DNA of 64,000 bases from Bacteroidales bacterium. Lineage in GTDB: Bacteria; Bacteroidota; Bacteroidia; Bacteroidales; WRLA01. Each line of letters begins with the position of its first letter. Positions within the stretch are counted from its first letter, which is position 1. Made by a program: the position numbers and the translations under genes. The stretch spans positions 1,679,403 through 1,743,402 of the forward strand of contig OZ245940.1 in NCBI GenBank assembly GCA_965230045.1, in the 5' to 3' direction. Positions 1-64,000 of this stretch are shown piece by piece. Under the pieces are notes generated by a model. It worked only from the letters and a program-made list of their open reading frames with translations. It was not told where the DNA came from and did not search any database.

Positions 1-1
1 G

Positions 2-2230
2 AAACTTCAGTATTACAAGCTTGGCGAAAATACGTGGAATGATTTTGGTAAAGTTGTAACCCGTAGCATTTCCGGAAATCAGGATGAAGGCTTAGGCATG
101 CTGGTGGCACTGTTGGAGTACGTCCCTGCAGGAGAGTACCGCTTTCGGGTTGTTCACTATGCCAATTCTACCAGTGTTGAAACCATGAACACCAATCTGG
201 TGGCTTTGGGTCTTTGCACCAGTGAAGGGACGATTTTTCCCGCTTTTTCCGAATGCTCCGATCCGGGTGTGGAAGCCAGGACCAGCCTGACAACATATAC
301 GAATGCTTTAGACCGGCCACTGATGCCCGACTCAACGGCAAGTTTATTGCAACATGCGCAGTTTTCCATGGTGGCTACCGATGTGTCGGATTCACCGGAA
401 TACACACTAAATGTTGATAATGGTGCTACAACAAATGTTTATACTATGCGGCAGTATATTTCCGGAAAGGATGATATCCAGGCTGGAAGCATTGTGGGAT
501 TAACTGAAGACCTGATCGAGAACCAAAGTTATCTTGCCTCATTGCAGCATAAAAGTACCAGTGGCATTACTTTAACAACTTATGATATCAGCCTTGTGGG
601 TATCATGCTTGCCGACCGTCCTGCACCGGGCTTTTGGCAGGGTTCTGTTAATGATGACTGGCATACTGCGGCAAACTGGTTCGATCGGGAAGTGCCTTCA
701 ATTGATGACCATGTTACCATTCCGGATGGATGTACTTATTATCCCGTAGTGGATCAAAATGCAAGCTGCCAGAGTGTTACCATTGAGCCGGGCGGCTATT
801 GCGAATTAAGCAGTGGATTTACTTTAACGGTGGTCAAGGATGTGTATCTGCAACATGGAGCTTCTTTTATCGAAAACGGAACTTTATCGCATGGAGGAAA
901 TGTATTTGTGGATATCGCCATGGAAAAACATGTGTACCACTATATGAGCAGTCCGGTAAATAATACGACAACAGCTTTTTCTGCTCTGGATCCAGCATTG
1001 AACCTTGCCGAAGGAGATGATTTTTTCTATTGGGATGAAAGTGATTTATCGGGCGATGGCCCGCTTTGGATCAATATCCGTAACAGCGACCTTTGGAATA
1101 CTTCCGGCTTCGAGATCGGGAAAGGCTATGCGATGAGTTTTAATGAAACAACAGCGGATCAGATTATTACCCTGACCGCAGCAGATTTTAATACAGGCAG
1201 TTATACGGTGCCGGTCAGCAGGGTGGCTGATAATACATCCTATTACTACAGCGGCTGGAATCTCATCGGAAATCCGTATCCATCCAATATCAATATTCTG
1301 GAGTTTTTATCGCAGAATTCTGCTTCTGTTTGGGGTGCTGCATATTTTTGGGATGAAGGCCCTGACTGGGAATGGCCAAGAACAAGCGATTATGCTTCGA
1401 TTAATGATTTGGGAGCTGTCAGCACAGGTGGGGCAGGAAATGCACCCACAAACTATGCTGCCGTGGGACAGGCTTTTATGGTCTATTGCTCAAAAGAAGG
1501 AACTTCGCAGGTGAGTTTTAATGATAATATGCGCTATGGAAATTCCGCATTTTATTTTAAGGAAGAAAAAGCAGAACACCCAAAAATAAAACTGGCTTTA
1601 CAACACGAAAAGGCCGGTTATAATGAGCTGCTTATCGGTTTTCGTCCGGATGCTACTTTAGGAATGGATCATTTTTATGATGCCCCGAAGCTGGGCGGTA
1701 ATCCCAATTTCTATATCTGTATGCTTTCGCCGGAACCAAATGCCGGTCAGGATCTCTGCATACAGGGGCTGCCACTTGATTTTGCTTCATCTGTTCGGGT
1801 GCCTTTGATGATTTACTGCAATATGGACGGGCCGGTTTCTTTGGAAATTGTGGAAGAAGAATGCCTGACTGGATTTGCAGAAGTATATCTGGTTTCCGAT
1901 GATAAAATGATCGCCCTGAAACCCGGCTCAAAAATAGAGCTGGACGTTGAATCCGGTACTTTTGACGAAAAATACAGCCTGTTGTTCCTGAAGTCCAATG
2001 CAGTGCAGGAAACAGAGAAGAATCACGGACTATTCTATGCTGCCGGTAATAAGCAGCTTGATTATGGTGGGGGTGAATTTCCTGGAAATATCAGGATTTA
2101 CAATGTGGCCGGGGCAAAGGTTTTTGATGGAAAATGGAGGGGTGGCATTAGACTTCCGCAAGCCGGCGTTTATGTGATCAGTGCGGTTATAAAGGGCAGG
2201 CATTTTGCCCAAAAAGTGCTGATATTATAA
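2..2230 (+). CDS. Secreted protein with type-A T9SS (Por) C-terminal sorting domain; 5' end probably outside the window
   Basis: The frame of ORF 98..2230 stays open back to base 2 with no stop, so ATG-98 may be internal. The last ~80 aa (..IRIYNVAGAKVFDG..LPQAGVYVISAVIKG..KVLIL) resemble a T9SS CTD. Confidence 0.7.
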   Translation, partial: KLQYYKLGENTWNDFGKVVTRSISGNQDEGLGMLVALLEYVPAGEYRFRVVHYANSTSVETMNTNLVALGLCTSEGTIFPAFSECSDPGVEARTSLTTYTNALDRPLMPDSTASLLQHAQFSMVATDVSDSPEYTLNVDNGATTNVYTMRQYISGKDDIQAGSIVGLTEDLIENQSYLASLQHKSTSGITLTTYDISLVGIMLADRPAPGFWQGSVNDDWHTAANWFDREVPSIDDHVTIPDGCTYYPVVDQNASCQSVTIEPGGYCELSSGFTLTVVKDVYLQHGASFIENGTLSHGGNVFVDIAMEKHVYHYMSSPVNNTTTAFSALDPALNLAEGDDFFYWDESDLSGDGPLWINIRNSDLWNTSGFEIGKGYAMSFNETTADQIITLTAADFNTGSYTVPVSRVADNTSYYYSGWNLIGNPYPSNINILEFLSQNSASVWGAAYFWDEGPDWEWPRTSDYASINDLGAVSTGGAGNAPTNYAAVGQAFMVYCSKEGTSQVSFNDNMRYGNSAFYFKEEKAEHPKIKLALQHEKAGYNELLIGFRPDATLGMDHFYDAPKLGGNPNFYICMLSPEPNAGQDLCIQGLPLDFASSVRVPLMIYCNMDGPVSLEIVEEECLTGFAEVYLVSDDKMIALKPGSKIELDVESGTFDEKYSLLFLKSNAVQETEKNHGLFYAAGNKQLDYGGGEFPGNIRIYNVAGAKVFDGKWRGGIRLPQAGVYVISAVIKGRHFAQKVLIL

Positions 2231-2282
2231 AAAAAGGCAACCAGTCGGCCGCCTTCTATGAGATTGTAATTCGGAAAAAATA

Positions 2283-3296
2283 CTAAACAACGGTATGTTT
2301 CTTAAAAATCTGATCCGATTTCATCAGTATATCCACATATTGGGCGCGCTTATAAACAAAGGGATCCTTGATTTTTTTGCGGCTGAGTTTGCCTTTAAAA
2401 TCATCAATTTTTTCATAAGCTTTGCCGTTCATCCATTCTTCCAAATCTTTCAGCATCGTGCTGATATGGTCGATTTGGAATTTGAACAACGCGCTGACTA
2501 CCTGAACGGCATCTGCGCCGGCCAGCAGCATTTTGATTACATCTTTGCCCTGGTAAATTCCTGTATTGGCGCAAATTGACGCATCCACCTGTCCGGCAAG
2601 CAGACCGGCAAAACGGATTGCCAGGCGGTTGTCTTCTTCGTTGCTGAGGTTGTAGGGGAAATGATGCGTCTCGCTATCAATATCGATGTCGGGTTGGAAA
2701 AAACGGTTGAACATGACCACGGCATCGGCTCCGGCTTCGCTCATCTTGCTTACAACCAAGGGAATATTGGCATAAAACGGACTGATTTTAACCCCCACAG
2801 GAATACTTACTTTCGATTTGATCTCGCGGATAATATCCAGTTGTTCTTTTACAATTTCAATGCCCGGGCGGCTTTCGTTTTGTGGGTTTGCATAAAAGTT
2901 GAGCTCAATAGCATCTATCCCGGTTTTTTCAATTTCCATTGCCATATCGCCCCAGCTTTCCCTGTAAACAGCATTGAGGCTGGCAATCAGTGGGATGCTG
3001 ATGGCTTTGCGGGCTTCTTTCAATTCCATTAAGAAAGCTTTCGGACCACTGTGCTCCAAATCAGGAAATAAGCGGATCATCTCGGCATTGCGGTCTTCAA
3101 ATTCGCTCATGCCCTCTTCCATCTGTAGGTTTTCCAAATGGATCTGCTCCTCAAAAAGCGATTTATAAACAACAGCTGCAGCGCCGCTTTCTTCCATTTT
3201 TTTGAGATACTCAATATTGGTTGCCAGATTGCTGGCTCCTACAATTATGGGGTTTTTTAGCTCTAATCCCATATAATTTGTTTTCAAATCTGCCAT
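2283..3296 (-). CDS. Dihydroorotate dehydrogenase-like protein (class 1 DHOD/DPD TIM-barrel family)
   Basis: 337 aa with ATG start. The N-terminus MGLELKNPIIVGAS.. and the overall pattern fit the PyrD-like flavoenzyme family. Transcribed divergently from PFOR. Confidence 0.75.
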   Translation of the reverse strand: MADLKTNYMGLELKNPIIVGASNLATNIEYLKKMEESGAAAVVYKSLFEEQIHLENLQMEEGMSEFEDRNAEMIRLFPDLEHSGPKAFLMELKEARKAISIPLIASLNAVYRESWGDMAMEIEKTGIDAIELNFYANPQNESRPGIEIVKEQLDIIREIKSKVSIPVGVKISPFYANIPLVVSKMSEAGADAVVMFNRFFQPDIDIDSETHHFPYNLSNEEDNRLAIRFAGLLAGQVDASICANTGIYQGKDVIKMLLAGADAVQVVSALFKFQIDHISTMLKDLEEWMNGKAYEKIDDFKGKLSRKKIKDPFVYKRAQYVDILMKSDQIFKKHTVV

Positions 3297-3595
3297 GTTG
3301 GTGATGTTTTGATTATTAATTTTGGTATTTCAATGCTTAAATTGTTGTGCGTTTATTGAATAATTATACATTGCCTGATTTGTGGATAATTGTTGTTTTT
3401 AGTAGAAAAGAATCTTGTAGTCTGAATGAGTTTCGGCAGAATGAATTATTCCAACTGGCTTATAAACAGCCGACAATCTGATTTTGTTTAGGAGGGTTTA
3501 AATTAAATTGCTTCTAAATAAGCTGAAATTATGCTTAATTAACAAAAAGGGGGCGCTGAACGGGTGCAAAATTATTAATTTCGCACGGATTTAGG

Positions 3596-3603
3596 TAAGT
3601 TTG
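3596..3603 (+). promoter_or_regulatory. Candidate Bacteroidota -7 promoter box (TAAGTTTG) upstream of PFOR
   Basis: Matches TAnnTTTG about 47 bp upstream of ATG-3650. No clear -33 TTTG was seen. Confidence 0.3.
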
Positions 3604-3649
3604 AAAATGTAAACTGCTTAAAATAAGGCAAATAAATATTAATGGAATT

Positions 3650-6600
3650 ATGGAAAAGAAAAAGAATTTTATCACATGCGACGGGAACATGGCGGCATCA
3701 CATTGTGCCTACATGTTCAGCGAAGTTGCAGCCATTTATCCAATTACGCCATCATCTACAATGGCCGAGTATATTGATGAGTGGGCTGCTTTTGGCAGAA
3801 AGAACATTTTTGGAGAGGAAGTTAAGGTTGTTGAAATGCAATCTGAAGGTGGTGCTGCCGGTGCTGTACACGGTTCCCTGCAGTCAGGTGCTCTAACTTC
3901 AACATTTACTGCATCACAGGGGCTCCTGCTGATGATTCCTAATATGTACAAAATTTCCGGTGAACTCCTTCCGGGCGTTTTCCACGTAAGTGCACGTAGC
4001 CTTGCAGCTCAGGCACTTTCGATTTTTGGCGATCACTCCGATGTGATGAGTGCACGTCAAACCGGATTTGCTTTCATGGCTACAGGAAGTATCCAGCAGA
4101 TTATGGATCTGGCAGGCGTTGCGCACCTTGCTTCGATTAAGTCCAGTATTCCTTTCGTTCATTTCTTCGATGGTTTCCGTTCTTCGCACGAAATTCAAAA
4201 AGTGGAAGCTCCTTCTACCGAAGATATGGCTAAACTGGTCGATTATGAAGCATTGCAGCGTTTCCGCGATAATGCACTCAATCCTGAGCATCCCGTAACA
4301 CGCGGTACTGCACAAAACCCGGATATCTACTTCCAGGCACGCGAAGCAGCAAACAAATTCTATGATGTTGTTCCCGATATCGTTGAAGATTATATGCAGG
4401 AAATCACAAAACTGACCGGACGTGAATACCATCCGTTCACTTATTGTGGTGCCCCTGATGCCGAGAACGTAATCATTGCAATGGGTTCTGTAACCGAAAC
4501 CATCCGCGAAGTAATTGAAGCACGTGTTGCCAATGGCGAAAAAATCGGTCTGGTAAGCGTACACCTTTATCGTCCGTTCTCAGCAAAATATTTCTTTAAG
4601 GCGATTCCTGAAACAGTGAAACGTATTGCTGTACTTGACCGCACAAAAGAACCGGGCGCAAACGGCGAACCATTGTACCTCGACGTAAAAGACCTCTATT
4701 ACGGAAAGGAAAATGCGCCTCTGATCGTAGGCGGACGTTATGGCCTCAGCTCTAAAGATACTACTCCTTCGCAAATTGTTGCGGTTCTCGATAACCTTGC
4801 TGCTGCTGAACCAAAGAATGGTTTCACCGTAGGTATCGAAGACGACGTTACTTTCAAATCGCTGCCACTGGGCGAGGAAGTGAGCTTTGCCCCTGAAGGA
4901 ACATATGAAGCAAAATTCTACGGCTTGGGTTCTGATGGTACTGTGGGTGCCAACAAAAACTCGATTAAAATTATTGGTGACAATACCGATAAATTTGTTC
5001 AGGCATATTTTGCTTACGACAGTAAGAAATCCGGTGGTTTCACAGCATCGCACCTGCGTTTCGGTGATAAACCCATCCGTTCTACTTATCTGGTAAATAC
5101 TCCTGATTTTGTTGCTTGCCACGTTCCTGCATATCTCGAAATGTACGATATGCTCAAGGGAATCAAGCCGGGCGGTACATTCCTTTTCAACTCTATTTGG
5201 GATGCAGAGGAAACCAAGAAGCGCCTTCCGGACCATATGAAGAAAACGCTGGCCGAAAAGAATATCAATTTCTACATCATCAATGCCACCAGCATTGCCG
5301 AAGAAATTGGTCTCGGTACTCGTACAAATACAATCATGCAATCTGCTTTCTTTAAAGTAGCCGAAATTATTCCTTACGAGCAGGCCGTTGAACAAATGAA
5401 GGTTTTCATTAAGAAATCCTATGGCCGTAAAGGTGAGGAAATCGTAAAAATGAACAATGCTGCTGTTGACCGTGGCGGCGATGTAACTAAAGTAGAGGTC
5501 CCTGCTGATTGGGCTGATATAGTTGTTGTACCAAAGGAAGAAAGGGATGTTCCTGATTTCATCAAAAACGTAGCGGATCCAATTAACGCTCAAAAAGGTG
5601 ATGACCTTCCGGTAAGTGCATTCATCAACCGTGAAGACGGTACTTTCCCATCAGGTACAACAAAATATGAAAAACGTGGTGTAGCTGTGAACGTCCCGGA
5701 ATGGATTTCCGGAAACTGTATCCAGTGTAACCAGTGTGCTTACGTTTGTCCGCATGCTGCAATCCGTCCGTTCCTGCTCAACGAAGATGAAGTTGCCAAT
5801 GCTCCTGCAAATACAGAAACAATCAAAGCCAATGGTAAAGCTGCTGCCGGACTCCAGTTCCGCATCCAGGTGAGCCCGCTCGATTGTACAGGCTGCGGTA
5901 ACTGTGCCGACGTTTGTCCTGCGAAAAACAAAGCGCTTGTTATGAAGCATCTGGAAACTCAGATGGATGAAAAAGAACGTTTTGAATATATGGACGAAAA
6001 AGTGGGATACAAAGAAAAAGTATTCGACAAAAAGACCAATTTGAAGAGCAGTCAGTTTGCACAGCCATTGTTTGAGTTCTCCGGAGCTTGTGCCGGCTGT
6101 GGTGAAACACCATACATCAAACTGATCACTCAACTCTTTGGCGAGCGCATGATGATTGCTAACGCTACAGGTTGTTCTTCAATTTATGGTGGTTCTGCTC
6201 CATCTACTCCATACTGCGCCAATTACGAATCAGGTCATGGTCCTGCATGGGCAAATTCATTGTTCGAAGATAATGCCGAATATGGTTTCGGTATGGCAAC
6301 CGGTGTTGACAAACTCCGTGAGCGTATCGCATTGCGCATGACAACTTCTATGGAAAACGGTATTTCAAATGAACTGAAAGCGGCTTACCAGAAGTGGATC
6401 GAAAATATGCATGATGCTGATGGTTCGAAAGCTGCTACAGAAGAGCTGATGCCATTGCTGAAAGCTGCTGATGACCAAACAGCCAAAGAAATCCTCAGCC
6501 TTGAGCAGTACCTCGTGAAAAAATCCGTTTGGGTTATCGGTGGTGACGGCTGGGCTTACGATATCGGATACGGCGGCCTCGACCACGTTATTGCTTCCGG

Positions 6601-7186
6601 TCAGGATATCAACCTGCTGGTACTCGATACCGAAGTATATTCCAATACAGGCGGTCAGTCTTCTAAATCTACTCCGGTTGGCGCTGTAGCGAAATTTGCT
6701 GCCAGCGGTAAAAAAGTCCGGAAAAAAGACCTTGGTGCTATGGCCATGACTTATGGTTATGTTTATGTGGCACAGGTTGCAATGGGTGCAAGCCAGGCGC
6801 AATTCTTTAAAGCAGTGAAAGAAGCCGAAGCTTATCCCGGACCATCCATCATTATTGCTTATGCTCCTTGTATCAACCACGGCCTGCGTGCAGGTATGGG
6901 CAAAACACAGGAAGAAGAAAAGCAAGCTGTGCAGGCCGGTTACTGGCACCTTTATCGCTATAACCCTGATCTGGAAGAAGAAGGTAAAAACCCATTCCAA
7001 ATCGATAGCAAAGAACCCGACTGGAACCTCTTCCAGGATTTTCTTAACGGTGAAGTTCGTTATACATCACTGAAAAAATCCTTCCCGGAAGAAGCTAAAG
7101 AACTCTTTGTTAAAGCAGAAGAAAATGCAAAATGGCGCTATAAACAATACCAGCGCCTTGCTGCAATGGATTTCTCAAAAGAGTAA
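3650..7186 (+). CDS. nifJ: Pyruvate:ferredoxin (flavodoxin) oxidoreductase, single-chain
   Basis: 1178 aa. Two ferredoxin-type cluster motifs (CIQCNQCAYVCPHA, CTGCGNCADVCPA) and the TPP motif GGDGWAYDIGYGGLDH. Length is typical of NifJ/PFOR. Confidence 0.95.
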   Translation: MEKKKNFITCDGNMAASHCAYMFSEVAAIYPITPSSTMAEYIDEWAAFGRKNIFGEEVKVVEMQSEGGAAGAVHGSLQSGALTSTFTASQGLLLMIPNMYKISGELLPGVFHVSARSLAAQALSIFGDHSDVMSARQTGFAFMATGSIQQIMDLAGVAHLASIKSSIPFVHFFDGFRSSHEIQKVEAPSTEDMAKLVDYEALQRFRDNALNPEHPVTRGTAQNPDIYFQAREAANKFYDVVPDIVEDYMQEITKLTGREYHPFTYCGAPDAENVIIAMGSVTETIREVIEARVANGEKIGLVSVHLYRPFSAKYFFKAIPETVKRIAVLDRTKEPGANGEPLYLDVKDLYYGKENAPLIVGGRYGLSSKDTTPSQIVAVLDNLAAAEPKNGFTVGIEDDVTFKSLPLGEEVSFAPEGTYEAKFYGLGSDGTVGANKNSIKIIGDNTDKFVQAYFAYDSKKSGGFTASHLRFGDKPIRSTYLVNTPDFVACHVPAYLEMYDMLKGIKPGGTFLFNSIWDAEETKKRLPDHMKKTLAEKNINFYIINATSIAEEIGLGTRTNTIMQSAFFKVAEIIPYEQAVEQMKVFIKKSYGRKGEEIVKMNNAAVDRGGDVTKVEVPADWADIVVVPKEERDVPDFIKNVADPINAQKGDDLPVSAFINREDGTFPSGTTKYEKRGVAVNVPEWISGNCIQCNQCAYVCPHAAIRPFLLNEDEVANAPANTETIKANGKAAAGLQFRIQVSPLDCTGCGNCADVCPAKNKALVMKHLETQMDEKERFEYMDEKVGYKEKVFDKKTNLKSSQFAQPLFEFSGACAGCGETPYIKLITQLFGERMMIANATGCSSIYGGSAPSTPYCANYESGHGPAWANSLFEDNAEYGFGMATGVDKLRERIALRMTTSMENGISNELKAAYQKWIENMHDADGSKAATEELMPLLKAADDQTAKEILSLEQYLVKKSVWVIGGDGWAYDIGYGGLDHVIASGQDINLLVLDTEVYSNTGGQSSKSTPVGAVAKFAASGKKVRKKDLGAMAMTYGYVYVAQVAMGASQAQFFKAVKEAEAYPGPSIIIAYAPCINHGLRAGMGKTQEEEKQAVQAGYWHLYRYNPDLEEEGKNPFQIDSKEPDWNLFQDFLNGEVRYTSLKKSFPEEAKELFVKAEENAKWRYKQYQRLAAMDFSKE

Positions 7187-7206
7187 CATAAATCCACATT
7201 ATATCA

Positions 7207-7235
7207 AAAGGCGGACTTCGGTTCGCCTTTTTTTT
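7207..7235 (+). terminator. Rho-independent terminator after PFOR
   Basis: GC stem GGCGGAC/GTTCGCC with a TTCG loop, followed by a T8 run. Confidence 0.8.
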
Positions 7236-7289
7236 ATGCCTTTTGCCTTTGCTTTGCGTCATTTTAGTAATTTGCCGAAAATTTGAACT

Positions 7290-8102
7290 ATGAAAAAAAT
7301 CAATGGAATTTTATTGTTTGCCCTGGCTTCTGTCTTCATTTTTTCATCATGTATGAAAATGGAATCCAATGAGCAAAAATCTGTAAAACAGGGAATTAAC
7401 GATTATATGCTGTTGGCAACAGTCTATCAGCAAAATGCAGCGGAAACCCGGGCGCTCTGCTATCAGGCGTTTCATGCCGCAAAGCTTTCGCTGGATGCGC
7501 AACTCTCTGAATTTAACAGCGATAAAAAACCATGCGTTGTAGTGGATATCGACGAAACCATGCTCGACAACAGCCCTTTTGAAGTGAAATGTATTTTGGA
7601 TCAGACCAATTATCCTGTGGGATGGGATGAATGGATCAATAAAGCAGAGGCAAAAGTCATTCCCGGTGCCCTTGCTTTTACGAATTATGCCAAAGAAAAA
7701 GGGGTGGAGGTTTTCTATATCACAAACCGTAAGCAGAAATACATGGAGCAAACACTGGATAATCTGCGGAAGCAGGATTTTCCTTTTGCTGATACAGCTC
7801 ATTTGATGTTAAGGACCACAACTTCCGATAAGCAGGCGCGCCGTGATAAAGTGATGGAAAATTATGAAATCCTGATCCTTGCCGGAGATAACCTGGCCGA
7901 TTTTGATCAAGTGTTCGTAAACCGGAATTTGGCTGACCGAAAGACTTTGACCGACCAGATGAAAGATGAATTTGGTCATCGGTTTATTGTGTTGCCCAAT
8001 ACCACTTATGGCGATTGGGAATCGGCCATTTATGAAGGAAAGTACGATCTGAGCCCACAACAGAAAGTAGAAAAACTGAAATCTGTTTTGCAGGGGTTTT
8101 AA
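7290..8102 (+). CDS. Class C acid phosphatase / 5'-nucleotidase, lipoprotein e(P4) family
   Basis: Signal peptide plus lipobox (..IFSSC). Both DDDD signature motifs are present: VVVDIDETMLDN and LAGDNLADF. Confidence 0.85.
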   Translation: MKKINGILLFALASVFIFSSCMKMESNEQKSVKQGINDYMLLATVYQQNAAETRALCYQAFHAAKLSLDAQLSEFNSDKKPCVVVDIDETMLDNSPFEVKCILDQTNYPVGWDEWINKAEAKVIPGALAFTNYAKEKGVEVFYITNRKQKYMEQTLDNLRKQDFPFADTAHLMLRTTTSDKQARRDKVMENYEILILAGDNLADFDQVFVNRNLADRKTLTDQMKDEFGHRFIVLPNTTYGDWESAIYEGKYDLSPQQKVEKLKSVLQGF

Positions 8103-8154
8103 ATGATTTGTTAAAAACAAGCCAGGGGCGCAATGCAGCGCACCCCTTTTACTT

Positions 8155-8697
8155 TTAACCCACAATTACCATGTCCATCGGAACATCCTTATCATCCGCA
8201 GGTATTTGATCAAAAAACTGAAAATCAAAACAAATGCCGGTTTTTGTGGCCTTGCTGTTTTTGAGCAGTTTGTCATAGAATGCCTTGCCACGGCCCATGC
8301 GGTTGTTATGCTTATCAAATGCCTGTCCGGGGACGACAATCAGATCAATATCTTCAGCATTTGCTTTTAATCCTGCAATGGGTTCCGGAATGCCGTATTT
8401 ATCGCCGCTTTCCATTTGCTTCAAGCCATCGAAACGCCGGATTTCGATCTCATCACCAATAATTGCAGGGAGGAAAATTTGTTTTTTTGAACTCCAGTCC
8501 ACCACAAAATCATGGGTAAACACTTCGTCTTTCATCGACCAAAACATCATGATGTTCCGGCTGTTTTGAAATTCGGGGCATTGGCTTAATTGCCTGAGCA
8601 CTTCCCGTGATTTTCGTTTGTGTTCATTAGCGGGAAATGTTTTAAAAAGGACTTTGATTTGCTTGCGCAATGCTTTTTTTTGTTCAAAAATATCCAT
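8155..8697 (-). CDS. 5-formyltetrahydrofolate cyclo-ligase
   Basis: Family-typical N-terminus (KKALRKQIK..) and C-terminal GxGxGFYD-like motif (MGRGKAFYDK). The track start at 8706 is a TTG, so the first ATG at 8697 is preferred. Confidence 0.8.
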   Translation of the reverse strand: MDIFEQKKALRKQIKVLFKTFPANEHKRKSREVLRQLSQCPEFQNSRNIMMFWSMKDEVFTHDFVVDWSSKKQIFLPAIIGDEIEIRRFDGLKQMESGDKYGIPEPIAGLKANAEDIDLIVVPGQAFDKHNNRMGRGKAFYDKLLKNSKATKTGICFDFQFFDQIPADDKDVPMDMVIVG

Positions 8698-8764
8698 GGG
8701 AAACAAAATACAAAAAAAGCCGACAATTAAGTTATGCCGGCTTAATTATATTTATAAAACTTAA

Positions 8765-10531
8765 TTATTCAATAATCATATCAAACGGCACCCGCGCCTT
8801 AACACGTTCCCCATCAGCAAGATGCTTGATGCCTTTGGCGTATTTGCCATAAGGTCCGAGCAGTTGTTCTGCTTCGATTTTCGCATTTCCCCTAAGGTCG
8901 GAAAGGATTTGCTCAAAAGGATCTTTGCGCTCGGGAAGTACATCAAGCTTATAGTTTTCTACGCCAATTTTTTCTGCGGCATAGGCCAGGGCATCTTCCA
9001 GATTTCCGTATGCATCCACAAGGCCCAATCCTAAAGCATCCACTCCTGACCAAACACGACCCTGACCAATACTGTCAACATATTCGGGCGTCATGTTGCG
9101 GCCTTCTGCAACGTGATGGATAAAGGTTTGGTAAATGTCGTTGACACCTCTTTGCATCACCTCGCGCTGGTAAGGCGAAAGTGGCTTCATGATGCCGAAG
9201 TAGTCAGCGTTTTTGTTGGTGCTGACCTCGTCAATATTTACGCCCAGTATTTCATTCATGGCTTTTTGTGCATTGGGAATCAGGCCAAATACACCAATGG
9301 AACCGGTAAGTGTGGTTTTGTCGGCAAAGATGTGGTCGGCCTTACAGCTGATATAATATCCGCCCGAAGCGGCATAATCGCCCATGGAAACAATAAATGG
9401 CTTGGCTTTTTTCGCCAGTTCTGCTTCGCGCAGGATGATTTCACTGGCCAAAGCACTGCCACCGGGAGAGTTTACGCGTAGTACAATTGCTTTCACTTTG
9501 TCGTCTAAACGTGCTTTGCGTATGGCTTTGCTGATGCCTTCCGAACCAATAAGCTGGTCGCCGCCTTTGCCCATCACAATTTCGCCGGAAGCATAAATTA
9601 CAGCAATGCGGTTTTTGAAATCCAATGTACGCTCAACCGGCCATGGTGCCTTATGGTAATCAGCAAGTGAAACCGTTTTTAAATCATCCGGATTGTCCAC
9701 TTTTCCTTCTTCCATGAGCATCGCCAAAAATTCATCTTTGTAAATCAGCTCATCAATCATATTCAGTTCTTTGGCTTCTTTGCCGGAAGTTGCAGTGAGT
9801 TCATCAGCGATTTTGTTCAGCTCATCAATGCTGATGTTGCGTGCTGTGGAAATATCCGCCAGCATGGCATCCCAAATACTGTTGAGCAGTTTCTCCATTT
9901 GTTCGCGGTTGGCTTCGCTCATTTTGTTGAGCACGAAAGGCTCCACAGCGCTTTTGTATTTTCCAACGCGGATCACCTGCATCTCAATATCGAGTTTATC
10001 GAGCAGCCCTTTGTAGAACATGATCTGCGCACCCAAACCTTTGAAAGTAAAACTGCCTTCAGGGTTCACACAGATTTTGTCCGTTGCGGTTGCCAGATAA
10101 TAGGCGCCCTGTCCCATATCGTTGGCGTAGGTATAAATAAATTTACCTGATTCCTTGAATTTCACGATGGCTTCACGGATTTCCTGAATATTGGCTATTC
10201 CGCCGCTCAGTCCTTCAACATTGAGGTAAACACCAATGATTTTCGGATCAACGGCAGCTTTTTCCAGATTCTGCGTTATCCGGTCGAGTCCCATGGCTTT
10301 TTCGTTCATGCCCGGATAAATCTCCGACAGGTCGAAAGGCATATTCGGTTCGCGGTCAACCACAGGGTTGTCGAGCTTCAAAACCAAAATACTGTTGTTT
10401 TCCACTATGGTTTCTTTTTCCGACATGCTTACCATGGCCGAGATCATGGCAAAAATGAAGATAAAAACCAGGAAAAGGGTCACAATTGTCCCCAGAACGG
10501 AGGCAAAGAAAAATTTGAAAAATTGCTTCAT
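8765..10531 (-). CDS. sppA: Signal peptide peptidase SppA, 67K type (two S49 domains)
   Basis: 588 aa with an N-terminal TM helix and two ClpP/crotonase-like S49 halves (..ASGGYY..). Confidence 0.9.
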   Translation of the reverse strand: MKQFFKFFFASVLGTIVTLFLVFIFIFAMISAMVSMSEKETIVENNSILVLKLDNPVVDREPNMPFDLSEIYPGMNEKAMGLDRITQNLEKAAVDPKIIGVYLNVEGLSGGIANIQEIREAIVKFKESGKFIYTYANDMGQGAYYLATATDKICVNPEGSFTFKGLGAQIMFYKGLLDKLDIEMQVIRVGKYKSAVEPFVLNKMSEANREQMEKLLNSIWDAMLADISTARNISIDELNKIADELTATSGKEAKELNMIDELIYKDEFLAMLMEEGKVDNPDDLKTVSLADYHKAPWPVERTLDFKNRIAVIYASGEIVMGKGGDQLIGSEGISKAIRKARLDDKVKAIVLRVNSPGGSALASEIILREAELAKKAKPFIVSMGDYAASGGYYISCKADHIFADKTTLTGSIGVFGLIPNAQKAMNEILGVNIDEVSTNKNADYFGIMKPLSPYQREVMQRGVNDIYQTFIHHVAEGRNMTPEYVDSIGQGRVWSGVDALGLGLVDAYGNLEDALAYAAEKIGVENYKLDVLPERKDPFEQILSDLRGNAKIEAEQLLGPYGKYAKGIKHLADGERVKARVPFDMIIE

Positions 10532-10627
10532 GATAAAAGTTTTTGGAGTGATTTGAATGCAATATTACTAAGAAAAATTCAAAAACGGAACATGAAAACC
10601 TTTCCGTAGGGACATCTTTCAATAGGG

Positions 10628-11506
10628 ATGCTGTTTGGTTTTGGAATACATTACCTTTGTCCCATGCAAAATACAGATGATTATAAACTGGAGCTGATCG
10701 AAATGGAAATGGGCGGCTGCCTTCTGTTTGCCGAGGCATTGGCAGGGGATAAAAAATACCGCCTGATGCTCGATAGTGGTGCAAACCGGAGTTTTGTGCA
10801 TCGTGTGGCTTCGCCCGATGAAGCAAAGGATGATGAGCAACTTACTGCCTCGGGAATTGGCGAAAGCCCTGATTTGCAAATGGCCCGGCTTGAGGAAATC
10901 AGCCTGAACGGCATGAAATATGCCGGGTATTATTTGTTTGTGAAACCGCTTGATGGTTTAAACGCGATGATTGCACCTTTTACGGATAGCATGGTTCATG
11001 GTTTTCTCGGCGGTGATATCCTGAATGCCCTGAATGCCGTGATCCATTTTGATGGCCGCATCCTTGAGCTGGAAGGAAATCAATTTGATCTGGATATTAT
11101 CCGCTATCCCGGCAATATGCTGCATTATTTGCTTGAGATGAAATGGAACGGATCAGACCTGAAGCTTATTGTCGATACCGGTGCTTCGCATAGCTTGCTG
11201 GATAAAGAAACGATGGAAGGGATTTTTGAGGGAATAGACAAAAAATGGGAAACCGTGGATGTTCCGGTCGCAGGAATGGGCGAGCATGCTCAGCCCACTT
11301 CATCCGAACAAATAAACGGCCTGCAATGGGGAAATCTTGATCTGGGCGGACATAAATTTCTCGGATTAGATTTCGGGCATGTGCGCCAACGATTTATAAA
11401 AGAAGGGGAAGATGGTCCGGATATTATCATTGGCAATGATATTCTGGGTACTTTTGCCGACGGAATTGATTACCGGCTCCAATCAATTAAATTAATCACC
11501 GAATAA
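10628..11506 (+). CDS. Protein with two tandem retropepsin-like aspartic protease domains
   Basis: Two D(S/T)GA motifs: LMLDSGANRS (nt 10772) and LIVDTGASHS (nt 11174). Each is followed by a flap-like GIGE/GMGE and an hhGxDIL motif (FLGGDIL, IIGNDIL). The start could instead be Met13 (10664). Confidence 0.6.
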   Translation: MLFGFGIHYLCPMQNTDDYKLELIEMEMGGCLLFAEALAGDKKYRLMLDSGANRSFVHRVASPDEAKDDEQLTASGIGESPDLQMARLEEISLNGMKYAGYYLFVKPLDGLNAMIAPFTDSMVHGFLGGDILNALNAVIHFDGRILELEGNQFDLDIIRYPGNMLHYLLEMKWNGSDLKLIVDTGASHSLLDKETMEGIFEGIDKKWETVDVPVAGMGEHAQPTSSEQINGLQWGNLDLGGHKFLGLDFGHVRQRFIKEGEDGPDIIIGNDILGTFADGIDYRLQSIKLITE

Positions 11507-11511
11507 ACCGT

Positions 11512-12849
11512 ATGAAGGATCTGACCTCAGGTAATGTAGGCCGCCTTATCTTAAATTTTGCTATGCCCATGCTCCTGGGCAATGTTTTCCAGCAATTGTA
11601 CAGTATTGTGGACAGCATTATCGTAGGGAAATATCTGGGCACGGAAGCATTGGCAGCAGTCGGTGCGTCCTTTCCAATGATTTTTACCCTGATTTCTTTT
11701 GTTATCGGAATCGGTTCGGGTTTTACCATTGTGATCAGCCAGTATTTTGGGGCAAAACAAATGGAGAACGTAAAGCGCTCGATTGACACCTTATATATAT
11801 TCCTTTTGATCGCTTCGACACTTGTTACCCTGATCGGGATATTTTTTGCCAAACCCATATTGGAACTTACGCGCTTGCCCGAAGAAGTATTGCCATTGGC
11901 AGTTACTTACCTGCAGGTATATTTTGCCGGAACCATCACTTTTTTTGGTTTTGCCGGAACTTCCGCAATACTGCGTGGTTTGGGCGATTCAAAAACACCT
12001 TTGTATTTTTTGGTAATTTCCACCCTGGCCAATATTGCTTTCGATCTTTTGTTTGTCCTTGTGTTTGATTTTGGCGTGGAAGGAGTGGCCGCAGCTACCG
12101 TGATTTCGCAAGCCGGAGCCTTTTTTACGCTGGCTTTTTACCTGAACCGTAAGCACGAAATCCTGCGCATCAACTGGCGGAAATATGTTTTTGACCGGCC
12201 TATCTTTAAAAAAGCATTAAAAATTGGCGTTCCAACAGGCTTTCAGCAAACTTTTGTTGCCCTGGGGATGATGGCGCTTTTTGGAATCGTCAATACTTTT
12301 GGAACAGAAACGGTTGCCGCTTACACCATCGCCATGCGCATCGATGGTTTTGCCGCGATGCCGGCCATGAACTTTGCTGCTGCTTTGGCTGCTTTTGTGG
12401 GACAAAATATCGGCGCCAATAAATTCCAACGTGTTCGTTCCGGACTTACGGCTACTTTTATGATGACTGCTGTAGTTTCGCTAGCCGTCAGCCTGATTTC
12501 CTTCTTTTTCAGGAGGGAACTGATCGGTGTGTTTACCAATAATGCCGAAGTTATTGAGCTGGGTCAACGTTATCTGTTGATAGTCAGCTGGTTTTATATT
12601 ATTTTTTCCAGCATGTTTGTTGTAAACGGAGTCATGCGCGGGGCGGGGGATACCTTGATCCCCATGTTTATTACGCTCACCGCATTATGGATCGTACGTG
12701 TTCCGATGTCGTATTATTTTGCCGGAAAAATCGGCATTGACGGAGTTTGGTGGGCCATTCCCGCTGCCTGGGGCGTGGGCCTGGGGCTCAGCTATATTTA
12801 TTACCTCACGGGTAAATGGCGTTCCAAAGCTGTTGTTAAGGCAGAGTGA
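11512..12849 (+). CDS. MATE family efflux transporter
   Basis: 445 aa, ~12 TM segments, with the typical N-terminus (..LILNFAMPMLLGNVFQQLYSIVDSIIVGKYLG). Confidence 0.9.
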   Translation: MKDLTSGNVGRLILNFAMPMLLGNVFQQLYSIVDSIIVGKYLGTEALAAVGASFPMIFTLISFVIGIGSGFTIVISQYFGAKQMENVKRSIDTLYIFLLIASTLVTLIGIFFAKPILELTRLPEEVLPLAVTYLQVYFAGTITFFGFAGTSAILRGLGDSKTPLYFLVISTLANIAFDLLFVLVFDFGVEGVAAATVISQAGAFFTLAFYLNRKHEILRINWRKYVFDRPIFKKALKIGVPTGFQQTFVALGMMALFGIVNTFGTETVAAYTIAMRIDGFAAMPAMNFAAALAAFVGQNIGANKFQRVRSGLTATFMMTAVVSLAVSLISFFFRRELIGVFTNNAEVIELGQRYLLIVSWFYIIFSSMFVVNGVMRGAGDTLIPMFITLTALWIVRVPMSYYFAGKIGIDGVWWAIPAAWGVGLGLSYIYYLTGKWRSKAVVKAE

Positions 12850-13687
12850 CAGTGTAATCTACGCCCAGAACAGTTACGGTAATAATTTTATCACATTCGC
12901 CATCACCATAATTAACGGTATAAGGAATTAAAGGGTTTTGAACCGAAACAGTTCCGCTGACATAGTAAAAACAGCCGATATTTTTCCGTAAGGGACTTGT
13001 AATCAGGCGGGCAACTGATACATCTCCAATGGTGCTCACACTGCTTCCTGTAATCAGGTATGCATCATCACGGATATCCAAAGGAGTATCTGCGCCCTCG
13101 ATCCATTCCCGGTAACGTTCGCCTTCCCAAAATAATTCCACAGAACCATTGGCTTCACTAAAAGTGATATTCAATTCCGAAACCGCACTAAAATGCAAAT
13201 TTCCATTATCATTTACGCCAAGGTTTGTTAAAAGAATTTCTCCATTGATCAGGTTGTCATTAACAGCATAATCAGATGATGCAATCGAAACCGAACTTCC
13301 TGCCATTGTATAGGGGGCAGACAGTACCATATTAATAGCTCCTCTGCGATATTTGCCGTCCAGACAAAGACAATTTGTCTCGCCAAAATCAATGCTGATG
13401 GTCATAGGAAACTCAAAGCCACTAAAGTCAATGGAAGCGCATGGGCTCAGGCTCGGAAAATCATCTGCTGCTGATTTATTAATGATACTGATGTGCGCAA
13501 AAGCTTCCGCAGCAACTAATTGCATATCGTCGTTATACGTATCAGCCAGCGAAACGCTTTTGGCTTCGGTCAGCTGAGTATCAGGATTGGCATCCGGATT
13601 ATTATCGTCATTTTCATCATCCTTACAGGCAGAAAATAAAACAGTTAAGCTCAGTAAAAAGACTAGTAGTTTAAATGCGTTTTTCAT
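12836..13687 (-). CDS. Hypothetical lipoprotein
   Basis: Signal peptide plus lipobox (LFSAC) followed by an acidic linker. No recognisable catalytic motif. Its 3' end overlaps the MATE gene convergently by 14 bp. Confidence 0.55.
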   Translation of the reverse strand: MKNAFKLLVFLLSLTVLFSACKDDENDDNNPDANPDTQLTEAKSVSLADTYNDDMQLVAAEAFAHISIINKSAADDFPSLSPCASIDFSGFEFPMTISIDFGETNCLCLDGKYRRGAINMVLSAPYTMAGSSVSIASSDYAVNDNLINGEILLTNLGVNDNGNLHFSAVSELNITFSEANGSVELFWEGERYREWIEGADTPLDIRDDAYLITGSSVSTIGDVSVARLITSPLRKNIGCFYYVSGTVSVQNPLIPYTVNYGDGECDKIITVTVLGVDYTVTLP

Positions 13688-13720
13688 TTTTTAAGTTTTT
13701 TTGATTTTTAGAGGATGTTT

Positions 13721-14449
13721 TTACTCCCAACCCTGTGCCAAAACATCAATGATGTGCATGGTTTTGATGGGCAAACGTTGCTTTTTGATATAGCCTTCCT
13801 GGTGCATCAGGCAGGATAAATCAGTAGAAACAATAAACTCGGCGCCGGTTTCCAGCGCGTTTTCCACCTTTTGTTCGGCCATGGCTGAGCTGATTGCTTC
13901 GTGCTTTGCGGCAAAAGTTCCCCCGAAACCGCAACAGGTATCCGTGTCTTTCATCTCGCGCAATTCCAGTCCTTTTACTTTTTCGAGCAGCAGGCGGGGT
14001 TCGCTTTTGATGCCGTATTCCCGCAATGCCGCACAGGAATCATGATAGGTTACGCTGTGTTCGAATTTTGCTCCAAGATCCGTTACATGCATCACGTTTA
14101 CAAGGAAATCCGTAAACTCAAAAATATTTTTTTGAAGCTGTTTGTACTCATTGTGCAATGCAGTGTTGTGGAACAGGCGGTGGTAATAGTTGCGCACATA
14201 TCCCACACAGGAAGCGCTTGGCCCCACAACAGGACGGTTGTTCGGGAAATCTTTGATAAATTTCGTGCCGATTTTTTTTGCTTCCTCCCAATCGCCACTG
14301 TTGAAAGCCATTTGCCCACAGCAGGTCTGTTCGGTATTGTAATGGACGGAAATATCCAGTTTTTCAAGGATTTTAATCATATTCATCGCTGTATTGGGAT
14401 ACAGCTGATCAATAAAACAAGGAATGAAAAGGTCAACGATCATATGCAT
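13721..14449 (-). CDS. (Fe-S)-binding protein with two cysteine-rich CCG domains (LutA/GlcF-like)
   Basis: Two CCG motifs (QTCCGQMAFNSG, DTCCGFGGTFA). 242 aa. Confidence 0.8.
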   Translation of the reverse strand: MHMIVDLFIPCFIDQLYPNTAMNMIKILEKLDISVHYNTEQTCCGQMAFNSGDWEEAKKIGTKFIKDFPNNRPVVGPSASCVGYVRNYYHRLFHNTALHNEYKQLQKNIFEFTDFLVNVMHVTDLGAKFEHSVTYHDSCAALREYGIKSEPRLLLEKVKGLELREMKDTDTCCGFGGTFAAKHEAISSAMAEQKVENALETGAEFIVSTDLSCLMHQEGYIKKQRLPIKTMHIIDVLAQGWE

Positions 14450-14502
14450 TATTTGTTCTGCAAAGTTAAGAAATACCTTTTTGTGGCGAAGGATTTGTCC
14501 GT

Positions 14503-15390
14503 TTATTCAGTTTTCGATTTTTCCTTTCTGAAAAGCTCATGTACCAGCCCGTCAACCAGCCCGATTTTCGGTACCACAATACTTTCGGCCTGGCAGTGGT
14601 GCATGATAAACAGGAAAATCTGTGCAGCGGGAACGATTACATCGGCGCGGTCGGGTCTGAGACCGAGCTTGTCCACACGGTCTTCGATACTAAAGGAGCG
14701 CAAATGTTCATAAGCGCGGGTCAATTGAAACTGGAACAGGGTTATGGATTGCGGATTGCCGTATATTTTATTGATTTTATTGATGTTGCCTCCGGAACCA
14801 ATGATATTGGCCTGCATTACTTCTTCGCAATGTGCGTCAAGCCAGCCGCTTAGTGCGTCCCATTCGCCTTCAGGAACCTGTTCGTTTAAAATACGAATTG
14901 TACCGATTTTAAAGGAATGCAGGTCAATCAGTTTGTCGCCATCGGTCAGGGATAGCTCAGTGCTGCCACCGCCTACATCAACAAAAAGGGAATAGCGGTT
15001 CTCAGAGGGTAAAATAAAACCAATGTTTTTTCGGATGATGTTGGCTTCTTCCCGTCCATCAATAATTTTTATTTTGATGCCGGTTTCTTCCTCAATCCGT
15101 GAAACAACCGATTTCCCATTGCGGGCTTCGCGCAAAGCAGCCGTTGCTACAGCCTTGAATGCTGCCGGATTATAAACATCGATCAATAGCTTGAATGCCT
15201 GCATGGTTTTTAAAAGGATTTCGGTGCGCTTGGCCGAAATTTTCCCTTTTTTGAAAACATCACTTCCCAAACGGAGTGGTATCCGGATGAGGGTAGCTTT
15301 CTCAACATGTGCTGTGCCTTCTTTTTCGTAGGCATTGGCAAACATCAGCCTGCCTGCATTTGAACCGATATCAATAGCTGCAAATAGCAT
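14503..15390 (-). CDS. ppx: Exopolyphosphatase, Ppx/GppA family
   Basis: ASKHA phosphate motifs AAIDIGSNAGRL and DVGGGSTE. Sits directly downstream of ppk1. Confidence 0.85.
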   Translation of the reverse strand: MLFAAIDIGSNAGRLMFANAYEKEGTAHVEKATLIRIPLRLGSDVFKKGKISAKRTEILLKTMQAFKLLIDVYNPAAFKAVATAALREARNGKSVVSRIEEETGIKIKIIDGREEANIIRKNIGFILPSENRYSLFVDVGGGSTELSLTDGDKLIDLHSFKIGTIRILNEQVPEGEWDALSGWLDAHCEEVMQANIIGSGGNINKINKIYGNPQSITLFQFQLTRAYEHLRSFSIEDRVDKLGLRPDRADVIVPAAQIFLFIMHHCQAESIVVPKIGLVDGLVHELFRKEKSKTE

Positions 15391-15394
15391 GAAA

Positions 15395-17458
15395 TTAGCT
15401 GTCTAACTTGTTTTTATAATATTCATATAAAGCAAATTGCGAACGGAACGCCTGCTCGCCTTCAACTGCTTCTTTATAATTATTGCTTTGCTTGTTGTCT
15501 AATATCCGGGCTTTCACATTGTCCTTCCATTGGGTGTCGAGCATAAATTTCAGCTCTTCCTGCAAGGATTCATCGTAAACAGGGCAAGTAACTTCAATGC
15601 GGTGATCAAAATTTCGTGGCATCCAGTCGGCCGATGAAATGAAGTACAAAGGTTTTCCCTCATTGGCAAAGATAATAATTCTTGAGTGTTCTAAAAATTT
15701 ATCGACGATGGCAATGGCTTCAATATTTTCGCTTAATCCGGGAATGCCGGGCTTTAAAACGCATATTCCTCTGATAATTAATTTGATGCGCACATTATGC
15801 TGGCTGGCTTCATAAAGCTTTTCGGCAATGGCTCGATCAACAAGATTATTGAGTTTAATGAAAATAGAGGCTTCTTTGCCTTTTTTTGCGGCTTCAATTT
15901 CCTTGTCGATAAGTTTGATAAAATGATCCCTGATATTGAAAGGGGCAACAATCAGTTTTTTAAATTCCGGGATGGTATAGCGCGATACGAATAAATCGAA
16001 CAGTTTATCCACATCCTGCGCAATATCCTGATTGGCAGTGAACAGGCTGGTGTCTGCATAAACCCGGGCTGTGGATTCATTGAAATTGCCTGTACTGATG
16101 TTGGCGTAATAAACATTTGCCCCATCCTCTTTGCGCCGGATAACCAACAATTTGGCATGTACTTTAAAGCCGGGGATTGTTTCGATAATGCGTACGCCTT
16201 CTTCTTGTAACCTGCTGGTCCAGTAAATATTGGCTTCTTCATCGAAGCGGGCCTGGATTTCGAGGAAAACCGTAACTTTTTTGCCGTTCCGTGCTGCATT
16301 GATCAGGGCATTGATTAGGTTGCTGTCGTGGGCGGCGCGGTAAAAGGTCATCTTCACCGAGCGCACATTGGGGTCAATGGAGGCTTCACGCAGCAGGTCA
16401 ATCAGGTGGGTCATGCTTTGGTAGGGGTAGTTGAGCATGATGTCGCCTTTTCTCAAACTCCGGAACAAACTGTTGTTGTTCATGAGTGCCGGGTGGGGCA
16501 GGGGCGGGGTTTTGCTAAAATACAAATGCGGTTTGTTGATTTTTGGAAAATCCATAAAATCCTTGAAATTATGATATCGCCCTCCACCTCTTAAACTGTC
16601 TTTTTCGGTGATATTCAGGCGTTTCATAATTCTTTTTAAAGCCTTATCGGGGATTTCACGGTCATAAACAAAACGTACCGGCATGCCTTTTTTTCGCTTG
16701 ATCACACTGTCGCGCATATTTTCCAGAAAGCTCTTGGAAACATCATGGTCAATGTCCAGCTCGGCATCGCGCGTAAATTTAATGGTATAAGCTTTGAAGC
16801 GGTCATATCCTAAAACAGCAAAAATATCGTCGAGGCAATAGCGGAGCACATCATCCAGCATAATGATCACCGTTTTGTTTTTTTCGGAGGGAAGGATTAT
16901 AAAACGGCTGAACTTATCGGTGGGGACCCTGAGTACGGCTGCATCTGAATTGTCGGGATCTGCGGAGTCGTGGAGTGTTACCAAAAGGTTGAGGTCGGCG
17001 TCTTTCAGCACATTGAGCAGGTTTTTATTGCGTGCCAGCATAATGGGAAAAAGATGCGGCCGGATGTTTTCGCGGAAAAACCTGCGCAGGTAAATGCCTT
17101 GCTTAGAATCCAGCTCTTCTTCATTCACAATGAAAACCTGTTCATTCTCCAGCTGTGTTCTGATTTCCTGATAAATACGTGTAAAATCTTCTTCCTGATG
17201 ACTGACGATTTCACGGATTTGCTTCAGGGTTTTTCCCGGTTGAAAGCCGGTCTCAATACCTTCCTTTTCTTCAATCCGTGCCAGTCGTTTCATAGTCGCC
17301 ACGCGCACACGGAAAAATTCATCACGATTGCTCGAAAAAATTCCCATGAATTTCAGCCGTTCAATCAGTGGGTTCCGTTCATCTTGTGCTTCCTGTAGCA
17401 CGCGTTCGTTAAATTGCAGCCAGCTCAGTTCCCTGTTGAGGAGTGTTTCATTTATCAT
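15395..17458 (-). CDS. ppk1: Polyphosphate kinase 1
   Basis: 687 aa. N-terminus NRELSWLQFNERVL.. and a PLD-like C-terminal domain (KVHAKLLVIRR). Confidence 0.95.
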   Translation of the reverse strand: MINETLLNRELSWLQFNERVLQEAQDERNPLIERLKFMGIFSSNRDEFFRVRVATMKRLARIEEKEGIETGFQPGKTLKQIREIVSHQEEDFTRIYQEIRTQLENEQVFIVNEEELDSKQGIYLRRFFRENIRPHLFPIMLARNKNLLNVLKDADLNLLVTLHDSADPDNSDAAVLRVPTDKFSRFIILPSEKNKTVIIMLDDVLRYCLDDIFAVLGYDRFKAYTIKFTRDAELDIDHDVSKSFLENMRDSVIKRKKGMPVRFVYDREIPDKALKRIMKRLNITEKDSLRGGGRYHNFKDFMDFPKINKPHLYFSKTPPLPHPALMNNNSLFRSLRKGDIMLNYPYQSMTHLIDLLREASIDPNVRSVKMTFYRAAHDSNLINALINAARNGKKVTVFLEIQARFDEEANIYWTSRLQEEGVRIIETIPGFKVHAKLLVIRRKEDGANVYYANISTGNFNESTARVYADTSLFTANQDIAQDVDKLFDLFVSRYTIPEFKKLIVAPFNIRDHFIKLIDKEIEAAKKGKEASIFIKLNNLVDRAIAEKLYEASQHNVRIKLIIRGICVLKPGIPGLSENIEAIAIVDKFLEHSRIIIFANEGKPLYFISSADWMPRNFDHRIEVTCPVYDESLQEELKFMLDTQWKDNVKARILDNKQSNNYKEAVEGEQAFRSQFALYEYYKNKLDS

Positions 17459-17981
17459 TTGCGGAGAATTTTTTCTTGATTTTGCCCGTTTCTTTCAGCA
17501 TCTTCGGAATGATATAAAAACGTGTGCTTGCCTTTGCCGTTGGGATGCCTTCCCATTTGTCTGTATCAAAATCAATGCAAACTATTCCGGAAGTGGGCAG
17601 CCAGTCGATGGTGTTGCCGTTAAACTCATTGGCAAAATAGGTGAAAGTTGGGTTGTGGCCAACAATCATCAACTTGTCAATTGTGTCTTCGGTTTCAAAA
17701 ATAACTTCATAAATTTTGTTGATATTGGCCTCATAAAGGTTATGCACGGATTCTACACGAATACTGTCTCCGGCTGTTTTGCCAATAATTTTTGCTGTTT
17801 CGCGTGCCCGCACTGCATGGCTGCTTTTGATCAGCTCGGGCAGGCATTTTTCCCGCTCCAGAAAGCGGGCAATTTTTTTTGTTTTGCGTATTCCTTCTTC
17901 GAGCAATGGGCGCTCATAATCTTCTATGTTTGGATAATCCCAACTGCTTTTTGCATGACGGAGAATAAATAGTGTTTTCAT
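17448..17981 (-). CDS. SixA-like histidine phosphatase (phosphohistidine phosphatase family)
   Basis: RHA/RHG-type motif LRHAKS at the N-terminus and GHNP later (IVGHNPTF). 177 aa. Overlaps the ppk1 start by 11 bp. Confidence 0.7.
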   Translation of the reverse strand: MKTLFILRHAKSSWDYPNIEDYERPLLEEGIRKTKKIARFLEREKCLPELIKSSHAVRARETAKIIGKTAGDSIRVESVHNLYEANINKIYEVIFETEDTIDKLMIVGHNPTFTYFANEFNGNTIDWLPTSGIVCIDFDTDKWEGIPTAKASTRFYIIPKMLKETGKIKKKFSANDK

Positions 17982-18107
17982 AATCCCGTTTTTATTGATT
18001 TCGTCTGCTTGTGGTTAAATATCCGGTAAAGTTAATGTTTATACGAGGATATGCATAAAGCTGAGGTTAAAAATTTATAAAATCCAGCTCGTCGGTTTTG
18101 ATAAAGC

Positions 18108-18449
18108 GGTTCTACTAAGAATTTCGTGGGTATTCATAAAGTTTGAGAATAAAAATATTTAGAGAAAATTAATAGATTATTTATGAAAAAACTTGAGTTC
18201 CAACAGATTCCTTCCTCCACAAAGCCTTAATCACTTCGTTTGGCTTTGTTCCGATCGGAATGACGATGTTCATTAATCGTTTAAGGCAAATGCGGCCTGG
18301 TCACTGAGCGGAGTCGAAGTGCGCCGCATTTGCCCTCTGACTTTTAAAACCCGTCATTCCGACAAAGTTTTCCGAAGCATGAGGAAAACTTTGGAGGAAT
18401 CTGTAGGAGATTTATCAGTTTTTCTTTCCACTAAATTCCCAGTAGAACC
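18108..18449. mobile_element. MITE-like non-autonomous element, copy 1 (342 bp)
   Basis: Terminal inverted repeats GGTTCTACTAAGAATTTCGTGG / CCACTAAATTCCCAGTAGAACC. Flanked by the perfect 8-bp direct repeat GATAAAGC (18100-18107 and 18450-18457). Contains nested internal inverted repeats and is homologous to 40442..40793. Confidence 0.8.
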
Positions 18450-18612
18450 GATAAAGCCAAGTGTTGCCATAGGTATTGTTTTCCTGAAGGCTGGGATCGG
18501 ACATTATGGACAGAGACTAAATTATGCTTCGCACTTTGAATATTAGAACAAGCTGGTTAAATTTGCCCACATATAACTAACTCCGCCCTAAAGGGCGTTA
18601 AATAAAATTATT

Positions 18613-19824
18613 ATGACAAAGAAGTTTTTATCAGGATTCGCGATTATGCTGCTCGCGTATTTCCTTATGCCACAACCTGTTATTGCACAGGAAGAAGAAA
18701 AGGAAGAAGGCTACGTTTTTGAGATGGTGAAAGAAATTCCCCATACAAGCGTAAAAGACCAAAACCGTTCCGGTACCTGCTGGAGCTTTTCTACCATCGG
18801 ATTTCTGGAATCAGAACTGATGCGCACCGGAAAAGGCGAATACGACCTTTCCGAAATGTTTACCGTACGCAATTCCTATGCTGATAAAGCCGAAAAATAT
18901 GTGCGCATGCACGGAGCCCTGAATTTTGGTGGCGGTGGCGCCTGCCACGATGTGACCAATTGCTGGGCAAAATACGGTATTGTTCCCGAAGAAGCTTATA
19001 AGGGATTAAGCTATGGCATGGACAATCATGCTCATGGAGAGTTTGATGCGGTTCTTGATGGCTACATGGAAGCAGTCCTGAAAAATAAAAACCGTCAGCT
19101 GAGCCCGGCATGGTACGAAGGTTTGAACGGAATCCTTGATGCATATCTGGGCGATTATCCGGAAACTTTCACCTACGAAGGCGTGGAATATACGCCCGAA
19201 AGTTTCGCTGAAGAGCTGGGTCTTGATATGAACGATTACGTGGAGATTTCATCTTTTACGCACCAGCCGTTCTATGAAAAATTCATCCTCGAAGTACCCG
19301 ACAACTGGGCATGGGGCGAAGTTTATAATGTGCCGCTCAACGAAATGATCGAGATAATCGACAATTCACTCGAAGAAGGTTATAGCGTTGCCTGGGCGTC
19401 GGATGTGAGCCATAAAGGATTTTCTTTCCGTAATGGTGTTGCCGTTATCCCGGAAACCGATATTGAGGAGATGGACAATTCGGAACGCCTGAAATGGGAA
19501 AAAATGGATAGCCGCGAACGCAGCAAAATGCTGTATGCTTTTGATAAACCGCGCCAGGAGAAAAAAATTACACAGGAAATGCGCCAGGAAATGTTCGATA
19601 ATTACAAAACACAGGACGATCACGGAATGCAGCTTGTGGGTATTGCCAAAGACCAGAATGGTTCAAAATACTATTATGTTAAAAACAGCTGGGCTGATGA
19701 CAGTAATAAATACGATGGTTATTTCTATGTTTCTGTTCCTTTTGTTGAGCTGCAGACCACCTGTATTATGGTGAACAAAAATGCAATTCCTAAAGAAATT
19801 AAAAAGAAACTGGGCATCAAGTAA
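18613..19824 (+). CDS. pepC: Aminopeptidase C / bleomycin hydrolase-like C1 cysteine peptidase
   Basis: Catalytic motifs QNRSGTCWSFS, DHGMQLVG and KNSW. An N-terminal signal-like segment is present. Confidence 0.88.
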   Translation: MTKKFLSGFAIMLLAYFLMPQPVIAQEEEKEEGYVFEMVKEIPHTSVKDQNRSGTCWSFSTIGFLESELMRTGKGEYDLSEMFTVRNSYADKAEKYVRMHGALNFGGGGACHDVTNCWAKYGIVPEEAYKGLSYGMDNHAHGEFDAVLDGYMEAVLKNKNRQLSPAWYEGLNGILDAYLGDYPETFTYEGVEYTPESFAEELGLDMNDYVEISSFTHQPFYEKFILEVPDNWAWGEVYNVPLNEMIEIIDNSLEEGYSVAWASDVSHKGFSFRNGVAVIPETDIEEMDNSERLKWEKMDSRERSKMLYAFDKPRQEKKITQEMRQEMFDNYKTQDDHGMQLVGIAKDQNGSKYYYVKNSWADDSNKYDGYFYVSVPFVELQTTCIMVNKNAIPKEIKKKLGIK

Positions 19825-19842
19825 TAACTTGAGAGATCAAAT

Positions 19843-19877
19843 AAAAAGCCACTTGTTTTGAGTGGCTTTTTATTTTT
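19843..19877 (+). terminator. Rho-independent terminator after pepC
   Basis: Stem AAAAAGCCACT / AGTGGCTTTTT followed by a T-rich tract. Confidence 0.8.
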
Positions 19878-19906
19878 CTGTAGTTTTGATGTACTAAAGT
19901 ATTGCA

Positions 19907-21661
19907 ATGATCAAAGTTTTGGGGAGCTTTAAAAAATGGAATTATTCTAAATACTTCAGGGAGGTGATTATCCTTTTTGTGATGGCGCTCACATTGATCG
20001 CTTTTTACGAAAAGCCGTCAAAGCATATTCTCGCTGATGGCCTGGGTTACTACGAATATCTCCCTTCCCTATTTATCCATCATGATTTTGTCCGAAAAGA
20101 TGCAGCTAAATCTGATACCGCTTTGTATGCACGGGTTTCTGCACTTGGCGACAGGATTTACACAAGTTATGAAGAAAAATTGGTGACTAAATATCCGGTA
20201 GGAACAGCGTTGATGGTTTCACCTTTTTTCGGTCTTGCATCTTTGTACGCTGATATTTTTTTACCGCAATCGGATTTTACAGGATATGAGCTTGTTTTTC
20301 AAAATTTTATGCTTTTAGCATCCGCCTTTTATTTGTTTCTGGCTTTGGTGCTTTTTAGGCGGTTTCTCGAAAGCTTTAAAATGAAAAGCAGAACCATAGT
20401 CTGGACACAGGTTTTAATGCTTTTTGCTACCTCATTGGTTCATTATGTATATAATTTCCCAACCTACAGCCATGTTTACTCATTGTTTTTAATCAGCGGA
20501 TATTTATTGTTTTTGCGCAGGTTCTTTCTGTACCAAAGATCAAAGGACTTCCTTTATACAGCTTTGATTTTTGCTTTTATACTGCTTGTTCGTCAGGCAA
20601 ATGCCATTGTTTTGCTGTTGATTCCTTTTCTGGCCGGCTCGCTGCAAAATATGATTTTTTCGATATCAGGAATATTGCGCAAGCCCTTTATTTTGCTTTT
20701 TGCAACATTGATCGTTGCGGCTGCACTTTCGGTGCAAAGCCTGGCTTATTATCTCCAAACAGGTCATTTTTGGGTTTATTCTTATCAGGGAGAAGGCTTT
20801 AATTTTTTGGACCCACAGTTTACCAACATCCTGTTTAGCTACAAAAAAGGATTGTTCATCTATACGCCTGTTTTATTGCTTACAGCACCCGGCTTAATGC
20901 TGATGTTTAAAGAAAAGCTATATTTCCTGGCGCGGAGCTGGCTGGGTTTCTCACTTTTTCTTATATATTTTCTCTCAAGCTGGTGGGCGTGGTCTTATGG
21001 CGGAAGTTTTGGTCACCGAGCCTTTATTGACTTCTATCCGGTTTTATTCTTTCCAATAGCATTTTTGCTCGATAAAGCTCAAAAAGTGCCAGGAACAATT
21101 GCTCTTATCTATAGTCTTGCAACTATTCCAATCCTGTTAATCCAATTATATCAGTATCAAAATTATATACTTACGAAAAACACAATGGATGCTCAGAAAT
21201 ACTGGAAAGTGTTTTTGAAAACCAATAGCAAATACAGGGGGCTGCTGTGGAAAAAAACATATGATCTGGATGATTACGCTCCAGATACAGCCTACATCAT
21301 TGGAGATAAAACAGCAGAAGCAGGGAAATACCGTGAAATATTTGTCGGAGATTGGGTGCCAAAAGACCAAAGCCGTGAGCATATCTTGCGGCTATCATTT
21401 GAAAATGATTTTATCGAGGATAATGATGTCCGGATTTTAATGGAGATCAAAAATAATGAGGGTAAAAACATCTATTATTCACTAAAACCCCTGATCCATT
21501 ATGCAAATAGTGATTTTGGGTACACTCAATCCGGGTTCTGGGATTACAAAATCAAATTGGATCAAGTAAAAAACAAATATGAGATCCGTATATTTTTCAA
21601 AGACCTTGATCAAAAAATCACAATACGGAATACAAAGCTGGAGATCAAAACACCGGAATAG
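19907..21661 (+). CDS. Polytopic membrane protein, possibly an ArnT/PMT (GT39/GT83)-like glycosyltransferase
   Basis: 584 aa with more than 10 predicted TM helices and a soluble C-terminal ~140 aa. Adjacent to a GT2 polyprenyl-phosphate sugar synthase-like gene. No firm motif was identified. Confidence 0.4.
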   Translation: MIKVLGSFKKWNYSKYFREVIILFVMALTLIAFYEKPSKHILADGLGYYEYLPSLFIHHDFVRKDAAKSDTALYARVSALGDRIYTSYEEKLVTKYPVGTALMVSPFFGLASLYADIFLPQSDFTGYELVFQNFMLLASAFYLFLALVLFRRFLESFKMKSRTIVWTQVLMLFATSLVHYVYNFPTYSHVYSLFLISGYLLFLRRFFLYQRSKDFLYTALIFAFILLVRQANAIVLLLIPFLAGSLQNMIFSISGILRKPFILLFATLIVAAALSVQSLAYYLQTGHFWVYSYQGEGFNFLDPQFTNILFSYKKGLFIYTPVLLLTAPGLMLMFKEKLYFLARSWLGFSLFLIYFLSSWWAWSYGGSFGHRAFIDFYPVLFFPIAFLLDKAQKVPGTIALIYSLATIPILLIQLYQYQNYILTKNTMDAQKYWKVFLKTNSKYRGLLWKKTYDLDDYAPDTAYIIGDKTAEAGKYREIFVGDWVPKDQSREHILRLSFENDFIEDNDVRILMEIKNNEGKNIYYSLKPLIHYANSDFGYTQSGFWDYKIKLDQVKNKYEIRIFFKDLDQKITIRNTKLEIKTPE

Positions 21662-22381
21662 TTATTTGCTGAACAAATTATACTTAAAAATACAATAAAT
21701 AGCCCGCAACCCATCTTTCCAATTGATCTTTTTCCCTTCTTCATAAGTGCGGCCATAATATGAAATGCCCACTTCATAAATCCGGATTTTAGGAATGCGT
21801 GCAATTTTTGCCGTTACTTCCGGTTCAAAACCAAAACGTTTTTCTTTAAGCTGAATTGATTTAACGATATCGGAACGGAACATTTTATAACAGGTTTCCA
21901 TATCCGTGAGGTTCAGGTTGCTGAACATATTGGAGAGGAAAGTGAGAAATGCGTTTCCAATGGAATGCCAAAAAAACAGGATTCGGTGCGGCGCCCCGCC
22001 CATAAAGCGCGAGCCATAAACTACATCTGCAACACCATGAACAAAAGGTTTGAGCAGGGCATTATATTCTTCCGGGTCGTATTCCAGGTCAGCATCCTGA
22101 ATTACAATAAGGTCACCATCTGATTCCGATATTCCTCTGTGCAAAGCCGCTCCTTTTCCCATGTTTTGCGGCTGGGAGTAGAGCTTGATATCTGCTTCGG
22201 TATGATTGTTAATATATTGATTTACAGTTCCCACAGTATTGTCTGTTGAGCAATCATCAACAATAATGATACTTTTTTTGATATCATTTAACAGTTCAAC
22301 TTTTAAGATTTTATCCAGTATCAGGTGAATCGTTTTTTCTTCGTTATAAGCAGGTATAACAACCGAAAGTTTTGTGGGCAT
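21662..22381 (-). CDS. Glycosyltransferase family 2 (polyprenol-phosphate sugar synthase-like)
   Basis: VVIPAYNEE near the N-terminus and a DxD motif ([10 protein letters not shown]). 239 aa. Confidence 0.88.
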
Positions 22382-22638
22382 TGTGTATTATTTTGAGCCT
22401 GCAAATATAGATAAAGCATTGTATTGTGATGCCTTTATGTACGATATATTCATGAAAATTTCAGTGTTTGAGTGATTTCCGATCATGGATTTTAGTGGTA
22501 ATTTGATTAGGCGTTTGGGATTTAATGTGTTATGGGATTTGCTTTTCGTAAAACAGAAAAATTTTGTACAAAAATGAACAGTATTTAGAATTGCAGCTTC
22601 AATGGTTTTGCTAATTTTGCGGCGGAAATTACGAAGAA

Positions 22639-23016
22639 GTGCGACAACTGCTAAAAAATATACTTGGGCTGCTGCTACTGCCACCTGTGCTTTGGTTGTT
22701 CCTTAACGCCAGCCTCAACTGGCACTACCACCGCATGCCCAACGGGCAAATTGTTTGTCACGCGCACCCTTATACTTCCAGTCACAGCGATACGCCCATT
22801 GGAACAATCCCGTTTGAGAAGCACCAGCACAGCGATAATGAATATCTCTTCTACGCCTTCCTCGGTGAAATTAGTGTAGTGCTTGCTGCCCTTATCTTGT
22901 TTTTCGGTTTCCTGAAAGCAGGCAGGGAACGACTGTTGTTTCCGTTACGGAAATCTTTGGTTTCTGCGCATCAGCTGCTTGTGTACAGCCTTAGAGGGCC
23001 TCCATCCAACTATTGA
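22639..23016 (+). CDS. Small His-rich membrane protein (hypothetical)
   Basis: GTG start. One N-terminal and one C-terminal TM helix flank a His-rich loop (HYHRMPNGQIVCHAHPYTSSHSD..EKHQHSD). Lies immediately upstream of the TonB-dependent receptor. Confidence 0.4.
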   Translation: MRQLLKNILGLLLLPPVLWLFLNASLNWHYHRMPNGQIVCHAHPYTSSHSDTPIGTIPFEKHQHSDNEYLFYAFLGEISVVLAALILFFGFLKAGRERLLFPLRKSLVSAHQLLVYSLRGPPSNY

Positions 23017-23103
23017 TTTTTTTTGAATCCCTTTTTATTCATGTTTAAATCCGGCTCGTTTGATCCGGTAAAAGAGATTTTTTAGAAAAATTAATAGAAT
23101 AAT

Positions 23104-25512
23104 ATGAAACATATTTTCCTGGTATTTGGCATTGTATTTATATGCCTGAATGCGATATGGGCTCAGGAAGCCTATTTCGAAAATGAATTTAAAGTGCCTA
23201 CAGATGCAAATATTTTTGGGCATGTAACGGATGTAAACGGAGATCACATCCCTTTTGCTACAATAATGGTTGTAGATTCTGACAAAGGAACTTCTGCAGA
23301 TGCTACCGGACACTATTATTTAATAAACCTACCCGAAGGGAAAATAATTCTACGCGCCCGGGCGGTTGGGTTTAAAGCTCAGGAAAAAGAAGTTACCGTC
23401 GAAAAAGGGAAAACCCTTGAAGTGAATTTCCAGCTGGCTCCTGATGTGATCAATGCCGAAGGTGTGGTGATTTCAGCATCGCGCTATGAGCAAAGCCGGA
23501 AAGATGCTCCGGTGATTGTCAATAGTATCGGTCCCAAACTCTTTGATGAAGTGCAGGCGCAAACTTTGGGCGATGGCCTTAACTTTACGCCCGGGCTGCG
23601 CATGGAAAACAATTGCCAAAATTGCGGTTTCAGCCAGTTGCGGATGAACGGGCTCGATGGCCCTTATTCCCAGTTCCTCATCAATGGCCGACCGATATTT
23701 TCGGCATTGAATGGAGTGTACGGCTTGGAAGCTATACCTCCAAGCATGATCCAGCGCGTGGAAGTTATCCGGGGTGGCGGATCGGCGCTTTATGGATCCA
23801 ACGCTATTGCCGGTACGGTGAACATTATCACCAAAGATCCGATCAACAATAGCTGGCAGATTGGTTCCAATTTTGCCTTTACCGATGCAAAAAAAGCCGA
23901 CATCTCAGTGAATGCCAATGCGTCGGTGGTCAGCAATGACTATTCGAGCGGATTGTTTGTTTATGGTGTGGCAAGGGAACGCCAGCCCTGGGACGAAAAC
24001 GGGGATGGTTTCTCTGAAATGACCAAACTGAGCAACCGCACCATGGGCGCCCGTGCTTTCTGGAAACCAGGGACACGAAGCCGTTTTAATCTCGATTTGA
24101 ATGCAATTAACGATTACCGGCGTGGTGGGGATAAGTTTGATTACCGGCCTTCCGAAGCTGGAATTTGTGAAATGATCGATCAAAATAACCTTATGGGCGG
24201 ATTGAGCTTTGAAACTTTTTCAGCTGATCTGGCTACAGAGTTGTCCATATACACCAGTGGCCAACAAGTGAAACGAGACAGCTATTACGGAGCGGAGCAG
24301 GATCCTTCGGCATATGGTTACACAGAAGGTCTAACAATGGTTGGAGGCGCGCAACTTACGCATCATTTAGCTGATGTGCTCTATGCCCCGGGAACCATTA
24401 CTGCCGGAGCTGAATATTCCTATGACGATTTGGAAGACAGCAAACTCGGGTATTTTGATGTCGATAGCTTGAAAAATGTGGATAACAGGCTCATCACAGA
24501 CCAAAGAGTCAATACAATAGGAGCATTTGCGCAATATGAATGGAAATCGGACAATGTGAAATTACTGGCCGGCCTGCGCTATGACCTGGCGCGCGTTTCC
24601 AATTTGAAACATGGCGAAGAAGTAGAAGAAGACTATGGTAATCTTAGTCCGCGGGCCAGTGTTTTGATAAACGTGAACGAACATCTTCAGGCGCGTTTGT
24701 CATTTGCCCGTGGTTTTCGTGTTCCACAGATTTTTGATGAAGATTTGCATATCGAATCCTCTGCTGCCCGAAGGATTATTCATGTTTTGGGCGATGATCT
24801 GGAACCCGAAAAATCCAACAGCTTTACAGCCGGACTGGATTATACGGAAGATCATGGAAAAGTGCAGTTCTATATTCTGGCAGAAGGTTTCTATACCGAA
24901 CTGAATAATCCCTTTAGCCATGAATATAGTTTTGATGAAGAAACAAAAATCCTGACATCAACTATAGTCAATGCGGAAGATGGTGCGGAGGTTTACGGGA
25001 TAAATCTTGAAGCCCGTGTAGCCCCATCGAATGGAAAAATCAGTTTCCAGGCCGGTGCAACAATTCAGCAGTCGGAATTTAAGAGCCCTCAGGAATGGGG
25101 CGAAGACAGCACCAATGTAACGACGCATATGTTGCGCACACCGAGTATTTATGGTTATTTCTCGACCAATTTTAAAATAACTAAAAAGTTTGCCCTTTCT
25201 GTTTCCGGAGTTTATACGGGGCCAATGTATGTGCCTCATCTGGCAGGTGGCGAACGCGAAGATGGTTCAGAAATCACAGAAGAGGAGCTGCTGCACACCA
25301 AATCATTTATGGATGTAAATGCCAAACTGACCTATGATATTCCGTTGTCCTGCGAAATGAACCTCCAGCTTTATGGTGGGGTTCAGAATATTTTCAACAG
25401 TTATCAGGATGATTTTGATTACGGAATTAAGCGCGATGCCGGATTTGTTTATGGACCGAGCCGTCCGTTTACGATCATGTTTGGTGTCAAACTGGGCAAT
25501 ATGTTTTTGTAG
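23104..25512 (+). CDS. TonB-dependent receptor with N-terminal carboxypeptidase-regulatory-like domain
   Basis: 802 aa. Signal peptide, CarbopepD_reg-like start (GHVTDVNGDHIPFATIMV), plug motifs (RVEVIRGGGSALYGSNAIAGTVNIITK), then a long beta-barrel. Confidence 0.9.
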   Translation: MKHIFLVFGIVFICLNAIWAQEAYFENEFKVPTDANIFGHVTDVNGDHIPFATIMVVDSDKGTSADATGHYYLINLPEGKIILRARAVGFKAQEKEVTVEKGKTLEVNFQLAPDVINAEGVVISASRYEQSRKDAPVIVNSIGPKLFDEVQAQTLGDGLNFTPGLRMENNCQNCGFSQLRMNGLDGPYSQFLINGRPIFSALNGVYGLEAIPPSMIQRVEVIRGGGSALYGSNAIAGTVNIITKDPINNSWQIGSNFAFTDAKKADISVNANASVVSNDYSSGLFVYGVARERQPWDENGDGFSEMTKLSNRTMGARAFWKPGTRSRFNLDLNAINDYRRGGDKFDYRPSEAGICEMIDQNNLMGGLSFETFSADLATELSIYTSGQQVKRDSYYGAEQDPSAYGYTEGLTMVGGAQLTHHLADVLYAPGTITAGAEYSYDDLEDSKLGYFDVDSLKNVDNRLITDQRVNTIGAFAQYEWKSDNVKLLAGLRYDLARVSNLKHGEEVEEDYGNLSPRASVLINVNEHLQARLSFARGFRVPQIFDEDLHIESSAARRIIHVLGDDLEPEKSNSFTAGLDYTEDHGKVQFYILAEGFYTELNNPFSHEYSFDEETKILTSTIVNAEDGAEVYGINLEARVAPSNGKISFQAGATIQQSEFKSPQEWGEDSTNVTTHMLRTPSIYGYFSTNFKITKKFALSVSGVYTGPMYVPHLAGGEREDGSEITEEELLHTKSFMDVNAKLTYDIPLSCEMNLQLYGGVQNIFNSYQDDFDYGIKRDAGFVYGPSRPFTIMFGVKLGNMFL

Positions 25513-25745
25513 TTGATTGAAGCTGTCCGGTGCAGGAGATGGCTTTAAATCACTGATTGTAAGAGGCTAATGCGTATAATCCTATGAAAAACATTCTTTT
25601 GTTTTTTATTTGCACTGGCTCCTTAACAGGCAGGCTTTGACCGCAGATATGGGGAACTTCAGTAATTGATTTGTCCAAATCATTAGCTGTTTCCAACCAA
25701 ATAAAAAAGGCTGCTTTACAAGATGAAAGCGGCCTTTTTCTAAAA

Positions 25746-25783
25746 AAAATCCCGTAACTGAAATGAATCAATTACGGGATTTT
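25746..25783 (-). terminator. Terminator hairpin downstream of ackA (second of two back-to-back hairpins between convergent genes)
   Basis: Stem AAAATCCCGTAA / TTACGGGATTTT with A/T runs on both sides. A second hairpin at ~25708-25740 follows the TBDR gene. Confidence 0.75.
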
Positions 25784-25804
25784 TAAAAATTATATGAAAA
25801 GCGA

Positions 25805-27022
25805 TTAATTTAAGATATCAAGTTTCTCATCCACAATCCTGAAAGTATCCAGTGCAATCATTTTTTCCTCATCTGTAGGAACGATCATCACTTTAACACG
25901 TGAGTTTTCTGTCGAAATAACTTCTTCTTCACCGCGGAGGCCGTCATTTTTCTCAAAGTTCATTTCCACGCCCATATATTCCAGTCCGGTCATTGCTTCG
26001 GCGCGCGTTACGGAGTCATTTTCTCCGATTCCGCCGGTAAATACAATCACATCCACACCGCCCATGGCAGCTGCGTATGATCCAACATATTTGCGTACAC
26101 GGTACTGGTACATTTTCAGGGCAACCTGAGCACGTTCGTTTCCGTCGGCTGCTGCATTTTCGATATCGCGCATATCCGAAGAAACACCACTGATGCCCAG
26201 CATGCCACTGAATTTGTTGATCAGTTTATTGGTTGTGCTGAAACTCAGGTTTTCCTTTTCGGCAATACGAAGCAGTGCACCCACATCAAGATCACCGCAA
26301 CGTGTGCCCATAATCAAACCTTCAATAGGGGTCATACCCATGGAAGTATCGAGCGATTTGCCATTTTTGATGGCAGCAATGGATGCACCGTTTCCCAGGT
26401 GGCAGGTGATGATTTTTTGCTTGTTAATATCCAGTCCGAGGATTTCGCAGGCACGTGCAGAAACGTATTTGTGGCTTGTGCCGTGGAAACCGTAGCGGCG
26501 GATCTTATATTTTTCGTAAAGCGAATAAGGGATGCCGTAGAGATAGCTGTAATCCGGCATGCTTTGGTGGAATGCCGTATCAAAAACGCCTGCCTGAGGA
26601 ACTTCGGGAAGCAGTTTGTTGATGGCATAAATACCTTCGAGGTTTGGTGGGTTGTGCAGTGGAGCCAGGTCGATACATTCTTCGAGTGCAGCAATTACAT
26701 CATCTGTTATGCGCACAGTTCCGTTGTATTTTTCTCCGGCATGGACCACGCGGTGCCCCACAGCGTCAATTTCGTTGATATCTTTGATGCTGCCGTGTTC
26801 CGGATGGGTCATAATGCCCAGTACATATTCAATACCACTTTGGTGGTCCAGTATTTCTCCTTCCACCTTAAATTCGTGGCCGTCGTTTCTTTTATGCTTG
26901 ATGGCAGCTCCTTTTAAACCGATTTTTTCAACCAGTCCTTTTGCCAGGACTTTTTTCTCGGGCATATCGAAGAGCTGATATTTAATGGATGAACTTCCGC
27001 AATTGAGAACTATAATTTTCAT
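25805..27022 (-). CDS. ackA: Acetate kinase
   Basis: MKIIVLNCGSSSIKYQLF N-terminus. 405 aa. Confidence 0.95.
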   Translation of the reverse strand: MKIIVLNCGSSSIKYQLFDMPEKKVLAKGLVEKIGLKGAAIKHKRNDGHEFKVEGEILDHQSGIEYVLGIMTHPEHGSIKDINEIDAVGHRVVHAGEKYNGTVRITDDVIAALEECIDLAPLHNPPNLEGIYAINKLLPEVPQAGVFDTAFHQSMPDYSYLYGIPYSLYEKYKIRRYGFHGTSHKYVSARACEILGLDINKQKIITCHLGNGASIAAIKNGKSLDTSMGMTPIEGLIMGTRCGDLDVGALLRIAEKENLSFSTTNKLINKFSGMLGISGVSSDMRDIENAAADGNERAQVALKMYQYRVRKYVGSYAAAMGGVDVIVFTGGIGENDSVTRAEAMTGLEYMGVEMNFEKNDGLRGEEEVISTENSRVKVMIVPTDEEKMIALDTFRIVDEKLDILN

Positions 27023-27058
27023 TGTTATACGTTTTTCGGTCGTTTATAAATGCTTTGA

Positions 27059-28027
27059 TTACCTGCCCAGGGTGTTGATTGAACCTTGTTTGATTACTTT
27101 CTTATCGCCATCCCAAACGTAAAAACCTTCACCGGTACGTTTGCCGTTGAGGTTGGCGCGTACCATGCGCTTGAGCAGTGGTGATGGTTTGTACTTGAGC
27201 GAACCAAATTCGCTGAACAGGTTGTTCATCCATTTCAGGACTTTGTCAAGGCCAATACGGTCGGCCATTTCGAATGGGCCCATATGATGCCCTGTGGCTT
27301 CACGCATAATGACGTCAATTTGTTCCACGCTTGCAACGCCTTCCATCAGGATTTCACAGGCTTCGTTGATGAATGGAACCATCATACGCGTGCTTACATT
27401 GCCTGGAGATTCATTAACCTGAACCGGTTTTTTGCCAATCATGCGCACAAATTTCTGTAGCATATCAAAAGTTTTGTCCGAAGTACGTACGCAGCGCACT
27501 ACTTCAACAAATTTTGCATCGGCGACAGGCGCAATAAAATGCAGTCCGGCAGCTCTTTGCGGAAATTTCAGGACTTCTGCCAGGTCGCTGATCATCAATG
27601 TGGCAGTATTGGAGGTGATGATGGTGTCTTCAGAAACAACTTCTTCCACTTTGCGGAAAACTTCTTTACGGTTGTGCAGGTTTGTTCCAGGTTTTTTTGT
27701 GTTGGTAGTTTCTATGATGATGTTGCAGTCACGCAGGTCTTCAAAATTCGTAGATCCTTTTATACGGCTGAGGATGAGTTTCTTTTCGCTGGGAGTCATG
27801 CCCCAGTGGCTGATTACATCATCCAGTTGTTCGTCGATGCGTTGCATTACTTCCTCCACACGTTCGGTGGTAAGGTCAATAAAAACAACATCAATACCAA
27901 ACTGACTGATCAGGCGGGTAATTTCCTGCCCCATGGAGCCGCAGCCAACAAGGCCAACTTTTTGTATCGTGCCTGAGCTTTTTTTGTTTTCAGTGCTTAA
28001 GCTGAAATCTTCTAATTGAACTGACAT
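27059..28027 (-). CDS. 3-hydroxyacyl-CoA dehydrogenase family protein (Hbd-like)
   Basis: Rossmann motif VGLVGCGSMGQEI. Central HF(I)AP in place of HFFNP. C-terminal dimerisation domain (..GKRTGEGFYVW). Confidence 0.8.
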   Translation of the reverse strand: MSVQLEDFSLSTENKKSSGTIQKVGLVGCGSMGQEITRLISQFGIDVVFIDLTTERVEEVMQRIDEQLDDVISHWGMTPSEKKLILSRIKGSTNFEDLRDCNIIIETTNTKKPGTNLHNRKEVFRKVEEVVSEDTIITSNTATLMISDLAEVLKFPQRAAGLHFIAPVADAKFVEVVRCVRTSDKTFDMLQKFVRMIGKKPVQVNESPGNVSTRMMVPFINEACEILMEGVASVEQIDVIMREATGHHMGPFEMADRIGLDKVLKWMNNLFSEFGSLKYKPSPLLKRMVRANLNGKRTGEGFYVWDGDKKVIKQGSINTLGR

Positions 28028-28157
28028 AAGTAATATTTTAAAGTGCTATCTTTGAGTGATTAACAAATCCTGTGCGAAATTAAAAAACATTGGCATTCGG
28101 GAATGATAAATGCCTGAGCTTTTGTAATTTGTATGCATTCTATTTTGTGTCTCCGGA

Positions 28158-29159
28158 TTACATTCCTGCAGCCTGGTTTGCTGTAATGGCTACCAGGTTA
28201 ACAATATCTTCAACGGAACATCCGCGCGATAAATCATTGATTGGAGCGGCCATACCTTGCAATACAGGGCCAACAGCTTCTGCTCCGGCCAAACGCTGAA
28301 CCAGTTTGTAGCTGATGTTTCCTGTTTCGAGTGTCGGGAACACAAGCACATTTGCTTTTCCGGCTATTTTGCTTCCGGGCGCTTTTTTCGAGCCAATGGC
28401 TTCGATAATTGCTGCATCGGCCTGAAGTTCGCCATCGATCGCCAAATCAGGAGCCATTTTCTGAGCAATTTTTGTGGCCTCAACTACTTTGTCCACCATT
28501 TCGTGCTTGGCACTGCCTTTGGTACTGAAACTCAGCATGGCAACACGAGGCTCGATACAAGCAATAGACTTGGCTGTGGCTGCACTGGCAACGGCAATTT
28601 CTGCCAGCTCTTTGGCTGTCGGATTGGGATGAACCGCGCAATCAGCAAAGACCATAATGCCGTCATCGCCCCATTTTTTGTCTTTCATGATCATGATGAA
28701 AGCACCCGATACCACGCTGATGCCGGGTAGGGTTTTTACAATCTGGAAAGCCGGGCGAAGTACATTTCCTGTGGCGTTTTCCGCACCGGCTACTTCTCCG
28801 TCGGCATCTCCGTTTTTGATGAGCAATGTGGCCAGATAAAGCGGGTCTTCACAAAGTTTTGTGGCTTCTTCCATGCTCAACCCTTTTTTCTTCCTGAGCT
28901 CATAAAGGATCCCGGCATATTTGGCTTTCTCCGGATTGTTGATGGGATCAATAATGGTGGCTTCGCCGAGATTTTCAAGACCAAACTCCTTGCCGGTCTC
29001 CATGATTTTTTCGGGATTTCCGATTAAAATCAACCTGGCAAGTTTTTCCTTCAGGATAATGTCTGCTGCTTTTAATGTCCTTTCTTCTGTTCCTTCGGGT
29101 AAAACAATGGTTTTTTGGTGTTTACCGGCATTCTGCTTGATCTGTTCAATTAAATTCAT
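28158..29159 (-). CDS. pta: Phosphate acetyltransferase (short, PTA_PTB-domain type)
   Basis: 333 aa. MNLIEQIK..IVLPEGTEERTLKAA N-terminus typical of Pta. Confidence 0.92.
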   Translation of the reverse strand: MNLIEQIKQNAGKHQKTIVLPEGTEERTLKAADIILKEKLARLILIGNPEKIMETGKEFGLENLGEATIIDPINNPEKAKYAGILYELRKKKGLSMEEATKLCEDPLYLATLLIKNGDADGEVAGAENATGNVLRPAFQIVKTLPGISVVSGAFIMIMKDKKWGDDGIMVFADCAVHPNPTAKELAEIAVASAATAKSIACIEPRVAMLSFSTKGSAKHEMVDKVVEATKIAQKMAPDLAIDGELQADAAIIEAIGSKKAPGSKIAGKANVLVFPTLETGNISYKLVQRLAGAEAVGPVLQGMAAPINDLSRGCSVEDIVNLVAITANQAAGM

Positions 29160-29585
29160 TTGCTTTTCTTTTGTAAATCGAGATATAAATATTGTAAAAT
29201 TTTCTAAATTCCTTTTGCAAAATTATTAATAAAGGACTTATTTTTTGCTGTTTTAAGGAAAATTAATCTGGAGGGTTTTGCTTCGCCTGAAACCAATAAG
29301 CAATAAGCTTGAGCAATAATAATGTATGACTCCATTGTCGGTTTTCTTTAATGTGATTATAATCAATATTTTAAAACTTAATAATTAAGTATGGTTTTCT
29401 GTAGGTAAATTTATGCCGATTTTTTAAGATGCACCGGCTTCGGTGATTATCTGGATATTGAACATGGGAAAATACACTGTATGCTTCGGGTTCTTTCCGC
29501 AGTATCAATAAATATTATGTAATTTTGCATCCTCAAAATAATATGTCGGGAAGGATTTCTATCAATTATATTTAAAATCGGTTCA

Positions 29586-30137
29586 ATGGATTGGAAGAAA
29601 ATTTGCTTTGCTGTTTTGCTTACTGCTTTTATGTTTTTTGGCCAGCCGGGAGCTCAGGCGCAGGAAACACGTTATCAATTGCGCTTAAACCCCGGAATGG
29701 TTCTTCCGACCGGTGATTTCAAAAATATTGCGGGCACTGGATTGGGTGCCGATCTGGGCTTTTCCATTTACTTGAAAACAAATATCGCGCTAAGCATTGA
29801 TTTAGGATATTATGCTTTTGACGATAAAGAGAAAAGTGAATTCAAGGAGCCTTTTAAGGGCTTGCCTTTATCATTGACCGGCGACTTCTTATTCCGAAAC
29901 GATAAAAAGTTCCATCCTTTGGCCGGTATTGGAATGGCCTATCTGAGTTTCAGGCAAACGGTTCATTATGATTATGCCGATGCCACCGAAACGATGGGGA
30001 AAGTTGGGCTGGCACTCAAAGCCGGTGGGCTTTATTCCATTGATGAGCAATGGTCGGTTGGTGTGCATGCACGTTATCTCTACGCCGTTGAATACAGCCT
30101 TTTGGGTGTTAATGCGTTTGTTGCGCTGAGTTTTTAA
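29586..30137 (+). CDS. Small outer-membrane beta-barrel protein
   Basis: Signal peptide (..GAQAQE), alternating amphipathic strands and a terminal aromatic residue (..VALSF). Confidence 0.6.
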   Translation: MDWKKICFAVLLTAFMFFGQPGAQAQETRYQLRLNPGMVLPTGDFKNIAGTGLGADLGFSIYLKTNIALSIDLGYYAFDDKEKSEFKEPFKGLPLSLTGDFLFRNDKKFHPLAGIGMAYLSFRQTVHYDYADATETMGKVGLALKAGGLYSIDEQWSVGVHARYLYAVEYSLLGVNAFVALSF

Positions 30138-30153
30138 TGATGACGGACATTTT

Positions 30154-30909
30154 ATGCGCCAAAGCGACAGTACATTAGCAATACTGGAATCGGAAACTGA
30201 TTCTGCCATAGCTCCTCAGTTGTTTTTCTGGACTGAGCAGCCGGAACAAGAACCGTCTTCCCTTGATGCACCGCATACTGTTGTGCAAAAAACAATGCTT
30301 CCGTTTATTGTTTTTGTTTTCGCAATGATTTTGCTGGGCTTTTTGCGCCGTTTGACTGATTTCCGGCTGCGTAGTTTTTTTTCATCACTTTTTTCTCCAT
30401 CACCTGGCCGCGAAGGGCATGCTTTCAGTGAGTACACTTTGCTTTTGTTTTCTATTGCTGTTTTTGCACTTTCTATCAGTTTTTTCCTGCCCGAAAACTT
30501 ACCGGATCCCATTGTGGCATCCATATCGCCTGTTATAATTATTATGGGTTTGCTTGTGGTATTTTATGCTTTAAGGTATGCATTGATCCGTTTTATGGCT
30601 TATGTTTTCAGGGCATGGGATTTTAGTGGCATGTGGATACAGTTTTCGAGGAAATGGGGCATTGCCGCTGCATTTTTTATGTTGTTTCCACTATTGATAA
30701 TTTATTATGCCGACCAACAGCTTGCATCTTTTTTTATTCGTTATATGCCTGTTATTGTGTTGGGAATATATGTTTTCCGCTTTTTAAGTTTTCCTGCCCT
30801 GTCAAAAGGGCTGCCGAAGCTTTTCTATTTGTATATATTATTGTACCTTTGCAGCCTCGAAATTATTCCGCTGCTGCTGGCGGCAAAATTTCTGGGAATT
30901 TGGATATAA
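30154..30909 (+). CDS. Polytopic membrane protein (DUF4271-like, the kind usually found upstream of hemD in Bacteroidota)
   Basis: 251 aa, ~6 TM helices. The family assignment rests on memory of the conserved gene order, not on a search. Confidence 0.6.
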   Translation: MRQSDSTLAILESETDSAIAPQLFFWTEQPEQEPSSLDAPHTVVQKTMLPFIVFVFAMILLGFLRRLTDFRLRSFFSSLFSPSPGREGHAFSEYTLLLFSIAVFALSISFFLPENLPDPIVASISPVIIIMGLLVVFYALRYALIRFMAYVFRAWDFSGMWIQFSRKWGIAAAFFMLFPLLIIYYADQQLASFFIRYMPVIVLGIYVFRFLSFPALSKGLPKLFYLYILLYLCSLEIIPLLLAAKFLGIWI

Positions 30910-30947
30910 CCGAGCATGGATTATTTAACCAAAAAACACTCATCAAA

Positions 30948-31697
30948 TTGAAAATTAAGAATATCCTCGTATCACAGCCACAGCCTGCTGAAATTGAAAA
31001 GTCCCCTTATTCTCCCTTAGCCAGGAAGCACGGGCTTAAAGTGACCTACGAAAAATTTATTCGTATCGAAGGTTTGTCTTCCAGGGAATTCAGGGATCAA
31101 CGCATCAATCTGCTTGATTTTACAGGCGTTATTATGACATCCCGCAAATCGGTTGATCATTATTTCAGCCTTGCAAAAGCACTGCGCGTGGAAGTGCCCG
31201 ATTCCATGAAATACTTCTGTATCTCCGAATCAACGGCTTTCTATCTCCAAAAATATGTGCAGTACCGAAAGCGGAAAATCTTCCATGGAAACCAAAGTGT
31301 GCAGGATCTGGTCGATATCCTGAGCAAACATAAATCAGAAAAACTGCTCCTTCCTTGCTCCGAAGATTCACGTCAGGAGCTTGGCGATAAACTCGAAGCA
31401 GAAGGATATAACTACCAAAAAGCGATTATGTACCGTACTGTTCCCAGCGACCTGAAGCATTTGGATATGTCAAACTTCGACCTGCTGATTTTCTTTAGCC
31501 CCTGGGGCGTGAAATCGCTTTTCACTAATTTTCCCGATTATAGACAGGGAAAAACACTGATCGCTGCTTTTGGTGCCAATACCGCCGAAGAAGTCAAAAA
31601 TTCAGGACTTGAACTCAATATTGCCGCACCAACCAAAACAGCTCCTTCCATGACAATGGCAATTGAAGAATTTATAGCAAATAACAAGAATAAATAA
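30948..31697 (+). CDS. hemD: Uroporphyrinogen-III synthase-like protein, TTG start
   Basis: The homologous part begins LKIKNILVSQPQPAEIEKSPY.. There is no in-frame ATG between the upstream stop (30909) and this point. TTG at 30948 is in frame. The track ORF start (GTG 30633) would overlap the upstream gene by 277 bp. Confidence 0.75.
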   Translation: MKIKNILVSQPQPAEIEKSPYSPLARKHGLKVTYEKFIRIEGLSSREFRDQRINLLDFTGVIMTSRKSVDHYFSLAKALRVEVPDSMKYFCISESTAFYLQKYVQYRKRKIFHGNQSVQDLVDILSKHKSEKLLLPCSEDSRQELGDKLEAEGYNYQKAIMYRTVPSDLKHLDMSNFDLLIFFSPWGVKSLFTNFPDYRQGKTLIAAFGANTAEEVKNSGLELNIAAPTKTAPSMTMAIEEFIANNKNK

Positions 31698-31783
31698 AAT
31701 TCATAACAGTAGCACAAATCACTATCAAATCAGTGGTTTGTGCTATTTTTGTATTCCTGCGCCTCTTTTGTGCCTGGCTTTTT

Positions 31784-32209
31784 ATGATGAACACACTCAG
31801 TAGAACATATTGCTTGAAAAAAAAGGATATCCTGAAAAGCCGGACAGAAATCATGCATTTGTTTCAAAAAGGCAAAAGGCTGAAAGCATTTCCGATGCAT
31901 CTGCTGATCCAATGCGTTGAGGGCATGGATCCAAACAGGCCGCCTGTGCAGCTTATGTTCAGCGTGAGCAAAAGAAGGCAGCGCAAAGCTGTGCAAAGAA
32001 ACCGCGTTAAACGATTGATGCGTGAAGCATACCGGCTGAACAAAGCAAAATTGAATCCTTTAAAAGAGCAGCTCAACGACGGGAAGAAAGTAAATCTTGC
32101 CTTTGTTTTTGTGGATAAAAATATGCCCGACTTTGCCGGTGTGGAAAAAAGTATGCTAAAGCTGCTCAATCAGGCAGTAAATATAGGTTTAGAAAATAAT
32201 AAGGATTAA
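31784..32209 (+). CDS. rnpA: Ribonuclease P protein component
   Basis: Basic protein with LKKKDILKSRTEIMHLFQKGKR and KAVQRNRVKRLMREAYR motifs. The first ATG at 31784 is preferred to GTG 31733. Confidence 0.8.
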   Translation: MMNTLSRTYCLKKKDILKSRTEIMHLFQKGKRLKAFPMHLLIQCVEGMDPNRPPVQLMFSVSKRRQRKAVQRNRVKRLMREAYRLNKAKLNPLKEQLNDGKKVNLAFVFVDKNMPDFAGVEKSMLKLLNQAVNIGLENNKD

Positions 32210-32284
32210 CTTTGTGAGTTAATATTATTGAGCGTGCACGGATACAACTTCACCAGCGTGCTTTAGACCAAAAAAACTCCGTTT

Positions 32285-33952
32285 ATGAGAAAATATACTC
32301 TTCTGGCAGTATTCCTGTTCGCAGGATTTTCCATTGGAAATGCCCAGGAAGCCCCGGATAATTTTGAGATTTCCAAAAATATTGAAATCCTTACCCGCGT
32401 CTATCAGGAACTCAACAGCAATTACGTGGATGATGTGCAGGCCGGTGAATTGATGAAAACCGGCATCGATGCTATGCTTGAGTCGCTTGATCCTTACACG
32501 GTTTATATTCCCGAATCCCAAATTGAAGATTATAAATTCATCACTACAGGGCAATATGGCGGTGTAGGTGCACTTATTCATACAAAAGGCGATTATGTTT
32601 ATGTTTCGGAACCTTACGAAGGTTTTGCCGCAGAAAGAGCCGGGCTTAAAGCAGGAGATAAAATACTGGAAGTGAATGGAGAAGATGCCAAAGGGAAAAA
32701 TTCGGACGATCTGAGCAAAATCCTGAAAGGTACGCCCGGAACAGAAATCAGCATTAAAGTGGAACGCGCCGGACGGGACCAGCCTTTGGTTTTTAATCTG
32801 AAACGGGAAACAATCAAAGTGCGCAATGTGAGCTATTACGGTATGCTCGATACCAAAACCGGATATATTAAACTGGATCATTTCACACATAAAGCTTTTG
32901 AAGAAGTGCGCGATGCCTTTATCGATATGAAAAACAACAAGGGCATGGAATCCCTGGTTTTTGATTTGCGGGGAAATGGCGGCGGACTGATGAATGAAGC
33001 GGTGGATATTGTGGGCCTGTTTGTGCCGCAGGGAACCAAAGTGGTAGAAACACGCGCAAAACTCAAAGCGCGCAATCAAGCCTACCAAACCAGTAATAAA
33101 CCACTAGATACGAAAATCCCGATTGTTTTCCTTGTAGATAACAACAGTGCCTCGGCATCCGAAATCGTTGCCGGTGCCATGCAGGATCTCGACAGGGCAG
33201 TAGTGATCGGTCAGCCTACTTTTGGGAAAGGGCTGGTGCAAAATGTTGTGCCCCTGAATTATAATGCACAAATGAAAATTACTATCGCCAAATATTATAT
33301 CCCCAGCGGGCGATGTATCCAGGCCATAGATTATACCCATAAAAATGGAAATAAAGCCGAAAAAATCCCTGATAGCCTGCGCCAGGAATTTAAAACACAG
33401 GGCGGACGTGTTGTGATGGACGGTAAAGGCATAAAGCCTGATATAATCATTGAACCACAGGAATTTAGTAATATTGCTGCCAGCCTGTACGGCGGATATC
33501 ATATCTTTGATTTCTCTACAGATTACTATAATAAACATAAGGAAATCCCTGTGCCGGCAGATTTTGTTTTGAGTGATGACGATATGGAAGATTTTCGCAT
33601 TTTCACGCAAACGCGCGAGGTGGATTATAAAACCCGCTCCGAAGCTTTGCTCGAAAAACTCGAATCAGCACTCGAAAGTGAAGCATATAAAACCCTTGTG
33701 GAAGAAGAACTGGCTTCACTGCATAAGAGTGTGCTGGAACATAAAAAGCAGGATTTTAACCGACATCTCGATGAAATAGAAAAATTGCTCCGCCTCGAAA
33801 TAATTGCACGGTATTATCTGCAGGAAGGCCGCATCGAAGCTTCCCTCGATTCCGATCCGGAAGTGCAGGAAGCAATCCGTATCCTTAATGATTACCCGCT
33901 TTATACCGATATCCTGGCAGGGAAATCTGTTCCGGACAATAAAAACGAATAG
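32285..33952 (+). CDS. S41 family C-terminal processing peptidase with PDZ domain
   Basis: Signal peptide, PDZ (..AERAGLKAGDKILEVNGE), LRGNGGG, and the Ser/Lys region (NSASASEI..GQPTFGKG). Confidence 0.9.
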   Translation: MRKYTLLAVFLFAGFSIGNAQEAPDNFEISKNIEILTRVYQELNSNYVDDVQAGELMKTGIDAMLESLDPYTVYIPESQIEDYKFITTGQYGGVGALIHTKGDYVYVSEPYEGFAAERAGLKAGDKILEVNGEDAKGKNSDDLSKILKGTPGTEISIKVERAGRDQPLVFNLKRETIKVRNVSYYGMLDTKTGYIKLDHFTHKAFEEVRDAFIDMKNNKGMESLVFDLRGNGGGLMNEAVDIVGLFVPQGTKVVETRAKLKARNQAYQTSNKPLDTKIPIVFLVDNNSASASEIVAGAMQDLDRAVVIGQPTFGKGLVQNVVPLNYNAQMKITIAKYYIPSGRCIQAIDYTHKNGNKAEKIPDSLRQEFKTQGGRVVMDGKGIKPDIIIEPQEFSNIAASLYGGYHIFDFSTDYYNKHKEIPVPADFVLSDDDMEDFRIFTQTREVDYKTRSEALLEKLESALESEAYKTLVEEELASLHKSVLEHKKQDFNRHLDEIEKLLRLEIIARYYLQEGRIEASLDSDPEVQEAIRILNDYPLYTDILAGKSVPDNKNE

Positions 33953-33955
33953 TTC

Positions 33956-35527
33956 ATGGCTGGAATCCTGAAGCGACAATATTCACAGCCGGCATACATC
34001 ATTTTGCTGGGCTTGCTCATCGCAGCAGTGCCTTTGTCGAAATATGTGATGTCGATGTCGCAAATGGGATTGTTGCTGCTCTGGCTTCTTGATGGTGACC
34101 TGAAAGAGAAAATGAAATCTTTTTTCAGGAACAAGCCGGCCGTGGTGGTGAGCAGTATTTTTTTGCTGCATGTGGTGGGTTTGATTTATACTTCCGATTT
34201 TAATTATGCCGTGAAAGACCTCCGGATTAAAGTGCCCCTTTTAATCCTTCCATTGATTTTTTCTACCATGCCGCGTTTGTCGAAGAAACAGTTTGATGGG
34301 CTGCTCCTTGTTTTTGTCCTCGCTGTTTTGAGCAACACATTTATATCTTCCTGGATCGCGTATTTTGGAGATGTTACAGATAGTCGCAGTATATCGTTGT
34401 TTATTAGTCATATACGTTTCTCTCTGAATGTCTGCCTCGCCGCTATGGTGGCTTTGTATTTGATTCAACAAAAATCATTGCCCTGGAAATGGTCTGTGCC
34501 GGCACTCATTGCGGTTTTTATTTGGCTGGGTTTTTTCCTGCTGATCCTGGGCGCAATGACCGGAATCGTCATTTTTGTTATCCTGCTGCTGTTTATCGGG
34601 CTCTATCTAATCTGGAGCAGGCAGGGGCTTGTCAGCAGATTGGTTTTTGCTTCCATGATCCTGGCTGTTATAAGTTCGCTGGCGGTTTACACCTCCATTA
34701 CCATAGATGAGCTTACAAAAGTGGAGCCGGTTGATTTAAAAAAGCTCGACAACAAAACGAAGCTGGGCCATAAATACAAACACGATACACTTCGTTTTAT
34801 GGTTGAAGACGGGCGCTATGTGGGCTTGTATATTTCCTATCCTGAGCTGAAAAAAGCCTGGAACGAACGCTCCGAACTGGATTATGACGGCCTGGACCGG
34901 CAAGGCCAGGTTTTGCGATGGACTCTGATCCGGTATCTGGCTTCCAAAGATTTGCGTAAGGATTATGAAGGGGTTTATGCATTGTCGGGAAAAGATATCT
35001 ATTATATCGAACAGGGCGTTGCAAATCATAACTATTTGACAGATAATCCATTGAAAAACAGGATTCGTCAGGCGATTATCGGTTATAACAATTATGTTTA
35101 TGAAGGGGAAGCCAAAGGGAACAGCATGATGCAGCGCATCGAACTGTGGAAAGCTTCGCTGCGCATTATTGATAAGCATTTCCTTATCGGTGCCGGCACA
35201 GGCGATGTGCCTGATGTATTCAGAAAGGAATTGAAAGCAATGGATTCTACTTTGGCCGGAACAGGAATGCGGTCGCATAATCAGTTTATCTCTATTTTTA
35301 TCGCGTTTGGAATTATTGGTTTTTTGTGGTTTTTGATAAGCCTTATTTACCCGCTGATCTACTTTCCGCATGCACGTAAATTCCTTTATTTGTCATTCCT
35401 GTTAATCGTTTTGATTTCCTTTATAAATGAAGATACCATCGAGTCACAGGCCGGCCTGACCTTTTTTGCTTTTTTTAATGCTTTCCTGCTCTTCTGTGCA
35501 CCGCTTAAAGAAGATGCCGGAAGGTAA
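33956..35527 (+). CDS. O-antigen ligase (Wzy_C) family membrane protein
   Basis: 523 aa with many TM helices, a large loop and a late RSHNQFISIF-type motif. Confidence 0.65.
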   Translation: MAGILKRQYSQPAYIILLGLLIAAVPLSKYVMSMSQMGLLLLWLLDGDLKEKMKSFFRNKPAVVVSSIFLLHVVGLIYTSDFNYAVKDLRIKVPLLILPLIFSTMPRLSKKQFDGLLLVFVLAVLSNTFISSWIAYFGDVTDSRSISLFISHIRFSLNVCLAAMVALYLIQQKSLPWKWSVPALIAVFIWLGFFLLILGAMTGIVIFVILLLFIGLYLIWSRQGLVSRLVFASMILAVISSLAVYTSITIDELTKVEPVDLKKLDNKTKLGHKYKHDTLRFMVEDGRYVGLYISYPELKKAWNERSELDYDGLDRQGQVLRWTLIRYLASKDLRKDYEGVYALSGKDIYYIEQGVANHNYLTDNPLKNRIRQAIIGYNNYVYEGEAKGNSMMQRIELWKASLRIIDKHFLIGAGTGDVPDVFRKELKAMDSTLAGTGMRSHNQFISIFIAFGIIGFLWFLISLIYPLIYFPHARKFLYLSFLLIVLISFINEDTIESQAGLTFFAFFNAFLLFCAPLKEDAGR

Positions 35528-35570
35528 CTTTTTGAGCGCCCTGTCGTAAAAATACCGAAAACTTAGCCTT

Positions 35571-36059
35571 ATGAAGAAAACCATTCAATACGAAATAGAA
35601 GAATTTGATTCCATCAACGAGCTTTCTGAAAGTGACCAAAAACTGTTGACAGAAGCAGCAAAAGCCTGTGAAAAAGCCTATGCCCCTTATTCTGAATATA
35701 ATGTTGGCGCGGCTTTATTGCTCGACAATGGAAAAATTATCACAGGCAATAATCAGGAAAATGTGGCTTATCCCTCAGGTTTATGCGCTGAGCGTGTGGC
35801 CATGTTCTATGCTTCATCACAATATCCTGATGCTAAAATCCTGACTATTGCCATCACGGCACGCTCCCATAATTTTACGATCAGCCAGCCGGTTACGCCC
35901 TGTGGTTCCTGCCGGCAGGTGATGGCAGAATATGAAAACCGGCAACAACAGGCCGTGCGCGTTATCCTTAGTGGTGAAACAGGAAAGATCCAACTCATCA
36001 ACAATATTGATACACTATTGCCATTGGCATTTCATGCGGCTGAACTGAAAAAACAATAA
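35571..36059 (+). CDS. cdd: Cytidine deaminase
   Basis: Zinc motifs CAERVA and PCGSCRQ. 162 aa. Confidence 0.9.
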   Translation: MKKTIQYEIEEFDSINELSESDQKLLTEAAKACEKAYAPYSEYNVGAALLLDNGKIITGNNQENVAYPSGLCAERVAMFYASSQYPDAKILTIAITARSHNFTISQPVTPCGSCRQVMAEYENRQQQAVRVILSGETGKIQLINNIDTLLPLAFHAAELKKQ

Positions 36060-36061
36060 AA

Positions 36062-36085
36062 AAACCCGTACCATAGCACGGGTTT
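36062..36085. terminator. Bidirectional terminator hairpin between cdd and hcp
   Basis: Stem AAACCCGT / ACGGGTTT, A-run upstream and T-rich downstream. Lies between convergent genes. Confidence 0.7.
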
Positions 36086-36127
36086 CGCATCCATAATTTA
36101 TCAGGTTTTCGCGCACCTGATTGTTTT

Positions 36128-37777
36128 TTAATTCATGAAAGCTTTGATGTCGTCTTCCACAGTGGTAATCCCTCCAATACCGAAGTTTTCGACCAGTACT
36201 TTTGCCACATTGGGGCTGAGGAATGCCGGAAGGGTAGGGCCTAGGTGAATGTTCTTCGCGCCGAGATAAAGCAAAGCCAGAAGAACAATTACCGCCTTTT
36301 GCTCGTACCAGGCAATATTATAAACGATGGGCAGTTTGTTGATGTCGTCCAAACCAAAAACTTCTTTCAGTTTCAATGCGATTACAGCCAGTGAATATGA
36401 ATCGTTGCATTGCCCGGCATCCAATACGCGTGGAATTCCACCGATATCGCCCAGTTGCAGTTTGTTGTAACGGTATTTGGCACAGCCGGCCGTTAAAATG
36501 ACGCTGTCCTGTGGCAGTGCTTCGGCAAATTCGGTGTAGTAGCTGCGCTCTTTCATTCGCCCATCACAACCGGCCATCACAACAAATTTCTTAATCGCAC
36601 CGGTTTTTACGGCGTCAACCACTTTATCGGCCAGTGCCAAAACCTGATTGTGTGCAAAACCGCCCACAATTTCTCCGCTTTCGATTTCGGTGGGAGGAGC
36701 GCATTTTTTGGCATGTTCAATAATTTCGCTGAAATCTTTCATCTCTCCGTTTTTCCTGTCGGCGATATGCTTGGATCCGGGATATCCCGATGAGCCGGTA
36801 GTATAAACTTTATCGGCATAAGCTGCATCTTTTTTGGGAGGTACGATACAATTTGTTGTGAAGAGGATCGGACCGTTAAATGACTCGAATTCTTCTTTTT
36901 GTTTCCACCAGGCATTACCGTAATTGCCTACAAAATGTTCGTATTTCTTAAATTCCGGATAGTAATGGCCGGGAAGCATTTCGCTGTGCGTATAAACGTC
37001 AACACCAGTGCCGTCGGTTTGCTTCAAAAGGTCGTCTAAGTCTTTCAGGTCATGGCCGGAAATGAGTATCGCCGGATTGTTGCGCACGCCAATATTTACG
37101 GCTGTGATTTCCGGATTTCCGTAAGCCGATGTGTTTGCTTTATCGAGCAGGGCCATGGTGTCAACTCCAAATTTTCCGCATTCCAGCACAAGTCCTGTGA
37201 GTTCTTCACCACTGAGTTCATCATTGATGGTTGCCAGAAGTGCTTTTTCCAGAAAAGCGTAAATGCTTTCGTCTTCATGCCCCAGGTTGTAGGCGTGCTC
37301 AGCATATGCGGCCATTCCTTTGAGGCCATAGGTGAGGAGTTCCCTGAGCGAACGCACATCTTCATTTTCTGTTTTCAAAACGCCAACCGTTGTGGCTTTG
37401 ATGTCCATGCCTGATTCAGTGGCATGCCAGTTGGCTGCATCCTGCTTGTCAAAAGGGATTTCCATGCCGGCAGTGCGGGCTTTTCCCTTTAACTCATCGC
37501 GGATTGCCAAACCTTTGGCTATGGCTTCTTTGATGGCCGCATCATCAAAATTCGCGTTTGTAATGGTGATGAAGAGCGCATTCATCAAAAAATGGTTGGC
37601 ACGGCCTTCCGAAATGCCTTCAGAGCGTAGTGCGGATGAATAAATTGCTACGCCTTTGGCTGTATAGATCAGCAAATCCTGGAGGTTTGAGGTTTCGGCT
37701 TTTTTGCCACATACCCCGGCAATGGTGCAGCCTGTTCCTTTGGCCGCTTCCTGACATTGAAAACAAAACATACTCAT
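36128..37777 (-). CDS. hcp: Hydroxylamine reductase / hybrid-cluster protein
   Basis: N-terminal Cys cluster (MS)[23 protein letters not shown]. ~549 aa. The track start at 37783 is a TTG, so ATG 37777 (or 37771) is preferred. Confidence 0.93.
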
Positions 37778-37805
37778 ATGCAAATTTTTAAAGGTTGATT
37801 ATTGT

Positions 37806-37833
37806 ATTTAGGTATTTGAATACGCAAATATAG
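37806..37833 (-). promoter_or_regulatory. Conserved 28-bp promoter/operator box upstream of hcp
   Basis: ATTTAGGTATTTGAATACGCAAATATAG matches 38278-38305 at 24 of 28 positions. On the minus strand it contains a TATATTTG -7 box and the inverted repeat ATTTG-N6-CAAAT. Confidence 0.5.
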
Positions 37834-37872
37834 TTATAATTTTTTTTGCTGCAAGTTTTTTTTGATAAAAAA

Positions 37873-38274
37873 TTATGCGAGCAGGTCTTTGATCGTGTGT
37901 TTTTTGAAGTAGTCTTTGATTTGTTTGGTAGTATCGTGTACAATGCCGCCCATCAGGCATTTGTCAAAGGGGCAAACCGGACGGTCGAGCGGGCAATGTC
38001 CCACTTCGATGGGCCCTTCGATGCATTCGTATATGTCGAGCAAGCTAATTTCATCCATGTTTTTATTGAGGATAAATCCCCCGGCAGGCCCGCGTGTGCT
38101 GCGTACAAAGCCTTCTTTTACAAGTCGTTGCATCACTTTGGCAAGATGATTTCGTGAAGAACCGGTAAGTTCTGCAATCCGGTTTACATTGATGTGCTCC
38201 TTAGAGCGGGCGATAAGCACCATAGCATGTATGGCAATGGAGGAAGCTTCGGATAGTTGTACGACTTTCGACAT
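37873..38274 (-). CDS. Rrf2 family transcriptional regulator (NsrR/IscR-like, probable Fe-S ligands)
   Basis: wHTH (IAELTGSSRNHLAKVMQRLVKEGFVRSTRGPAGGF) and a Cys triad in GHCPLDRPVCPFDKC. Confidence 0.9.
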   Translation of the reverse strand: MSKVVQLSEASSIAIHAMVLIARSKEHINVNRIAELTGSSRNHLAKVMQRLVKEGFVRSTRGPAGGFILNKNMDEISLLDIYECIEGPIEVGHCPLDRPVCPFDKCLMGGIVHDTTKQIKDYFKKHTIKDLLA

Positions 38275-38277
38275 ATA

Positions 38278-38305
38278 ATTTAAGTACTTGAATGCGCAAA
38301 TATCG
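38278..38305 (-). promoter_or_regulatory. Second copy of the 28-bp box, upstream of the Rrf2 gene
   Basis: ATTTAAGTACTTGAATGCGCAAATATCG lies 4 bp upstream of the Rrf2 ATG. See 37806-37833. Confidence 0.5.
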
Positions 38306-38408
38306 GCATTATTTTCAGCTTGAGCCTGTTTTTGTGTTTATTTAGATTTATTCTAATTGTAATTTTCATTGAGGTGAATTCACTACATTTGTTTTTTCAG
38401 CAAAATGA

Positions 38409-39248
38409 ATGCGTATGAATTTTGATCAACTGAACAAAAGAGCTTGCAATATCCGTTGCAATATCGTTCGCTCGCTCCGGGCTGCCGGATCAGGACATAC
38501 AGGTGGAAGCCTGGGGCTGGCGGATATTTTTGCCTTCCTGTATTTTTCTGAACTGAAGCATAATCCAAAGGAAGCAAATTGGCCAGAACGTGATCGGCTT
38601 GTTTTATCCATTGGGCATGTGGCTCCGGTTTTATATGCCGCTTTGGCCGAATCCGGATATTTCCCTCAGGAAGAATTGCTTAGTCTGCGGAAATTAGGGT
38701 CGCGCTTGCAGGGACATCCCGGCAGGGACCACGGGCTGCCCGGACTGGAACTCTCTGCAGGAAGCCTGGGTCAGGGCTTGTCCGTAGCGGTAGGCATGGC
38801 GCTTTCTGCCCGGATGGACGCCAAAAACCGGCGGACATTTTGTGTCCTCGGTGATGGTGAGTTGCAGGAAGGCTCTGTTTGGGAGGCGGCTATGAGTGCC
38901 GGTCATTATAAGCTCAGTAATCTGATTGCCATCATCGACCGCAACGGCCTGCAAATTGATGGCGAAACCGAAGATGTGATGCGGCTCGAGCCTCTTTCCG
39001 GCAAGTGGGAGGCATTCAACTGGCACGTCATCCATTGCGATGGGAACGACCTGCAGGATATCGCCCGCGCCTTTCGGAGAGCGCATCAGATTGATGATAA
39101 ACCCTGCCTCATTATTGCGAAAACCAAAATGGGCGCCGGAGTGAAAAGCATAGAAAACGATTACCGCTGGCATGGGAAAGCTCCGAATGCAGAGCAAGTA
39201 GAAGATTTTATCCAACAAATCAAAAAACATCATGGACTGGATCAATAA
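38409..39248 (+). CDS. Transketolase, N-terminal (TPP-binding) subunit
   Basis: GSGHTGGSLG and GDGELQEGSVWEA motifs. 279 aa. Confidence 0.9.
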   Translation: MRMNFDQLNKRACNIRCNIVRSLRAAGSGHTGGSLGLADIFAFLYFSELKHNPKEANWPERDRLVLSIGHVAPVLYAALAESGYFPQEELLSLRKLGSRLQGHPGRDHGLPGLELSAGSLGQGLSVAVGMALSARMDAKNRRTFCVLGDGELQEGSVWEAAMSAGHYKLSNLIAIIDRNGLQIDGETEDVMRLEPLSGKWEAFNWHVIHCDGNDLQDIARAFRRAHQIDDKPCLIIAKTKMGAGVKSIENDYRWHGKAPNAEQVEDFIQQIKKHHGLDQ

Positions 39249-40176
39249 ATCAGATAAACCTACGCGCATCGGATTTGGAGAAGGAATCCGTGATGCAGCA
39301 AAAAAGAATAAACAAGTGGTTGGATTGGGGAGCGATATCACTTCCAGTGTGTCCATGAACCTTTTTGCAGAAACATTTCCTGAGCGCTTTTTTAGTTTGG
39401 GCATTGCCGAGCAAAATGCGGTTGGGGTTGCTGCCGGAATGGCTTTAAGCGGTAAAGTCCCCGTTTTCAGCACTTATGGTGTTTTTGCTGCCATGAGGGC
39501 TTTGGATCAGATCAGGATATCCTTATGTTATAATAATGTGCATGCCATAATTGGCGGAGCTCATGCCGGAATTTCCGTTGGACCGGATGGAGCCACACAC
39601 CAGGCTTTGGAAGATATTGCCGTGATGCGCGTTTTGCCCAATATGACCGTACTTTCGCCCTGTGATGCTACGCAGGCCCGACTGGCCGCAATGGCAGCCA
39701 TTGATAAATGTGACGGGACGGTTTATATTCGTTTCGGTCGGGAAGCTGTGCCGGATTTTACTGCCGAAGATCAGGATTTTCAAATCGGGAAAGCGCAATT
39801 AATGTGTGATGGCGATGATGTGAGCATTATTGCAACAGGGCATTTGGTTTGGGAGGCCATCAGGGCTTCAGAACTCCTGAAAGCCAAGGGTATTTCGGCC
39901 CAGGTGCTGAATATTCATACCATAAAACCATTGGATGAAAAAAGCATCATCGCGGCAGCCAAGAAAACGGCTAAAGTAATTTGCGCCGAAGAACATCAGA
40001 TTGCCGGAGGACTGGGCAGTGCTGTTGCGGAAGTCCTGGCAAAACATCATCCTGTAAAAATGGATTTTATTGGAATGAAAGACAGCTTTGGGGAATCGGG
40101 GAAACCTGCAGAACTGATGGAAAAATACGAGCTTACCGCGTCATGGATTGCCCAGGCTGCAGAAAGGATTCTATAA
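39232..40176 (+). CDS. Transketolase, C-terminal (pyrimidine-binding) subunit
   Basis: 314 aa. GIAEQNAVGVAAGMA motif. Overlaps the upstream subunit by 17 bp. Confidence 0.9.
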   Translation: MDWINKSDKPTRIGFGEGIRDAAKKNKQVVGLGSDITSSVSMNLFAETFPERFFSLGIAEQNAVGVAAGMALSGKVPVFSTYGVFAAMRALDQIRISLCYNNVHAIIGGAHAGISVGPDGATHQALEDIAVMRVLPNMTVLSPCDATQARLAAMAAIDKCDGTVYIRFGREAVPDFTAEDQDFQIGKAQLMCDGDDVSIIATGHLVWEAIRASELLKAKGISAQVLNIHTIKPLDEKSIIAAAKKTAKVICAEEHQIAGGLGSAVAEVLAKHHPVKMDFIGMKDSFGESGKPAELMEKYELTASWIAQAAERIL

Positions 40177-40243
40177 ATCATTTGGAATGATGCCCCGGAG
40201 AATTTCCTCACAGAAACTATCTAGAGCTTGTCCACAGAGTCGA

Positions 40244-40364
40244 GAGTTTGCTCTATAAAGTTCAAATTCAAGGCGTGTGAAAAATCCAAACCGGATAATA
40301 CTCAAGTATTTGAGGATTTGGATTTTGAGCAACAACGCAGAAGTTGGACTTTATAGACGAACTC
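40244..40364. repeat. Palindromic intergenic module, type A (121 bp)
   Basis: Termini GAGTTTGCTCTATAAAGT ... ACTTTATAGACGAACTC form an inverted repeat. It is the reverse-complement homologue of 56241..56363. Confidence 0.8.
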
Positions 40365-40370
40365 TATCTA

Positions 40371-40903
40371 GAGTCTGTCTATAATGTCGGGTTTCTGATT
40401 CAGAATGTTCGAGGTCGAGGTGTTCTTGGAATTGAAAATAAGGTTCTACCAGTAATTTCGTGGGTAATTATAATGTTTGAAAAAATGACTATGCCGATAT
40501 TTATTAATAAACTATTGATCCCTAACAGATTCCTCCCTTCCGATAACTATCGGGACAAAGCCTTAATCATTTCGTTTGGCTTTGTTCCGGTCGGAATGAC
40601 GCTGTTTATTAGGCGTTTAAGGCAAATGCGGCGAGGACATAATAGCTTATCTCAATTACGTCCTCGCCGCATTTGCCCTCTGACATTGTAAAACGCGTCA
40701 TTCCGACAAAGTTTCCGAAGCATGAGGAACACTTTGGAGGAATCTGTTTTGAAATATAGTAATTTTTCTTTCCACGAAATTCCGTGTTGTACCGAATATA
40801 AGGAGTCCCGTACGTACGGTATGCCTGTGCTGGGCTTGCCAAAGTAACTGGTTTCAATACCGAGAATAATCCCAAAGCTTCGGGAGATATTATAGACAGA
40901 AAC
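40371..40903. repeat. Palindromic intergenic module, type B, interrupted by the MITE-like element
   Basis: With 40442-40801 removed, it aligns end to end with the reverse complement of 56390..56533. Shared termini are TCTGTCTATAAT / ATTATAGACAGA. It ends at the stop codon of the 40903 gene. Confidence 0.75.
40442..40793. mobile_element. MITE-like non-autonomous element, copy 2 (352 bp)
   Basis: Homologous along its whole length to 18108..18449. TIRs are GGTTCTACCAGTAATTTCGTGG / CCACGAAATTCCGTGTTGTACC. Flanking 8-mers are GAAAATAA / GAATATAA (7 of 8 match). Confidence 0.8.
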
Positions 40904-42144
40904 TAATTCGAGGCGCCCACGATATGCACAACCCCCTTATAAGCTTCTTCGCTAAATAATCCGCGGCAATTCAGTACATAATAATATACGCCATCGCCCA
41001 GGCCATTGCCGTCCCAGTCGTTCATATAATTTGTGCTTTCAAATACTTTTTTGCCGTAGCGGTTAAAAACAGCCAGTTCGCTGCTGATAAACATATCCTC
41101 CAGCTTGGCTTCGTGGTTGTTGTTTTCCACGATTTCAAAAAAGTCGTTGATGCCATCACCATTTGGGGTAAAAACATTGGGAATCAAGAGGTCAACTTCT
41201 TTTATGCTTACGTCCATTACTACGCTGGTATCACAACCGTCCGCGTTATTGGCGGTAAGTGTCACCGGGTAGGTGTTTACCCTTACGTAAGTGTGCGTTG
41301 CATTATAAGTAGTTGCCTGAGCGGTCGTGTCACCAAAATCCCACAACCAGCCTTCGCCTTCTGTTGAGGTGTTGATAAACTCAATGGTAGGTTTGTAAAT
41401 GTATCCTGTATCCGGATCGATTTCAAAACTGATTTCCGGAGCGGGGATGATTTCCACAAAATATGAATCATCGTAGGGGCAGCCGTTTCCGTCGGTGATG
41501 CGCATTTTTACCTCGCCGGCAGGAAGTCCGTAGCCTACTTGTGTAGTTTGCTTGGGAGCGGTAAACCATAAAAAAGAGTAGGGCTCAACGCCATCCGTAA
41601 CATTGATGGCTACCTGGCCTTTATCGTCCTTGAGGCAGCCTTTATTGATTTGCGTTAGTGTATAGGTGATGCCCGATTGGAAAATAGTCAGTCCGCCTGC
41701 AGTATAGTTGGTGGGTAGATCGACGCCGTCTTTATCTTTAAAATTACTGGCTTCCCATGTTATGGCTGTGTTTCCGGCAGCAATTCCTTCAAATTGCAAT
41801 TGCAGCAAAATGCCTGAACCAAACATCAGGTCTTCTGCATTGTCCCATTGCATATTGATCGTATTTCCCGTATTGCTTACCTTGATGCTGTCCCTGAAAA
41901 AATATGGGTTTTGGTACGACATCGAATCGAATGAAATCAGGTTTTCGTCAAAGCTGATGTTGAGGTCGAAACTGGCGAATGTAGCGTCTTCCAGGATCAG
42001 GCTCAGCGCAATGGTGTCGTTTGTGCAAAGCGTACCGTCGGGAAATTCTGCGCCAATTATCTGGCTGTGAGCAGAATGATTTATGGTAAAAAACAGAACG
42101 ATTGTCAGGAAAACCGGATAGAAAGATATTCTTTTCATGTGCAT
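40903..42144 (-). CDS. Secreted protein with PKD/Ig-like repeats and a type-B T9SS C-terminal domain (gliding-motility CHU_C type)
   Basis: Signal peptide. C-terminal motif LLIPNVFTPNGDGINDFFEI..NRYGKKVFES..WDGNG..GVYYYVL. The track start at 42153 is a TTG, so ATG 42144 is preferred. Confidence 0.8.
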   Translation of the reverse strand: MHMKRISFYPVFLTIVLFFTINHSAHSQIIGAEFPDGTLCTNDTIALSLILEDATFASFDLNISFDENLISFDSMSYQNPYFFRDSIKVSNTGNTINMQWDNAEDLMFGSGILLQLQFEGIAAGNTAITWEASNFKDKDGVDLPTNYTAGGLTIFQSGITYTLTQINKGCLKDDKGQVAINVTDGVEPYSFLWFTAPKQTTQVGYGLPAGEVKMRITDGNGCPYDDSYFVEIIPAPEISFEIDPDTGYIYKPTIEFINTSTEGEGWLWDFGDTTAQATTYNATHTYVRVNTYPVTLTANNADGCDTSVVMDVSIKEVDLLIPNVFTPNGDGINDFFEIVENNNHEAKLEDMFISSELAVFNRYGKKVFESTNYMNDWDGNGLGDGVYYYVLNCRGLFSEEAYKGVVHIVGASN

Positions 42145-42412
42145 TTTGGCCAAAAAATTTGAAGCAAAGTTAGCAATATTGCTAAACGGAAAAAATTAAA
42201 ATTTATTCCGTGGCATTCGGTTGAATTATTCATAAAATATCCCAATACGAAGCAAACAACAATAGAAAGAACGAATGTTTACTGTTTTAGTCTCCAGCTT
42301 ATTGTTTCTCATGAAAAAATTCATATTAAAAGGAGAATGAAGGTATTGAGGATGTTTTGAAGTATTTTATTTCTTTTAATACAACAATCTGACTCGTTTA
42401 GACCGTGCGTTG

Positions 42413-42602
42413 GCCAGTCAAAACGGCGGGCAAGAAGCGGGTGAATTTCAGACGCTTAGAATTCTATCAATGGGCGTGAGCTTTGCTGAGGAACGAGGCA
42501 CTACTTTGATGTAGAATTCTTAGCGCCTGAAAGAGCGGGTGGAAGCATTGTTTTGACTTGGCTTTTTGTTCCTTTTGTGCCAAGACAAAAGGAAGAATTT
42601 TT
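42413..42602 (+). ncRNA. Candidate structured sRNA: rod with a large internal bubble plus an intrinsic terminator
   Basis: P1 pairs 42413-42424 with 42550-42562 (12 bp, one bulge). P2 pairs 42449-42466 with 42512-42529 (16 of 18 bp). The 24/20-nt internal loop carries AGCGGGTG on both sides. The terminator hairpin is 42569-42594 followed by a T5 run. Confidence 0.35.
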
Positions 42603-42667
42603 AATACAGCAAAGAAGTCCAGGTATTAATAAATCGGCCAGGTGATTCATGGGTGTGGCTGCAAAAC

Positions 42668-43033
42668 CTAAAACTGCCCGGTCGATAAGAGCACCAAAGT
42701 ACAATACTCATGGATTTCAATTTCGGCATCTTTCAAAAAATCCCTGATTTCCTTATTTTCCGTGCCGGGATTAAGAATAATACGTTTGGGGCGGCTTGCT
42801 TTGATTTGCTCAAAGTATTGTTTTTGCAGTTCCGGCCGCAGGTAGATTGTGATGGTATGAATTTCCGTATTTTCAGGCCAATGCGTTTGAACCGGTGTGC
42901 CTGCAATTTTTCCTTCTTTGGCTCCTAAGGCAATCGTTTCATATCCTTTTTGACGGAGCATTTGAACAGCTTTAAAAGAATATCGTCCCGGATTTGTGCT
43001 GGCTCCGACTACCAGTGTTCTTTTGTTGGGCAT
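42668..43033 (-). CDS. CoA-binding domain protein (YccU-like)
   Basis: 121 aa. MPNKRTLVVGASTNPGRYSFKAV.. N-terminus typical of the family. Confidence 0.85.
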   Translation of the reverse strand: MPNKRTLVVGASTNPGRYSFKAVQMLRQKGYETIALGAKEGKIAGTPVQTHWPENTEIHTITIYLRPELQKQYFEQIKASRPKRIILNPGTENKEIRDFLKDAEIEIHEYCTLVLLSTGQF

Positions 43034-43041
43034 AGCAAATA

Positions 43042-44658
43042 TTATTGATTTAAAACACTAAACTGTTTGGAACCACAAAATGTTGTCCCACAAACAACCT
43101 GTAAAATATAGTTCCCGCATTTGAAGCCCTCCAAAGATATAATATATTCTTCTGTGCCCTGTGGCAATGGATAAGTGGCCAGCATCCTGCCCAGCAGGTC
43201 GAAAATAAGCAGCTCGCCTTTTTGCGGCAGGGCTTCAAAACTAATGTTGATATGCTCTCTGGCCGGGTTGGGTGCTATTTGTATTTTGTTTTCCGGCTTT
43301 TTGGGCAGCTCTCCCGTGGCAGTGGTAATGATAAAATCCTCTGCATAAAACTCTACTGCCCCGCTGCTGATGCCGCCCGGGCACCAGGGGTCATAATGGT
43401 TGGTGTCGGTTTGCAGGCTGTCGTATTCCAGATCGGAATTGAGTTTGAAAAGTACGGTGGTGGGGATGTTTTCTTCATCAAATTCTGTCGTAAAAAAGAG
43501 AAACATATTGTCTTTGGTCTTATTTACATCAGAACTAAGGTTTGGAAGGTTTTTGATAAGGCTTTTTATTTTAATAATACTTCCATTGGTATCCAGCTTT
43601 ACGGCCAGGCTTTGGTATTCATATTCAATATAGGGTAAAGTGTCCGGAGCTTCAGGGTCTCTGTACCAACGTGCTGAAGCAATTAATATGCTGTCATTCA
43701 AAAGAGCACCGGAATAATAATGCGCCGGCTTATATCCATCAAAATGAAAGGATTGATAGTTGGCTGTATTTTGCCCGTTTGCATTATATACATTGAGTGC
43801 CGGGCTGCTGTACTCAAATTTGAATTCCCCCAGGCCAATAAATTTTTCGGTATCCGGAAAATTTAAAGCTTTTAAAGCCCCGCCTAAGAAAACAGTATCC
43901 CTGATGCTGGGGGCGTCTGCCCAAAGGAATTCCCCATCGGGACTGACACATGCATAGTAGGGGCTTGAAAACCATTCCAGAGAATCCCAACGGTAATAGC
44001 ATTCCCCGGCACAAATGGTATTGCCCGATGGCAGCATTTCTATATCACGGATTAATGGAAGGATAATATTGCTGTCGCCGGCATAGGAATGCAATGGGCA
44101 GTTCCAAATAAGTTCCCCTTCTGGGGAATACTTAAGGATATAGCTTTCCGTTCCCGAAGCATTTGGGTCAAGATAGCGCATTAGGGTTACAATATTGCCA
44201 TCAGGAGCCAATGCAAGATCAACACCATAATTAAGTATTTCCGGCGAATAATAAAGCATGGCCCATTCTTTTTCGCCACATGCATTAAGCTTTATCAGGA
44301 AAGGGTCGTTGTTTGGGCTTAAAGCTTTTGTGCCTCCAATGGAATATATATTGCCATTGTTGTCCTGCTGGCTTTGTACAATATAATTGGAAGTTTCCTC
44401 ATGAAGCATGTCAAAAGTGTGTATGCTTTTCTCCCAGAGTTTGTTTCCATTAATATCTGTTTTAGAGATAAGGCCTTGATAAGAAAAGCCATTATTGCTT
44501 AAATTGTGAGTCAATAGTATTCCATTATCCTGGCTAATGTTAATTTTTCTTGAGCGAGAATTGTGGCTTATTACGGCCTTCCAAATGGAATCATTTTGAG
44601 CTTTGATAAGAAGTGAGTTTAGGACTAAAACCAGGGTTAGGGTTATATATAGTTTCAT
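43042..44658 (-). CDS. T9SS-secreted paralogue A (putative beta-propeller ectodomain plus type-A CTD)
   Basis: Signal peptide MKLYITLTLVLVLNSLLIKAQ. Repeated ..DINGN.LWEK.. type segments. CTD IAPNPAREHINISF..LLIFDLLGRMLA... ATG 44658 is preferred to the track start at 44709. Confidence 0.75.
   Translation of the reverse strand: MKLYITLTLVLVLNSLLIKAQNDSIWKAVISHNSRSRKINISQDNGILLTHNLSNNGFSYQGLISKTDINGNKLWEKSIHTFDMLHEETSNYIVQSQQDNNGNIYSIGGTKALSPNNDPFLIKLNACGEKEWAMLYYSPEILNYGVDLALAPDGNIVTLMRYLDPNASGTESYILKYSPEGELIWNCPLHSYAGDSNIILPLIRDIEMLPSGNTICAGECYYRWDSLEWFSSPYYACVSPDGEFLWADAPSIRDTVFLGGALKALNFPDTEKFIGLGEFKFEYSSPALNVYNANGQNTANYQSFHFDGYKPAHYYSGALLNDSILIASARWYRDPEAPDTLPYIEYEYQSLAVKLDTNGSIIKIKSLIKNLPNLSSDVNKTKDNMFLFFTTEFDEENIPTTVLFKLNSDLEYDSLQTDTNHYDPWCPGGISSGAVEFYAEDFIITTATGELPKKPENKIQIAPNPAREHINISFEALPQKGELLIFDLLGRMLATYPLPQGTEEYIISLEGFKCGNYILQVVCGTTFCGSKQFSVLNQ
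43262..43449. repeat. 188-bp conserved block, copy in paralogue A
   Basis: By hand alignment it differs at ~6 positions from 45443..45630 and ~8 from 48763..48950, while the flanking coding sequence is far more divergent. Confidence 0.85.
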
Positions 44659-44727
44659 AATTTGATATTGCTTTTGGGTATTATTGAAGCAGTCAGGAAA
44701 CCGAAACATTTCCCGACTGCTAAAGTG

Positions 44728-45216
44728 TTAATTATTAATTACATTGAAAGTCCGGGTTCCGATTGAATGGTTTTTATCAGCTAATTTCAGGAAATAACTG
44801 CCCGTAGGATAATTTTGCAAATTCAATTTATATTGCCCCATGCCATTGGAAAGCATAATGGCATCCATAATTTTTCCATTGGCATCATATACGGTCAGTA
44901 AGGCGCTGTTTTTCAATTCTGAGAAACGGATGTTGAGCTTTTCTGTTGCAGGGTTTGGATAAACGCTAAGCTTTGGTGTGTATTTTTCAGCTATTTCCAG
45001 CTTTCTGTATTTCTCAAAAGGGTCTTCTGCATTGCCCGATTTAAAACCTTCATCCTTTAGGTAAAGCGGTTCGGAATATTCTATGGCTTTTGCCGTAAGC
45101 AGTATGTTGCGGGCATAGGTAGCCGCTAAACTGTTGGGATCATGGCCAATCTGCATCAGGTTTTGCCGGATGAGGGGGAAGACTTTATTTGATATTATCG
45201 GGTCTGTATTCATCAT
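44728..45216 (-). CDS. Short ORF ending in a T9SS type-A CTD but lacking a signal peptide (possible gene remnant)
   Basis: 162 aa. The C-terminal half (SVYPNPATEKLNIRF..LTVYDANGKIMD..GSYFLKL) looks like a CTD. The N-terminus (MMNTDPIISNK..) is not signal-like. Confidence 0.45.
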   Translation of the reverse strand: MMNTDPIISNKVFPLIRQNLMQIGHDPNSLAATYARNILLTAKAIEYSEPLYLKDEGFKSGNAEDPFEKYRKLEIAEKYTPKLSVYPNPATEKLNIRFSELKNSALLTVYDANGKIMDAIMLSNGMGQYKLNLQNYPTGSYFLKLADKNHSIGTRTFNVINN

Positions 45217-45442
45217 AGCAAAAGTTTAATTTATCACCCCAAACTGCTGTGCTCCTACAAAATCATTCCCACAAACGACCTGCAAAATATAGTTCCCGCT
45301 TTTGTAGCCCTCCAAAGATAAAATATATTCTTCTGTGCCCTGTGGCAATGGATAAGTGGCCAGCATCCTGCCTTGCAGGTCGAAAACAAGCAGCTCGCCT
45401 TTTTCTGGCAGGGCTTCAAAATGGATGTTGATCTGCCCTTGG

Positions 45443-45630
45443 GCCGGGTTGGGTGCTATTTGTATTTTGTTTTCCGGCTTTTTGGGCAGCTCACCCGTGG
45501 CTGTGGTAATAATAAAATCCTCCGCATAAAACTCTACCGCCCCGCTGCTGATGCCGCCCGGGCACCAGGGGTCGTAATGGTTGGTGTCGGTTTGCAGGCT
45601 GTCGTATTCCAGATCGGAATTGAGTTTGAA
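45443..45630. repeat. 188-bp conserved block, copy in paralogue B
   Basis: See 43262..43449. Confidence 0.85.
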
Positions 45631-46483
45631 AAGTACGGTGGTGGGGATTGTGTTCTCATCAAATTCATAACCAAAAAACAGGAACTTATCATCCGGTGTT
45701 TTGGCTACGTGCGGCGGTATTCCTTTATTATCATCTATTAGCATTTTGGTTTTAATAATTTTTGCGCTGGTATCCAGTTTAACGGCCAGCCTTTTGCCGT
45801 AATATTCAAAATAAGGCAGAGTGTCTGCTGTGGTATCTTTGGGCCACCATCTCCCTGAGGCAATTAAAATGGAATCATTGAGCAGTGCACCGGAATAGTA
45901 CTGAGTATTAGTGTAACCATCAAACTCAAAACTGCGGTTGTTTTTGATATTGTGCCCCGAAATATCGTAGCGGAAAAGGGTAGGGCTGCTGAAGTTTTGG
46001 AACAAATGTTCGCCCAGCCCGATAAACTCATTGCCTTCTTCTAATAATAGGATTTTATCAATATTTACCGGTGAAACCGTATCTTTGGTGCGGGGCACAT
46101 GATCCCAGGCCAGCCTGCCGGAATTGTTAATCCGTGCTACAAAAGGGCTTCTTTGCCAAAACATATAGCGGATCTGGTAATAACAATCTCCGCCCCCAAT
46201 AATATCGCCTGAGGGCAGCACCTCTATATCCCTGATGTAGGGTGCGCCTGTATTGGTATCGCTTGCAAATGAGGGCACAGGGCAGTTCCAGATCAATTCG
46301 CCCTGGGGGCTGTATTTGAGGATATTGCACTTTGTCAGTGATTCGTCAGGAAAAATGTCGCGCATCAGTGCAATAAGGTTGCCATCTTTGGCAAAGGCAA
46401 TATCGTATCCATGTGCGTTATAGTCAGGGCTGTCATACATAAGCCCCCATTCTTTTTCGCCCAATGGATTTAGTTTAAAAATG

Positions 46484-48127
46484 GTAACTAATCAGTCTGC
46501 AAATTAGCGATAGTTCCCAAAGCAGGCACAACACTCTGTCCATTCTTGATAATTGTGTCAGTAACTGATCTCAAAACAGCAAAGGCATCCGCTCCTTCGG
46601 TCGATCTGAATTGACCTGAAACTTTCTGTTTTACTTTTATGTTTCGGATTGCCCTTTCAGAAGCATTATTGTCTGGCGGGACTTCTGGGTGATATAAGAA
46701 GGTGAAGATATAGTCCCTGTATTTGACGAGCCTTTTTTTGAATGCAAGCAATTCGTTGTGTTTTTCCGGCAGTTCTGCTTTCAGTAAACTGTTCAGCCTG
46801 TTTTCAATTGCGTTCCTCTTTGGGTTATGTACGTAGCAGCCCGCATTGTCCATTTTTTTCTTCAAATCCAGTGCCGTTTGAAACAGCCGTTTGCATATCC
46901 TGCTCCATTTATGCCCATACCTTTCTGACAAGTAATTCAGGTCACGTAAAAGATGTGCCATACAAATCTGGTGCGACAGCGCAGCAGTATTAAAATGGCT
47001 CTTCCAGCAATCATGTACCAACACAGAGTTTTTAAACCCATCTTTAAATGTATTGCCAATGCTCCTCTGTGCCCTGTTGTCAGTGATGGTAATGAATGTA
47101 GCCTCTTGGTTTTGCCATGTCCATGCCCAGTGCTTATTGCCATCAACCTTAACTCCTGTCTCATCACTTCCTACAGAAAAACAATATCCTCCCGAAAGCA
47201 ACTTTTGCTTTATTAGGTCATAGGCTGGTTGGGCCTTACGCTTTAGTTTATTGAGCAAATAATGGATGCCCCCTTCGCTTATGGGAACGTGGAAAACATC
47301 CCTGAAAAGTTCTTTCATACGCAGAAAGGGCAGGTACTGCCTGGTATGGAAATACCCGATCAAACTTTCAATGTTGTTCCCATAGCTTACCGGGGCATTG
47401 GCCTGAGATGGATAATCACACTTGGTTTCATGGCCACAACTGCAAACCTTTTTATATACCCGGTGTTCTGTGACATGTAACTTTATCTCGGGAATATCAA
47501 ATACCTGGCGTTTACCGGCTAATTGTACGGGCAAAGAAGCAAGGTCTTTTCCGCAACACTTGCAATATGAGGGGATGTGCTTCTCAATAGTGTCAGGCAC
47601 TTGGGCCATCTTAAGTGTGTTTCCTTTCCGCCCTGCCTGTCCGCCTGGCTTACGCCCTGTCTTTTCCCTCAAACTCCTGCGCTTAGGGCGGTTCTGATCT
47701 TGGGAGGGAGGTATTGAGCTGTTGTTGCTGTTTTTTGGTGTTTGGTATTTGGCAAGCTTTTCTTTGAGTTTTTTGTTTTCCAACTCAAGGGCTTCCAGTC
47801 TTCTTTCAAGCTGGCCGATCCTTTTGAAAAGCTCTTGTATAATGAAATCTTTGTCCAAAACTTTTTTCTTTCAAAAGTAGTGTAGGTTGGAGGCAAAAGT
47901 CAAATTACCAGCGGTTTAGTTACGAACACAGGAAACAGCAAATTGTGAACAGCCAATGATTTTTGAAAAATACCCCAAGGAGAACCCAATATTTAAACCC
48001 GAAATCCAAAGGCAAACAAATAGCAAAATCACAGAGCCTTTAAACGCATCAACCCCAGAAAGTTATTCACAAGCCACAGCGAAAATTGTTAATAAGGATT
48101 GATTTTTTTCTGACACTGATTAGTTAC
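46484..48127 (-). mobile_element. IS66-family insertion sequence, single-ORF type (1644 bp)
   Basis: TIRs GTAACTAATCAGT.. at both ends (IS66-like 5'-GTAA). Perfect 8-bp TSD TAAAAATG (46476-46483 and 48128-48135). Contains one transposase ORF. Confidence 0.9.
46488..47858 (-). CDS. IS66-family transposase (TnpC-like)
   Basis: N-terminal leucine-zipper-like coiled coil (LERRLEALELENKKLKEKL), a Cys-rich region (CKCCGKDL, CSCGH) and a long DDE-type core. Only a TTG start is available in frame. Confidence 0.88.
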   Translation of the reverse strand: MDKDFIIQELFKRIGQLERRLEALELENKKLKEKLAKYQTPKNSNNSSIPPSQDQNRPKRRSLREKTGRKPGGQAGRKGNTLKMAQVPDTIEKHIPSYCKCCGKDLASLPVQLAGKRQVFDIPEIKLHVTEHRVYKKVCSCGHETKCDYPSQANAPVSYGNNIESLIGYFHTRQYLPFLRMKELFRDVFHVPISEGGIHYLLNKLKRKAQPAYDLIKQKLLSGGYCFSVGSDETGVKVDGNKHWAWTWQNQEATFITITDNRAQRSIGNTFKDGFKNSVLVHDCWKSHFNTAALSHQICMAHLLRDLNYLSERYGHKWSRICKRLFQTALDLKKKMDNAGCYVHNPKRNAIENRLNSLLKAELPEKHNELLAFKKRLVKYRDYIFTFLYHPEVPPDNNASERAIRNIKVKQKVSGQFRSTEGADAFAVLRSVTDTIIKNGQSVVPALGTIANLQTD

Positions 48128-48545
48128 TAAAAATGAATGGATTTTTATAGGAGGAAGTATAGCTATAGAATGAGCCGATTCCATAAATATTCCCTGCAGA
48201 ATCCTGTATGCTATTGTGTATGGCGTTTTTTGTTTCCTGGCCGTCTATGGCGTAAATGTGTATTTCCTTTTCCCATAATATATTGCCATTGATATCGGTT
48301 TTTGCAATAATACCCATTATGTACTGTCCTTGGCTGTATAGGTTATAAGTAAGCAAATAACCTCCGTCTTTGCATATATAAATATCCTCGGCAGCAGTGC
48401 TATATTGAATCTGGCGTTTCCATGTGTAATCCTGCTGGGCTGCTAATAGAAACGGACATGCTATGATAATAAGTATGAAAAATTTGTTCATGATTTGAAG
48501 TATTGGAAACAGGGAGCTGTAAGCTCCCTGTTTTGATTGAAGAAT

Positions 48546-50165
48546 TTATTTAATGATGCTGAATTGCCGGGCATCCACCAAAGTATTATTGCAATATAGC
48601 TGTACAATATATGTTCCGGCAGGGTAGGTTCCAAGGCTTAAAGTGTACTTATGAGTGCTTTCTGTAATGATTATCCTGTCCATTAACTGGCCTTTTTGAT
48701 TGAAGATATTCAACTGTTTATCCCCGGGACAATGTTCAAAACTAATGTTTATATGCTCCTTTGCCGGGTTGGGTGCTATTTGTATTTTGTTTTCCGGCTT
48801 TTTGGGCAGCTCGCCCGTGGCTGTGGTAATAATAAAATCCTCCGAATAAAACTCCACAGCCCCGCTGCTGATGCCGCCCGGGCACCAGGGGTCGTAATGG
48901 TTGGTGTCGGTTTGCAGGCTGTCGTATTCCAGATCGGAATTGAGTTTGAAGAGGGCTAAATAATGTAAGGAATCTTCATCGTAATCCATTCCTAAAAACA
49001 GGAACTTATTGTCAGGTGTTTTTGCGGTATAGATAAATGGATTATTCGGGTAATAAACAAGGCTCTTGATTTTTTGTATCTCTCCACTCGTATCTACTTT
49101 AACGGCTAAACTTTGTCTGCTATAATCCAGGTATTCCAGTGTGTCCGGATAGTCATAACCAGGCCACCAAACCGCTGAACAGATAAGCGTTTGGTTGTTT
49201 AGGGGTACAGCATCATAGAATAGTGCCTTGCTATATCCATGCTGTTTAATGGAAATATTATTTGCAATCCTATTGCCATAATAATCATAGATGTAAAGCG
49301 CAGGGCTTGTGCTTATTGAAGTATTTGATTCTCCCAATCCAATCATAATGTTGTTGTCTGGAAATATTACTGAGTTAAACGAACTTCCCATGAAAAATGT
49401 GTCTTGAACCTCAGGTAACCAAGTGTTAATTAATTTGCCTGAATTATCTATAAAACAATAGCACGGTACGGAAACATAACCAATCTGTTCGTTCCCATAC
49501 CATCCATCTCCACAGGCTATTACACCGTTTTCTCCTGTCGCTTCAATTCTTTCAAAGAGAGGATAGAGATACATGGTGTCAATATGTATTCCGGGAATTG
49601 GAGTCCTCCAAAGAATTTCTCCACCTTTTGAATATTTGAATATGGAGTAAGTTGCTGAATCCATGAATGCAGGAACATTATTGTATAATGCATAAATAAA
49701 ACCATTAGGGCTTAGTGTTAAATCTCTACATTGATCGGCATGATTAGGTGTTTGACTGCTTATTGCCCAGATTTTTTCAAATGATGGGCTTAATTTAATC
49801 AATAATGGATTTGGATTTGCTCTAGTGTTTAATTGTTGTGTCATTCCTGACATATAGTATGATCCTGAGCTATCTTGATAGCAATTATCTATAATTGTTG
49901 TAGCCCGAAGGTCATTCTCATCTCTGGTTATTATTTCTTTCACCCAAAGAGTGTTTCCATTAATATCAGTTTTTGAAATAAATGCTCTTTGCAATGAGTT
50001 GCTGTGGTGTTTGTAGGTCATGAGATACCCTCCATCAGGACAAATAGATAGATTTTGTGCCTTTCCATTTTGCATATACAATCTTCGCCAGACGGAATCT
50101 CCCTGAGCGTGAATAAGAGAACTGAGAATAAGTCCAAAAAAGATGAATAGAATGTTCTTTTTCAT
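48546..50165 (-). CDS. T9SS-secreted paralogue C
   Basis: Signal peptide MKKNILFIFFGLILSSLIHAQ. Same architecture as paralogue A but with a different CTD sequence. ATG 50165 is preferred to the track start at 50207. Confidence 0.75.
   Translation of the reverse strand: MKKNILFIFFGLILSSLIHAQGDSVWRRLYMQNGKAQNLSICPDGGYLMTYKHHSNSLQRAFISKTDINGNTLWVKEIITRDENDLRATTIIDNCYQDSSGSYYMSGMTQQLNTRANPNPLLIKLSPSFEKIWAISSQTPNHADQCRDLTLSPNGFIYALYNNVPAFMDSATYSIFKYSKGGEILWRTPIPGIHIDTMYLYPLFERIEATGENGVIACGDGWYGNEQIGYVSVPCYCFIDNSGKLINTWLPEVQDTFFMGSSFNSVIFPDNNIMIGLGESNTSISTSPALYIYDYYGNRIANNISIKQHGYSKALFYDAVPLNNQTLICSAVWWPGYDYPDTLEYLDYSRQSLAVKVDTSGEIQKIKSLVYYPNNPFIYTAKTPDNKFLFLGMDYDEDSLHYLALFKLNSDLEYDSLQTDTNHYDPWCPGGISSGAVEFYSEDFIITTATGELPKKPENKIQIAPNPAKEHINISFEHCPGDKQLNIFNQKGQLMDRIIITESTHKYTLSLGTYPAGTYIVQLYCNNTLVDARQFSIIK
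48763..48950. repeat. 188-bp conserved block, copy in paralogue C
   Basis: See 43262..43449. Confidence 0.85.
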
Positions 50166-50490
50166 AAGGATACTGTATTGGATATATGTTATAATATTGA
50201 ATTCCAAAATAATTTTATCGTAAATTAATCCTTAAACTCTCTTTAATGACAATACTTTTGTTGTTGGTATATTTACTTAGACTCTGGTGGGTTTTTGGGG
50301 TTGCTTATCAAATGATTATATTTGATCGACCGGAAAAATTGTCATAAAAAATTAGTATAAAACCCATAAAACGGCCATAATGTCATAATAATGAGTGTTT
50401 TATATAGCGTCCATGTCCATTTTGTCTTCTTTTTCCTATTGGTTTGCTTTTTGATCTGTGGCCGTATGAAAATTTGAAAGGAGAAGACAA

Positions 50491-53079
50491 ATGAATTTTA
50501 ATCAATTTACAATAAAAGCACAGGAAGTAGTGCAAAAAGCACAGGAAATTGCTGCTGCACACAATCATCAGGCAATCGAAGATTTGCATATCCTCAAAGG
50601 GATTTTGCTGGTCGATGAAAACCTGGTGCCCTATATCATGAAAAAAACCGGGCTGGATCCCCAAATGATCGGCCGCATTGTTGACAGCGAGCTGCAAAAC
50701 CTGCCTGTCGTTAGTGGCGGGCAGCAATATCTTTCCAATGAAGCATCTGCTCTGCTGCAAAAAGCCCTGAAGCTGATGCAGAAAATGCAAGACGAATTTG
50801 TTTCCATTGAGCATTTACTGCTGGCTTTGATCGAGCAAGGTGGAAAGGCCGGGAAAATCCTCAAGGATGCCGGCCTGACCAAAAAAAGTCTGGAAGAGGC
50901 CATTGCCCAGGTGCGCAAAGGTTCGCATGTGGATTCGCAAAATGCCGATGATAATTTTAATGCCCTACGTCGTTATGGCAAAGACCTGAACCAATTGGCT
51001 GCCAATGGCAAGCTCGACCCGGTGATTGGCCGCGATGAAGAAATCCGCAGGCTCTTGCAGATATTGTCGCGCCGTACCAAAAACAACCCGATTTTAATCG
51101 GTGAGCCGGGCGTGGGGAAAACCGCCATCGCCGAAGGGCTGGCACACCGCATCGTAAATGGTGATGTGCCCGATAACCTTAAGTCCAAGCAATTATTTTC
51201 GCTGGATATGGGCGCGCTGGTGGCCGGTGCAAAATACAAAGGCGAATTTGAAGAGCGCCTCAAAAGTGTGGTGAAAGAAGTGGTGGAATCCGATGGGGAA
51301 ATCTTGCTTTTTATCGATGAGATCCATACCCTCGTAGGAGCCGGAAAAGGCGAAGGCGCCATGGATGCAGCCAATATACTGAAACCCGCTTTGGCCCGTG
51401 GCGAATTGCGCGCCATCGGTGCTACTACCCTCAAAGAATACCAAAAGTATTTTGAGAAGGACAAAGCTTTGGAACGCCGTTTCCAGATTGTGATGGTGGA
51501 CGAACCGGATACCCAGTCGGCTATTTCCATCCTTCGTGGATTGAAAGAGCGTTACGAAACCCATCACCATGTGCGCATCCTCGATGAAGCCATCATTTCG
51601 GCAGTGGAGCTGTCGCAGCGATACATCACCGATCGGTTTCTGCCGGATAAGGCCATTGACCTGATCGATGAATCTGCTGCGAAGTTGCGATTGGAAATCA
51701 ACAGCCTGCCCGAGCCGCTCGAAAAAATAGAAAGGCGGATTCGTCAACTTGAAATCGAACGAGAAGCCATCCGTCGCGAAAAGGATAAAAACAAAATGGC
51801 ATTTCTCAACGAAGAAATTGCCAATCTGAATGAAGAGCGCGATCAGCTCCGGGCCAAATGGCAGTCGGAAAAAGAAGTAGTGGAAGGCATCCAGAAGGCA
51901 AAGAAAGATATTGAAGATTTCAAGCTGGAAGCCGAACGTGCCGAACGCGAAGGAAATTATGGCCTGGTGGCCGAAATCCGTTATGGCAAGATCAAGGAAG
52001 CCGGCGAAAGGCTGGAGCTTAACCGTAATAAACTCAAAGAGATGCAAGGCGACAGCCCGATGATCAATGAGGAGGTGAGTTCCGAAGAAATTGCTGAAGT
52101 TGTTTCGCGCTGGACCGGCATACCGGTGAGCCGTATGATGCAAAGCGAACGCGAAAAACTGCTGAAACTGGAGGAAGAACTCCATAAAAGAGTAGTGGGA
52201 CAGGACGAAGCCATTGAAGCGCTTTCCGATGCTATTCGCCGCAGCCGAGCCGGTTTGCAGGATGCAAAAAGGCCGATTGGATCTTTTATCTTCCTGGGAA
52301 CCACAGGAGTGGGCAAGACCGAACTGGCCAAAGCGCTGGCAGAATTCCTCTTCAACGACGAAAATTCAATGGTGCGCATTGATATGTCGGAATATCAGGA
52401 ACGGCATTCTGTTTCGCGATTGATTGGAGCGCCTCCGGGCTATGTGGGCTACGACGAAAGTGGTCAGTTGAGCGAGGCTGTGCGCCGTAAACCTTATTCG
52501 GTGGTACTGCTCGATGAAATTGAAAAAGCGCATCCCGATGTGTTCAATATCTTGCTGCAAGTGCTTGATGATGGCCGCCTGACCGACAACAAAGGCCGGA
52601 ATGTGGATTTTAAAAACACCATCATCATCATGACTTCCAATTTGGGTTCGCAATTGATTCAGGAAAAACTAAGCAATGGCTCAGAGGCCAATGAAGCGCT
52701 CTTTGATGAAACCCGGGAGGCATTGTTTGCTTTGTTGAAGCAGAGCATACGTCCCGAATTTTTGAACCGGATTGATGAGGTGATCATGTTCCGCCCGCTT
52801 AGCCGCGAAGAAATTGGTGGTGTTGTGCGCCTGCAGATGAAGCTTCTGGCAAAAATGCTGGAAAAAAACAACATCAAAGTAGAAGTGAGCGATGCAGCCG
52901 TGGAATGGATTGCCAAAAACGGATTTGATCCGCAATTTGGCGCCCGTCCGGTGAAACGATTTATCCAGCGCAAAATCCTCAATGAACTATCAAAGATGAT
53001 CCTCGCCGGTAAAATCCAGGCAGAATCTGAAATCATGGTGGATATGGAAGGAGAGAACCTGGTATTCAGGAATGAATAG
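50491..53079 (+). CDS. clpB: ATP-dependent chaperone ClpB
   Basis: 862 aa. Two Walker A motifs ([16 protein letters not shown]) and a middle coiled-coil domain. Confidence 0.97.
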
Positions 53080-53127
53080 TAATGCAAAAGCAGGTGGCAC
53101 AATTTGGCCCAGTCACTGTACTATTTA

Positions 53128-53247
53128 GTTTCTGTCTATAAAGTCCGCTAACTTCGTTACGCTTGCCCGAAAAATGCTCATTTACCCCAGTAAACTCTGC
53201 TTTTTCGGGCTGCGCAAGCCTCGTTATCGACCTTTCTAGCTCAGAAA
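53128..53247. repeat. Palindromic intergenic module (120 bp), related to the types at 40.2 and 56.2 kb
   Basis: Termini GTTTCTGTCTATAAAGTCC ... CCTTTCTAGCTCAGAAAC. Internal stem GCCCGAAAAA / TTTTTCGGGC. Confidence 0.7.
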
Positions 53248-53285
53248 CCCGACTCTATGGATAAGCACTATTGAATCAATAACAT

Positions 53286-53336
53286 CAGAAAAGATGGTCG
53301 CTGAGGCACTCGAAGCGCATCTTTTCTGATTTTTTT
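53286..53336 (+). terminator. Rho-independent terminator, probable end of the clpB transcript
   Basis: 11-bp stem CAGAAAAGATG / CATCTTTTCTG followed by ATTTTTTT. Overlaps the stop of the convergent methyltransferase gene. Confidence 0.7.
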
Positions 53337-54096
53337 ACATAAACCGCTCCAATCGAGCCAACTGCTCCTCAGGTACAAACAAAAGATCATCCGAAATCTC
53401 ATCCTTTTGGGTTTTATCCAAAGGGGTGAGTTTGCTTTTAAAAAGCGAATACGGCTCATAACCTGCAGCCGCCAGCTCCTTTCTGATTTTGATGAGATTA
53501 TCGCCGCTGGTTTCCAGCTGGATCAAGGGTTTGTGCTGTTTTATGAAATCCATCATCAATGGAATAATATGAATTTCAAAACCTTCCACGTCCATTTTAA
53601 TATAATTGCAATGCCTGATTTTTGCAAAAAGTTTTGCCGGATGGCGCATTTCTGCCGTAAAACTATGGTCTGCAGCGGTGTTTTCTTCCATCACACGGGT
53701 AAGGCCATGCCGGAAATGCGGGCTGCCTGCCGGGATGCCCATCCGGATTTTTTTCCCGTCATCCTCACCCAGTGCAAAAGGCATAATCTGAATATTTTTG
53801 TATTTCCGGGTGTTGCATTTCAGGATATCGCGAAAAAGCAAAACAGGCTCCACACTGATGACACTACCGCCTTTTCCACTGTAGCGCGCAAAAAGCTTTG
53901 AGTAGTAGCCCACATTGGCGCCAATATCGATAATGGTATCGCCGGGGCGGATCAGGTTTTTCACAAAATAATGAAAATCAAAAGCACGTTTGCGGCGCAG
54001 CAATCCGCTGTCGAGCGAAATAAAAAATGCTTTGCTGACCAGTTTGAGGTACGTTTTAACACCGAGTATGGAAAAGAGGGCTTTCTTAACAATCAT
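53335..54096 (-). CDS. FkbM family methyltransferase
   Basis: SAM-binding motif IIDIGANVGYYS. 253 aa. Confidence 0.8.
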   Translation of the reverse strand: MIVKKALFSILGVKTYLKLVSKAFFISLDSGLLRRKRAFDFHYFVKNLIRPGDTIIDIGANVGYYSKLFARYSGKGGSVISVEPVLLFRDILKCNTRKYKNIQIMPFALGEDDGKKIRMGIPAGSPHFRHGLTRVMEENTAADHSFTAEMRHPAKLFAKIRHCNYIKMDVEGFEIHIIPLMMDFIKQHKPLIQLETSGDNLIKIRKELAAAGYEPYSLFKSKLTPLDKTQKDEISDDLLFVPEEQLARLERFM

Positions 54097-54258
54097 ATCA
54101 AATTACTTTGCCGCAAAAGTAATCAAAAGCAGAAAAGGGAAATCATTGGCCTGCTTTTTCTATTTTTGTAACGCTTTGGTGAAAATACTTTTCATGGGCT
54201 TTAAACGTTTTGACTTTGAATGGCTCAAATTCATCACCGATTAGCTAAAAATCAGATT

Positions 54259-56241
54259 ATGTCGAAATGCATACGTAAATACACTCTTCTGCTATTTTTG
54301 TTGATATTCAGTAAAATGGCTTTCTCGCAGGTCAATTATGAATATTTTCTTGCAGTGGGAAGGCACTCCCTTTTTGAGGGCCGTTATACCGAAGCCATCA
54401 GTTTTTTAAATACCGCCATCCGTGTGAAGCCACAGCTTTATGAAGCCTGGCTCTTTCGGGGGATTGCAAAATATAATCTGGGTGATTATCAGGGCGCGGC
54501 TGACGATTTTGGGAAATCCCTGGAAATCCATCCGCTCTACGTTCATGCTTTTCATTATCGCGCTATTGCGCATAATAAACTGAACCAGTACCAAAAAGCC
54601 CTGCAGGATTATGAGCGGGCAGCCGAGATCGACCCGCTGAACGCAAATATCTACATCAACCGTGGTGTGACCAAACTTTCATTGCACGATTATAAAGGCG
54701 CTTTGACCGATTATAACCTGGCTTTGCAGCTCGAGCCTGATAATTACACGGCTTATATGAACCGCTGTGTGGTGAAGGGCATCATCAAAAACTACCAAAG
54801 TGCCATCGAAGACTGTAGTAAAGCAATCCGTCTCAACCATTTTTACTATGATGCCTTCCTGCGCCGTGGGATGATCCGCTATGATATGGAGCAGTACGAT
54901 CTGGCCATCGAAGATTACAATTATGCCTTACGGATCAATAAAGATGATCCGGTGGTCTTTTTTAACCGGGCTCTGGCGCGTTTGAAGCAGGGCGATACAC
55001 TTTCCGCTTTGAGCGATTATGGAACGGTGCTGGATTTTGATCCCTACAATGCCCTGACCTATTACAACCGCGCCATCTTGTTTTCCAGTATGAAGCGTTT
55101 TGACCTGGCGTTATCCGATTATGCCAGTGTGCTGAAAATCAATCCCGAAAATATTTATGCGCTCTACAACCGGGGCTGTGTGCTTTTTGAAGAAGACCGT
55201 TATTACGAAGCTGCCGCAGATTTCAGCAAGGCCATCGACCTTTTTCCTGATTTTGCCAATGCCTGGATGAACCGTTCATCATGCAAAAGCCATATGAACG
55301 ATGCTTACGGAGCGCGAGAGGATTATAACAAAGCCATGGAAATCATGCAAAAACAAGGCGACAATCCCGATAGTGCTTATCTTGCTGTGGCCGATTCGGC
55401 CCATTTGCGCAGGATTATCGAATTTGAATCAGATTTCCAGAATGCCAATCTGGTGGATGGCCGCGTGCAGTATCAGCGCATATATATCGACCTGAAACCA
55501 AACTATCAGATTACTTTTTTCCTGACGGATAAAGATTATGTGGAAAGCAAACGCAATGAATACTGGGATAAAAGTTTCTCCGATTTCAATAAAAGCAATA
55601 AGCTGAAAATGAGTTTTGGAATTACCAATGAGCGCATGCACCACAGTATTGATCAGGTGATTTCCAGCATTGATGATATGTCGGAACTGCCACGCGATGC
55701 TGCCCACTCGCCCGAAGCCGCCCTTTTTGAAGGTGTGCTCAACGGCATCATTCAGAATTATAATACCGCTTTGCTGGCCTACGATACCGCCATTGCCCGC
55801 GATACCGCATTTGCTTTTGCCTGGTTTAACCGGGCCAATACGCGCTATGAACTGCAGGAGTATATCATTGAGCAGGAACGCAAAGAGCGGATTTCGATCG
55901 GTACGCCTGTGGGCGATGAGGATGAAGCCGAAAAGCGTGCACTCGATTATGAAAAAATCCTTTCTGATCTCGATAAAGTGCTCAGTCTGGAGCCTGAATT
56001 TGCGCCCGCATGGTTTAACCGCGGAAATATCTATGCGCGCAAAAGAAATTATGAAACAGCCATCAATGATTTTTCTAAAGCCATTGAGCTGGAACCAAAT
56101 TTTGGCGATGCCTATTTTAACCGTGGCCTGACCCGGATTTTTATGGGCGAAAAAGAAAAGGGCTGCAACGATTTGAGCAAAAGCGGTGAGTTGGGTGTTT
56201 CGGATGCATATAGTGTGATTAAACGCCATTGCACGAAATAG
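54259..56241 (+). CDS. Tetratricopeptide-repeat protein with signal peptide
   Basis: Many TPR units (..A..Y.RG.....G.Y..A..D...AL.L.P..) . Met14 (54259) gives the signal peptide MSKCIRKYTLLLFLLIFSKMAFSQ. Confidence 0.85.
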   Translation: MSKCIRKYTLLLFLLIFSKMAFSQVNYEYFLAVGRHSLFEGRYTEAISFLNTAIRVKPQLYEAWLFRGIAKYNLGDYQGAADDFGKSLEIHPLYVHAFHYRAIAHNKLNQYQKALQDYERAAEIDPLNANIYINRGVTKLSLHDYKGALTDYNLALQLEPDNYTAYMNRCVVKGIIKNYQSAIEDCSKAIRLNHFYYDAFLRRGMIRYDMEQYDLAIEDYNYALRINKDDPVVFFNRALARLKQGDTLSALSDYGTVLDFDPYNALTYYNRAILFSSMKRFDLALSDYASVLKINPENIYALYNRGCVLFEEDRYYEAAADFSKAIDLFPDFANAWMNRSSCKSHMNDAYGAREDYNKAMEIMQKQGDNPDSAYLAVADSAHLRRIIEFESDFQNANLVDGRVQYQRIYIDLKPNYQITFFLTDKDYVESKRNEYWDKSFSDFNKSNKLKMSFGITNERMHHSIDQVISSIDDMSELPRDAAHSPEAALFEGVLNGIIQNYNTALLAYDTAIARDTAFAFAWFNRANTRYELQEYIIEQERKERISIGTPVGDEDEAEKRALDYEKILSDLDKVLSLEPEFAPAWFNRGNIYARKRNYETAINDFSKAIELEPNFGDAYFNRGLTRIFMGEKEKGCNDLSKSGELGVSDAYSVIKRHCTK

Positions 56242-56363
56242 AGTTCGTCTATAAAGTCCAACTTCTGCGTTGTTGCTCAAAATCTAAATCCTCATCCCGT
56301 AACTACGGGACTGCGGTTTAGATTTTTCACACGCCTTGAATTTGAACTTTATAGAGCAAACTC
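56241..56363. repeat. Palindromic intergenic module, type A (123 bp), inverted relative to 40244..40364
   Basis: Starts at the last base of the TPR gene's stop codon. The central stem AAATCTAAA / TTTAGATTT differs from AAATCCAAA / TTTGGATTT in the other copy by a compensatory pair. Confidence 0.8.
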
Positions 56364-56389
56364 TCGAGTTTATAGGCAAGGACGAAATA

Positions 56390-56533
56390 GTTTCTGTCCA
56401 TAATGCCCGATCTCAGCGTTACTTTGGTATGGAAACCAGTCATCCCGTAGAGACGGGACTCCTTGTTTCCAGCAAAAGAAATGCCTCGACCTCGAACATT
56501 CTGAACCAGAAACACGAGTTTATGGACAAGGAC
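56390..56533. repeat. Palindromic intergenic module, type B, uninterrupted (144 bp)
   Basis: Its reverse complement aligns with 40371-40441 plus 40794-40903. It serves as an empty-site reference for the MITE insertion. Confidence 0.75.
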
Positions 56534-56670
56534 GCTACAGGCAGGGTGTCTGGAACCCGAACATGCTGGATAAAAAATTTAATCCAGAATAAAATGAATG
56601 TTTTCCTGTTGGAAATGACATTCCAAAAAAAATTGATTCACCGGATGCGTTCCGGCTTTAAAAATGAAAT

Positions 56671-58305
56671 ATGATTAGAATTGAAGAAATAAATCTCTTT
56701 GTAGGACAAAACAGGGAGCTTTTGATAGATCGGATATGTAAGATCTTTTCCCTTGAACCAGAGGATATCACGGAAGTGCAAATCGTAAAAAAGGCAGTGG
56801 ATTCCAGGAATAAAAAGCGGATTTTGTTGGTTTATTCGCTTGATGTTTCATTGGTTGATGATGATCAAGTCCTTGAAAAATGGAATGCGAAGGCGGAGAA
56901 GGATGAGGATTTTGCTAAAGTGATGCAACGCCACCGTGTGCGCAAAGCAGATGTTTTTCATTTTCAGATTTTAGTGCCCGACCGCAAACCGGAACACCGG
57001 CCTGTGATTGTGGGCAGCGGTCCTGCGGGATTGTTTGCAGCGCTTTATCTGGCCAAAGCCGGATTGCGTCCCGTCATTCTTGAACGCGGAAAAAAAGTGG
57101 AAGAACGTGGGGATGATGTGGAAGGATTTTTCCGTGGCGGTGAGCTGGATACAGAGTCCAATATCCAGTTTGGCGAAGGCGGCGCAGGAACCTTTAGTGA
57201 TGGCAAACTCTATACGCTCATCAATGATCCGCGCACAGATTATATTTTTCGGGAATTCCATGCGGCAGGAGCTCCGGCAGAAATTCTCTATGATGCCAAA
57301 CCGCATATCGGGACGGACATCCTGCGGAAGGTGGTGAAAAATATGCGCGACAAAATTATTTCCCTGGGCGGCGAATTCCGTTTTCAAAGCCAGATGACAG
57401 ATATCCGCATCAAAGACGGACAGGTAAATTCGGTTCTGATCGGTCGTGAGGAAGAAATTCCGGCCAATATCCTGATCGCTGCGGTAGGACATTCAGCACG
57501 CGATACCTTTGAGCTTTTCCATCAAAAGGGCATCGAAATGCAGTCCAAAACATTTTCGATTGGTGTGCGTATCGAGCATGAACGGGAATTTATCGATCAA
57601 TCGCAATACGACCGTTTTGCCGGACATCCCGATTTGCCCACAGCACGTTACAAACTCAGTCACCGTTTGAAAAACGGGCGCGGGGTTTATACCTTTTGCA
57701 TGTGCCCGGGAGGTTTCGTTGTAGCTGCCGCCAGCGAAAAGCATCATGTGGTAACCAATGGCATGAGTTATTACGCTCAGGACAATTTCAATTCCAATGC
57801 CGCCATCCTGGTCAATGTGCGTCCCGGCGATTTCGGTTCCAACCATCCGCTGGCAGGCGTTAACTTCCAGCGCAAATGGGAGTCCAAAGCCTATTCGCTT
57901 GCACGGGGACATTATCGCGCCCCGGTGCAGAAAGTAGGCGATTTTATGAAAGACAAAGTTTCCAAAGGATTTGGCGCTGTAAAACCGACCTATCGCCCGG
58001 GAACGTTTTTCGTAAACCTCAAAGACTGCCTGCCGCCTTATGTGACCAATGGCATAAAATCGGGCTTGAAAGCATTCGATCGTAAAATTCCCGGATTTGC
58101 ACAGGGCGATGCGCTGCTGACCGGCATTGAAAGCCGCTCGAGCAGCCCGCTGCGCATATTACGCGACGATCATTGCGAATCTTCTGTAAAAGGCTTTTTT
58201 CCTGCCGGGGAAGGTGCGGGATATGCCGGAGGAATCGTTTCATCAGCTATTGATGGTTTGCACGTTGCCGAAGCCGTGGTGCAGAAAGTGCAGGAGGGAG
58301 TGTAA
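56671..58305 (+). CDS. FAD-dependent protein (uncharacterised NAD(P)/FAD oxidoreductase family)
   Basis: Dinucleotide motif VIVGSGPAGLFAALYLAKAG. 544 aa. Confidence 0.85.
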   Translation: MIRIEEINLFVGQNRELLIDRICKIFSLEPEDITEVQIVKKAVDSRNKKRILLVYSLDVSLVDDDQVLEKWNAKAEKDEDFAKVMQRHRVRKADVFHFQILVPDRKPEHRPVIVGSGPAGLFAALYLAKAGLRPVILERGKKVEERGDDVEGFFRGGELDTESNIQFGEGGAGTFSDGKLYTLINDPRTDYIFREFHAAGAPAEILYDAKPHIGTDILRKVVKNMRDKIISLGGEFRFQSQMTDIRIKDGQVNSVLIGREEEIPANILIAAVGHSARDTFELFHQKGIEMQSKTFSIGVRIEHEREFIDQSQYDRFAGHPDLPTARYKLSHRLKNGRGVYTFCMCPGGFVVAAASEKHHVVTNGMSYYAQDNFNSNAAILVNVRPGDFGSNHPLAGVNFQRKWESKAYSLARGHYRAPVQKVGDFMKDKVSKGFGAVKPTYRPGTFFVNLKDCLPPYVTNGIKSGLKAFDRKIPGFAQGDALLTGIESRSSSPLRILRDDHCESSVKGFFPAGEGAGYAGGIVSSAIDGLHVAEAVVQKVQEGV

Positions 58306-58309
58306 GCCT
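58264..58309 (+). repeat. 46-bp direct repeat, left copy (putative attL core)
   Basis: GTTGCCGAAGCCGTGGTGCAGAAAGTGCAGGAGGGAGTGTAAGCCT is identical to 63752..63797. It covers the last 13 codons and stop of the FAD-dependent gene. Confidence 0.9.
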
Positions 58310-58469
58310 ATTTTTAAAGAGTGTAAAACCGGGCATGTACATCCTGCAAACCGAAAAGGAAGTATTGGATGTTGTTTCTGCTTTTCGGGCATAATGACTT
58401 TAAGGTTTGGTTTTGGGTGGTTTTCGTTCTCATTATTCCTGATTTATTCAGAGGGAGTATTTGTTTTTA

Positions 58470-58928
58470 CTAATCAATGGATAGGCTGTCAATTACTGCA
58501 ATAATGTCTTTCAAATCACGGTCTTTCCATTGATTAATTCTACTTTCCATTATTTCTGCAATATATTTATCTTGGTTTTTAAAAACCAATGTGTTTTTCG
58601 CAGATAAATGACCAACTCTTTGTTTGTAGTACTCATATTTAAGCAAATAATACGGAATAGAAGCTGAACGTTTCCAGAAGATATATCTATAATAGAATAT
58701 AGTGCATAACTGCTTATTGTCTGAAAATATAACTTTATAAACCACTCTGCCTTTGTTGCGACTTATCACTAATATGATAACAAAAAGAACAACTAACTGA
58801 ATACCTATCCAATGCGTATAAAAAAATGAAGCTCCTTTAGCAATAAAAACAAAATTTACGATTGGCAAGTAGTTCAATTCTGAGTTGTACTTACTGTACC
58901 AATAAAATTTTTTTTCGAATATCTTCAT
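58470..58928 (-). CDS. Hypothetical membrane protein (2 TM plus ~90-aa soluble domain)
   Basis: 152 aa with ATG start. AT-rich coding sequence inside the islet. No recognisable motif. Confidence 0.5.
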   Translation of the reverse strand: MKIFEKKFYWYSKYNSELNYLPIVNFVFIAKGASFFYTHWIGIQLVVLFVIILVISRNKGRVVYKVIFSDNKQLCTIFYYRYIFWKRSASIPYYLLKYEYYKQRVGHLSAKNTLVFKNQDKYIAEIMESRINQWKDRDLKDIIAVIDSLSID

Positions 58929-59348
58929 AAATCTAATGTTTGCCCGGACTTTTTTTTATTTACTGTATGAAATACTACAATAGTGCTTTCTATGCATGTA
59001 TCTTAGCTTTTGGATATTCCGGACTAAGCTGACCCACCCGACCGGCTGAAATAAACAGCAATAAAAAGCCATCAAAGACTGCCAATCCGGCGGATACTGA
59101 CCCCCTAAAACGGAAGAAGGCTCTTCAAGCACCCAGATCCGGGGCATGTTGACCCTTTTTCATGAGACAAGGATGGAGAAAACCGGAGCATGTTGACCCA
59201 CTTTCAGTGGAGCACTGGCAGAATTCCGGAGCATGTTGACCCACTTTGGAAAGGTGCAACATAAAATTCCGGAGCATATTGACCCTTTTTTTGTCACTTT
59301 TTCGTGAAGTTTCGGTATTAGCCAGCTATAACCAACACAAAGAATGCG

Positions 59349-60920
59349 ATGGCCGGTAAACCCAAACCCATGAGTCAGATAAAACAATTATTGAGGATGC
59401 ACAAGCAGGGCAATAAACACAGGACTATTGCCCGTAACCTTGGCATAAGCAAAAACACAGTAAAGAGCTATTTAAAGAAAGCAGGTGCGCTTAGCCAGAG
59501 CACCACTCAGCTACTAAAGCTCGAAGACCCTGAGCTGGAAGCCCTCTTCCATGCAGGCAGCCCTGCTTATAAGGATGAGCGCTACCAGCACCTTAAAGAC
59601 AGGCTTGGCCATTATGCCCGGGAATTGCAAAAAACAGGAGTGACGCGCCTTTTGCTATGGGAGGAATACAAAGAAACCACAGCTAAGCCATATGGCAAGA
59701 CCCAGTTCTGCTACCATCTCTCCCAGTACCTGTCGGCTAAAAAGCCATCGATGGTTTTGCACCACAAACCTGCTGAGAAACTTTTTGTGGACTTTACAGG
59801 CAAGACCATTTGCTATACCGACCCAAAGACAGGCGAGCTGATCAGCTGTCAGGTTTTTGTAGCCTGCCTGCCCTATTCCGATTATGGCTTTGCCATTGCA
59901 GTGCCCAGCCAAAGCAGCCAGGACTTCCTTTATGCACTAAGGCGCTGTTTGGAACACCTGGGCGGGGCCCCACAGGTATTGGTGCCCGACAACCTCAAAT
60001 CTGCTGTTAACAAAGCAGACCGCTATGAGCCCGATATCAACCGCAGTATGGAAGATTTTGCAAACCATTATGGCTGCACTATATTTCCTGCCAGGGCATA
60101 TAAGCCCAAAGACAAAGCCCTTGTGGAGAACCAGGTAAAACTGGTGTACCAGCGCGTTTTTGCAAAGCTCAGGGACCAGGTGTTTTTTAGCCTCGATGAG
60201 CTTAACAGCGCCATAGCAACAAAGGTAGAACAGCACAACCAGACCCGTATGCAGCAAAAGCCATGGTGCCGCCAGGAGCGTTTCCTTGCAGATGAAAAGA
60301 ACAAACTGGAGCCCCTTCCACAGCAGCCCTATGAGCAAAAATATTACTGTTCGCTCAAAGTGGCACAAAACAACCATATTTACCTTGGCCGTGACAAGCA
60401 TTACTACAGTGTGCCTTATCAACATATCGGCCAACAGGCCAAGGTTATCTATACCCGCAATACCGTGGACATATATTTGGAACAAAAGCTTATAGCGGCA
60501 CACCTGCGCAATTACAAACAGGGCGGATACTCTACCTGCAAGGAACATTTATGCCCCGCCCACAAACACCACCTTGCGCGCAGCCCACAGTACTATCTTG
60601 ATAGGGCCATGGAGCACAGCCAGAACCTGCACAGGCTCTTTACATTGATGTTCGGCCGCCCTGACCGCTATGCCGAACAGCTCTACAAAAGCTGCGACGG
60701 GCTGCTAATGCTTTGCCGTACAAGCGATAAGGCCGCTTTTGAATCTGCCTGCCGCATGGCAATTGACAATGAAGTATTTACCTACAAATTTATATCCAAC
60801 ATACTCACAAACAAAACTGCTGGCCAACAAGGCGGTGCGCCACAAAAAGCACTGCCCAGGCACGGCAATATACGGGGCAAAGAATATTATACAAAACAAC
60901 AGTTAACCCTTAATATCTGA
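59349..60920 (+). CDS. istA: IS21-family transposase IstA
   Basis: 523 aa with an N-terminal HTH (RTIARNLGISKNTVKSYLKK) and a DDE integrase core. Confidence 0.92.
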   Translation: MAGKPKPMSQIKQLLRMHKQGNKHRTIARNLGISKNTVKSYLKKAGALSQSTTQLLKLEDPELEALFHAGSPAYKDERYQHLKDRLGHYARELQKTGVTRLLLWEEYKETTAKPYGKTQFCYHLSQYLSAKKPSMVLHHKPAEKLFVDFTGKTICYTDPKTGELISCQVFVACLPYSDYGFAIAVPSQSSQDFLYALRRCLEHLGGAPQVLVPDNLKSAVNKADRYEPDINRSMEDFANHYGCTIFPARAYKPKDKALVENQVKLVYQRVFAKLRDQVFFSLDELNSAIATKVEQHNQTRMQQKPWCRQERFLADEKNKLEPLPQQPYEQKYYCSLKVAQNNHIYLGRDKHYYSVPYQHIGQQAKVIYTRNTVDIYLEQKLIAAHLRNYKQGGYSTCKEHLCPAHKHHLARSPQYYLDRAMEHSQNLHRLFTLMFGRPDRYAEQLYKSCDGLLMLCRTSDKAAFESACRMAIDNEVFTYKFISNILTNKTAGQQGGAPQKALPRHGNIRGKEYYTKQQLTLNI

Positions 60921-60924
60921 TATT

Positions 60925-61644
60925 ATGATGCAAATAGGACCACAACTTAAAAGCTTGCGCCTAAACGGGATGTCCTCCGCATGGCAGGCATTGATGGAAT
61001 CAGGCAGGCTAAACGAGCTGAGCTTTGGGGAGGGCATGAAAATACTCCTTGAAGCAGAAAAACAACAACGCGAACAGAACCGTTTTGAACGGCTGCAGAG
61101 AAATGCGCGCTTCCGCTACCAGGCATCTTTGCAGGAAGTCAGTACAGACCAGGCCCGCGGGCTTGGCAAAGACTTGCTGGCGAGTCTGGCAACAGGCAAT
61201 TACCTGCAAAAAGGCCAGTCCATATTGGTCACCGGCCCAACCGGATGCGGAAAAAGCTTCCTGGCCTCGGCTTTGGGGCACCAAGCATGCCTGCAGGGAT
61301 ATAAAGTAGCCTACTATAACATGCAAAAGCTGCTGAAAAAAATTAAAATTGCACGCCTTGAAGGAACGGCCTTTAAATTTTTTGAAACCACAGCCAAAAC
61401 AGACCTGCTCATACTCGACGACTTTGGAATGGCCCGGCTGGAACAAAAGCAACAAATTGATTTTATGGAGATTATAGAAGACCGCCATGCCCGGAAATCA
61501 ACAATTATTGTCAGTCAGCTACCTGTGGCAAGCTGGTTCGATATCATTGGTGAAGCTACTATTGCCGATGCAATATTGGACCGTTTGGTACATACTTCCC
61601 ACAGAATTGAATTAAAAGGAGACAGTTTAAGAAAAATTAGGTAA
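60925..61644 (+). CDS. istB: IS21-family helper ATPase IstB
   Basis: Walker A GPTGCGKS and Walker B LLILDDFG. 239 aa. Confidence 0.92.
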   Translation: MMQIGPQLKSLRLNGMSSAWQALMESGRLNELSFGEGMKILLEAEKQQREQNRFERLQRNARFRYQASLQEVSTDQARGLGKDLLASLATGNYLQKGQSILVTGPTGCGKSFLASALGHQACLQGYKVAYYNMQKLLKKIKIARLEGTAFKFFETTAKTDLLILDDFGMARLEQKQQIDFMEIIEDRHARKSTIIVSQLPVASWFDIIGEATIADAILDRLVHTSHRIELKGDSLRKIR

Positions 61645-61744
61645 TATTGTCAGGCAATCGCGTTCTTTAAAAACTTTACGAATCAGACGGGTCAATATCA
61701 CCGGATTGGTGGGTCAGTATGACCGGAATATGCAAGCTTTTGAT

Positions 61745-62011
61745 TTATAAAGCAGTTTTATTAAGCAGGCAATACAAAAAAGAAATGAAATTAATCACGA
61801 TAAAGGCATAAATTCCAATACTGTAATAAGATGTTTTTCTGTATTGTGAAATATATTGGTAAAGAACAAGACTTAATAAACCAGATGTAAATATTTGTAG
61901 GACAACTCCATTTATTGATAAAACAAAATTAATCTCTGTGTTGCACATATTAATGGAAAATGAAATACAAATTAATGCAGCTATAAAAAGTTTTTTTTTC
62001 ATTTTGATCAT
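61745..62011 (-). CDS. Small hydrophobic protein (hypothetical, ~3 TM)
   Basis: 88 aa with ATG start. AT-rich. Lies 27 bp downstream of higA on the same strand. Confidence 0.4.
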   Translation of the reverse strand: MIKMKKKLFIAALICISFSINMCNTEINFVLSINGVVLQIFTSGLLSLVLYQYISQYRKTSYYSIGIYAFIVINFISFLYCLLNKTAL

Positions 62012-62038
62012 TTTTTTATACTCTTTTAACAGTATTGT

Positions 62039-62389
62039 TTAAGCCAGCAATACATCAGCCGGGATTTTCAGGTCCTTGTACAGGTTTTTGATCATATTTA
62101 AGGTTAAGCCCCTTTTGCGGTTTAGTATTTCGCTAACCCTGCTTTGACTGCCCAGATACTTAGACATATCTGCATTCGTCAATCCCATCTGTTCCATACG
62201 GAATTTAATGGCATCAACAGGGTCAGGTGGGGCAATTGGATAATGTTTTAGTTCATATGATTCTACCAATGTGAGTAATAAATCCAATTCATCACCTTCG
62301 GGACTGTCTTTTAAAGCGCCCCATAATTCTTCAATCCTGCTGATGGCAAGCTGATAATCTTTTTCTGTTTTTATGGGTTTTATGTTCAT
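62039..62389 (-). CDS. higA: HigA-family antitoxin (HTH)
   Basis: 116 aa. N-terminus IKTEKDYQLAISRIEELW, C-terminal HTH (ADMSKYLGSQSRVSEILNRKRGLT). Lies 3 bp downstream of the toxin gene. Confidence 0.85.
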   Translation of the reverse strand: MNIKPIKTEKDYQLAISRIEELWGALKDSPEGDELDLLLTLVESYELKHYPIAPPDPVDAIKFRMEQMGLTNADMSKYLGSQSRVSEILNRKRGLTLNMIKNLYKDLKIPADVLLA

Positions 62390-62392
62390 AAT

Positions 62393-62692
62393 TTAAATTG
62401 TTTTTGCATCAATTTTATCGTACTGTTTATGAGTTCCAATAAATCTTATAAAAAGAGCCTGAAAATCATAATCTACTGCAACCACTAATCTGTATTTATT
62501 GCCTTTAATATTGAAAACTACCCTGTTGTTACCTATAATACTTGCATTCTTAAACTGATATTTAAGGTCATTTGAGTTTTTCCATTCAGCTGATTTGGCT
62601 TCATGATACCATGCTCGCAATGAAACTTCAGAATCAGAATATTCTTGTTTTTCAAAAAACTCACGTAATGTCCTGAAGGCAATAATCCTCAT
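62393..62692 (-). CDS. higB: HigB-family type II toxin (mRNA interferase)
   Basis: MRIIAFRTLREFFEK..FNIKGNKYRLVVAVDYDFQALFIRFIGTHKQYDKIDA. ATG 62692 is preferred because the track start at 62707 is a TTG. Confidence 0.85.
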   Translation of the reverse strand: MRIIAFRTLREFFEKQEYSDSEVSLRAWYHEAKSAEWKNSNDLKYQFKNASIIGNNRVVFNIKGNKYRLVVAVDYDFQALFIRFIGTHKQYDKIDAKTI

Positions 62693-62825
62693 AATGCAAA
62701 TATACAAAACAAATAAGGGCTTTTCCCAAATTGGGATATTTTTCTGGTGCCTCCATAATATTTACCTCCACAAATTTACTCCTCAATCACTCCTCTGCGA
62801 TTTTTTCTTCCGCTTTGTATATTCC

Positions 62826-62858
62826 ACTCATCGGATGACCCAAAGTCATCCGATGAGT
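62826..62858. repeat. Hairpin ACTCATCGGATGAC-CCAAA-GTCATCCGATGAGT, just downstream of the second TA operon
   Basis: Perfect 14-bp stem. Its core CATCGGATGAC/GTCATCCGATG is shared with the hairpin at 63801..63835. Confidence 0.8.
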
Positions 62859-62866
62859 AACTTAAC

Positions 62867-63238
62867 TTAGAATAAGTGTGGGCGTTTATTGTTGATTTCG
62901 TCAGTTTTCTGATTGTAAGGTGGATGCGAAGGATATGTTGTTGGAAGGGTGCTCTGTTCCTTTTGAATAAAGGATTTTTTGCTCACAAATTCAAATACCG
63001 GAAACATATCTATTTTAAGAGCAATTTCAATTATTTTTTCAATGCTGAAATTTATGTCCCCATCATTGAGGATTTGGGAAACCCTTCCCTTGCTGATGCC
63101 TAAATGACTGGCGAGTCTTGTGCGGTTTAATTTGTTTTGCTCCATATACTGAACAATAGCATTATAAAGTTGCCCGTTTATTCCTTCAATCCAATATGCT
63201 GGCTGGTTTAATATTTTCTCCCTCTTATGGTTTATCAT
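62867..63238 (-). CDS. XRE-family HTH antitoxin
   Basis: HTH LNRTRLASHLGISKGRVSQILND. 123 aa. Overlaps the upstream toxin gene by 14 bp. Confidence 0.75.
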   Translation of the reverse strand: MINHKREKILNQPAYWIEGINGQLYNAIVQYMEQNKLNRTRLASHLGISKGRVSQILNDGDINFSIEKIIEIALKIDMFPVFEFVSKKSFIQKEQSTLPTTYPSHPPYNQKTDEINNKRPHLF

Positions 63239-63620
63239 CTTGATAATCTTTGATTGTTCGTATAATTGACTTTAAATCAGATTTTTGATCGTCTTTTAAT
63301 CCTCCGCTTACAATTATTCTGCCTGTTTTTTCTTCATGAAAAAGATAAATTCTGATAATTCCCGATTTAGCTTCATATAGCTTGCAATTTAAGCTGTGAC
63401 CCTGGATTTCCCTGAATTTATTTTTTGGCCTTCGGTTTAAATTGGAAGTATCTTCAATAATTCTGATAGCTCCAGCTAAATTGTTGAGCAGGTTTCCATC
63501 TTTTTCAATTTCATCAAAGAACATTTCGAACAGACTACGATCGTTTTTGCACAGCTCAAATACCTTTATTTTAGTGGTATTTACAATATGCCGGGACAAT
63601 ATTAACGAAAATTTTTTCAA
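63225..63620 (-). CDS. RelE/HigB-superfamily toxin, phage Gp49-like
   Basis: 131 aa. ..KFREIQGHSLNCKLYEAKSGIIRIYLFHEEKTGRIIVSGGLKDDQKSD pattern. Toxin-first order as in HigBA. Confidence 0.65.
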   Translation of the reverse strand: MKKFSLILSRHIVNTTKIKVFELCKNDRSLFEMFFDEIEKDGNLLNNLAGAIRIIEDTSNLNRRPKNKFREIQGHSLNCKLYEAKSGIIRIYLFHEEKTGRIIVSGGLKDDQKSDLKSIIRTIKDYQDDKP

Positions 63621-63751
63621 AATGTTTAGTTATATCTAAATTATTTTTTGATTTTTCCAGTTTCTACTTTGTGATTGGGGCATTAAGCCCTACAATTACA
63701 AAGATATCAATTATTGCTATTATAGAGGTAATTTCATCCGCTGTTGATCGC

Positions 63752-63797
63752 GTTGCCGAAGCCGTGGTGCAGAAAGTGCAGGAGGGAGTGTAAGCCT
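63752..63797 (+). repeat. 46-bp direct repeat, right copy (putative attR core), with a relic gene tail
   Basis: Identical to 58264..58309. It is preceded by ~25 bp of diverged in-frame similarity (..ISSAVDR|VAEAVVQKVQEGV*). Confidence 0.9.
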
Positions 63798-63800
63798 TGT

Positions 63801-63835
63801 CATTCATCGGATGACTCGAAGTCATCCGATGAATG
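63801..63835 (+). terminator. Strong hairpin CATTCATCGGATGAC-TCGAA-GTCATCCGATGAATG, probable original terminator of the FAD-dependent gene
   Basis: 15-bp perfect stem located 3 bp after the right repeat copy. No T-tract. Confidence 0.6.
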
Positions 63836-64000
63836 AGCCCACAACTCAATCATGAAAAATCAACAAAGGGTCCGGCTTACTGTACTCCACCGCCTGCGTG
63901 GTATCCGAATTCTTGCAGCCCTGTACATCCGTAACCTCCACAATTACGCTCAGCGTGGTGTCCGCATAAAAGCTGGTGTCTGTTGAACCGTTTTGCCAGA

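Follow-up and report, generated by a model that had tools for sequence, protein, structure and literature searches.

A family of miniature inverted-repeat elements with a modular branched palindrome in an uncultured Bacteroidales genus, and its probable ISL3-family partner

Introduction

A 64,000-nucleotide stretch of a Bacteroidales chromosome (contig OZ245940.1 of assembly GCA_965230045.1, positions 1,679,403 to 1,743,402; hereafter the window) carries two homologous elements with terminal inverted repeats (TIRs) and a nested-hairpin interior. This locus raises the question of whether the two elements are copies of a miniature non-coding transposon (MITE) or the product of a segmental duplication, which enzyme could have moved them, and whether their rod-like fold marks a functional transcript. 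Here, we combine the anatomy of both copies with a genome-wide census, a comparison with three sister species and a search for the mobilising transposase. We consider it highly probable that the elements belong to an orphan MITE family that was mobilised by an ISL3-family transposase, and whose modular palindromic core did not derive from an insertion sequence (IS), is kept paired mainly by DNA-level processes and serves an IS110-family element as its landing site.

Results

The two copies in the window

As originally predicted, copy 1 (18108-18449) and copy 2 (40442-40793) are homologous from end to end, with a column identity of 85%. The TIRs of copy 1, at 18108-18129 (GGTTCTACTAAGAATTTCGTGG) and 18428-18449 (reverse complement GGTTCTACTGGGAATTTAGTGG), match at 19/22 positions, and a perfect direct repeat, GATAAAGC, flanks the element at 18100-18107 and 18450-18457. 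The 8-mers on either side of copy 2, GAAAATAA and GAATATAA, are 7/8 identical. All three nested inverted repeats described from the window alone (CAGATTCC.. with GGAGGAATCTG, TCGGAATGACG with CGTCATTCCGA, and GGCAAATGCGGC with GCCGCATTTGCC) were found again, and the apices are indeed unrelated, with 26 nt in copy 1 and 33 self-complementary nt in copy 2. The absence of coding capacity was likewise confirmed: there is no transposase gene, and with a cut-off of 40 aa a single ORF overlaps copy 1, a GTG ORF of 75 aa that extends into the flank. Beyond the repeats described before, copy 1 also forms side hairpins at 18219-18249 and at 18364-18392. The features of copy 1 in order, and the extent of copy 2, are as follows.

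18100-18107, no strand: left target-site duplication, GATAAAGC, single at the orthologous empty sites
18108-18129, plus strand: left TIR, GGTTCTACTAAGAATTTCGTGG, followed by GGTA, like one end of the ISL3 partner
18130-18203, plus strand: left spacer, A+T-rich and less conserved (87% across the family)
18204-18214, plus strand: 5' arm of stem P1, CAGATTCCTTC, pairing with 18393-18403 (helix 1, 96% of cells paired)
18219-18249, plus strand: left side hairpin, ACAAAGCC-loop-GGCTTTGT (helix 2), 98.5% conserved including the loop
18254-18265, plus strand: 5' arm of stem P3, ATCGGAATGACG, partner 18352-18363 (helix 3)
18285-18296, plus strand: 5' arm of stem P4, GGCAAATGCGGC, partner 18323-18334 (helix 4)
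18297-18322, plus strand: apical module, type B forward, CTGGTCACTGAGCGGAGTCGAAGTGC, one of at least three interchangeable, invertible modules
18323-18334, plus strand: 3' arm of P4, GCCGCATTTGCC
18352-18363, plus strand: 3' arm of P3, CGTCATTCCGAC; the family consensus here is the IS110 target
18364-18392, plus strand: right side hairpin, AAAGTTTTCC-loop-GGAAAACTTT (helix 6)
18393-18403, plus strand: 3' arm of P1, GGAGGAATCTG
18404-18427, plus strand: right spacer, lowest conservation (79% across the family)
18428-18449, plus strand: right TIR, CCACTAAATTCCCAGTAGAACC, preceded by TTTCTTT, matching the ISL3 partner on its GGAA.G side
18450-18457, no strand: right target-site duplication, GATAAAGC
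40434-40801, plus strand: copy 2 with its duplications, the element itself at 40442-40793

The apex of copy 2 is of type A, and this copy has an additional 14-nt mini-hairpin, CGATAACTATCGGG, following P1.

Family size, target-site duplications and empty sites

A search of the whole genome with the TIR pattern, allowing up to 3 mismatches, returned 152 and 155 matches that form 135 inward-facing pairs, and the reversed pattern used as control returned 0. The TIRs of the family measure 22-25 bp (GGTTCTACnnGGAATTTCGTGG). There are 103 full-length copies of 300-410 bp (typically ~336 bp), across which the 22-bp TIRs are 95-96% conserved, and family loci number ~187, or 0.9% of a 5.14-Mb genome whose chromosome is assembled as a single contig with an estimated completeness of 96.6%. 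Most full-length copies are intergenic (95/103), and the insertion points of 8/103 lie inside a long ORF compared with 250/300 random points. Three sister species (G001, G002 and G003) also carry many further copies, the family is restricted to a single genus, and the plasmid and phage collections searched with the element gave no match.

Perfect 8-bp duplications flank 71 of the 134 bounded elements, and 21 more have duplications with one mismatch (92/134 in total), compared with 0/134 control flanks with fewer than 3 mismatches. The duplication length is exactly 8 bp, with 71 perfect cases at this length versus 3 at lengths 7 and 9, and the 8-bp targets are 85% A+T. The site of copy 1 is empty and holds one 8-mer in G002 (G002:C2:2985033-2985040) and G003 (G003:C2:1075023-1075030), and the orthologous site in G001 likewise lacks copy 1 and has a single 8-mer (GACAAAGC); the insertion of copy 1 postdates the split of its lineage from these three sister species. 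Of 18 other insertions sampled, 14 correspond to an uninterrupted site in at least one sister genome, and one insertion is common to two species, where the copies are 99.2% identical. The host sequence of copy 2 is a different repeat of ~200 bp, and the window itself holds a paralogous empty site for it, the minus-strand module 56360-56570, which runs uninterrupted across the insertion point (..GGAAACAA joined directly to GGAGTCCCG..).

The original prediction of a MITE implied further copies with flanking duplications, as transposition requires and segmental duplication does not. Both were found, and together with the orthologous empty sites they favour a MITE. Our data therefore support the conclusion that the family is a real miniature non-coding transposon, present in more than 130 copies in this genome. 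The insertion polymorphisms also provide ready markers for tracing how strains and species in these MAGs have diverged.

A candidate partner insertion sequence

From the window it had been claimed that the TIRs match neither of its IS66 and IS21 elements and that any autonomous partner lies elsewhere. The ends of these elements (GTAAGC.., GTAACTAATC.. and TGGATATTCC..) are unlike the MITE TIRs, and the resident multi-copy elements of the whole genome (IS1380, IS66 of two types, IS3, IS21, IS256, ISAs1 and two IS4-like) were also rejected as partners, with no GGTTCTAC ends on any of them. Two elements of 2027 and 2334 bp that are bounded by MITE TIRs carry ISNCY-family genes; they are nested insertions, since other copies of these ISs have ends of their own (TAGTCCCTGCCAGAA..). 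The ISAs1, IS1380 and IS110 elements that lie within TIR pairs are nested as well, with both MITE halves flanking each. The IS1595 family, which also generates 8-bp duplications, has no match here, and its matches in the sister genomes are without the TIRs.

The search for an IS with MITE-like ends led to G003, which carries four intact copies of a 1274-bp ISL3-family element with the same TIRs (GGTTCTAC.., 22-25 bp) and perfect 8-bp duplications at 4/4 copies. Its open frame of 408 aa, with a transposase of 405 aa, matches PF01610 (E 5e-65, positions 1-240 of 240) and NF033550 (ISL3 family transposase; 254.6 bits, cut-off 180). The two ends of this IS, GGTTCTACTAGGAATTTTATGGGTAG and GGTTCTACTAGGAATTTCGTGGAAGG, match the left (..GTGGGTAA) and right (..GTGGAAAG) ends of the MITE respectively, asymmetry included, and the TIRs of more distant ISL3 relatives follow the same pattern (GGCTTTAG.. 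and GGCTCTTC..). Members of the ISL3 family (ISfinder) are ~1.2-1.5 kb long, have TIRs beginning with GG and generate 8-bp duplications, and the partner fits these traits in its length, the start of its TIRs, its duplications and its DDE_Tnp_ISL3 domain. The PF01610 match in G002 is a broken copy; in the present genome we found no PF01610 match and no ISL3 remnant, the best tblastn hit having E = 1.7.

Based on the match of the ends and the duplication length, we propose that an ISL3-family DDE transposase acting in trans would bind and cleave the TIRs, which would be the sole transposition functions of the MITE, and would insert the element into A+T-rich 8-bp targets that become duplicated in the process. 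The cognate IS is intact in G003 and decayed in G002 and was probably lost here, and with this loss the more than 130 copies in the present genome would be orphans and presumably immobile now. In this way, a MITE burst may persist after its IS has gone from one species, while a sister species retains the IS.

Some copies at different loci in this genome have shells that are 99-100% identical, which points to recent movement despite the missing ISL3 gene. This could mean that the IS disappeared only very recently, that a different enzyme cross-mobilises the element, or that the IS lies outside the 96.6%-complete assembly. Ongoing mobility of the copies here, through a resident non-ISL3 transposase or through an ISL3 element on an unassembled replicon, would fit these near-identical shells, the many insertions unique to this genome and the completeness estimate; we nevertheless hold it to be very unlikely, given that none of the resident multi-copy IS families has similar ends, that the PF01610 and tblastn searches came back empty and that the chromosome is one contig.

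The interior palindrome

The interior of the MITE is a four-way-junction palindrome, composed of the outer stem P1, two side hairpins, the stems P3 and P4 and the apex, and it is not IS-derived. The same core is found in a second MITE family, whose TIRs differ (TAGAGGTCAG ends). Conservation amounts to 94-99% in the core stems, 79-87% in the spacers and 52% in the apex; 94.8% of cells are paired, compared with 40-45% when the partners are slid, and four pairs are changed on both sides between the two MITE families. The apex behaves as a swappable module that occurs in both orientations, its type and orientation being decoupled from the shell, and type A and type B apices are swapped among copies with identical shells. 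When orthologous copies were compared for evidence that the apex flips in situ, one clean pair was obtained, with the same apex in both; two apparent shared sites are independent insertions, and one is a chimera between families 1 and 2.

Documented effects of template switching are the homogenisation of the two arms of an inverted repeat and the inversion of its loop (PMC8794818; PMC8604942). In our view, it is mainly such DNA-level processes that keep the arms complementary and flip the apex, namely template switching between the arms during replication and recombination between copies, and selection on an RNA would not be required for paired arms. Template switching can explain the apex flips and the compensatory changes; it does not explain the swaps of type A and type B apices among identical shells. 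The rod-like fold itself may help to bring both TIRs together.

The suggestion that the conserved fold could mean a functional transcript found no support, since the two strands are symmetric, copy orientation is unbiased and Rfam has no match. Folding is equally good on either strand (RNA MFE -150.6 on the plus and -148.8 on the minus strand), G-U and A-C mismatches are about equally frequent in P1, P3 and P4, and copies are placed at random with respect to the direction of flanking genes (28 same, 29 opposite). A search of copy 1 with 600 bp on either side, and of three IS110-bearing copies, against Rfam 15 yielded nothing relevant with E as high as 1. A promoter or terminator role was rejected, the signals not rising above those of shuffled sequences; a U tract of the terminator kind is missing, and reading the spacers by eye showed no exact Bacteroidetes TAnnTTTG motif.

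In a broader form of this idea, the branched fold would be a selected functional RNA or DNA structural signal, for which the MITE shell is merely the vehicle, for example a small RNA, a terminator or insulator that acts in both directions, or an element for RNase processing or mRNA stabilisation of the REP, ERIC or Correia kind. The contrast between the core stems with the left-side-hairpin loop and the spacers, the sharing of the core by two MITE families with four two-sided pair changes, the very high stability (-150 kcal/mol for 336 nt) and the position of 11/57 copies in tandem intergenic regions at most 10 bp from the upstream stop codon all speak for it. We consider it quite improbable, however, in view of the symmetry of the strands and orientations described above, the lack of transcription signals and Rfam matches, and the confinement of the family to one genus. 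Moreover, all four compensatory changes lie on a single inter-family branch, and selection-free template switching gives changes of this kind. Compensatory changes in a stable fold can mimic a functional RNA, and template switching in a palindrome at the DNA level explains them equally well.

Conservation of the core, with the unpaired loop in its left side hairpin, equals that of the TIRs; neutral decay plus template switching explains this only in part, which hints at a constraint on the core itself. A speculative and on balance unlikely extension is that the core is a portable selected module with a fast-switching apex, carried by different shells (with GGTTCTAC or TAGAGGTCAG ends), which either boosts proliferation of the MITE by holding the TIRs together for the transposase or provides the host with a symmetric signal that could be an insulator, a terminator or a site for RNase. 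If this were true, the genus would harbour a natural hairpin-in-hairpin modular mobile DNA with an RNA-guided (IS110) parasite of its own.

An IS110-family element in the core

The resident IS110-family element (NF033542, 215 bits) lies inside MITEs in 10/10 copies, nine of them in the 3' arm at consensus positions 241-244 and one at the mirror site, and the insertion sequence, with the junction between GCGTCAT and TCCGA or the mirror of this, is the same in 10/10. At the sequence level, the P3 arm is the exclusive landing site of this element, and the 185 genomic occurrences of its target site all fall within MITE loci. In copy 1 the 3' arm of P3 reads CCGTCATTCCGA, with one mismatch to the IS110 target, and is unoccupied. 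The 5' non-coding region of the IS110 element contains the guide-like segments GCGTCATT, identical to the left target plus core, and TCGGAATG, complementary to the core plus right target, which lie on opposite sides of one predicted internal loop; ACAGTTCAT (IS110 right end plus core) lies in a second predicted loop. Read by the bridge-RNA guide rule established for IS621 (LTG/RTG; PMC11208160), these segments suggest that a bridge RNA may guide the element to the P3 arm.

Like IS621, the element inserts into one sequence and has an LTG/RTG guide logic in its non-coding end (PMC11208160). Unlike IS621, its target, as read from the sequence, is a MITE stem and not a REP, and its repeated junction has 4 nt (TCAT) in place of the CT dinucleotide of IS621. 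The match between the predicted guide loops and a MITE stem would make this a natural example of bridge-RNA targeting.

REPs are the classic targets of the IS110 family (PMC11208160), and that an IS110 element targets this core could be taken to mean that the element or its core is a REPIN-like REP doublet, moved via single-stranded hairpins by a RAYT (Y1/HUH), with the GGTTCTAC ends being incidental. The core indeed consists of two inverted GTCATTCCGA...GGAGGAATCT units that together form a long hairpin, and one of four Y1_Tnp matches in the genome lies ~200 bp from a family-2 element. On the other hand, 8-bp duplications and 22-bp TIRs are signatures of DDE and not of Y1 enzymes, 0/4 Y1 genes have the core on both flanks, the core motifs occur ~150-190 times, which is about what the two MITE shells account for, all 185/185 genomic copies of the 12-mer GCGTCATTCCGA lie within MITE loci, and a cognate ISL3 element with identical ends exists. 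A REPIN/RAYT origin of the core is thereby largely refuted, and we regard this reading as extremely improbable.

Discussion

As selfish DNA the family is of an ordinary kind; what is unusual is how modular its hairpin interior is. A close known counterpart is a 187-bp ISL3-mobilised MITE with 8-nt duplications in Microcystis aeruginosa PCC 7806 (PMC11448079). Both are non-coding, have TIRs like those of a ~1.2-kb ISL3 element and 8-nt duplications, and form many, mostly intergenic copies with a stem-loop fold. In Microcystis, however, the partner IS resides in the same genome, whereas here it is found in sister species only, and the TIRs have 22-25 bp (GGTTCTAC..) here and 9 nt (GGCTCTTCG) there. 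The present element is also twice as long and has a branched modular interior in common with another MITE family.

With REPINs the family shares a long hairpin of two inverted units, abundance, an intergenic location, a narrow clade and the role of IS110 target (PMC3116915; PMC3337134). REPINs differ in that they have neither TIRs nor duplications and need a single-copy, REP-flanked Y1 transposase, whereas the MITE has both TIRs and duplications and no RAYT association was found. The pneumococcal BOX (boxA-boxB(n)-boxC) and the neisserial Correia elements consist of interchangeable sub-modules, vary in length by gain and loss of modules and have strong secondary structure. In contrast to these, the modules here are hairpins nested within hairpins and do not follow one another in a line, both orientations of the apex are found, and a cognate transposase can be named.

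With this assignment, ~187 loci in a genome of an uncultured Bacteroidales genus are now annotated and the transposase family probably responsible for them is named. Copy 1 itself lies in a divergent promoter region, 126 bp and 163 bp from two gene starts, and may alter the expression of the neighbouring genes relative to the sister species.

A genuine ISL3-type MITE

The element that occurs twice in the window is a genuine ISL3-type MITE that has been orphaned in the window's own genome (G000). Copies 1 and 2 align end to end with 85% column identity, and direct read-out of the sequence confirmed the terminal inverted repeats (TIRs), the 8-bp flanking repeats, the three concentric inverted repeats and the unrelated apices of the original prediction, adding two side hairpins that it had not listed.

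The two copies in the window
18108-18449: copy 1; left TIR GGTTCTACTAAGAATTTCGTGG; right TIR, as reverse complement, GGTTCTACTGGGAATTTAGTGG; perfect 8-bp direct repeat GATAAAGC on each side
40442-40793: copy 2; flanks GAAAATAA and GAATATAA

The original prediction had made transposition depend on further copies with flanking duplications, and both were found. BLASTN located about 180 loci in G000, a single contig of 5.14 Mb and 42% G+C, which add up to 46 kb, 0.9% of its length. The TIR pattern GGTTCTACnnnnAATTTCGTGG gave 152 + 155 matches with up to three mismatches, forming 135 inward-facing pairs of which 103 are spaced 300-410 bp apart; with up to two mismatches it gave 131 + 134 matches, compared with none for the reversed control pattern. 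The 8-bp flanking repeat is perfect in 71 of the 134 bounded elements and has one mismatch in 21 more, whereas control flanks never had fewer than three mismatches, and repeat lengths of 7 or 9 did not fit these 134 elements. Target sites are 85% A+T; once the site is restored, the insertion point of 8/103 MITEs lies within a long ORF, versus 250/300 random points. Three sister species (G001, G002 and G003) have the family in abundance, a fourth, more distant one has hardly any of it, and a search of 36 genomes from other genera found none.

Insertions are also polymorphic among these species. At the copy 1 site, the flanks meet directly in G002 and G003, with an overlap of exactly 8 bp (flank identity 95-98%); the G001 site is empty too (..TTTTGACAAAGCCAAGTG..), with a different repeat about 50 bp away. 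For 18 further copies picked at random, the joined flanks were searched in the three sister genomes: 14 had an uninterrupted site in at least one of them, and at several of these 14 the flanks lie ~350-420 bp apart in another sister genome. One insertion is shared between G000 and G002, at 99.2% identity. The host sequence of copy 2 is another ~200-bp repeat, whose paralogue at 56360-56570 (minus strand) runs uninterrupted across the insertion point.

Several observations concern the surroundings of these insertions. Copy 1 separates two divergent genes, at 17448-17981 (minus) and 18613-19824 (plus), at 126 and 163 bp from their respective start codons, and promoter spacing there differs from that in the three sister species because these lack the 350-bp insert (342-bp element plus duplicated 8-mer). 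The dispersed repeat of ~150-200 bp that hosts copy 2 (..GTCGGGTTTCTGATTCAGAATGTTCGAGGTCGAGG..GGACAGAAACTA..; 40212-40441 and 40794-40915) also has a copy beside the copy 1 site in G001 (L118), and each of the genus's five species, the distant one included, has copies of 90-99% identity. In G001, a ~185-bp element (TTCACAAAA...TTTCATGAA; G001:C1:1902372-1902556 and 4554677-4554874, L116 and L117) occupies intergenic spots that carry the MITE in G000, and includes GGCCACTGAGCATGTCGAAAGTGC, which is similar to the type B apex module described below.

A probable autonomous partner outside the host genome

The expectation that any autonomous partner lies outside the window proved correct: an ISL3 IS with matching ends is present in G003 and absent from G000. 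Within G000, longer elements between the same TIR pairs carry five different transposase genes, and all five were rejected as partner, being nested insertions when the MITE consensus was mapped onto them.

Transposase elements nested in MITEs
IS110: MITE consensus positions 241-244
ISAs1: positions 21-30
IS1380: near positions 290-307
ISNCY, two elements: with their own ends

One ISNCY-family IS (1826 bp; 484-aa transposase, 380 bits on NF033593; TIR TAGTCCCTGCCAGAA) has seven near-identical copies; at G000:C1:2795619-2797645 one of them interrupts a short element of ~200 bp with the MITE's TIRs, and the six others include G000:C1:41159-42610 and 848866-850317.

No multi-copy IS family of G000 has GGTTCTAC ends. 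Because 8-bp duplications and TIRs starting with GG pointed to ISL3, we searched the genus with PF01610, which found four identical copies, their open frame spanning 408 aa, in G003, one broken copy in G002 and no match in G000. The G003 element is 1274 bp long and ends in GGTTCTACTAGGAATTTTATGGGTAG and, as reverse complement, GGTTCTACTAGGAATTTCGTGGAAGG, which the left (..GTGGGTAA) and right (..GTGGAAAG) ends of the MITE match, respectively. Its protein scores 254.6 bits on NCBI's ISL3 equivalog model (cut-off 180), all four copies examined, intact or decayed, have perfect 8-bp duplications, and the TIRs of relatives at 36-38% identity follow the same pattern. An ISL3-mobilised MITE of Microcystis likewise has 8-nt duplications (PMC11448079). 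Past ~25 bp at either end, the MITE and the ISL3 IS have nothing in common; G000 contains no ISL3 gene remnant (best tblastn E-value 1.7) and shares no stretch of >40 bp with the IS.

Since near-identical TIRs bound 150-270-bp elements in other genera of the order, the end sequence is older and wider than the 336-bp family, and judging by these sequences an ISL3-type end appears to be common to several genera with differing cargo. Loci L048, L050-L054, L056 and L058, from other genera and the distant congener G004, are 150-270 bp long, with TIRs GGTTCTACnnnGAATTTAGTGG and similar and other interiors.

A nested, exchangeable interior

The family is a kind of element already known and nothing found here requires a new mechanism, but it is a richer example than most, set off by a nested, exchangeable hairpin interior and an IS110 parasite. 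The 336-bp consensus is predicted to fold into a rod with a four-way junction.

Consensus anatomy and conservation
1-23 and 314-336: TIRs, 95-96%
24-80 and 291-313: A+T-rich spacers, 79-87%
81-92 with 279-290: stem P1, within the 94-99% core
97-127: left side hairpin, 98.5%, loop included
132-144 with 238-250: stem P3, within the 94-99% core
163-174 with 208-219: stem P4, within the 94-99% core
175-207: apex, 52%
251-278: right side hairpin, 89%

Apex modules (copies in the two orientations)
Type A: 33 nt, self-complementary (26 to 28)
Type B: 26 nt (10 to 14)
Type B': 50 nt, plus one 74-nt form; growth by 24-nt hairpin insertions (17 to 2)

Apex type and orientation are decoupled from the shell, that is, the MITE outside the apex. 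On shells at least 96% identical, 227 copy pairs have different modules and 121 have the same module flipped, and the nearest shell neighbour shares apex type and orientation in only 18/97 cases. Palindromes of 14 nt (CCGATAnCTATCGG and similar) have been gained or lost at junctions among copies.

A second family has the same core. About 20 loci in G000 match consensus 132-251 only, at 72-78% identity, and belong to a ~290-bp MITE-like element with different ends (TATAGAGGTCAGTA.. / ..TACTGACCTCTATA), for example G000:C1:238259-238535, 1443383-1443659 and 4908087-4908363 (loci L091-L108). Four pairs in P1, P3 and P4 differ between the families, with both bases altered in every case (two C-G pairs replaced by U-A, one G-C by A-U and one U-A by G-C); these compensated changes are events on one single branch, not many independent ones. 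In a joint alignment of 40 sequences of both families, 94.8% of cells are paired, compared with 40-45% for slid partners, and 85 cells are changed on both sides versus 34.6 in shuffles, none of 500 shuffles reaching 85. Chimeras also occur: one family-1 copy has a family-2 P4, and the G001 orthologue of G000 4708700-4709071 (L113) reads family 1/family 2/family 1, joined in the common stem. The second family has side modules of its own, AGCTC-ATAGCGAAGCGAA-GAGCT or GCCGAAGCTTCGGC.

The original prediction had raised the possibility that such a conserved rod reflects a functional transcript. This idea found no support, as nothing singles out one strand: predicted RNA folding energies are -150.6 versus -148.8 kcal/mol, G-U mismatches in P1, P3 and P4 are about as frequent as A-C ones, and in tandem intergenic regions 28 copies lie with the genes and 29 against. 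Rfam gave no match, no terminator-like or promoter-like site stands out in the MITE, and the intergenic-region classes of the copies equal background. Template switching between inverted-repeat arms has been documented as homogenising the arms, giving apparent compensatory changes, and as inverting the spacer (PMC8794818; PMC8604942); compensatory-looking changes and an inverted spacer are both seen in this MITE. As no strand is singled out and template switching gives the same two features, we take the fold to be a DNA property, maintained by template switching and recombination between copies. This DNA-level reading does not account for the very high conservation of the core, an unpaired loop included, nor for the swapping of apex modules between copies that are otherwise identical.

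All copies of an IS110 element lie within the MITE

All ten copies of a 1296-bp IS110-family element (protein of 327 aa, 215 bits on NF033542) lie inside MITE copies of G000.

IS110-bearing MITEs (G000:C1)
528900-530535
1637823-1639458
2262394-2265753
2506540-2508200
2886316-2887982
3900460-3902095
4194516-4196158
4442370-4444005
5018527-5020169
5025602-5027236

The insertions are independent, because the host MITEs are less alike (only 79-98%) than the IS110 copies (96-100%). Insertion is between GCGTCAT and TCCGA; nine of the ten copies lie between ..AAACGCGTCAT and TCATTCCGAC.. in the P3 3' arm, and the tenth occupies the mirror position in the 5' arm, oppositely oriented. Two segments of the 230-nt 5' non-coding region of the IS face each other across a predicted internal loop: GCGTCATT, which repeats the left target's top strand together with TCAT, and TCGGAATG, which is complementary to CATTCCGA. 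A second predicted loop contains ACAGTTCAT, made up of the IS right end and TCAT. None of the three segments differs between the two IS110 variants, and by sequence these guide-like segments would fit the LTG/RTG plus LDG layout reported for IS621 (PMC11208160). Every one of the 185 occurrences of GCGTCATTCCGA in G000 is within a MITE locus. The site is intact in the 5' arm of 94/103 copies and in the 3' arm of 62/103, yet the 3' arm is preferred 9:1.

What the first reader, a model, noticed from the sequence alone, without database searches (positions are those of the whole stretch)
43042..50165. Three divergent T9SS-secreted paralogues share a 188-bp near-identical block with mosaic flanks, which suggests a recombination or gene-conversion cassette
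Three same-strand tandem genes have only loosely similar ~400-aa ectodomains: A at 43042..44658, B (disrupted) at 45226..48491, and C at 48546..50165. All three carry the same 188-bp block at 43262-43449, 45443-45630 and 48763-48950. By hand alignment the copies differ at only ~4-8 positions. The block encodes LFKLNSDLEYDSLQTDTNHYDPWCPGGISSGAVEFY(A/S)EDFIITTATGELPKKPENKIQIAPNPA, which sits exactly at the junction between the variable ectodomain and the T9SS CTD. Synonymous positions are conserved too, so protein-level selection alone does not explain it. The flanks are mosaic. A and B continue to match on the ectodomain side (AAGTACGGTGGTGGGGA) and through the CTD. A and C match instead on the CTD side for ~35 bp (TTCAAAACTAATGTT.ATATGCTC). 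C has a different CTD altogether. This pattern is what repeated gene conversion or unequal exchange between direct repeats would leave. Such exchange would let variable surface modules be re-paired with secretion tags, or deleted, as a possible surface-variation mechanism. Alternatively the block could be a conserved nucleic-acid element such as an antisense RNA or a recombinase site.
Basis: partly seen in the sequence, partly recalled or inferred. Interest (0 to 1): 0.72.

Follow-up and report, generated by a model that had tools for sequence, protein, structure and literature searches.

The report
Recombination hinge in secreted-protein paralogues
Three very different neighbouring genes for secreted beta-propeller proteins in an uncultured Bacteroidales bacterium share one almost identical 188-base junction because they repeatedly recombine there; this is a clear but ordinary case of gene conversion in a surface-protein family, not a new kind of element.

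Summary
Genes A (43042-44658), B (45226-48491, split by an IS66-family insertion) and C (48546-50165) all lie on the minus strand. They share a 188-nt block that differs at only 4-8 positions. The rest of the genes is 47-55% identical, with saturated synonymous divergence.

The block is not constrained at the nucleotide level. Its synonymous divergence among 10 copies from several related genomes (dS 0.10-0.54) matches that of housekeeping genes between those genomes (mostly 0.10-0.26). No RNA family, excess RNA structure, conserved antisense ORF, reverse transcriptase or site-specific recombinase was found.

The block is the only stretch with exact identity runs of 30 nt or more between gene types. 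Real exchange events end at its edges:
- B's ectodomain is joined at the block's 5' edge to an A-type 3' end that carries a diagnostic duplication junction.
- Near-identical ectodomains in two genomes carry different secretion tags (CTDs).
- C's CTD is shared with an unrelated neighbouring cargo gene, with homology starting at the PNPA codons that end the block.

The best explanation is ordinary homologous recombination and gene conversion in a tandem, mosaic family of T9SS cargo genes. The whole 7.3-kb array is an insertion specific to this genome. A selected surface-variation role is unproven. This is a new member of a known kind.

The parts
43042..44658 (-). Gene A: 538-aa T9SS cargo. Signal peptide, beta-propeller ectodomain (A type), junction block, CTD type 1.
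   Evidence: ORF. Pfam Por_Secre_tail 29.5 bits vs cut-off 27. 83% aa identity to L001 gene, 91% to P0001.
43262..43449 (-). Block copy A (188 nt).
44728..45216 (-). 162-aa ORF. It is the 3' fragment, with its own CTD, of a ~1690-aa Sortilin/BNR-like T9SS gene, left by a 2.17-kb tandem duplication. The same junction is present in related genome X (L012).
   Evidence: Pfam Por_Secre_tail 53.7 bits. Collinear with L001 9484-9931 and L012 9484-9931.
45226..46483 (-). Gene B, 3' part: B-type ectodomain remainder, block, CTD type 1.
   Evidence: P0006 is 100% identical.
45443..45630 (-). Block copy B. Its 5' edge coincides with the switch from a Y-like B-type gene to an X-like A-type 3' end.
46484..48127 (-). 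IS66-family insertion sequence (single 456-aa transposase, 13-bp terminal inverted repeats) that interrupts gene B. 8-bp target duplications at 46476-46483 and 48128-48135.
48128..48491 (-). Gene B, 5' part (signal peptide and first propeller blades).
   Evidence: In-frame restoration gives a 537-aa ORF.
48546..50165 (-). Gene C: 539-aa T9SS cargo. C-type ectodomain (GC3 0.19-0.34, no close relative elsewhere), block, CTD type 2.
   Evidence: AF2 model pLDDT 89, beta-propeller.
48763..48950 (-). Block copy C. Its last 11 nt (CCCAACCCGGC = PNPA) are where homology to the CTD of an unrelated Sortilin-like gene begins.
43035..50332 (.). The whole array (A, fragment, B+IS, C). It is a ~7.3-kb insertion between the CoA-binding-protein gene and clpB. 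Related genomes Y, Z and V have only ~80 nt here.

Best explanation
A, B and C belong to a tandem, fast-rearranging family of T9SS-secreted beta-propeller proteins in a complex of uncultured Bacteroidales genomes that are about 95% identical in their backbone.

The 188-nt block encodes four things in order: the last propeller strand, a structured cap that contains the family-wide motif KLNxDLExDS..YD..CP, a short flexible linker, and the first CTD strand ending in PNPA.

It is the only stretch in which the anciently diverged gene types still share exact identity runs of 30-90 nt. It is therefore the only substrate on which the host's general homologous recombination can act between types. This last step is inferred and is presumed to be RecA-dependent.

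Repeated short-tract gene conversion and occasional crossovers seeded there have three effects:
- They keep the block alike in all copies.
- They shuffle ectodomain modules (A/B/C and sub-segments) against CTD modules (types 1 and 2). Type 2 is also shared with an unrelated neighbouring cargo gene.
- They change copy number and location.

The identity is self-reinforcing: identity permits conversion, and conversion restores identity. No dedicated enzyme or nucleic-acid element is needed.

Shown here: the tract, its neutral rate of change, the breakpoints and the module re-pairing. Inferred: the enzymology, the direction of individual events, and any fitness benefit.
For: 1. Tract versus flanks. 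Block dS is 0.13-0.25 between A, B and C, while ectodomain dS is saturated. Permutation gave 0 of 2000.

2. The block changes at the neutral rate. Among 10 copies from genomes W, X (two assemblies), Y and Z, pairwise block dS is 0.10-0.54. Backbone genes between W and Y/Z/V give dS 0.10-0.26 for 6 of 7 genes, and the flanks are 93-96.6% identical. Of the 25 variable block sites, 21 are third codon positions.

3. Exact runs of 20 nt or more between A/C and B/C exist only in the block (56, 50, 35 and 92, 50, 31). The longest run outside is 16 nt.

4. Breakpoints at the block edges:
- L012 9022-11564 is collinear with window 45636-43086 (91.5%) across a shared duplication junction.
- L2a and L3a have near-identical ectodomains but different CTDs.
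- CTD type 2 equals the CTD of the Sortilin-like neighbour, with homology starting at PNPA.
- The KEHINISFE sub-module is found with both CTD types.

5. Recombination inside the block: 19 of 36 site pairs fail the four-gamete test.

6. Mosaicism runs along the whole genes, including segments 100% identical between genomes whose backbone differs by about 5%.

7. The loci are dynamic. Copy number varies among these genomes: at least 5 in W, 1-2 in X, 3 in Y, 1 in Z, and none seen in V. Locations differ, X carries a tandem duplication, and the array is an insertion in W.

8. An unrelated tandem array of the wider family (L006) also has a homogenised 3' end: 92% identity there against 77% at the 5' end.

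9. GC3 is 0.59-0.66 in the block against 0.31-0.46 in the ectodomains and 0.41-0.54 in the backbone. This is compatible with GC-biased conversion.
Against: - Classic concerted evolution predicts that copies within a genome resemble each other more than copies in other genomes. That is not seen: mean differences are 8.3 within and 8.1 between genomes. Homogenisation is therefore either as old as the species complex or mixed with exchange between genomes.
- No event was observed in real time, because no reads were available.
- The direction of exchange is unresolved. The block may have been converted, or the ectodomains may have been replaced.
- C's very low GC3 hints at a foreign origin for that ectodomain.
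- The relationship of genome X to the ~95% complex was not measured on backbone genes.
Confidence: 0.8

Rival explanations
1. The block is a selected 'adaptor'. It would be maintained because it serves as the single homology anchor for capturing divergent or foreign ectodomains by homology-facilitated illegitimate recombination, and for swapping CTDs. That would make it a combinatorial surface-variation system rather than a by-product.
For: - C's ectodomain is compositionally foreign (GC3 0.19-0.34 against backbone ~0.48) and has no close relative, yet it is fused to a B-type 3' end about 75 nt upstream of the block.
- Modules are re-paired across genomes.
- Copy number and location are highly variable.
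Against: - No evidence of within-population switching.
- All copies are complete genes with their own signal peptide and CTD; there are no silent cassettes.
- Block divergence equals neutral divergence.
- Swapping a cleavable CTD has no obvious phenotypic effect.
- One copy is simply inactivated by an IS.
Confidence: 0.12
2. The paralogues are young (age equals block dS, about 0.2). The A, B and C ectodomains were each replaced later by highly divergent alleles imported from other lineages. On this view the block was left behind rather than converted.
For: - Segments 100% identical between genomes with ~95% backbone identity show that exchange between genomes happens in these genes.
- C's ectodomain has a deviant GC3.
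- Array positions differ among genomes.
Against: - No donor lineage exists among 5.8 billion proteins. The next relatives are 29% identical or less, and the JGI metagenome scan found none.
- A and B types are each shared by several genomes of the complex.
- Replacement still needs recombination at the block, so this is a variant of the main model rather than an alternative to it.
Confidence: 0.2
3. The block is a functional nucleic-acid element (antisense or cis-regulatory RNA, a recombinase or invertase site, or a DGR repeat) conserved by selection on the DNA or RNA.
For: Synonymous sites are far more alike in the block than in its flanks. An antisense ORF is open across the block in all three copies.
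Against: - Block dS equals backbone dS.
- No Rfam hit at E of 1 or less overlaps the block.
- RNA folding z-scores are -0.08 and +0.42.
- Every sense-synonymous difference changes the antisense peptide.
- No reverse transcriptase, tyrosine recombinase or serine recombinase is in the 64-kb window.
- The repeats are direct, and the variable sites are not adenine-specific.
Confidence: 0.03
4. Protein-level purifying selection plus codon bias alone explains the identity.
For: The first half of the block is the most conserved motif of the wider family. dN in the block is about 0.
Against: - Elsewhere in the same genes, identical amino acids share codons only 44-49% of the time, against 87-92% in the block.
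- The other strongly conserved motif (KTDINGN.LW.K) is only 67-70% identical at nt level.
- The second half of the block is a variable linker in the wider family.
Confidence: 0.02
5. Assembly or polishing artefact that copied one sequence into three places.
For: The source is a metagenome-assembled genome.
Against: - The same block, with copy-specific SNPs, occurs in five further independent long-contig assemblies.
- The contigs are megabase-scale.
- 188 nt is far shorter than the unique flanks that any long read would span.
Confidence: 0.01

Closest known systems
Porphyromonas gingivalis gingipain/adhesin genes (rgpA, kgp, hagA): domain rearrangement and allelic exchange in T9SS cargo (Dashper et al. 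2017, PMC5266723)
   Same: These are paralogous T9SS cargo genes of a Bacteroidales member that share modules. The combinations of catalytic, adhesin and C-terminal modules form a strain mosaic unrelated to the core phylogeny. The authors attribute this to recombination, gene conversion and horizontal exchange.
   Different: - The ectodomain here is a single beta-propeller of unknown function, not a protease with adhesin repeats.
- The shared tract is one short 188-nt junction rather than kilobase-long repeated domains.
- The genes are tandem.
- The organism is an uncultured environmental lineage.
Interlocus (non-allelic) gene conversion and concerted evolution of bacterial paralogues (for example tuf, rRNA operons, and the M. 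tuberculosis antigen loci in the PMC13061034 abstract)
   Same: A tract has much lower synonymous divergence than its flanks, there is phylogenetic incongruence along the gene, and exchange depends on local sequence identity.
   Different: There is no genome-specific homogenisation. Block polymorphisms are shared across paralogues and genomes. This implies either old conversion followed by patchy short tracts, or recombination between genomes.
Cassette-based antigenic variation (Neisseria pilE/pilS, Borrelia vlsE, Anaplasma msp2); comparison from general knowledge
   Same: Conserved sequence next to variable segments guides homologous recombination that reshuffles a surface protein.
   Different: - There is no single expression site with silent, truncated cassettes; all copies are complete genes.
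- Conserved sequence lies on the 3' side only.
- No cis-acting initiator element was found.
- No within-strain switching is shown.
Homology-facilitated illegitimate recombination (one-sided homology anchor for foreign DNA uptake; de Vries and Wackernagel 2002, from general knowledge)
   Same: A single anchor of ~150-200 bp could explain how an ectodomain with no 5' homology (type C) came to be fused at or near the block.
   Different: This is purely inferential here. The 5' junction of C and the natural competence of the host are unknown.

Membership tests
T9SS type-A CTD cargo (Por_Secre_tail, PF18962) | C-terminal ~70-80-aa sorting domain that matches the family model above its curated threshold | tested here: met
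   A scores 29.5 bits and C 37.9 bits against a cut-off of 27. The 162-aa fragment scores 53.7 bits. The AF2 model shows a 7-strand beta domain at residues 461-537.
T9SS type-A CTD cargo (Por_Secre_tail, PF18962) | N-terminal Sec signal peptide | tested here: inconclusive
   A hydrophobic N-terminus ending in ..AQ is present in all copies, and residues 2-22 are helical in the model. No signal-peptide predictor was available.
T9SS type-A CTD cargo (Por_Secre_tail, PF18962) | Host encodes the T9SS machinery (PorK/L/M/N, SprA, PorU/V) | not tested
   Only other CTD-bearing genes were seen (CHU_C protein at 40903-42153; Sortilin-like genes in L001/L002). Machinery genes were not searched for.
Interlocus gene conversion / recombination between paralogues | Tract with significantly lower synonymous divergence than its flanks | tested here: met
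   Block dS is 0.13-0.25 against saturated flanks. Permutation gave 0 of 2000.
Interlocus gene conversion / recombination between paralogues | Mosaic structure: different segments of one gene have different nearest relatives, and breakpoints can be identified | tested here: met
   Four-gamete failures in 19 of 36 pairs.
Interlocus gene conversion / recombination between paralogues | Tract similarity not explained by constraint on the nucleotide sequence itself | tested here: met
   Block dS is about equal to backbone dS. No RNA signal was found.
Interlocus gene conversion / recombination between paralogues | Concerted evolution: copies within a genome more alike than copies between genomes | tested here: not met
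   Mean block differences are 8.3 within genomes and 8.1 between genomes.
Programmed cassette antigenic variation (pilE/pilS-like) | One expressed locus plus silent, truncated donor cassettes | tested here: not met
   A, restored B and C are all full-length, with start codon, signal peptide and CTD.
Programmed cassette antigenic variation (pilE/pilS-like) | High-frequency switching within a clonal population | not testable with these tools
   Needs raw long reads or cultures.
Diversity-generating retroelement | Reverse transcriptase nearby, and a template/variable repeat pair that differs at adenines | tested here: not met
   No RT was found among the ORFs of 200 aa or more that were scanned in the 64-kb window. 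Block differences are synonymous third-position changes of all base types.
Site-specific recombinase shufflon / invertible element | Tyrosine or serine recombinase gene adjacent, and inverted-repeat crossover sites | tested here: not met
   The only transposases are IS66 (inside B) and IS21 (59349-61644). The block copies are direct repeats.

The most novel reading that the evidence does not exclude
The invariant junction block could be a selected universal adaptor of a combinatorial surface-display system. As one short anchor kept identical in every family member, it would let the cell do three things:
- capture very divergent or foreign beta-propeller ectodomains by one-sided (homology-facilitated illegitimate) recombination;
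- exchange secretion tags even with unrelated T9SS cargo genes;
- expand, contract and relocate arrays.

This would amount to a recombinase-free cassette system for diversifying the T9SS-displayed surface.
Probability: 0.12. Interest if true: 0.65.

Novelty: new member of a known kind. Interest (0 to 1): 0.35.

Why it matters
The locus gives an unusually clean natural example of where exchange happens in Bacteroidota secreted proteins. A T9SS cargo gene behaves as three exchangeable modules: ectodomain, junction and CTD. Breakpoints are mapped to within a few nucleotides, and CTD exchange is seen between unrelated cargo genes.

This has three practical consequences:
- Annotating and building phylogenies of T9SS cargo families needs care, because whole-gene trees are meaningless here.
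- Short-read MAG assembly of such arrays is at risk of error.
- Fast-evolving surface propellers like these are candidate targets of phage or predator pressure in uncultured Bacteroidales.

It does not reveal a new mechanism.

Tried and rejected
- A GENECONV-style test restricted to sites polymorphic among A, B and C was significant only for A/B (P=0.0001). It was uninformative for A/C and B/C, because a tract shared by all three contributes almost no polymorphic sites. It was replaced by an all-site permutation.
- An Rfam scan at a permissive E-value over 42500-50600, and a gathering-threshold scan over the whole window, found nothing relevant.
- RNA folding of both strands of the block showed no excess stability.
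- The sigma-70 promoter and terminator scan gave counts close to those of shuffled sequence (30 vs 22.7, sd 5.2; 10 vs 7.5) and no site of note; it is also not suited to Bacteroidota promoters.
- The antisense ORF across the block was rejected, because all sense-synonymous changes are antisense-nonsynonymous.
- DGR and shufflon ideas were rejected for lack of an RT or recombinase.
- A JGI metagenome scan with a fully degenerate back-translation of NHYDPWCPGGI gave 0 hits. The GTDB scan found the block only in genomes Y and Z. The block-bearing clade is therefore tiny, and older block versions could not be sampled.
- DNA of the two further A-type copies of the window's own genome (P0001, P0121) and of the window's contig could not be retrieved.
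- Foldseek gave only generic beta-propeller matches (best: CylK, TM 0.56), so no function could be assigned.

Full report
**1. What is in the window**

All three genes lie on the minus strand.
- A is 43042-44658 (538 aa).
- C is 48546-50165 (539 aa).
- B is 45226-48491 and is split by a 1644-bp IS66-family element (46484-48127). The element has 13-bp terminal inverted repeats and an 8-bp target duplication, TAAAAATG, at 46476-46483 and 48128-48135. Removing the IS and one duplicate restores an uninterrupted 537-aa ORF.

Between A and B lies a 162-aa ORF (44728-45216) with its own T9SS CTD.

Pfam recognises only the C-terminal Por_Secre_tail domain in A and C. An AlphaFold2 model of C (pLDDT 89) shows:
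- a signal helix;
- a beta-propeller at residues ~27-408, for which Foldseek finds only generic propellers, the best being CylK;
- a 7-strand CTD at residues 461-537.

**2.

The three 188-nt copies differ at 6, 8 and 4 positions. A 32-mer from the block occurs three times, against zero expected.

The codon-aligned comparison:

| Region | aa identity | nt identity | identical amino acids using the same codon |
|---|---|---|---|
| Ectodomains | 34-48% | 47-55% | 44-49% |
| Block | 98-100% | 95-97% | 87-92% |

NG86 dS is 0.13-0.25 in the block and saturated in the ectodomains. No column shuffle out of 2000 reaches the observed 188-211-nt near-identical stretch.

- A and B share 15 nt more on the 5' side and have 84% identical CTDs.
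- A and C share about 35 nt more on the 3' side.
- C has a second CTD type.

**3. What the block encodes**

In C the block is residues 405-468. It comprises the last propeller strand, a well-ordered ~45-residue cap, a flexible linker (452-458, pLDDT below 50), and the first CTD strand ending in PNPA.

In the wider family the next relatives are 29% identical or less, all from Bacteroidales-like MAGs. The first half of the block corresponds to the family's most conserved motif (KLNxDLExDS.YT...YDSLCP..I.S). The second half is a variable linker.

Protein constraint therefore explains some of the amino-acid conservation but not the identity at synonymous sites.

**4. Related genomes**

The window is part of a 5,143,137-bp contig: P0006, P0007 and ClpB P0127 are 100% identical to window products. 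That contig also carries two more A-type copies.

| Label | Source | Family copies retrieved |
|---|---|---|
| X | L001; L012 (a separate assembly, 97-98.5% identical to L001) | 1 in L001; 2 in L012 |
| Y | L002 | 3 tandem B-type copies |
| Z | L003 | 1 |

The records are 'Bacteroidales bacterium' MAGs, and Y and Z are separate GTDB species representatives.

Every retrieved copy carries the block at 95-98% identity to A's copy.

**5. The key calibration**

The clpB neighbourhood was retrieved for Y (L013), Z (L014) and a fifth genome V (L015). It is syntenic with window 32161-43034 and 50333-58309 at 93-96.6% nt identity.

Backbone dS between the window genome and Y, Z or V is 0.10-0.26 for six of seven genes. 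Block dS among all pairs of copies is 0.10-0.54.

The block therefore changes at the ordinary neutral rate. It is not ultraconserved DNA. All block copies simply share an ancestor about as old as this species complex, whereas the A, B and C ectodomains are far older.

This removes the need for a nucleic-acid function. Four further results agree:
- No Rfam hit overlaps the block.
- Folding z-scores are -0.08 and +0.42.
- The antisense ORF changes amino acid at every sense-synonymous difference.
- Pfam scans of most ORFs of 200 aa or more in the window found no reverse transcriptase or site-specific recombinase.

**6. Direct evidence of exchange at the block**

(a) L2a (Y) and L3a (Z) have almost the same ectodomain (dS 0.15) but different CTD types.

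(b) L012 positions 9022-11564 run from the block of its first A-type copy, through CTD type 1, a tandem-duplication junction and a Sortilin-gene fragment, to the second A-type copy. This stretch is collinear at 91.5% with window 45636-43086, which runs from B's block through A. The identical junction sequence is included. Upstream of the block, B is instead collinear with Y's B-type array. The window array is thus a chimera of a Y-like B array and an X-like A tandem, joined at the block's 5' edge.

(c) CTD type 2 (in C, L2a and L2b) is about 90-95% identical at nt level to the CTD of the unrelated ~1700-aa Sortilin-like cargo gene upstream in Y, and to a 169-aa remnant in Z. Homology starts exactly at CCCAACCCGGC (PNPA), the last 11 nt of the block. 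L2b even shares Y-specific variants with that neighbour.

(d) Within the block, 25 of 192 sites vary among 10 copies, and 21 of these are third codon positions. Of 36 pairs of informative sites, 19 fail the four-gamete test. Within-genome differences (mean 8.3) equal between-genome differences (mean 8.1).

(e) Nearest-neighbour scans show mosaicism along the entire genes, including segments 100% identical between genomes whose backbone differs by about 5%.

**7. Why the block**

Between A/C and B/C the only exact-identity runs of 20 nt or more are in the block (56, 50, 35 and 92, 50, 31 nt). The longest run outside it is 16 nt.

General homologous recombination needs such runs, so the block is the only place where the types can still pair. 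Conversion then renews the identity. This step is inference from established knowledge of minimal-homology requirements. No enzyme was tested.

GC3 is raised in the block (0.59-0.66) compared with 0.31-0.46 in the ectodomains and 0.41-0.54 in backbone genes. This is compatible with GC-biased conversion.

C's ectodomain has a strikingly low GC3 (0.19-0.34) and no close relative. It may be an import fused at or near the block.

**8. Locus dynamics**

In Y, Z and V the CoA-binding-protein gene sits about 240 nt from clpB. In the window, about 80 nt of that spacer are replaced by the 7.3-kb array (43035-50332).

Copy number and location differ in every genome examined. X shows a 2.17-kb tandem duplication of the unit [Sortilin 3' fragment + A gene], and the window has inherited its junction.

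A distant tandem array of the wider family (L006) also has a homogenised 3' end, 92% identical against 77% at the 5' end.

**9. Comparison with what is known**

The closest described case is P. gingivalis, where the T9SS cargo genes rgpA, kgp and hagA share modules that are recombined into strain-specific mosaics (PMC5266723). More generally this is interlocus gene conversion in a surface-protein family.

It is not a pilE/pilS-type cassette system, because there are no silent cassettes. It is not a DGR and not a shufflon (see the membership tests).

The classic signature of concerted evolution, genome-specific homogenisation, is absent. Polymorphisms are shared across paralogues and genomes instead.

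**10. Verdict**

The alternative of a nucleic-acid element is rejected, and a functional 'surface-variation' role is unproven.

The finding is a well-resolved new member of a known kind. Interest is moderate to low (0.35). The most novel reading not excluded is a selected adaptor for one-sided capture of ectodomains and for CTD swapping. Its probability is about 0.12.

Noticed in passing
window 46484-48127 (target duplications at 46476-46483 and 48128-48135): A single-ORF IS66-family element (456-aa transposase with DDE_Tnp_IS66, zf-IS66 and DUF6444 domains) is inserted in gene B with an 8-bp target duplication TAAAAATG. No second copy exists in the window or in the fetched loci.
   Followed up: yes
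window 43035-50332 vs L013 9763-9841, L014, L015: The whole paralogue array is an insertion between the CoA-binding-protein gene and clpB, and is absent at this site in three related genomes. The left junction lies 8 nt from the CoA-binding gene's start codon. A's last codons (TTATTGATTTAA) resemble the spacer sequence of the relatives, which may be microhomology or a remnant.
   Followed up: partly
window 44728-45216; L012 9484-9931; L001 9484-9931: The 162-aa 'CTD-only' ORF is the 3' fragment of a ~1690-aa Sortilin/BNR-like T9SS gene. It was created by a 2.17-kb tandem duplication whose junction is shared by the window and L012.
   Followed up: yes
window 43042-43261 and 45226-45442 (CTD type 1), and homologues: The CTDs evolve with a high dN/dS. 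For example, B vs L3a gives dS 0.04 and dN 0.05, and B vs L2c gives dS 0.09 and dN 0.096. The adjacent block has dN of about 0. This suggests relaxed or diversifying selection on the cleavable secretion tag. Counts are small.
   Followed up: partly
window 48951-50165 (C ectodomain): GC3 in the C ectodomain is 0.19-0.34, against about 0.48 in backbone genes and 0.6 in the block. No relative above ~60% nt identity exists anywhere. The ectodomain may have been acquired horizontally.
   Followed up: partly
window 18108-18386 and 40442-40729; L003 2069-2351 and 12336-12502; L014/L015 ~7634-7948: A ~290-nt intergenic repeat with nested palindromes (for example GGCAAATGCGGC...GCCGCATTTGCC and CGGAATGACG...CGTCATTCCG) looks like a MITE or REP element. 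It has no Rfam match. The 40.2-40.9-kb copy sits in an insertion relative to L013.
   Followed up: partly
window 53122-53272 (downstream of clpB); L001 15993-16143; L013 13637-13987, L014 15878-16228, L015 13178-13360: A palindromic REP-like element lies downstream of clpB and is 88% identical to a sequence in L001. At the equivalent position the related genomes carry a Y1_Tnp (IS200/IS605 or RAYT-type) gene.
   Followed up: no
L001 14543-15816; L012 14542-15342: An array of ~130-nt tandem repeats (95-99% identical copies, with copy number differing between the two assemblies) lies downstream of the BNR/Big_7 gene next to the A-type gene.
   Followed up: no
window 58310-62827 (ORFs 59349-60920 and 60925-61644): An IS21-family element (rve/Mu-transposase-C protein plus IstB ATPase) lies inside a segment that is absent from L013 at this position.
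   Followed up: partly
window 42226-42661: A 436-nt segment lies between the PKD/CHU_C gene and the CoA-binding gene. It is absent from L013-L015 and has no other copy in any fetched sequence.
   Followed up: partly
L006 9884-14651; L010 1841-7739: Distant members of the same propeller-CTD family also occur as three-gene tandem arrays in other Bacteroidales MAGs. In L006 the 3' 461 nt are 92% identical between copies whose 5' parts are 77% identical.
   Followed up: partly

Follow-up and report, generated by a model that had tools for sequence, protein, structure and literature searches.

A patchwork of toxin-antitoxin and predicted immunity genes, probably accreted in steps, at the 3' end of a housekeeping gene in an uncultured Bacteroidales bacterium

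The islet that follows a FAD-dependent protein gene in an uncultured environmental Bacteroidales bacterium is a patchwork of selfish and defensive genes, probably built up stepwise behind this housekeeping gene, and is not one mobile element. We analyzed a 64-kb stretch (the window) of the 5.1-Mb chromosome and compared the locus in six genomes (L001-L003 and L139-L141), two of which are short, low-coverage contigs, and in L130, a fold-back chimeric contig from the same organism as the window. Five relatives resolve the islet into three separate insertions of different ages, the lesson being that bounding repeats around an islet with no integrase do not make it a single element. On balance we favor serial accretion at a gene-tail/terminator hotspot, with homologous recombination since then and toxin-antitoxin (TA) addiction retaining this composite, recombinase-free islet. 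The features on which the argument draws are these, in positions of the window:

56671..58305, plus strand: target gene, 544-aa FAD-dependent protein (PF21688 FAD-depend_C, E = 4.6e-80), source of the duplicated 3' tail
58263..58309, plus strand: left copy (T) of the 47-bp repeat, comprising the last 13 codons, the stop codon and 4-5 nt
58470..58928, minus strand: 152-aa protein, predicted orphan immunity gene (Gly-zipper RHS toxin C-terminal domain), with RHS-linked homologues
59011-61734 (59005..61740 including the target-site duplication), plus strand: IS21-family element with rve, Mu-transpos_C_2 and IstB_IS21 domains
59349-60920 and 60925-61644: the IS21 genes istA and istB, respectively
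61745..62011, minus strand: 88-aa small membrane protein (p88), second predicted orphan immunity gene, with RHS-linked homologues
62039-62389, minus strand: HigA-like HTH antitoxin (PF01381 HTH_3)
62393-62707 (62692 if the start is ATG), minus strand: HigB toxin (PF09907 HigB_toxin, E = 6.6e-33)
62804..62820, plus strand: third tail remnant (T''), heavily decayed and fused to hairpin-1, with 13/17 matches to the 5' part of T'
62825..62861, no strand: hairpin-1, internal copy of the terminator-like palindrome ('CTCATCGG...CCGATGAG' subtype), -23.8 to -26.6 kcal/mol
62867-63238, minus strand: TA2 XRE-HTH antitoxin (HTH_37 and HTH_3 domains)
63225-63620, minus strand: TA2 toxin of RelE/HigB fold (AlphaFold model, pLDDT 95.4)
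63731..63797, plus strand: right copy (T') of the tail, in which 21 nt of decayed 5' sequence with 6 nt deleted (63731-63750) precede the perfect 47 bp (63751-63797)
63800..63836, no strand: hairpin-2, perfect 17-bp stem, -27.9 to -31.7 kcal/mol, z about -7
63846..64000, minus strand: 3' end of a conserved convergent gene that runs off the window, its translation ending ...PLLIFHD and stop, as in L002 11688-13328

Three of the genomes (L001, L002 and L139) have an empty site, in which the gene tail is joined directly to the hairpin and then to the conserved downstream gene. The inner 0.9-kb TA2 cassette stands by itself in L003 and L140/L141; its flanks in L003 are copies of tail plus hairpin, a duplication of ~90-110 bp. 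Module 1 (1.8 kb: higBA and the two small genes), which lies between the FAD gene stop codon and hairpin-1, is found only in the window and L130. A preliminary description of the window, which had proposed the search for empty sites, had put an integrative element into the gene's 3' end; insertion at that point stands, given the three empty sites, but a single 5.4-kb unit does not, as TA2 occurs alone in L003 and L140. As read from these junctions, the repeat goes with an older event, the insertion of the 0.9-kb TA2 cassette, and the remaining 4.5 kb (the 1.8-kb module plus IS21) is a separate insertion confined to the window lineage. The left junction in L140 contains part of a hairpin arm and, right after it, GTTGCC, the 6 nt with which the 46-mer described below begins.

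The FAD gene has orthologues with 96-98% nucleotide identity in L001-L003, L139 and L140. TA2 is 95.0-96.8% identical across genomes, compared with 95.4-98.1% for the FAD gene, and the TA2-bearing L140 nests among empty-site genomes. Because divergence in TA2 equals that in the host gene, its insertion is old and the empty sites are no proof of recent integration; they may have arisen by precise loss via the repeat. Parsimony and the similar divergence levels in the six genomes suggest which way the changes went (gain or loss).

The repeat itself was described earlier as a perfect 46-bp direct repeat around the islet that takes in the final 13 codons of the 544-aa gene together with its stop codon. 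Its coordinates agree, and the 46-mer has exactly two perfect copies in the window, where shuffles lead one to expect 0; a repeat search extends the mismatch-free match to 47 bp (58263-58309 and 63751-63797). The diverged, in-frame stretch reported before the right copy is likewise present, with 21 nt of similarity and a 6-nt deletion in T' (ATT TCA TCC GCT GTT GAT, a two-codon gap and CGC in T'; GTT TCA TCA GCT ATT GAT GGT TTG CAC in T). Among the orthologue C-termini inspected, the DG[LIM][RK] motif whose 'GL' is taken out by this deletion is invariant, and the ...EAVVxKVQEGV ending of T' is confined to this clade. As judged from these C-termini, the stretch beside the right copy derives from the clade's own gene tail and has since decayed. 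We rejected the tail of a foreign orthologue, or an arm imported from a distant host, as its source, since 'GL' is present in every orthologue inspected and the ending is clade-specific. A match as good as that of T'' (13/17) was reached by only 2/1000 shuffles. T'' and the internal hairpin copy had both escaped the first reading of the window, as had the exact span of IS21 and its target-site duplication.

Perfect identity over 47 bp in the window has a P of about 0.1-0.2 and is not improbable by itself, so the evidence for gene conversion comes only from L003, in which both repeat copies have two lineage-specific substitutions (AAGAAGG) that are absent in every other genome; from these we infer gene conversion between the copies. 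The exact 46-mer had 0 matches in the genome contigs collection, a search that is uninformative because relatives differ by 1-2 bases. The tail core and the T'/T junction had 0 matches each among viral contigs.

The non-IS interior of the islet is clearly foreign in composition (GC 0.31-0.33, compared with 0.47-0.50 in the flanks and IS21 and 0.433 in the whole window), in line with the AT-rich interior first noticed. ORF calls likewise bear out the rest of that account: all six genes other than those of the IS lie on the minus strand, and they comprise two toxin-first TA pairs and two small ORFs, with IS21 as a later arrival. Pfam and NCBIfam scans of the islet ORFs revealed no integrase, excisionase or transfer genes, the IS21 transposase being the sole DNA-mobility enzyme, and the islet is recombinase-free as reported; no recombinase was found among mid-sized ORFs in the other 58 kb of the window either. 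The convergent gene to its right, which borders a hypervariable RHS toxin array, encodes 546 aa in L002 and 543 aa in L130 (where the gene is complete), and the 546-aa protein had no family match in Pfam and NCBIfam scans. A sigma-70 promoter scan was set aside, as Bacteroidota promoters depart from the sigma-70 consensus.

Both TA pairs have the order expected of HigBA-type type II systems, with a RelE-superfamily toxin upstream of an HTH antitoxin. For higBA, in which the toxin is predicted from its domain, distant DNA matches link the pair to annotated plasmid higBA pairs, and only distant higBA relatives (65-69% identity) were found in plasmid and phage collections. The TA2 toxin is predicted from its structural model, whose top matches are S. 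pneumoniae TA-module toxin chains, RelE and YafQ (probability 0.97-1.0); its homologues carry names such as addiction-module killer or RelE/ParE toxin, and the toxin and antitoxin genes overlap by 14 nt. TA2 homologues in L131, L135 and L137 have no flanking repeats and no hairpin, and this TA family is thus not generally a repeat-bounded mobile cassette.

The two remaining genes had been described as small membrane proteins of unknown function, a label that no longer fits, since their homologues sit 3' of RHS toxin ORFs. The 152-aa protein, which had no Pfam or NCBIfam match, has homologues (62-88% identity) in L002, L142 (twice) and L143, each time directly 3' of one and the same RHS C-terminal domain, the L002 RHS protein carrying an Rhs_assc_core domain; p88 homologues, 83% identical, lie 3' of a different RHS-fragment ORF in L142 and L143. 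RHS immunity genes are typically small genes right behind the variable C-terminal toxin domain, with which they co-vary. Both are accordingly orphan genes with a predicted role in immunity to RHS toxins, an assignment that draws on four independent RHS contexts. Their closest relatives (83-88% protein and 86-93% DNA identity) belong to a different species in which the FAD orthologue is only 65% identical, which indicates horizontal transfer. In L002, one immunity-gene relative lies only 1.7 kb from the islet site.

Conservation marks hairpin-2 as the bidirectional, terminator-like palindrome that originally lay between the two convergent genes: its position and sequence are identical in the L002 and L139 empty sites, and L001 has it with a flipped loop. 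In keeping with its initial interpretation as the gene's probable terminator, it lies directly 3' of the gene in these three genomes. Hairpin-1, whose subtype also occurs in L140, lies between module 1 and TA2, 5 nt past the TA2 antitoxin stop codon, and the window holds only these two hairpin copies. More broadly, the hairpin is a member of a widespread, generic Bacteroidota family of post-gene, terminator-like palindromes, found on at least 120 metagenome contigs, with a gene 3' end within 120 nt at 87 of 124 sites. The abutting genes encode housekeeping or T9SS-secreted proteins and show no enrichment in TA or recombinase genes, and for both reasons we rejected the hairpin as a cassette-specific recombination site. 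Rfam returned nothing over 56-64 kb at E up to 1, and hairpin sequence matches in the literature were limited to unrelated primers. L124, with two hairpins 3.4 kb apart, was considered as a second example and dismissed as an unrelated 309-bp/41-bp tandem-repeat region.

Under the serial accretion that we favor, the hotspot would be the stop-codon/terminator junction between the FAD-dependent gene and the convergent gene. TA2 would have entered long ago, at about the age of the clade, by a Campbell-type integration, with a single crossover in the tail and terminator of the gene, that duplicated ~110 bp of tail plus hairpin, the agent being either a site-specific recombinase, which may be encoded elsewhere in the 5.1-Mb chromosome beyond the 64 kb analyzed, or homologous recombination. 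In the window lineage only, the 1.8-kb module (higBA and two orphan RHS-immunity genes) would then have entered the slot beside the intact gene, leaving a further decayed tail remnant against hairpin-1, and IS21 would have landed in that module last. The empty sites, the stand-alone TA2, the restriction of module 1 to the window and L130 and the clean IS21 duplication give the composite structure and the order of events, and the position of T'' against hairpin-1 and the left-junction scar in L140 support serial accretion. Module 1 has no hairpin copy at its left junction and retains only 17 nt of tail at its right junction, and with junctions so incomplete a simple second Campbell event would need later deletions. 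Subsequent evolution at the locus was probably homologous, with gene conversion between the repeat copies, precise loss via the repeat in some lineages and allelic exchange among close relatives via the conserved flanks. Both TA pairs would penalize loss of the islet and so stabilize it, and the orphan immunity genes may guard against the RHS toxins of sibling strains.

The same repeats could instead be functional attL and attR sites of a still mobilizable, CIME-like island, whose cassettes a tyrosine recombinase from an ICE, an IME or a resident gene elsewhere excises and reintegrates in trans, or in cis after accretion; we regard this as rather unlikely. CIMEs are defined as having lost integration and transfer genes while keeping attL and attR (PMC5704250), and as in CIMEs and streptococcal accretion of the ICESt1/ICESt3 type (PMC5704250), target-gene 3'-end repeats (47 bp here and, in L003, a tail-plus-hairpin unit of ~90-110 bp) flank the cargo and restore the gene, the islet ORFs include no integrase, excisionase or transfer genes, and accretion is in tandem at the copy beside the intact gene. 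Gene-restoring repeats with a more diverged arm past an identical core are a classic signature, the empty sites are exact, and the slot beside the gene was apparently used repeatedly. Yet no recombinase-bearing element, such as a cognate ICE or IME, was seen at the site in 6/6 genomes (L001-L003, L139-L141), the 64-kb window has no recombinase, and the core was on no viral or mobile contig searched. Further, TA2 matches the clade in age and has diverged in step with the host, and its boundaries (5 nt from hairpin to stop codon) are too compact to resemble the scar of a deleted integrase module. Unlike in CIMEs, a long stretch of the clade's own sequence (~90-110 bp, terminator included) was duplicated, a mere 0.9-kb TA pair is the oldest unit, and the host is an environmental Bacteroidales lineage.

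That the repeat is the clade's own tail could also point to a purely local rearrangement, in which the tail and terminator were tandemly duplicated and the neighboring RHS array was shuffled, with no foreign DNA integrated. The adjoining region is hypervariable and both immunity genes have RHS-array relatives, including the one near the L002 site, but the TA2 and higBA interiors (31-33% GC) have no counterpart in the flanks, the right junction matches the empty sites, so that a duplication plus deletion would need an exact deletion, and the cross-species relatives of p88 and the 152-aa gene point to horizontal transfer; we consider this account very unlikely. The Rhs/CDI orphan toxin/immunity modules offer a partial parallel, as 3'-end displacement there keeps a truncated gene 3' end downstream of new DNA, and the displaced ends are direct repeats that permit recombination. 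The islet similarly keeps a displaced, truncated 3'-end copy downstream of acquired DNA, although its tail is from a housekeeping FAD-dependent gene rather than a toxin gene, and the genes that it carries are TA pairs and immunity genes that lack toxin domains.

Integron arrays and CALINs consist of small co-directional cassettes, often TA genes that stabilize the array, with a palindromic element after each; their attC sites are imperfect palindromes with R and L boxes and extrahelical bases, and a complete integron has IntI. The islet shares the small co-directional, low-GC cassettes, the TA pairs and a palindrome after each cassette, and its newest cassette is nearest the anchoring gene, so one might take the hairpins for attC-like sites at which a dedicated recombinase captures defense cassettes beside the gene. 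TA and orphan immunity genes are also typical cargo both in chromosomal integrons and in the rAID-1 clusters of Bacteroidales, which are defined by an XerD-like recombinase 5' of the cluster and at least two co-directional downstream genes with GC of at most 41% (Ross et al., 10.1101/471110). Like rAID-1 (10.1101/471110), the islet is a horizontally acquired, low-GC co-directional cluster (six minus-strand genes, GC 0.31-0.33) with orphan immunity genes against polymorphic toxins. On its 5' side, however, lie the tail copy, hairpin-2 and the conserved gene for 546 aa, and neither an XerD-like recombinase nor IntI is present there; it has no repetitive intergenic motif, and it holds just two immunity genes, directed at RHS rather than T6SS toxins and mixed with two TA pairs. 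The palindrome is a perfect-stem (17 bp), terminator-like hairpin, not attC, having no GTTRRRY or other attC-type boxes, no extrahelical bases and no Rfam match, and it belongs to the generic family behind housekeeping genes, with two copies in 64 kb; neither an integron integrase nor attI accompanies it. An array of this kind is highly improbable.

A related and distinctly unlikely idea is that tail and terminator form a reusable capture site of a minimal, integron-like 'tail-capture' array in environmental Bacteroidales, at which successive defense cassettes (TA pairs and orphan immunity genes) would join beside the intact gene and later be excised. An unlinked recombinase or a recombinase-independent single-crossover route would be the agent, with the three tail remnants, the L140 scar and the exact empty sites as the traces that it left. 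Our current understanding of such loci is unchanged by the islet, which would gain weight only with proof that the tail/terminator actively captures cassettes. It extends orphan-immunity islands to RHS toxins and to uncultured environmental Bacteroidales, without an associated recombinase, and exemplifies TA pairs as the last residents of a recombination hotspot.

Finally, IS21 split the 1.8-kb module after the module's arrival. The element has the istA (DDE transposase) and istB (ATPase) genes, terminal inverted repeats with subterminal sites and 5'-TG...CA-3' ends, a GC of 0.478 and, within the 4-8 bp usual for the family, a 6-bp target-site duplication (AGCTTT at 59005-59010 and 61735-61740). 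Shared ancestry with the IS21 relics beside p88 in L142 and L143 was considered and rejected: the relics lie ~41 nt further out and have their own terminus, and are thus independent insertions.

The islet behind the FAD-dependent gene, which the preliminary description treated as one 5.4-kb element bounded by a direct repeat, resolves into three insertions of different ages; this dissection, together with the reassignment of its two genes of unknown function to immunity, is the main value of our analysis. The repeat itself was borne out and is slightly longer than first reported: the 46-mer, present in exactly two copies in the 64-kb window (expected by chance, 0), extends to a perfect 47-bp direct repeat (58263-58309 and 63751-63797) whose copies are identical. 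Sequence comparison also recovered the diverged in-frame stretch noted before the right copy, 21 nt with three substitutions and a 6-nt deletion. As described earlier, the interior is AT-rich (31-33 % GC outside the IS, against 47-50 % in the flanks and IS21 and 43.3 % in the whole window), every gene outside the IS is on one strand, the minus strand, and the islet genes include no recombinase; none was found among the mid-sized ORFs of the window either. A second hairpin copy, the exact limits of IS21 and a third tail remnant were not in that description.

Features of the islet and its target gene
56671-58305, FAD-dependent protein gene, 544 aa (PF21688, E = 4.6e-80), ending in the left repeat copy
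59011-61734, IS21; termini 5'-TG...CA-3', target duplication of 6 bp (AGCTTT)
62804-62820, T'', a short, decayed third remnant of the gene tail
62825-62861, hairpin-1, the second hairpin copy, inside the islet
63800-63836, hairpin-2, after the right repeat copy, perfect 17-bp stem (-27.9 to -31.7 kcal/mol, z ~ -7)

Scanning representative genomes with the FAD protein yielded three Bacteroidales MAGs with a 98 % identical protein, and cluster members added two more short contigs. The site occurs in several states, in which TA2 denotes the inner 0.9-kb toxin-antitoxin cassette.

States of the site in related genomes
Empty (L001, L002, L139): tail, spacer of 9 nt and hairpin, followed by the convergent gene's 3' end
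TA2 only (L003): inner pair alone between two tail-plus-hairpin copies of ~90-110 bp
TA2 only (L140, L141): TA2 directly 3' of hairpin-1, with the 'CTCATCGG...GAGTAAC' subtype as in the window
Composite (the window, and L130, a fold-back contig from that organism): stop codon and hairpin-1 separated by a further 4.5 kb

The empty site sought in relatives thus exists, and its order is exactly that found right of the window's right repeat, the convergent gene being a conserved 546-aa gene; in all three cases the hairpin directly follows the tail. The right copy in L003 shares its decayed 5' part and its 6-nt deletion with the window. The window reads FAD gene with its own tail (T), module 1 (152-aa gene, IS21, 88-aa gene, HigA, HigB), T'', hairpin-1, TA2, right tail copy (T'), spacer, hairpin-2 and convergent gene. 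A single repeat-bounded element does not survive this comparison, as TA2 stands alone in L003 and L140/L141 and the extra 4.5 kb occurs only in the window and L130; the 47-bp repeat was left by the TA2 event and does not mark the borders of one 5.4-kb element. L130 (8662 bp, ENA ERZ25074352 ctg15609_3x_l) is a chimera in which the window's islet is folded back as an inverted duplication; a 3x long-read contig, it probably arose as an assembly artefact.

Between genomes, TA2 is 95.0-96.8 % identical and the FAD gene 95.4-98.1 %, and L140, which carries TA2, falls among the genomes with an empty site. Because TA2 diverges about as much as its host gene, it was either inserted at roughly the age of the clade or exchanged inside the clade long ago; on parsimony, the empty sites could represent precise losses through the repeat equally well as ancestral states. 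Both repeat copies of L003 carry two substitutions (AAGAAGG) seen in no other genome compared, so the copies must have undergone gene conversion or some equivalent exchange. The absence of differences over the window's 47 nt is not improbable by itself (P ~ 0.1-0.2); the 5' part of T', with its deletion and three substitutions in 21 nt, is more diverged (P ~ 0.05 at 4 % divergence). Among the C-termini of the best 120 orthologues, the motif ...SSA(I/V/L)DG(L/I/M)(R/K)... has constant length wherever the region was recovered, none of these lacks the 'GL' lost from T', and the ending ...EAVVxKVQEGV is confined to this clade; the nearest relative outside it, at 65 % identity, ends otherwise. T' is thus a degenerate copy of the tail that this clade's own gene carries, rather than an arm acquired from some distant host.

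The interval between stop codon and hairpin-1 differs in all three occupied genomes, measuring 12 nt in L003, 26 nt in L140 (a junction shared with L141 and unlike the others) and 4.5 kb in the window. In the window, the 17 nt abutting hairpin-1 agree with the 5' part of T' at 13/17 positions, a score reached by 2/1000 shuffles. The L140 junction (1788-1815) holds part of the hairpin's left arm (TTGTTTATCGG) and then GTTGCC, the six bases that open the 46-mer, and may be the scar of a lost cassette; taken together, such remnants are suggestive of cassettes gained and lost beside the intact gene. The right-hand hairpin of L003 breaks after that same ATCGG.

Homology and context assign the cargo, and the two toxin-antitoxin pairs reported earlier were both recovered. 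Pair 1 comprises a HigB toxin (PF09907, E = 6.6e-33) and an HTH antitoxin, with distant relatives among plasmid genes annotated higBA. The TA2 toxin matched no sequence family; its confidently predicted model (pLDDT 95.4) best matches toxin chains of an S. pneumoniae TA module, RelE and YafQ (probability 0.97-1.0, TM 0.32-0.65), and its homologues bear the names addiction-module killer or RelE/ParE toxin. The partner, an XRE HTH protein, is encoded by a gene overlapping that of the toxin by 14 nt. The two small membrane proteins are also present and can now be given a predicted function. The 152-aa protein is one of a very small family, four clusters in all, whose members always lie 3' of one same Gly-zipper toxin domain; in L002 this domain ends an ORF with an RHS-associated core (TIGR03696, E = 1.8e-15), and it recurs with a homologue of the 152-aa protein at loci L142 (twice) and L143; the 83 %-identical homologues of the 88-aa protein (p88) each lie directly 3' of another kind of RHS-fragment ORF. 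Because these homologues directly follow RHS toxin domains or fragments, both are putative immunity genes that the window carries as orphans. The relatives nearest to them (83-88 % protein and 86-93 % DNA identity) occur in a species whose FAD orthologue is just 65 % identical, a discrepancy that indicates horizontal transfer.

The hairpin core, ATCGGATGAC-N5-GTCATCCGAT, is a strongly conserved palindrome found on at least 120 environmental, Bacteroidota-like metagenome contigs, with variable outer stems and sometimes clustered copies. Among the matches listed, a gene 3' end lies within 120 nt at 87 of the 124 distinct sites, 26 of the 124 fall between convergent genes, and the adjoining genes encode housekeeping enzymes and T9SS-secreted proteins (Por_Secre_tail in 8/91), with no enrichment for TA, HTH or recombinase domains. 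Rfam gave no match, homologous TA pairs elsewhere have neither hairpin nor flanking repeats, and a literature search found no description of the core. It is a generic Bacteroidota terminator-like palindrome, and here most simply serves as terminator for the convergent gene pair and as a portion of the homology that was duplicated. The core sits inside perfect 30-50-nt palindromes in L042, L050, L051, L066 and L118, and shows BIME/REP-like clustering in L114, L010, L071 and L085. In the otherwise near-identical empty sites of L001 and L002 its asymmetric loop is flipped (11648-11672 in each; GACTTCGAGTC vs GACTCGAAGTC), a signature of palindrome inversion by template switching.

We lean towards serial accretion at a gene-tail/terminator hotspot. 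A single crossover would first have duplicated tail and hairpin; conversion, repeat-mediated loss and allelic exchange would then have followed by homologous recombination, while TA addiction would counter loss and the orphan immunity genes would guard against the RHS toxins of siblings. The data show the composite build, the sequence of events, the conversion in L003 and the cargo as assigned by homology and context; how the first crossover came about, the present immobility and the selective roles are what we infer. A T' of the clade's own fits either a Campbell-type single crossover of a circle bearing a tail/terminator segment or a clade-specialised integrative element. The islet looks like a cis-mobilizable element (CIME) or decayed integrative element at a gene 3' end (definition in PMC5704250), and that it could still be mobilised, by an unlinked recombinase, is a minority possibility. 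It also resembles the orphan-immunity clusters of rAID-1 (recombinase-associated acquired interbacterial defence; Ross et al., 10.1101/471110) in composition and cargo, but lacks the recombinase that defines them; an integron-like or rAID-like capture system seems very improbable. An integron array was rejected as the islet's identity. A purely local rearrangement we judge improbable.

The site is bordered on its right by a hypervariable RHS/immunity array (L002 11688-15664; L001 and L003 downstream of 12200; past 64000, the end of the window), and between strains only the hairpin-proximal 3' 600 nt of the 546-aa gene are conserved (88 %). L003 carries three repeated RHS-core segments ~1.7 kb apart with AT-rich stretches between them. 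Related IS21-family elements (L142 8380-8670 and L143 14540-14830, against window 61487-61745) were inserted independently in two different species; they share orientation, lie ~41 nt apart and sit in the short stretch downstream of the p88 gene, possibly a hotspot for IS21 targeting.

Upstream of the FAD gene, the intergenic region 56233-56534 holds two diverged (~71-86 %) copies of a unit of ~149 bp, both of which include a small hairpin, CCCGTA...ACGGG; L003 seems to have a single copy. The unit has no Rfam match and was not reported by Tandem Repeats Finder. The AT-rich region 43045-50207, unrelated to the islet, contains three paralogous secreted-protein genes (~410-555 aa):

43042-44709, minus strand, secreted-protein paralogue
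45226-46464, minus strand, secreted-protein paralogue
48546-50207, minus strand, secreted-protein paralogue

Their 3' ends have 300 nt in common at 63-87 % identity, and 45226-46464, the one paralogue scanned, has a Por_Secre_tail domain.
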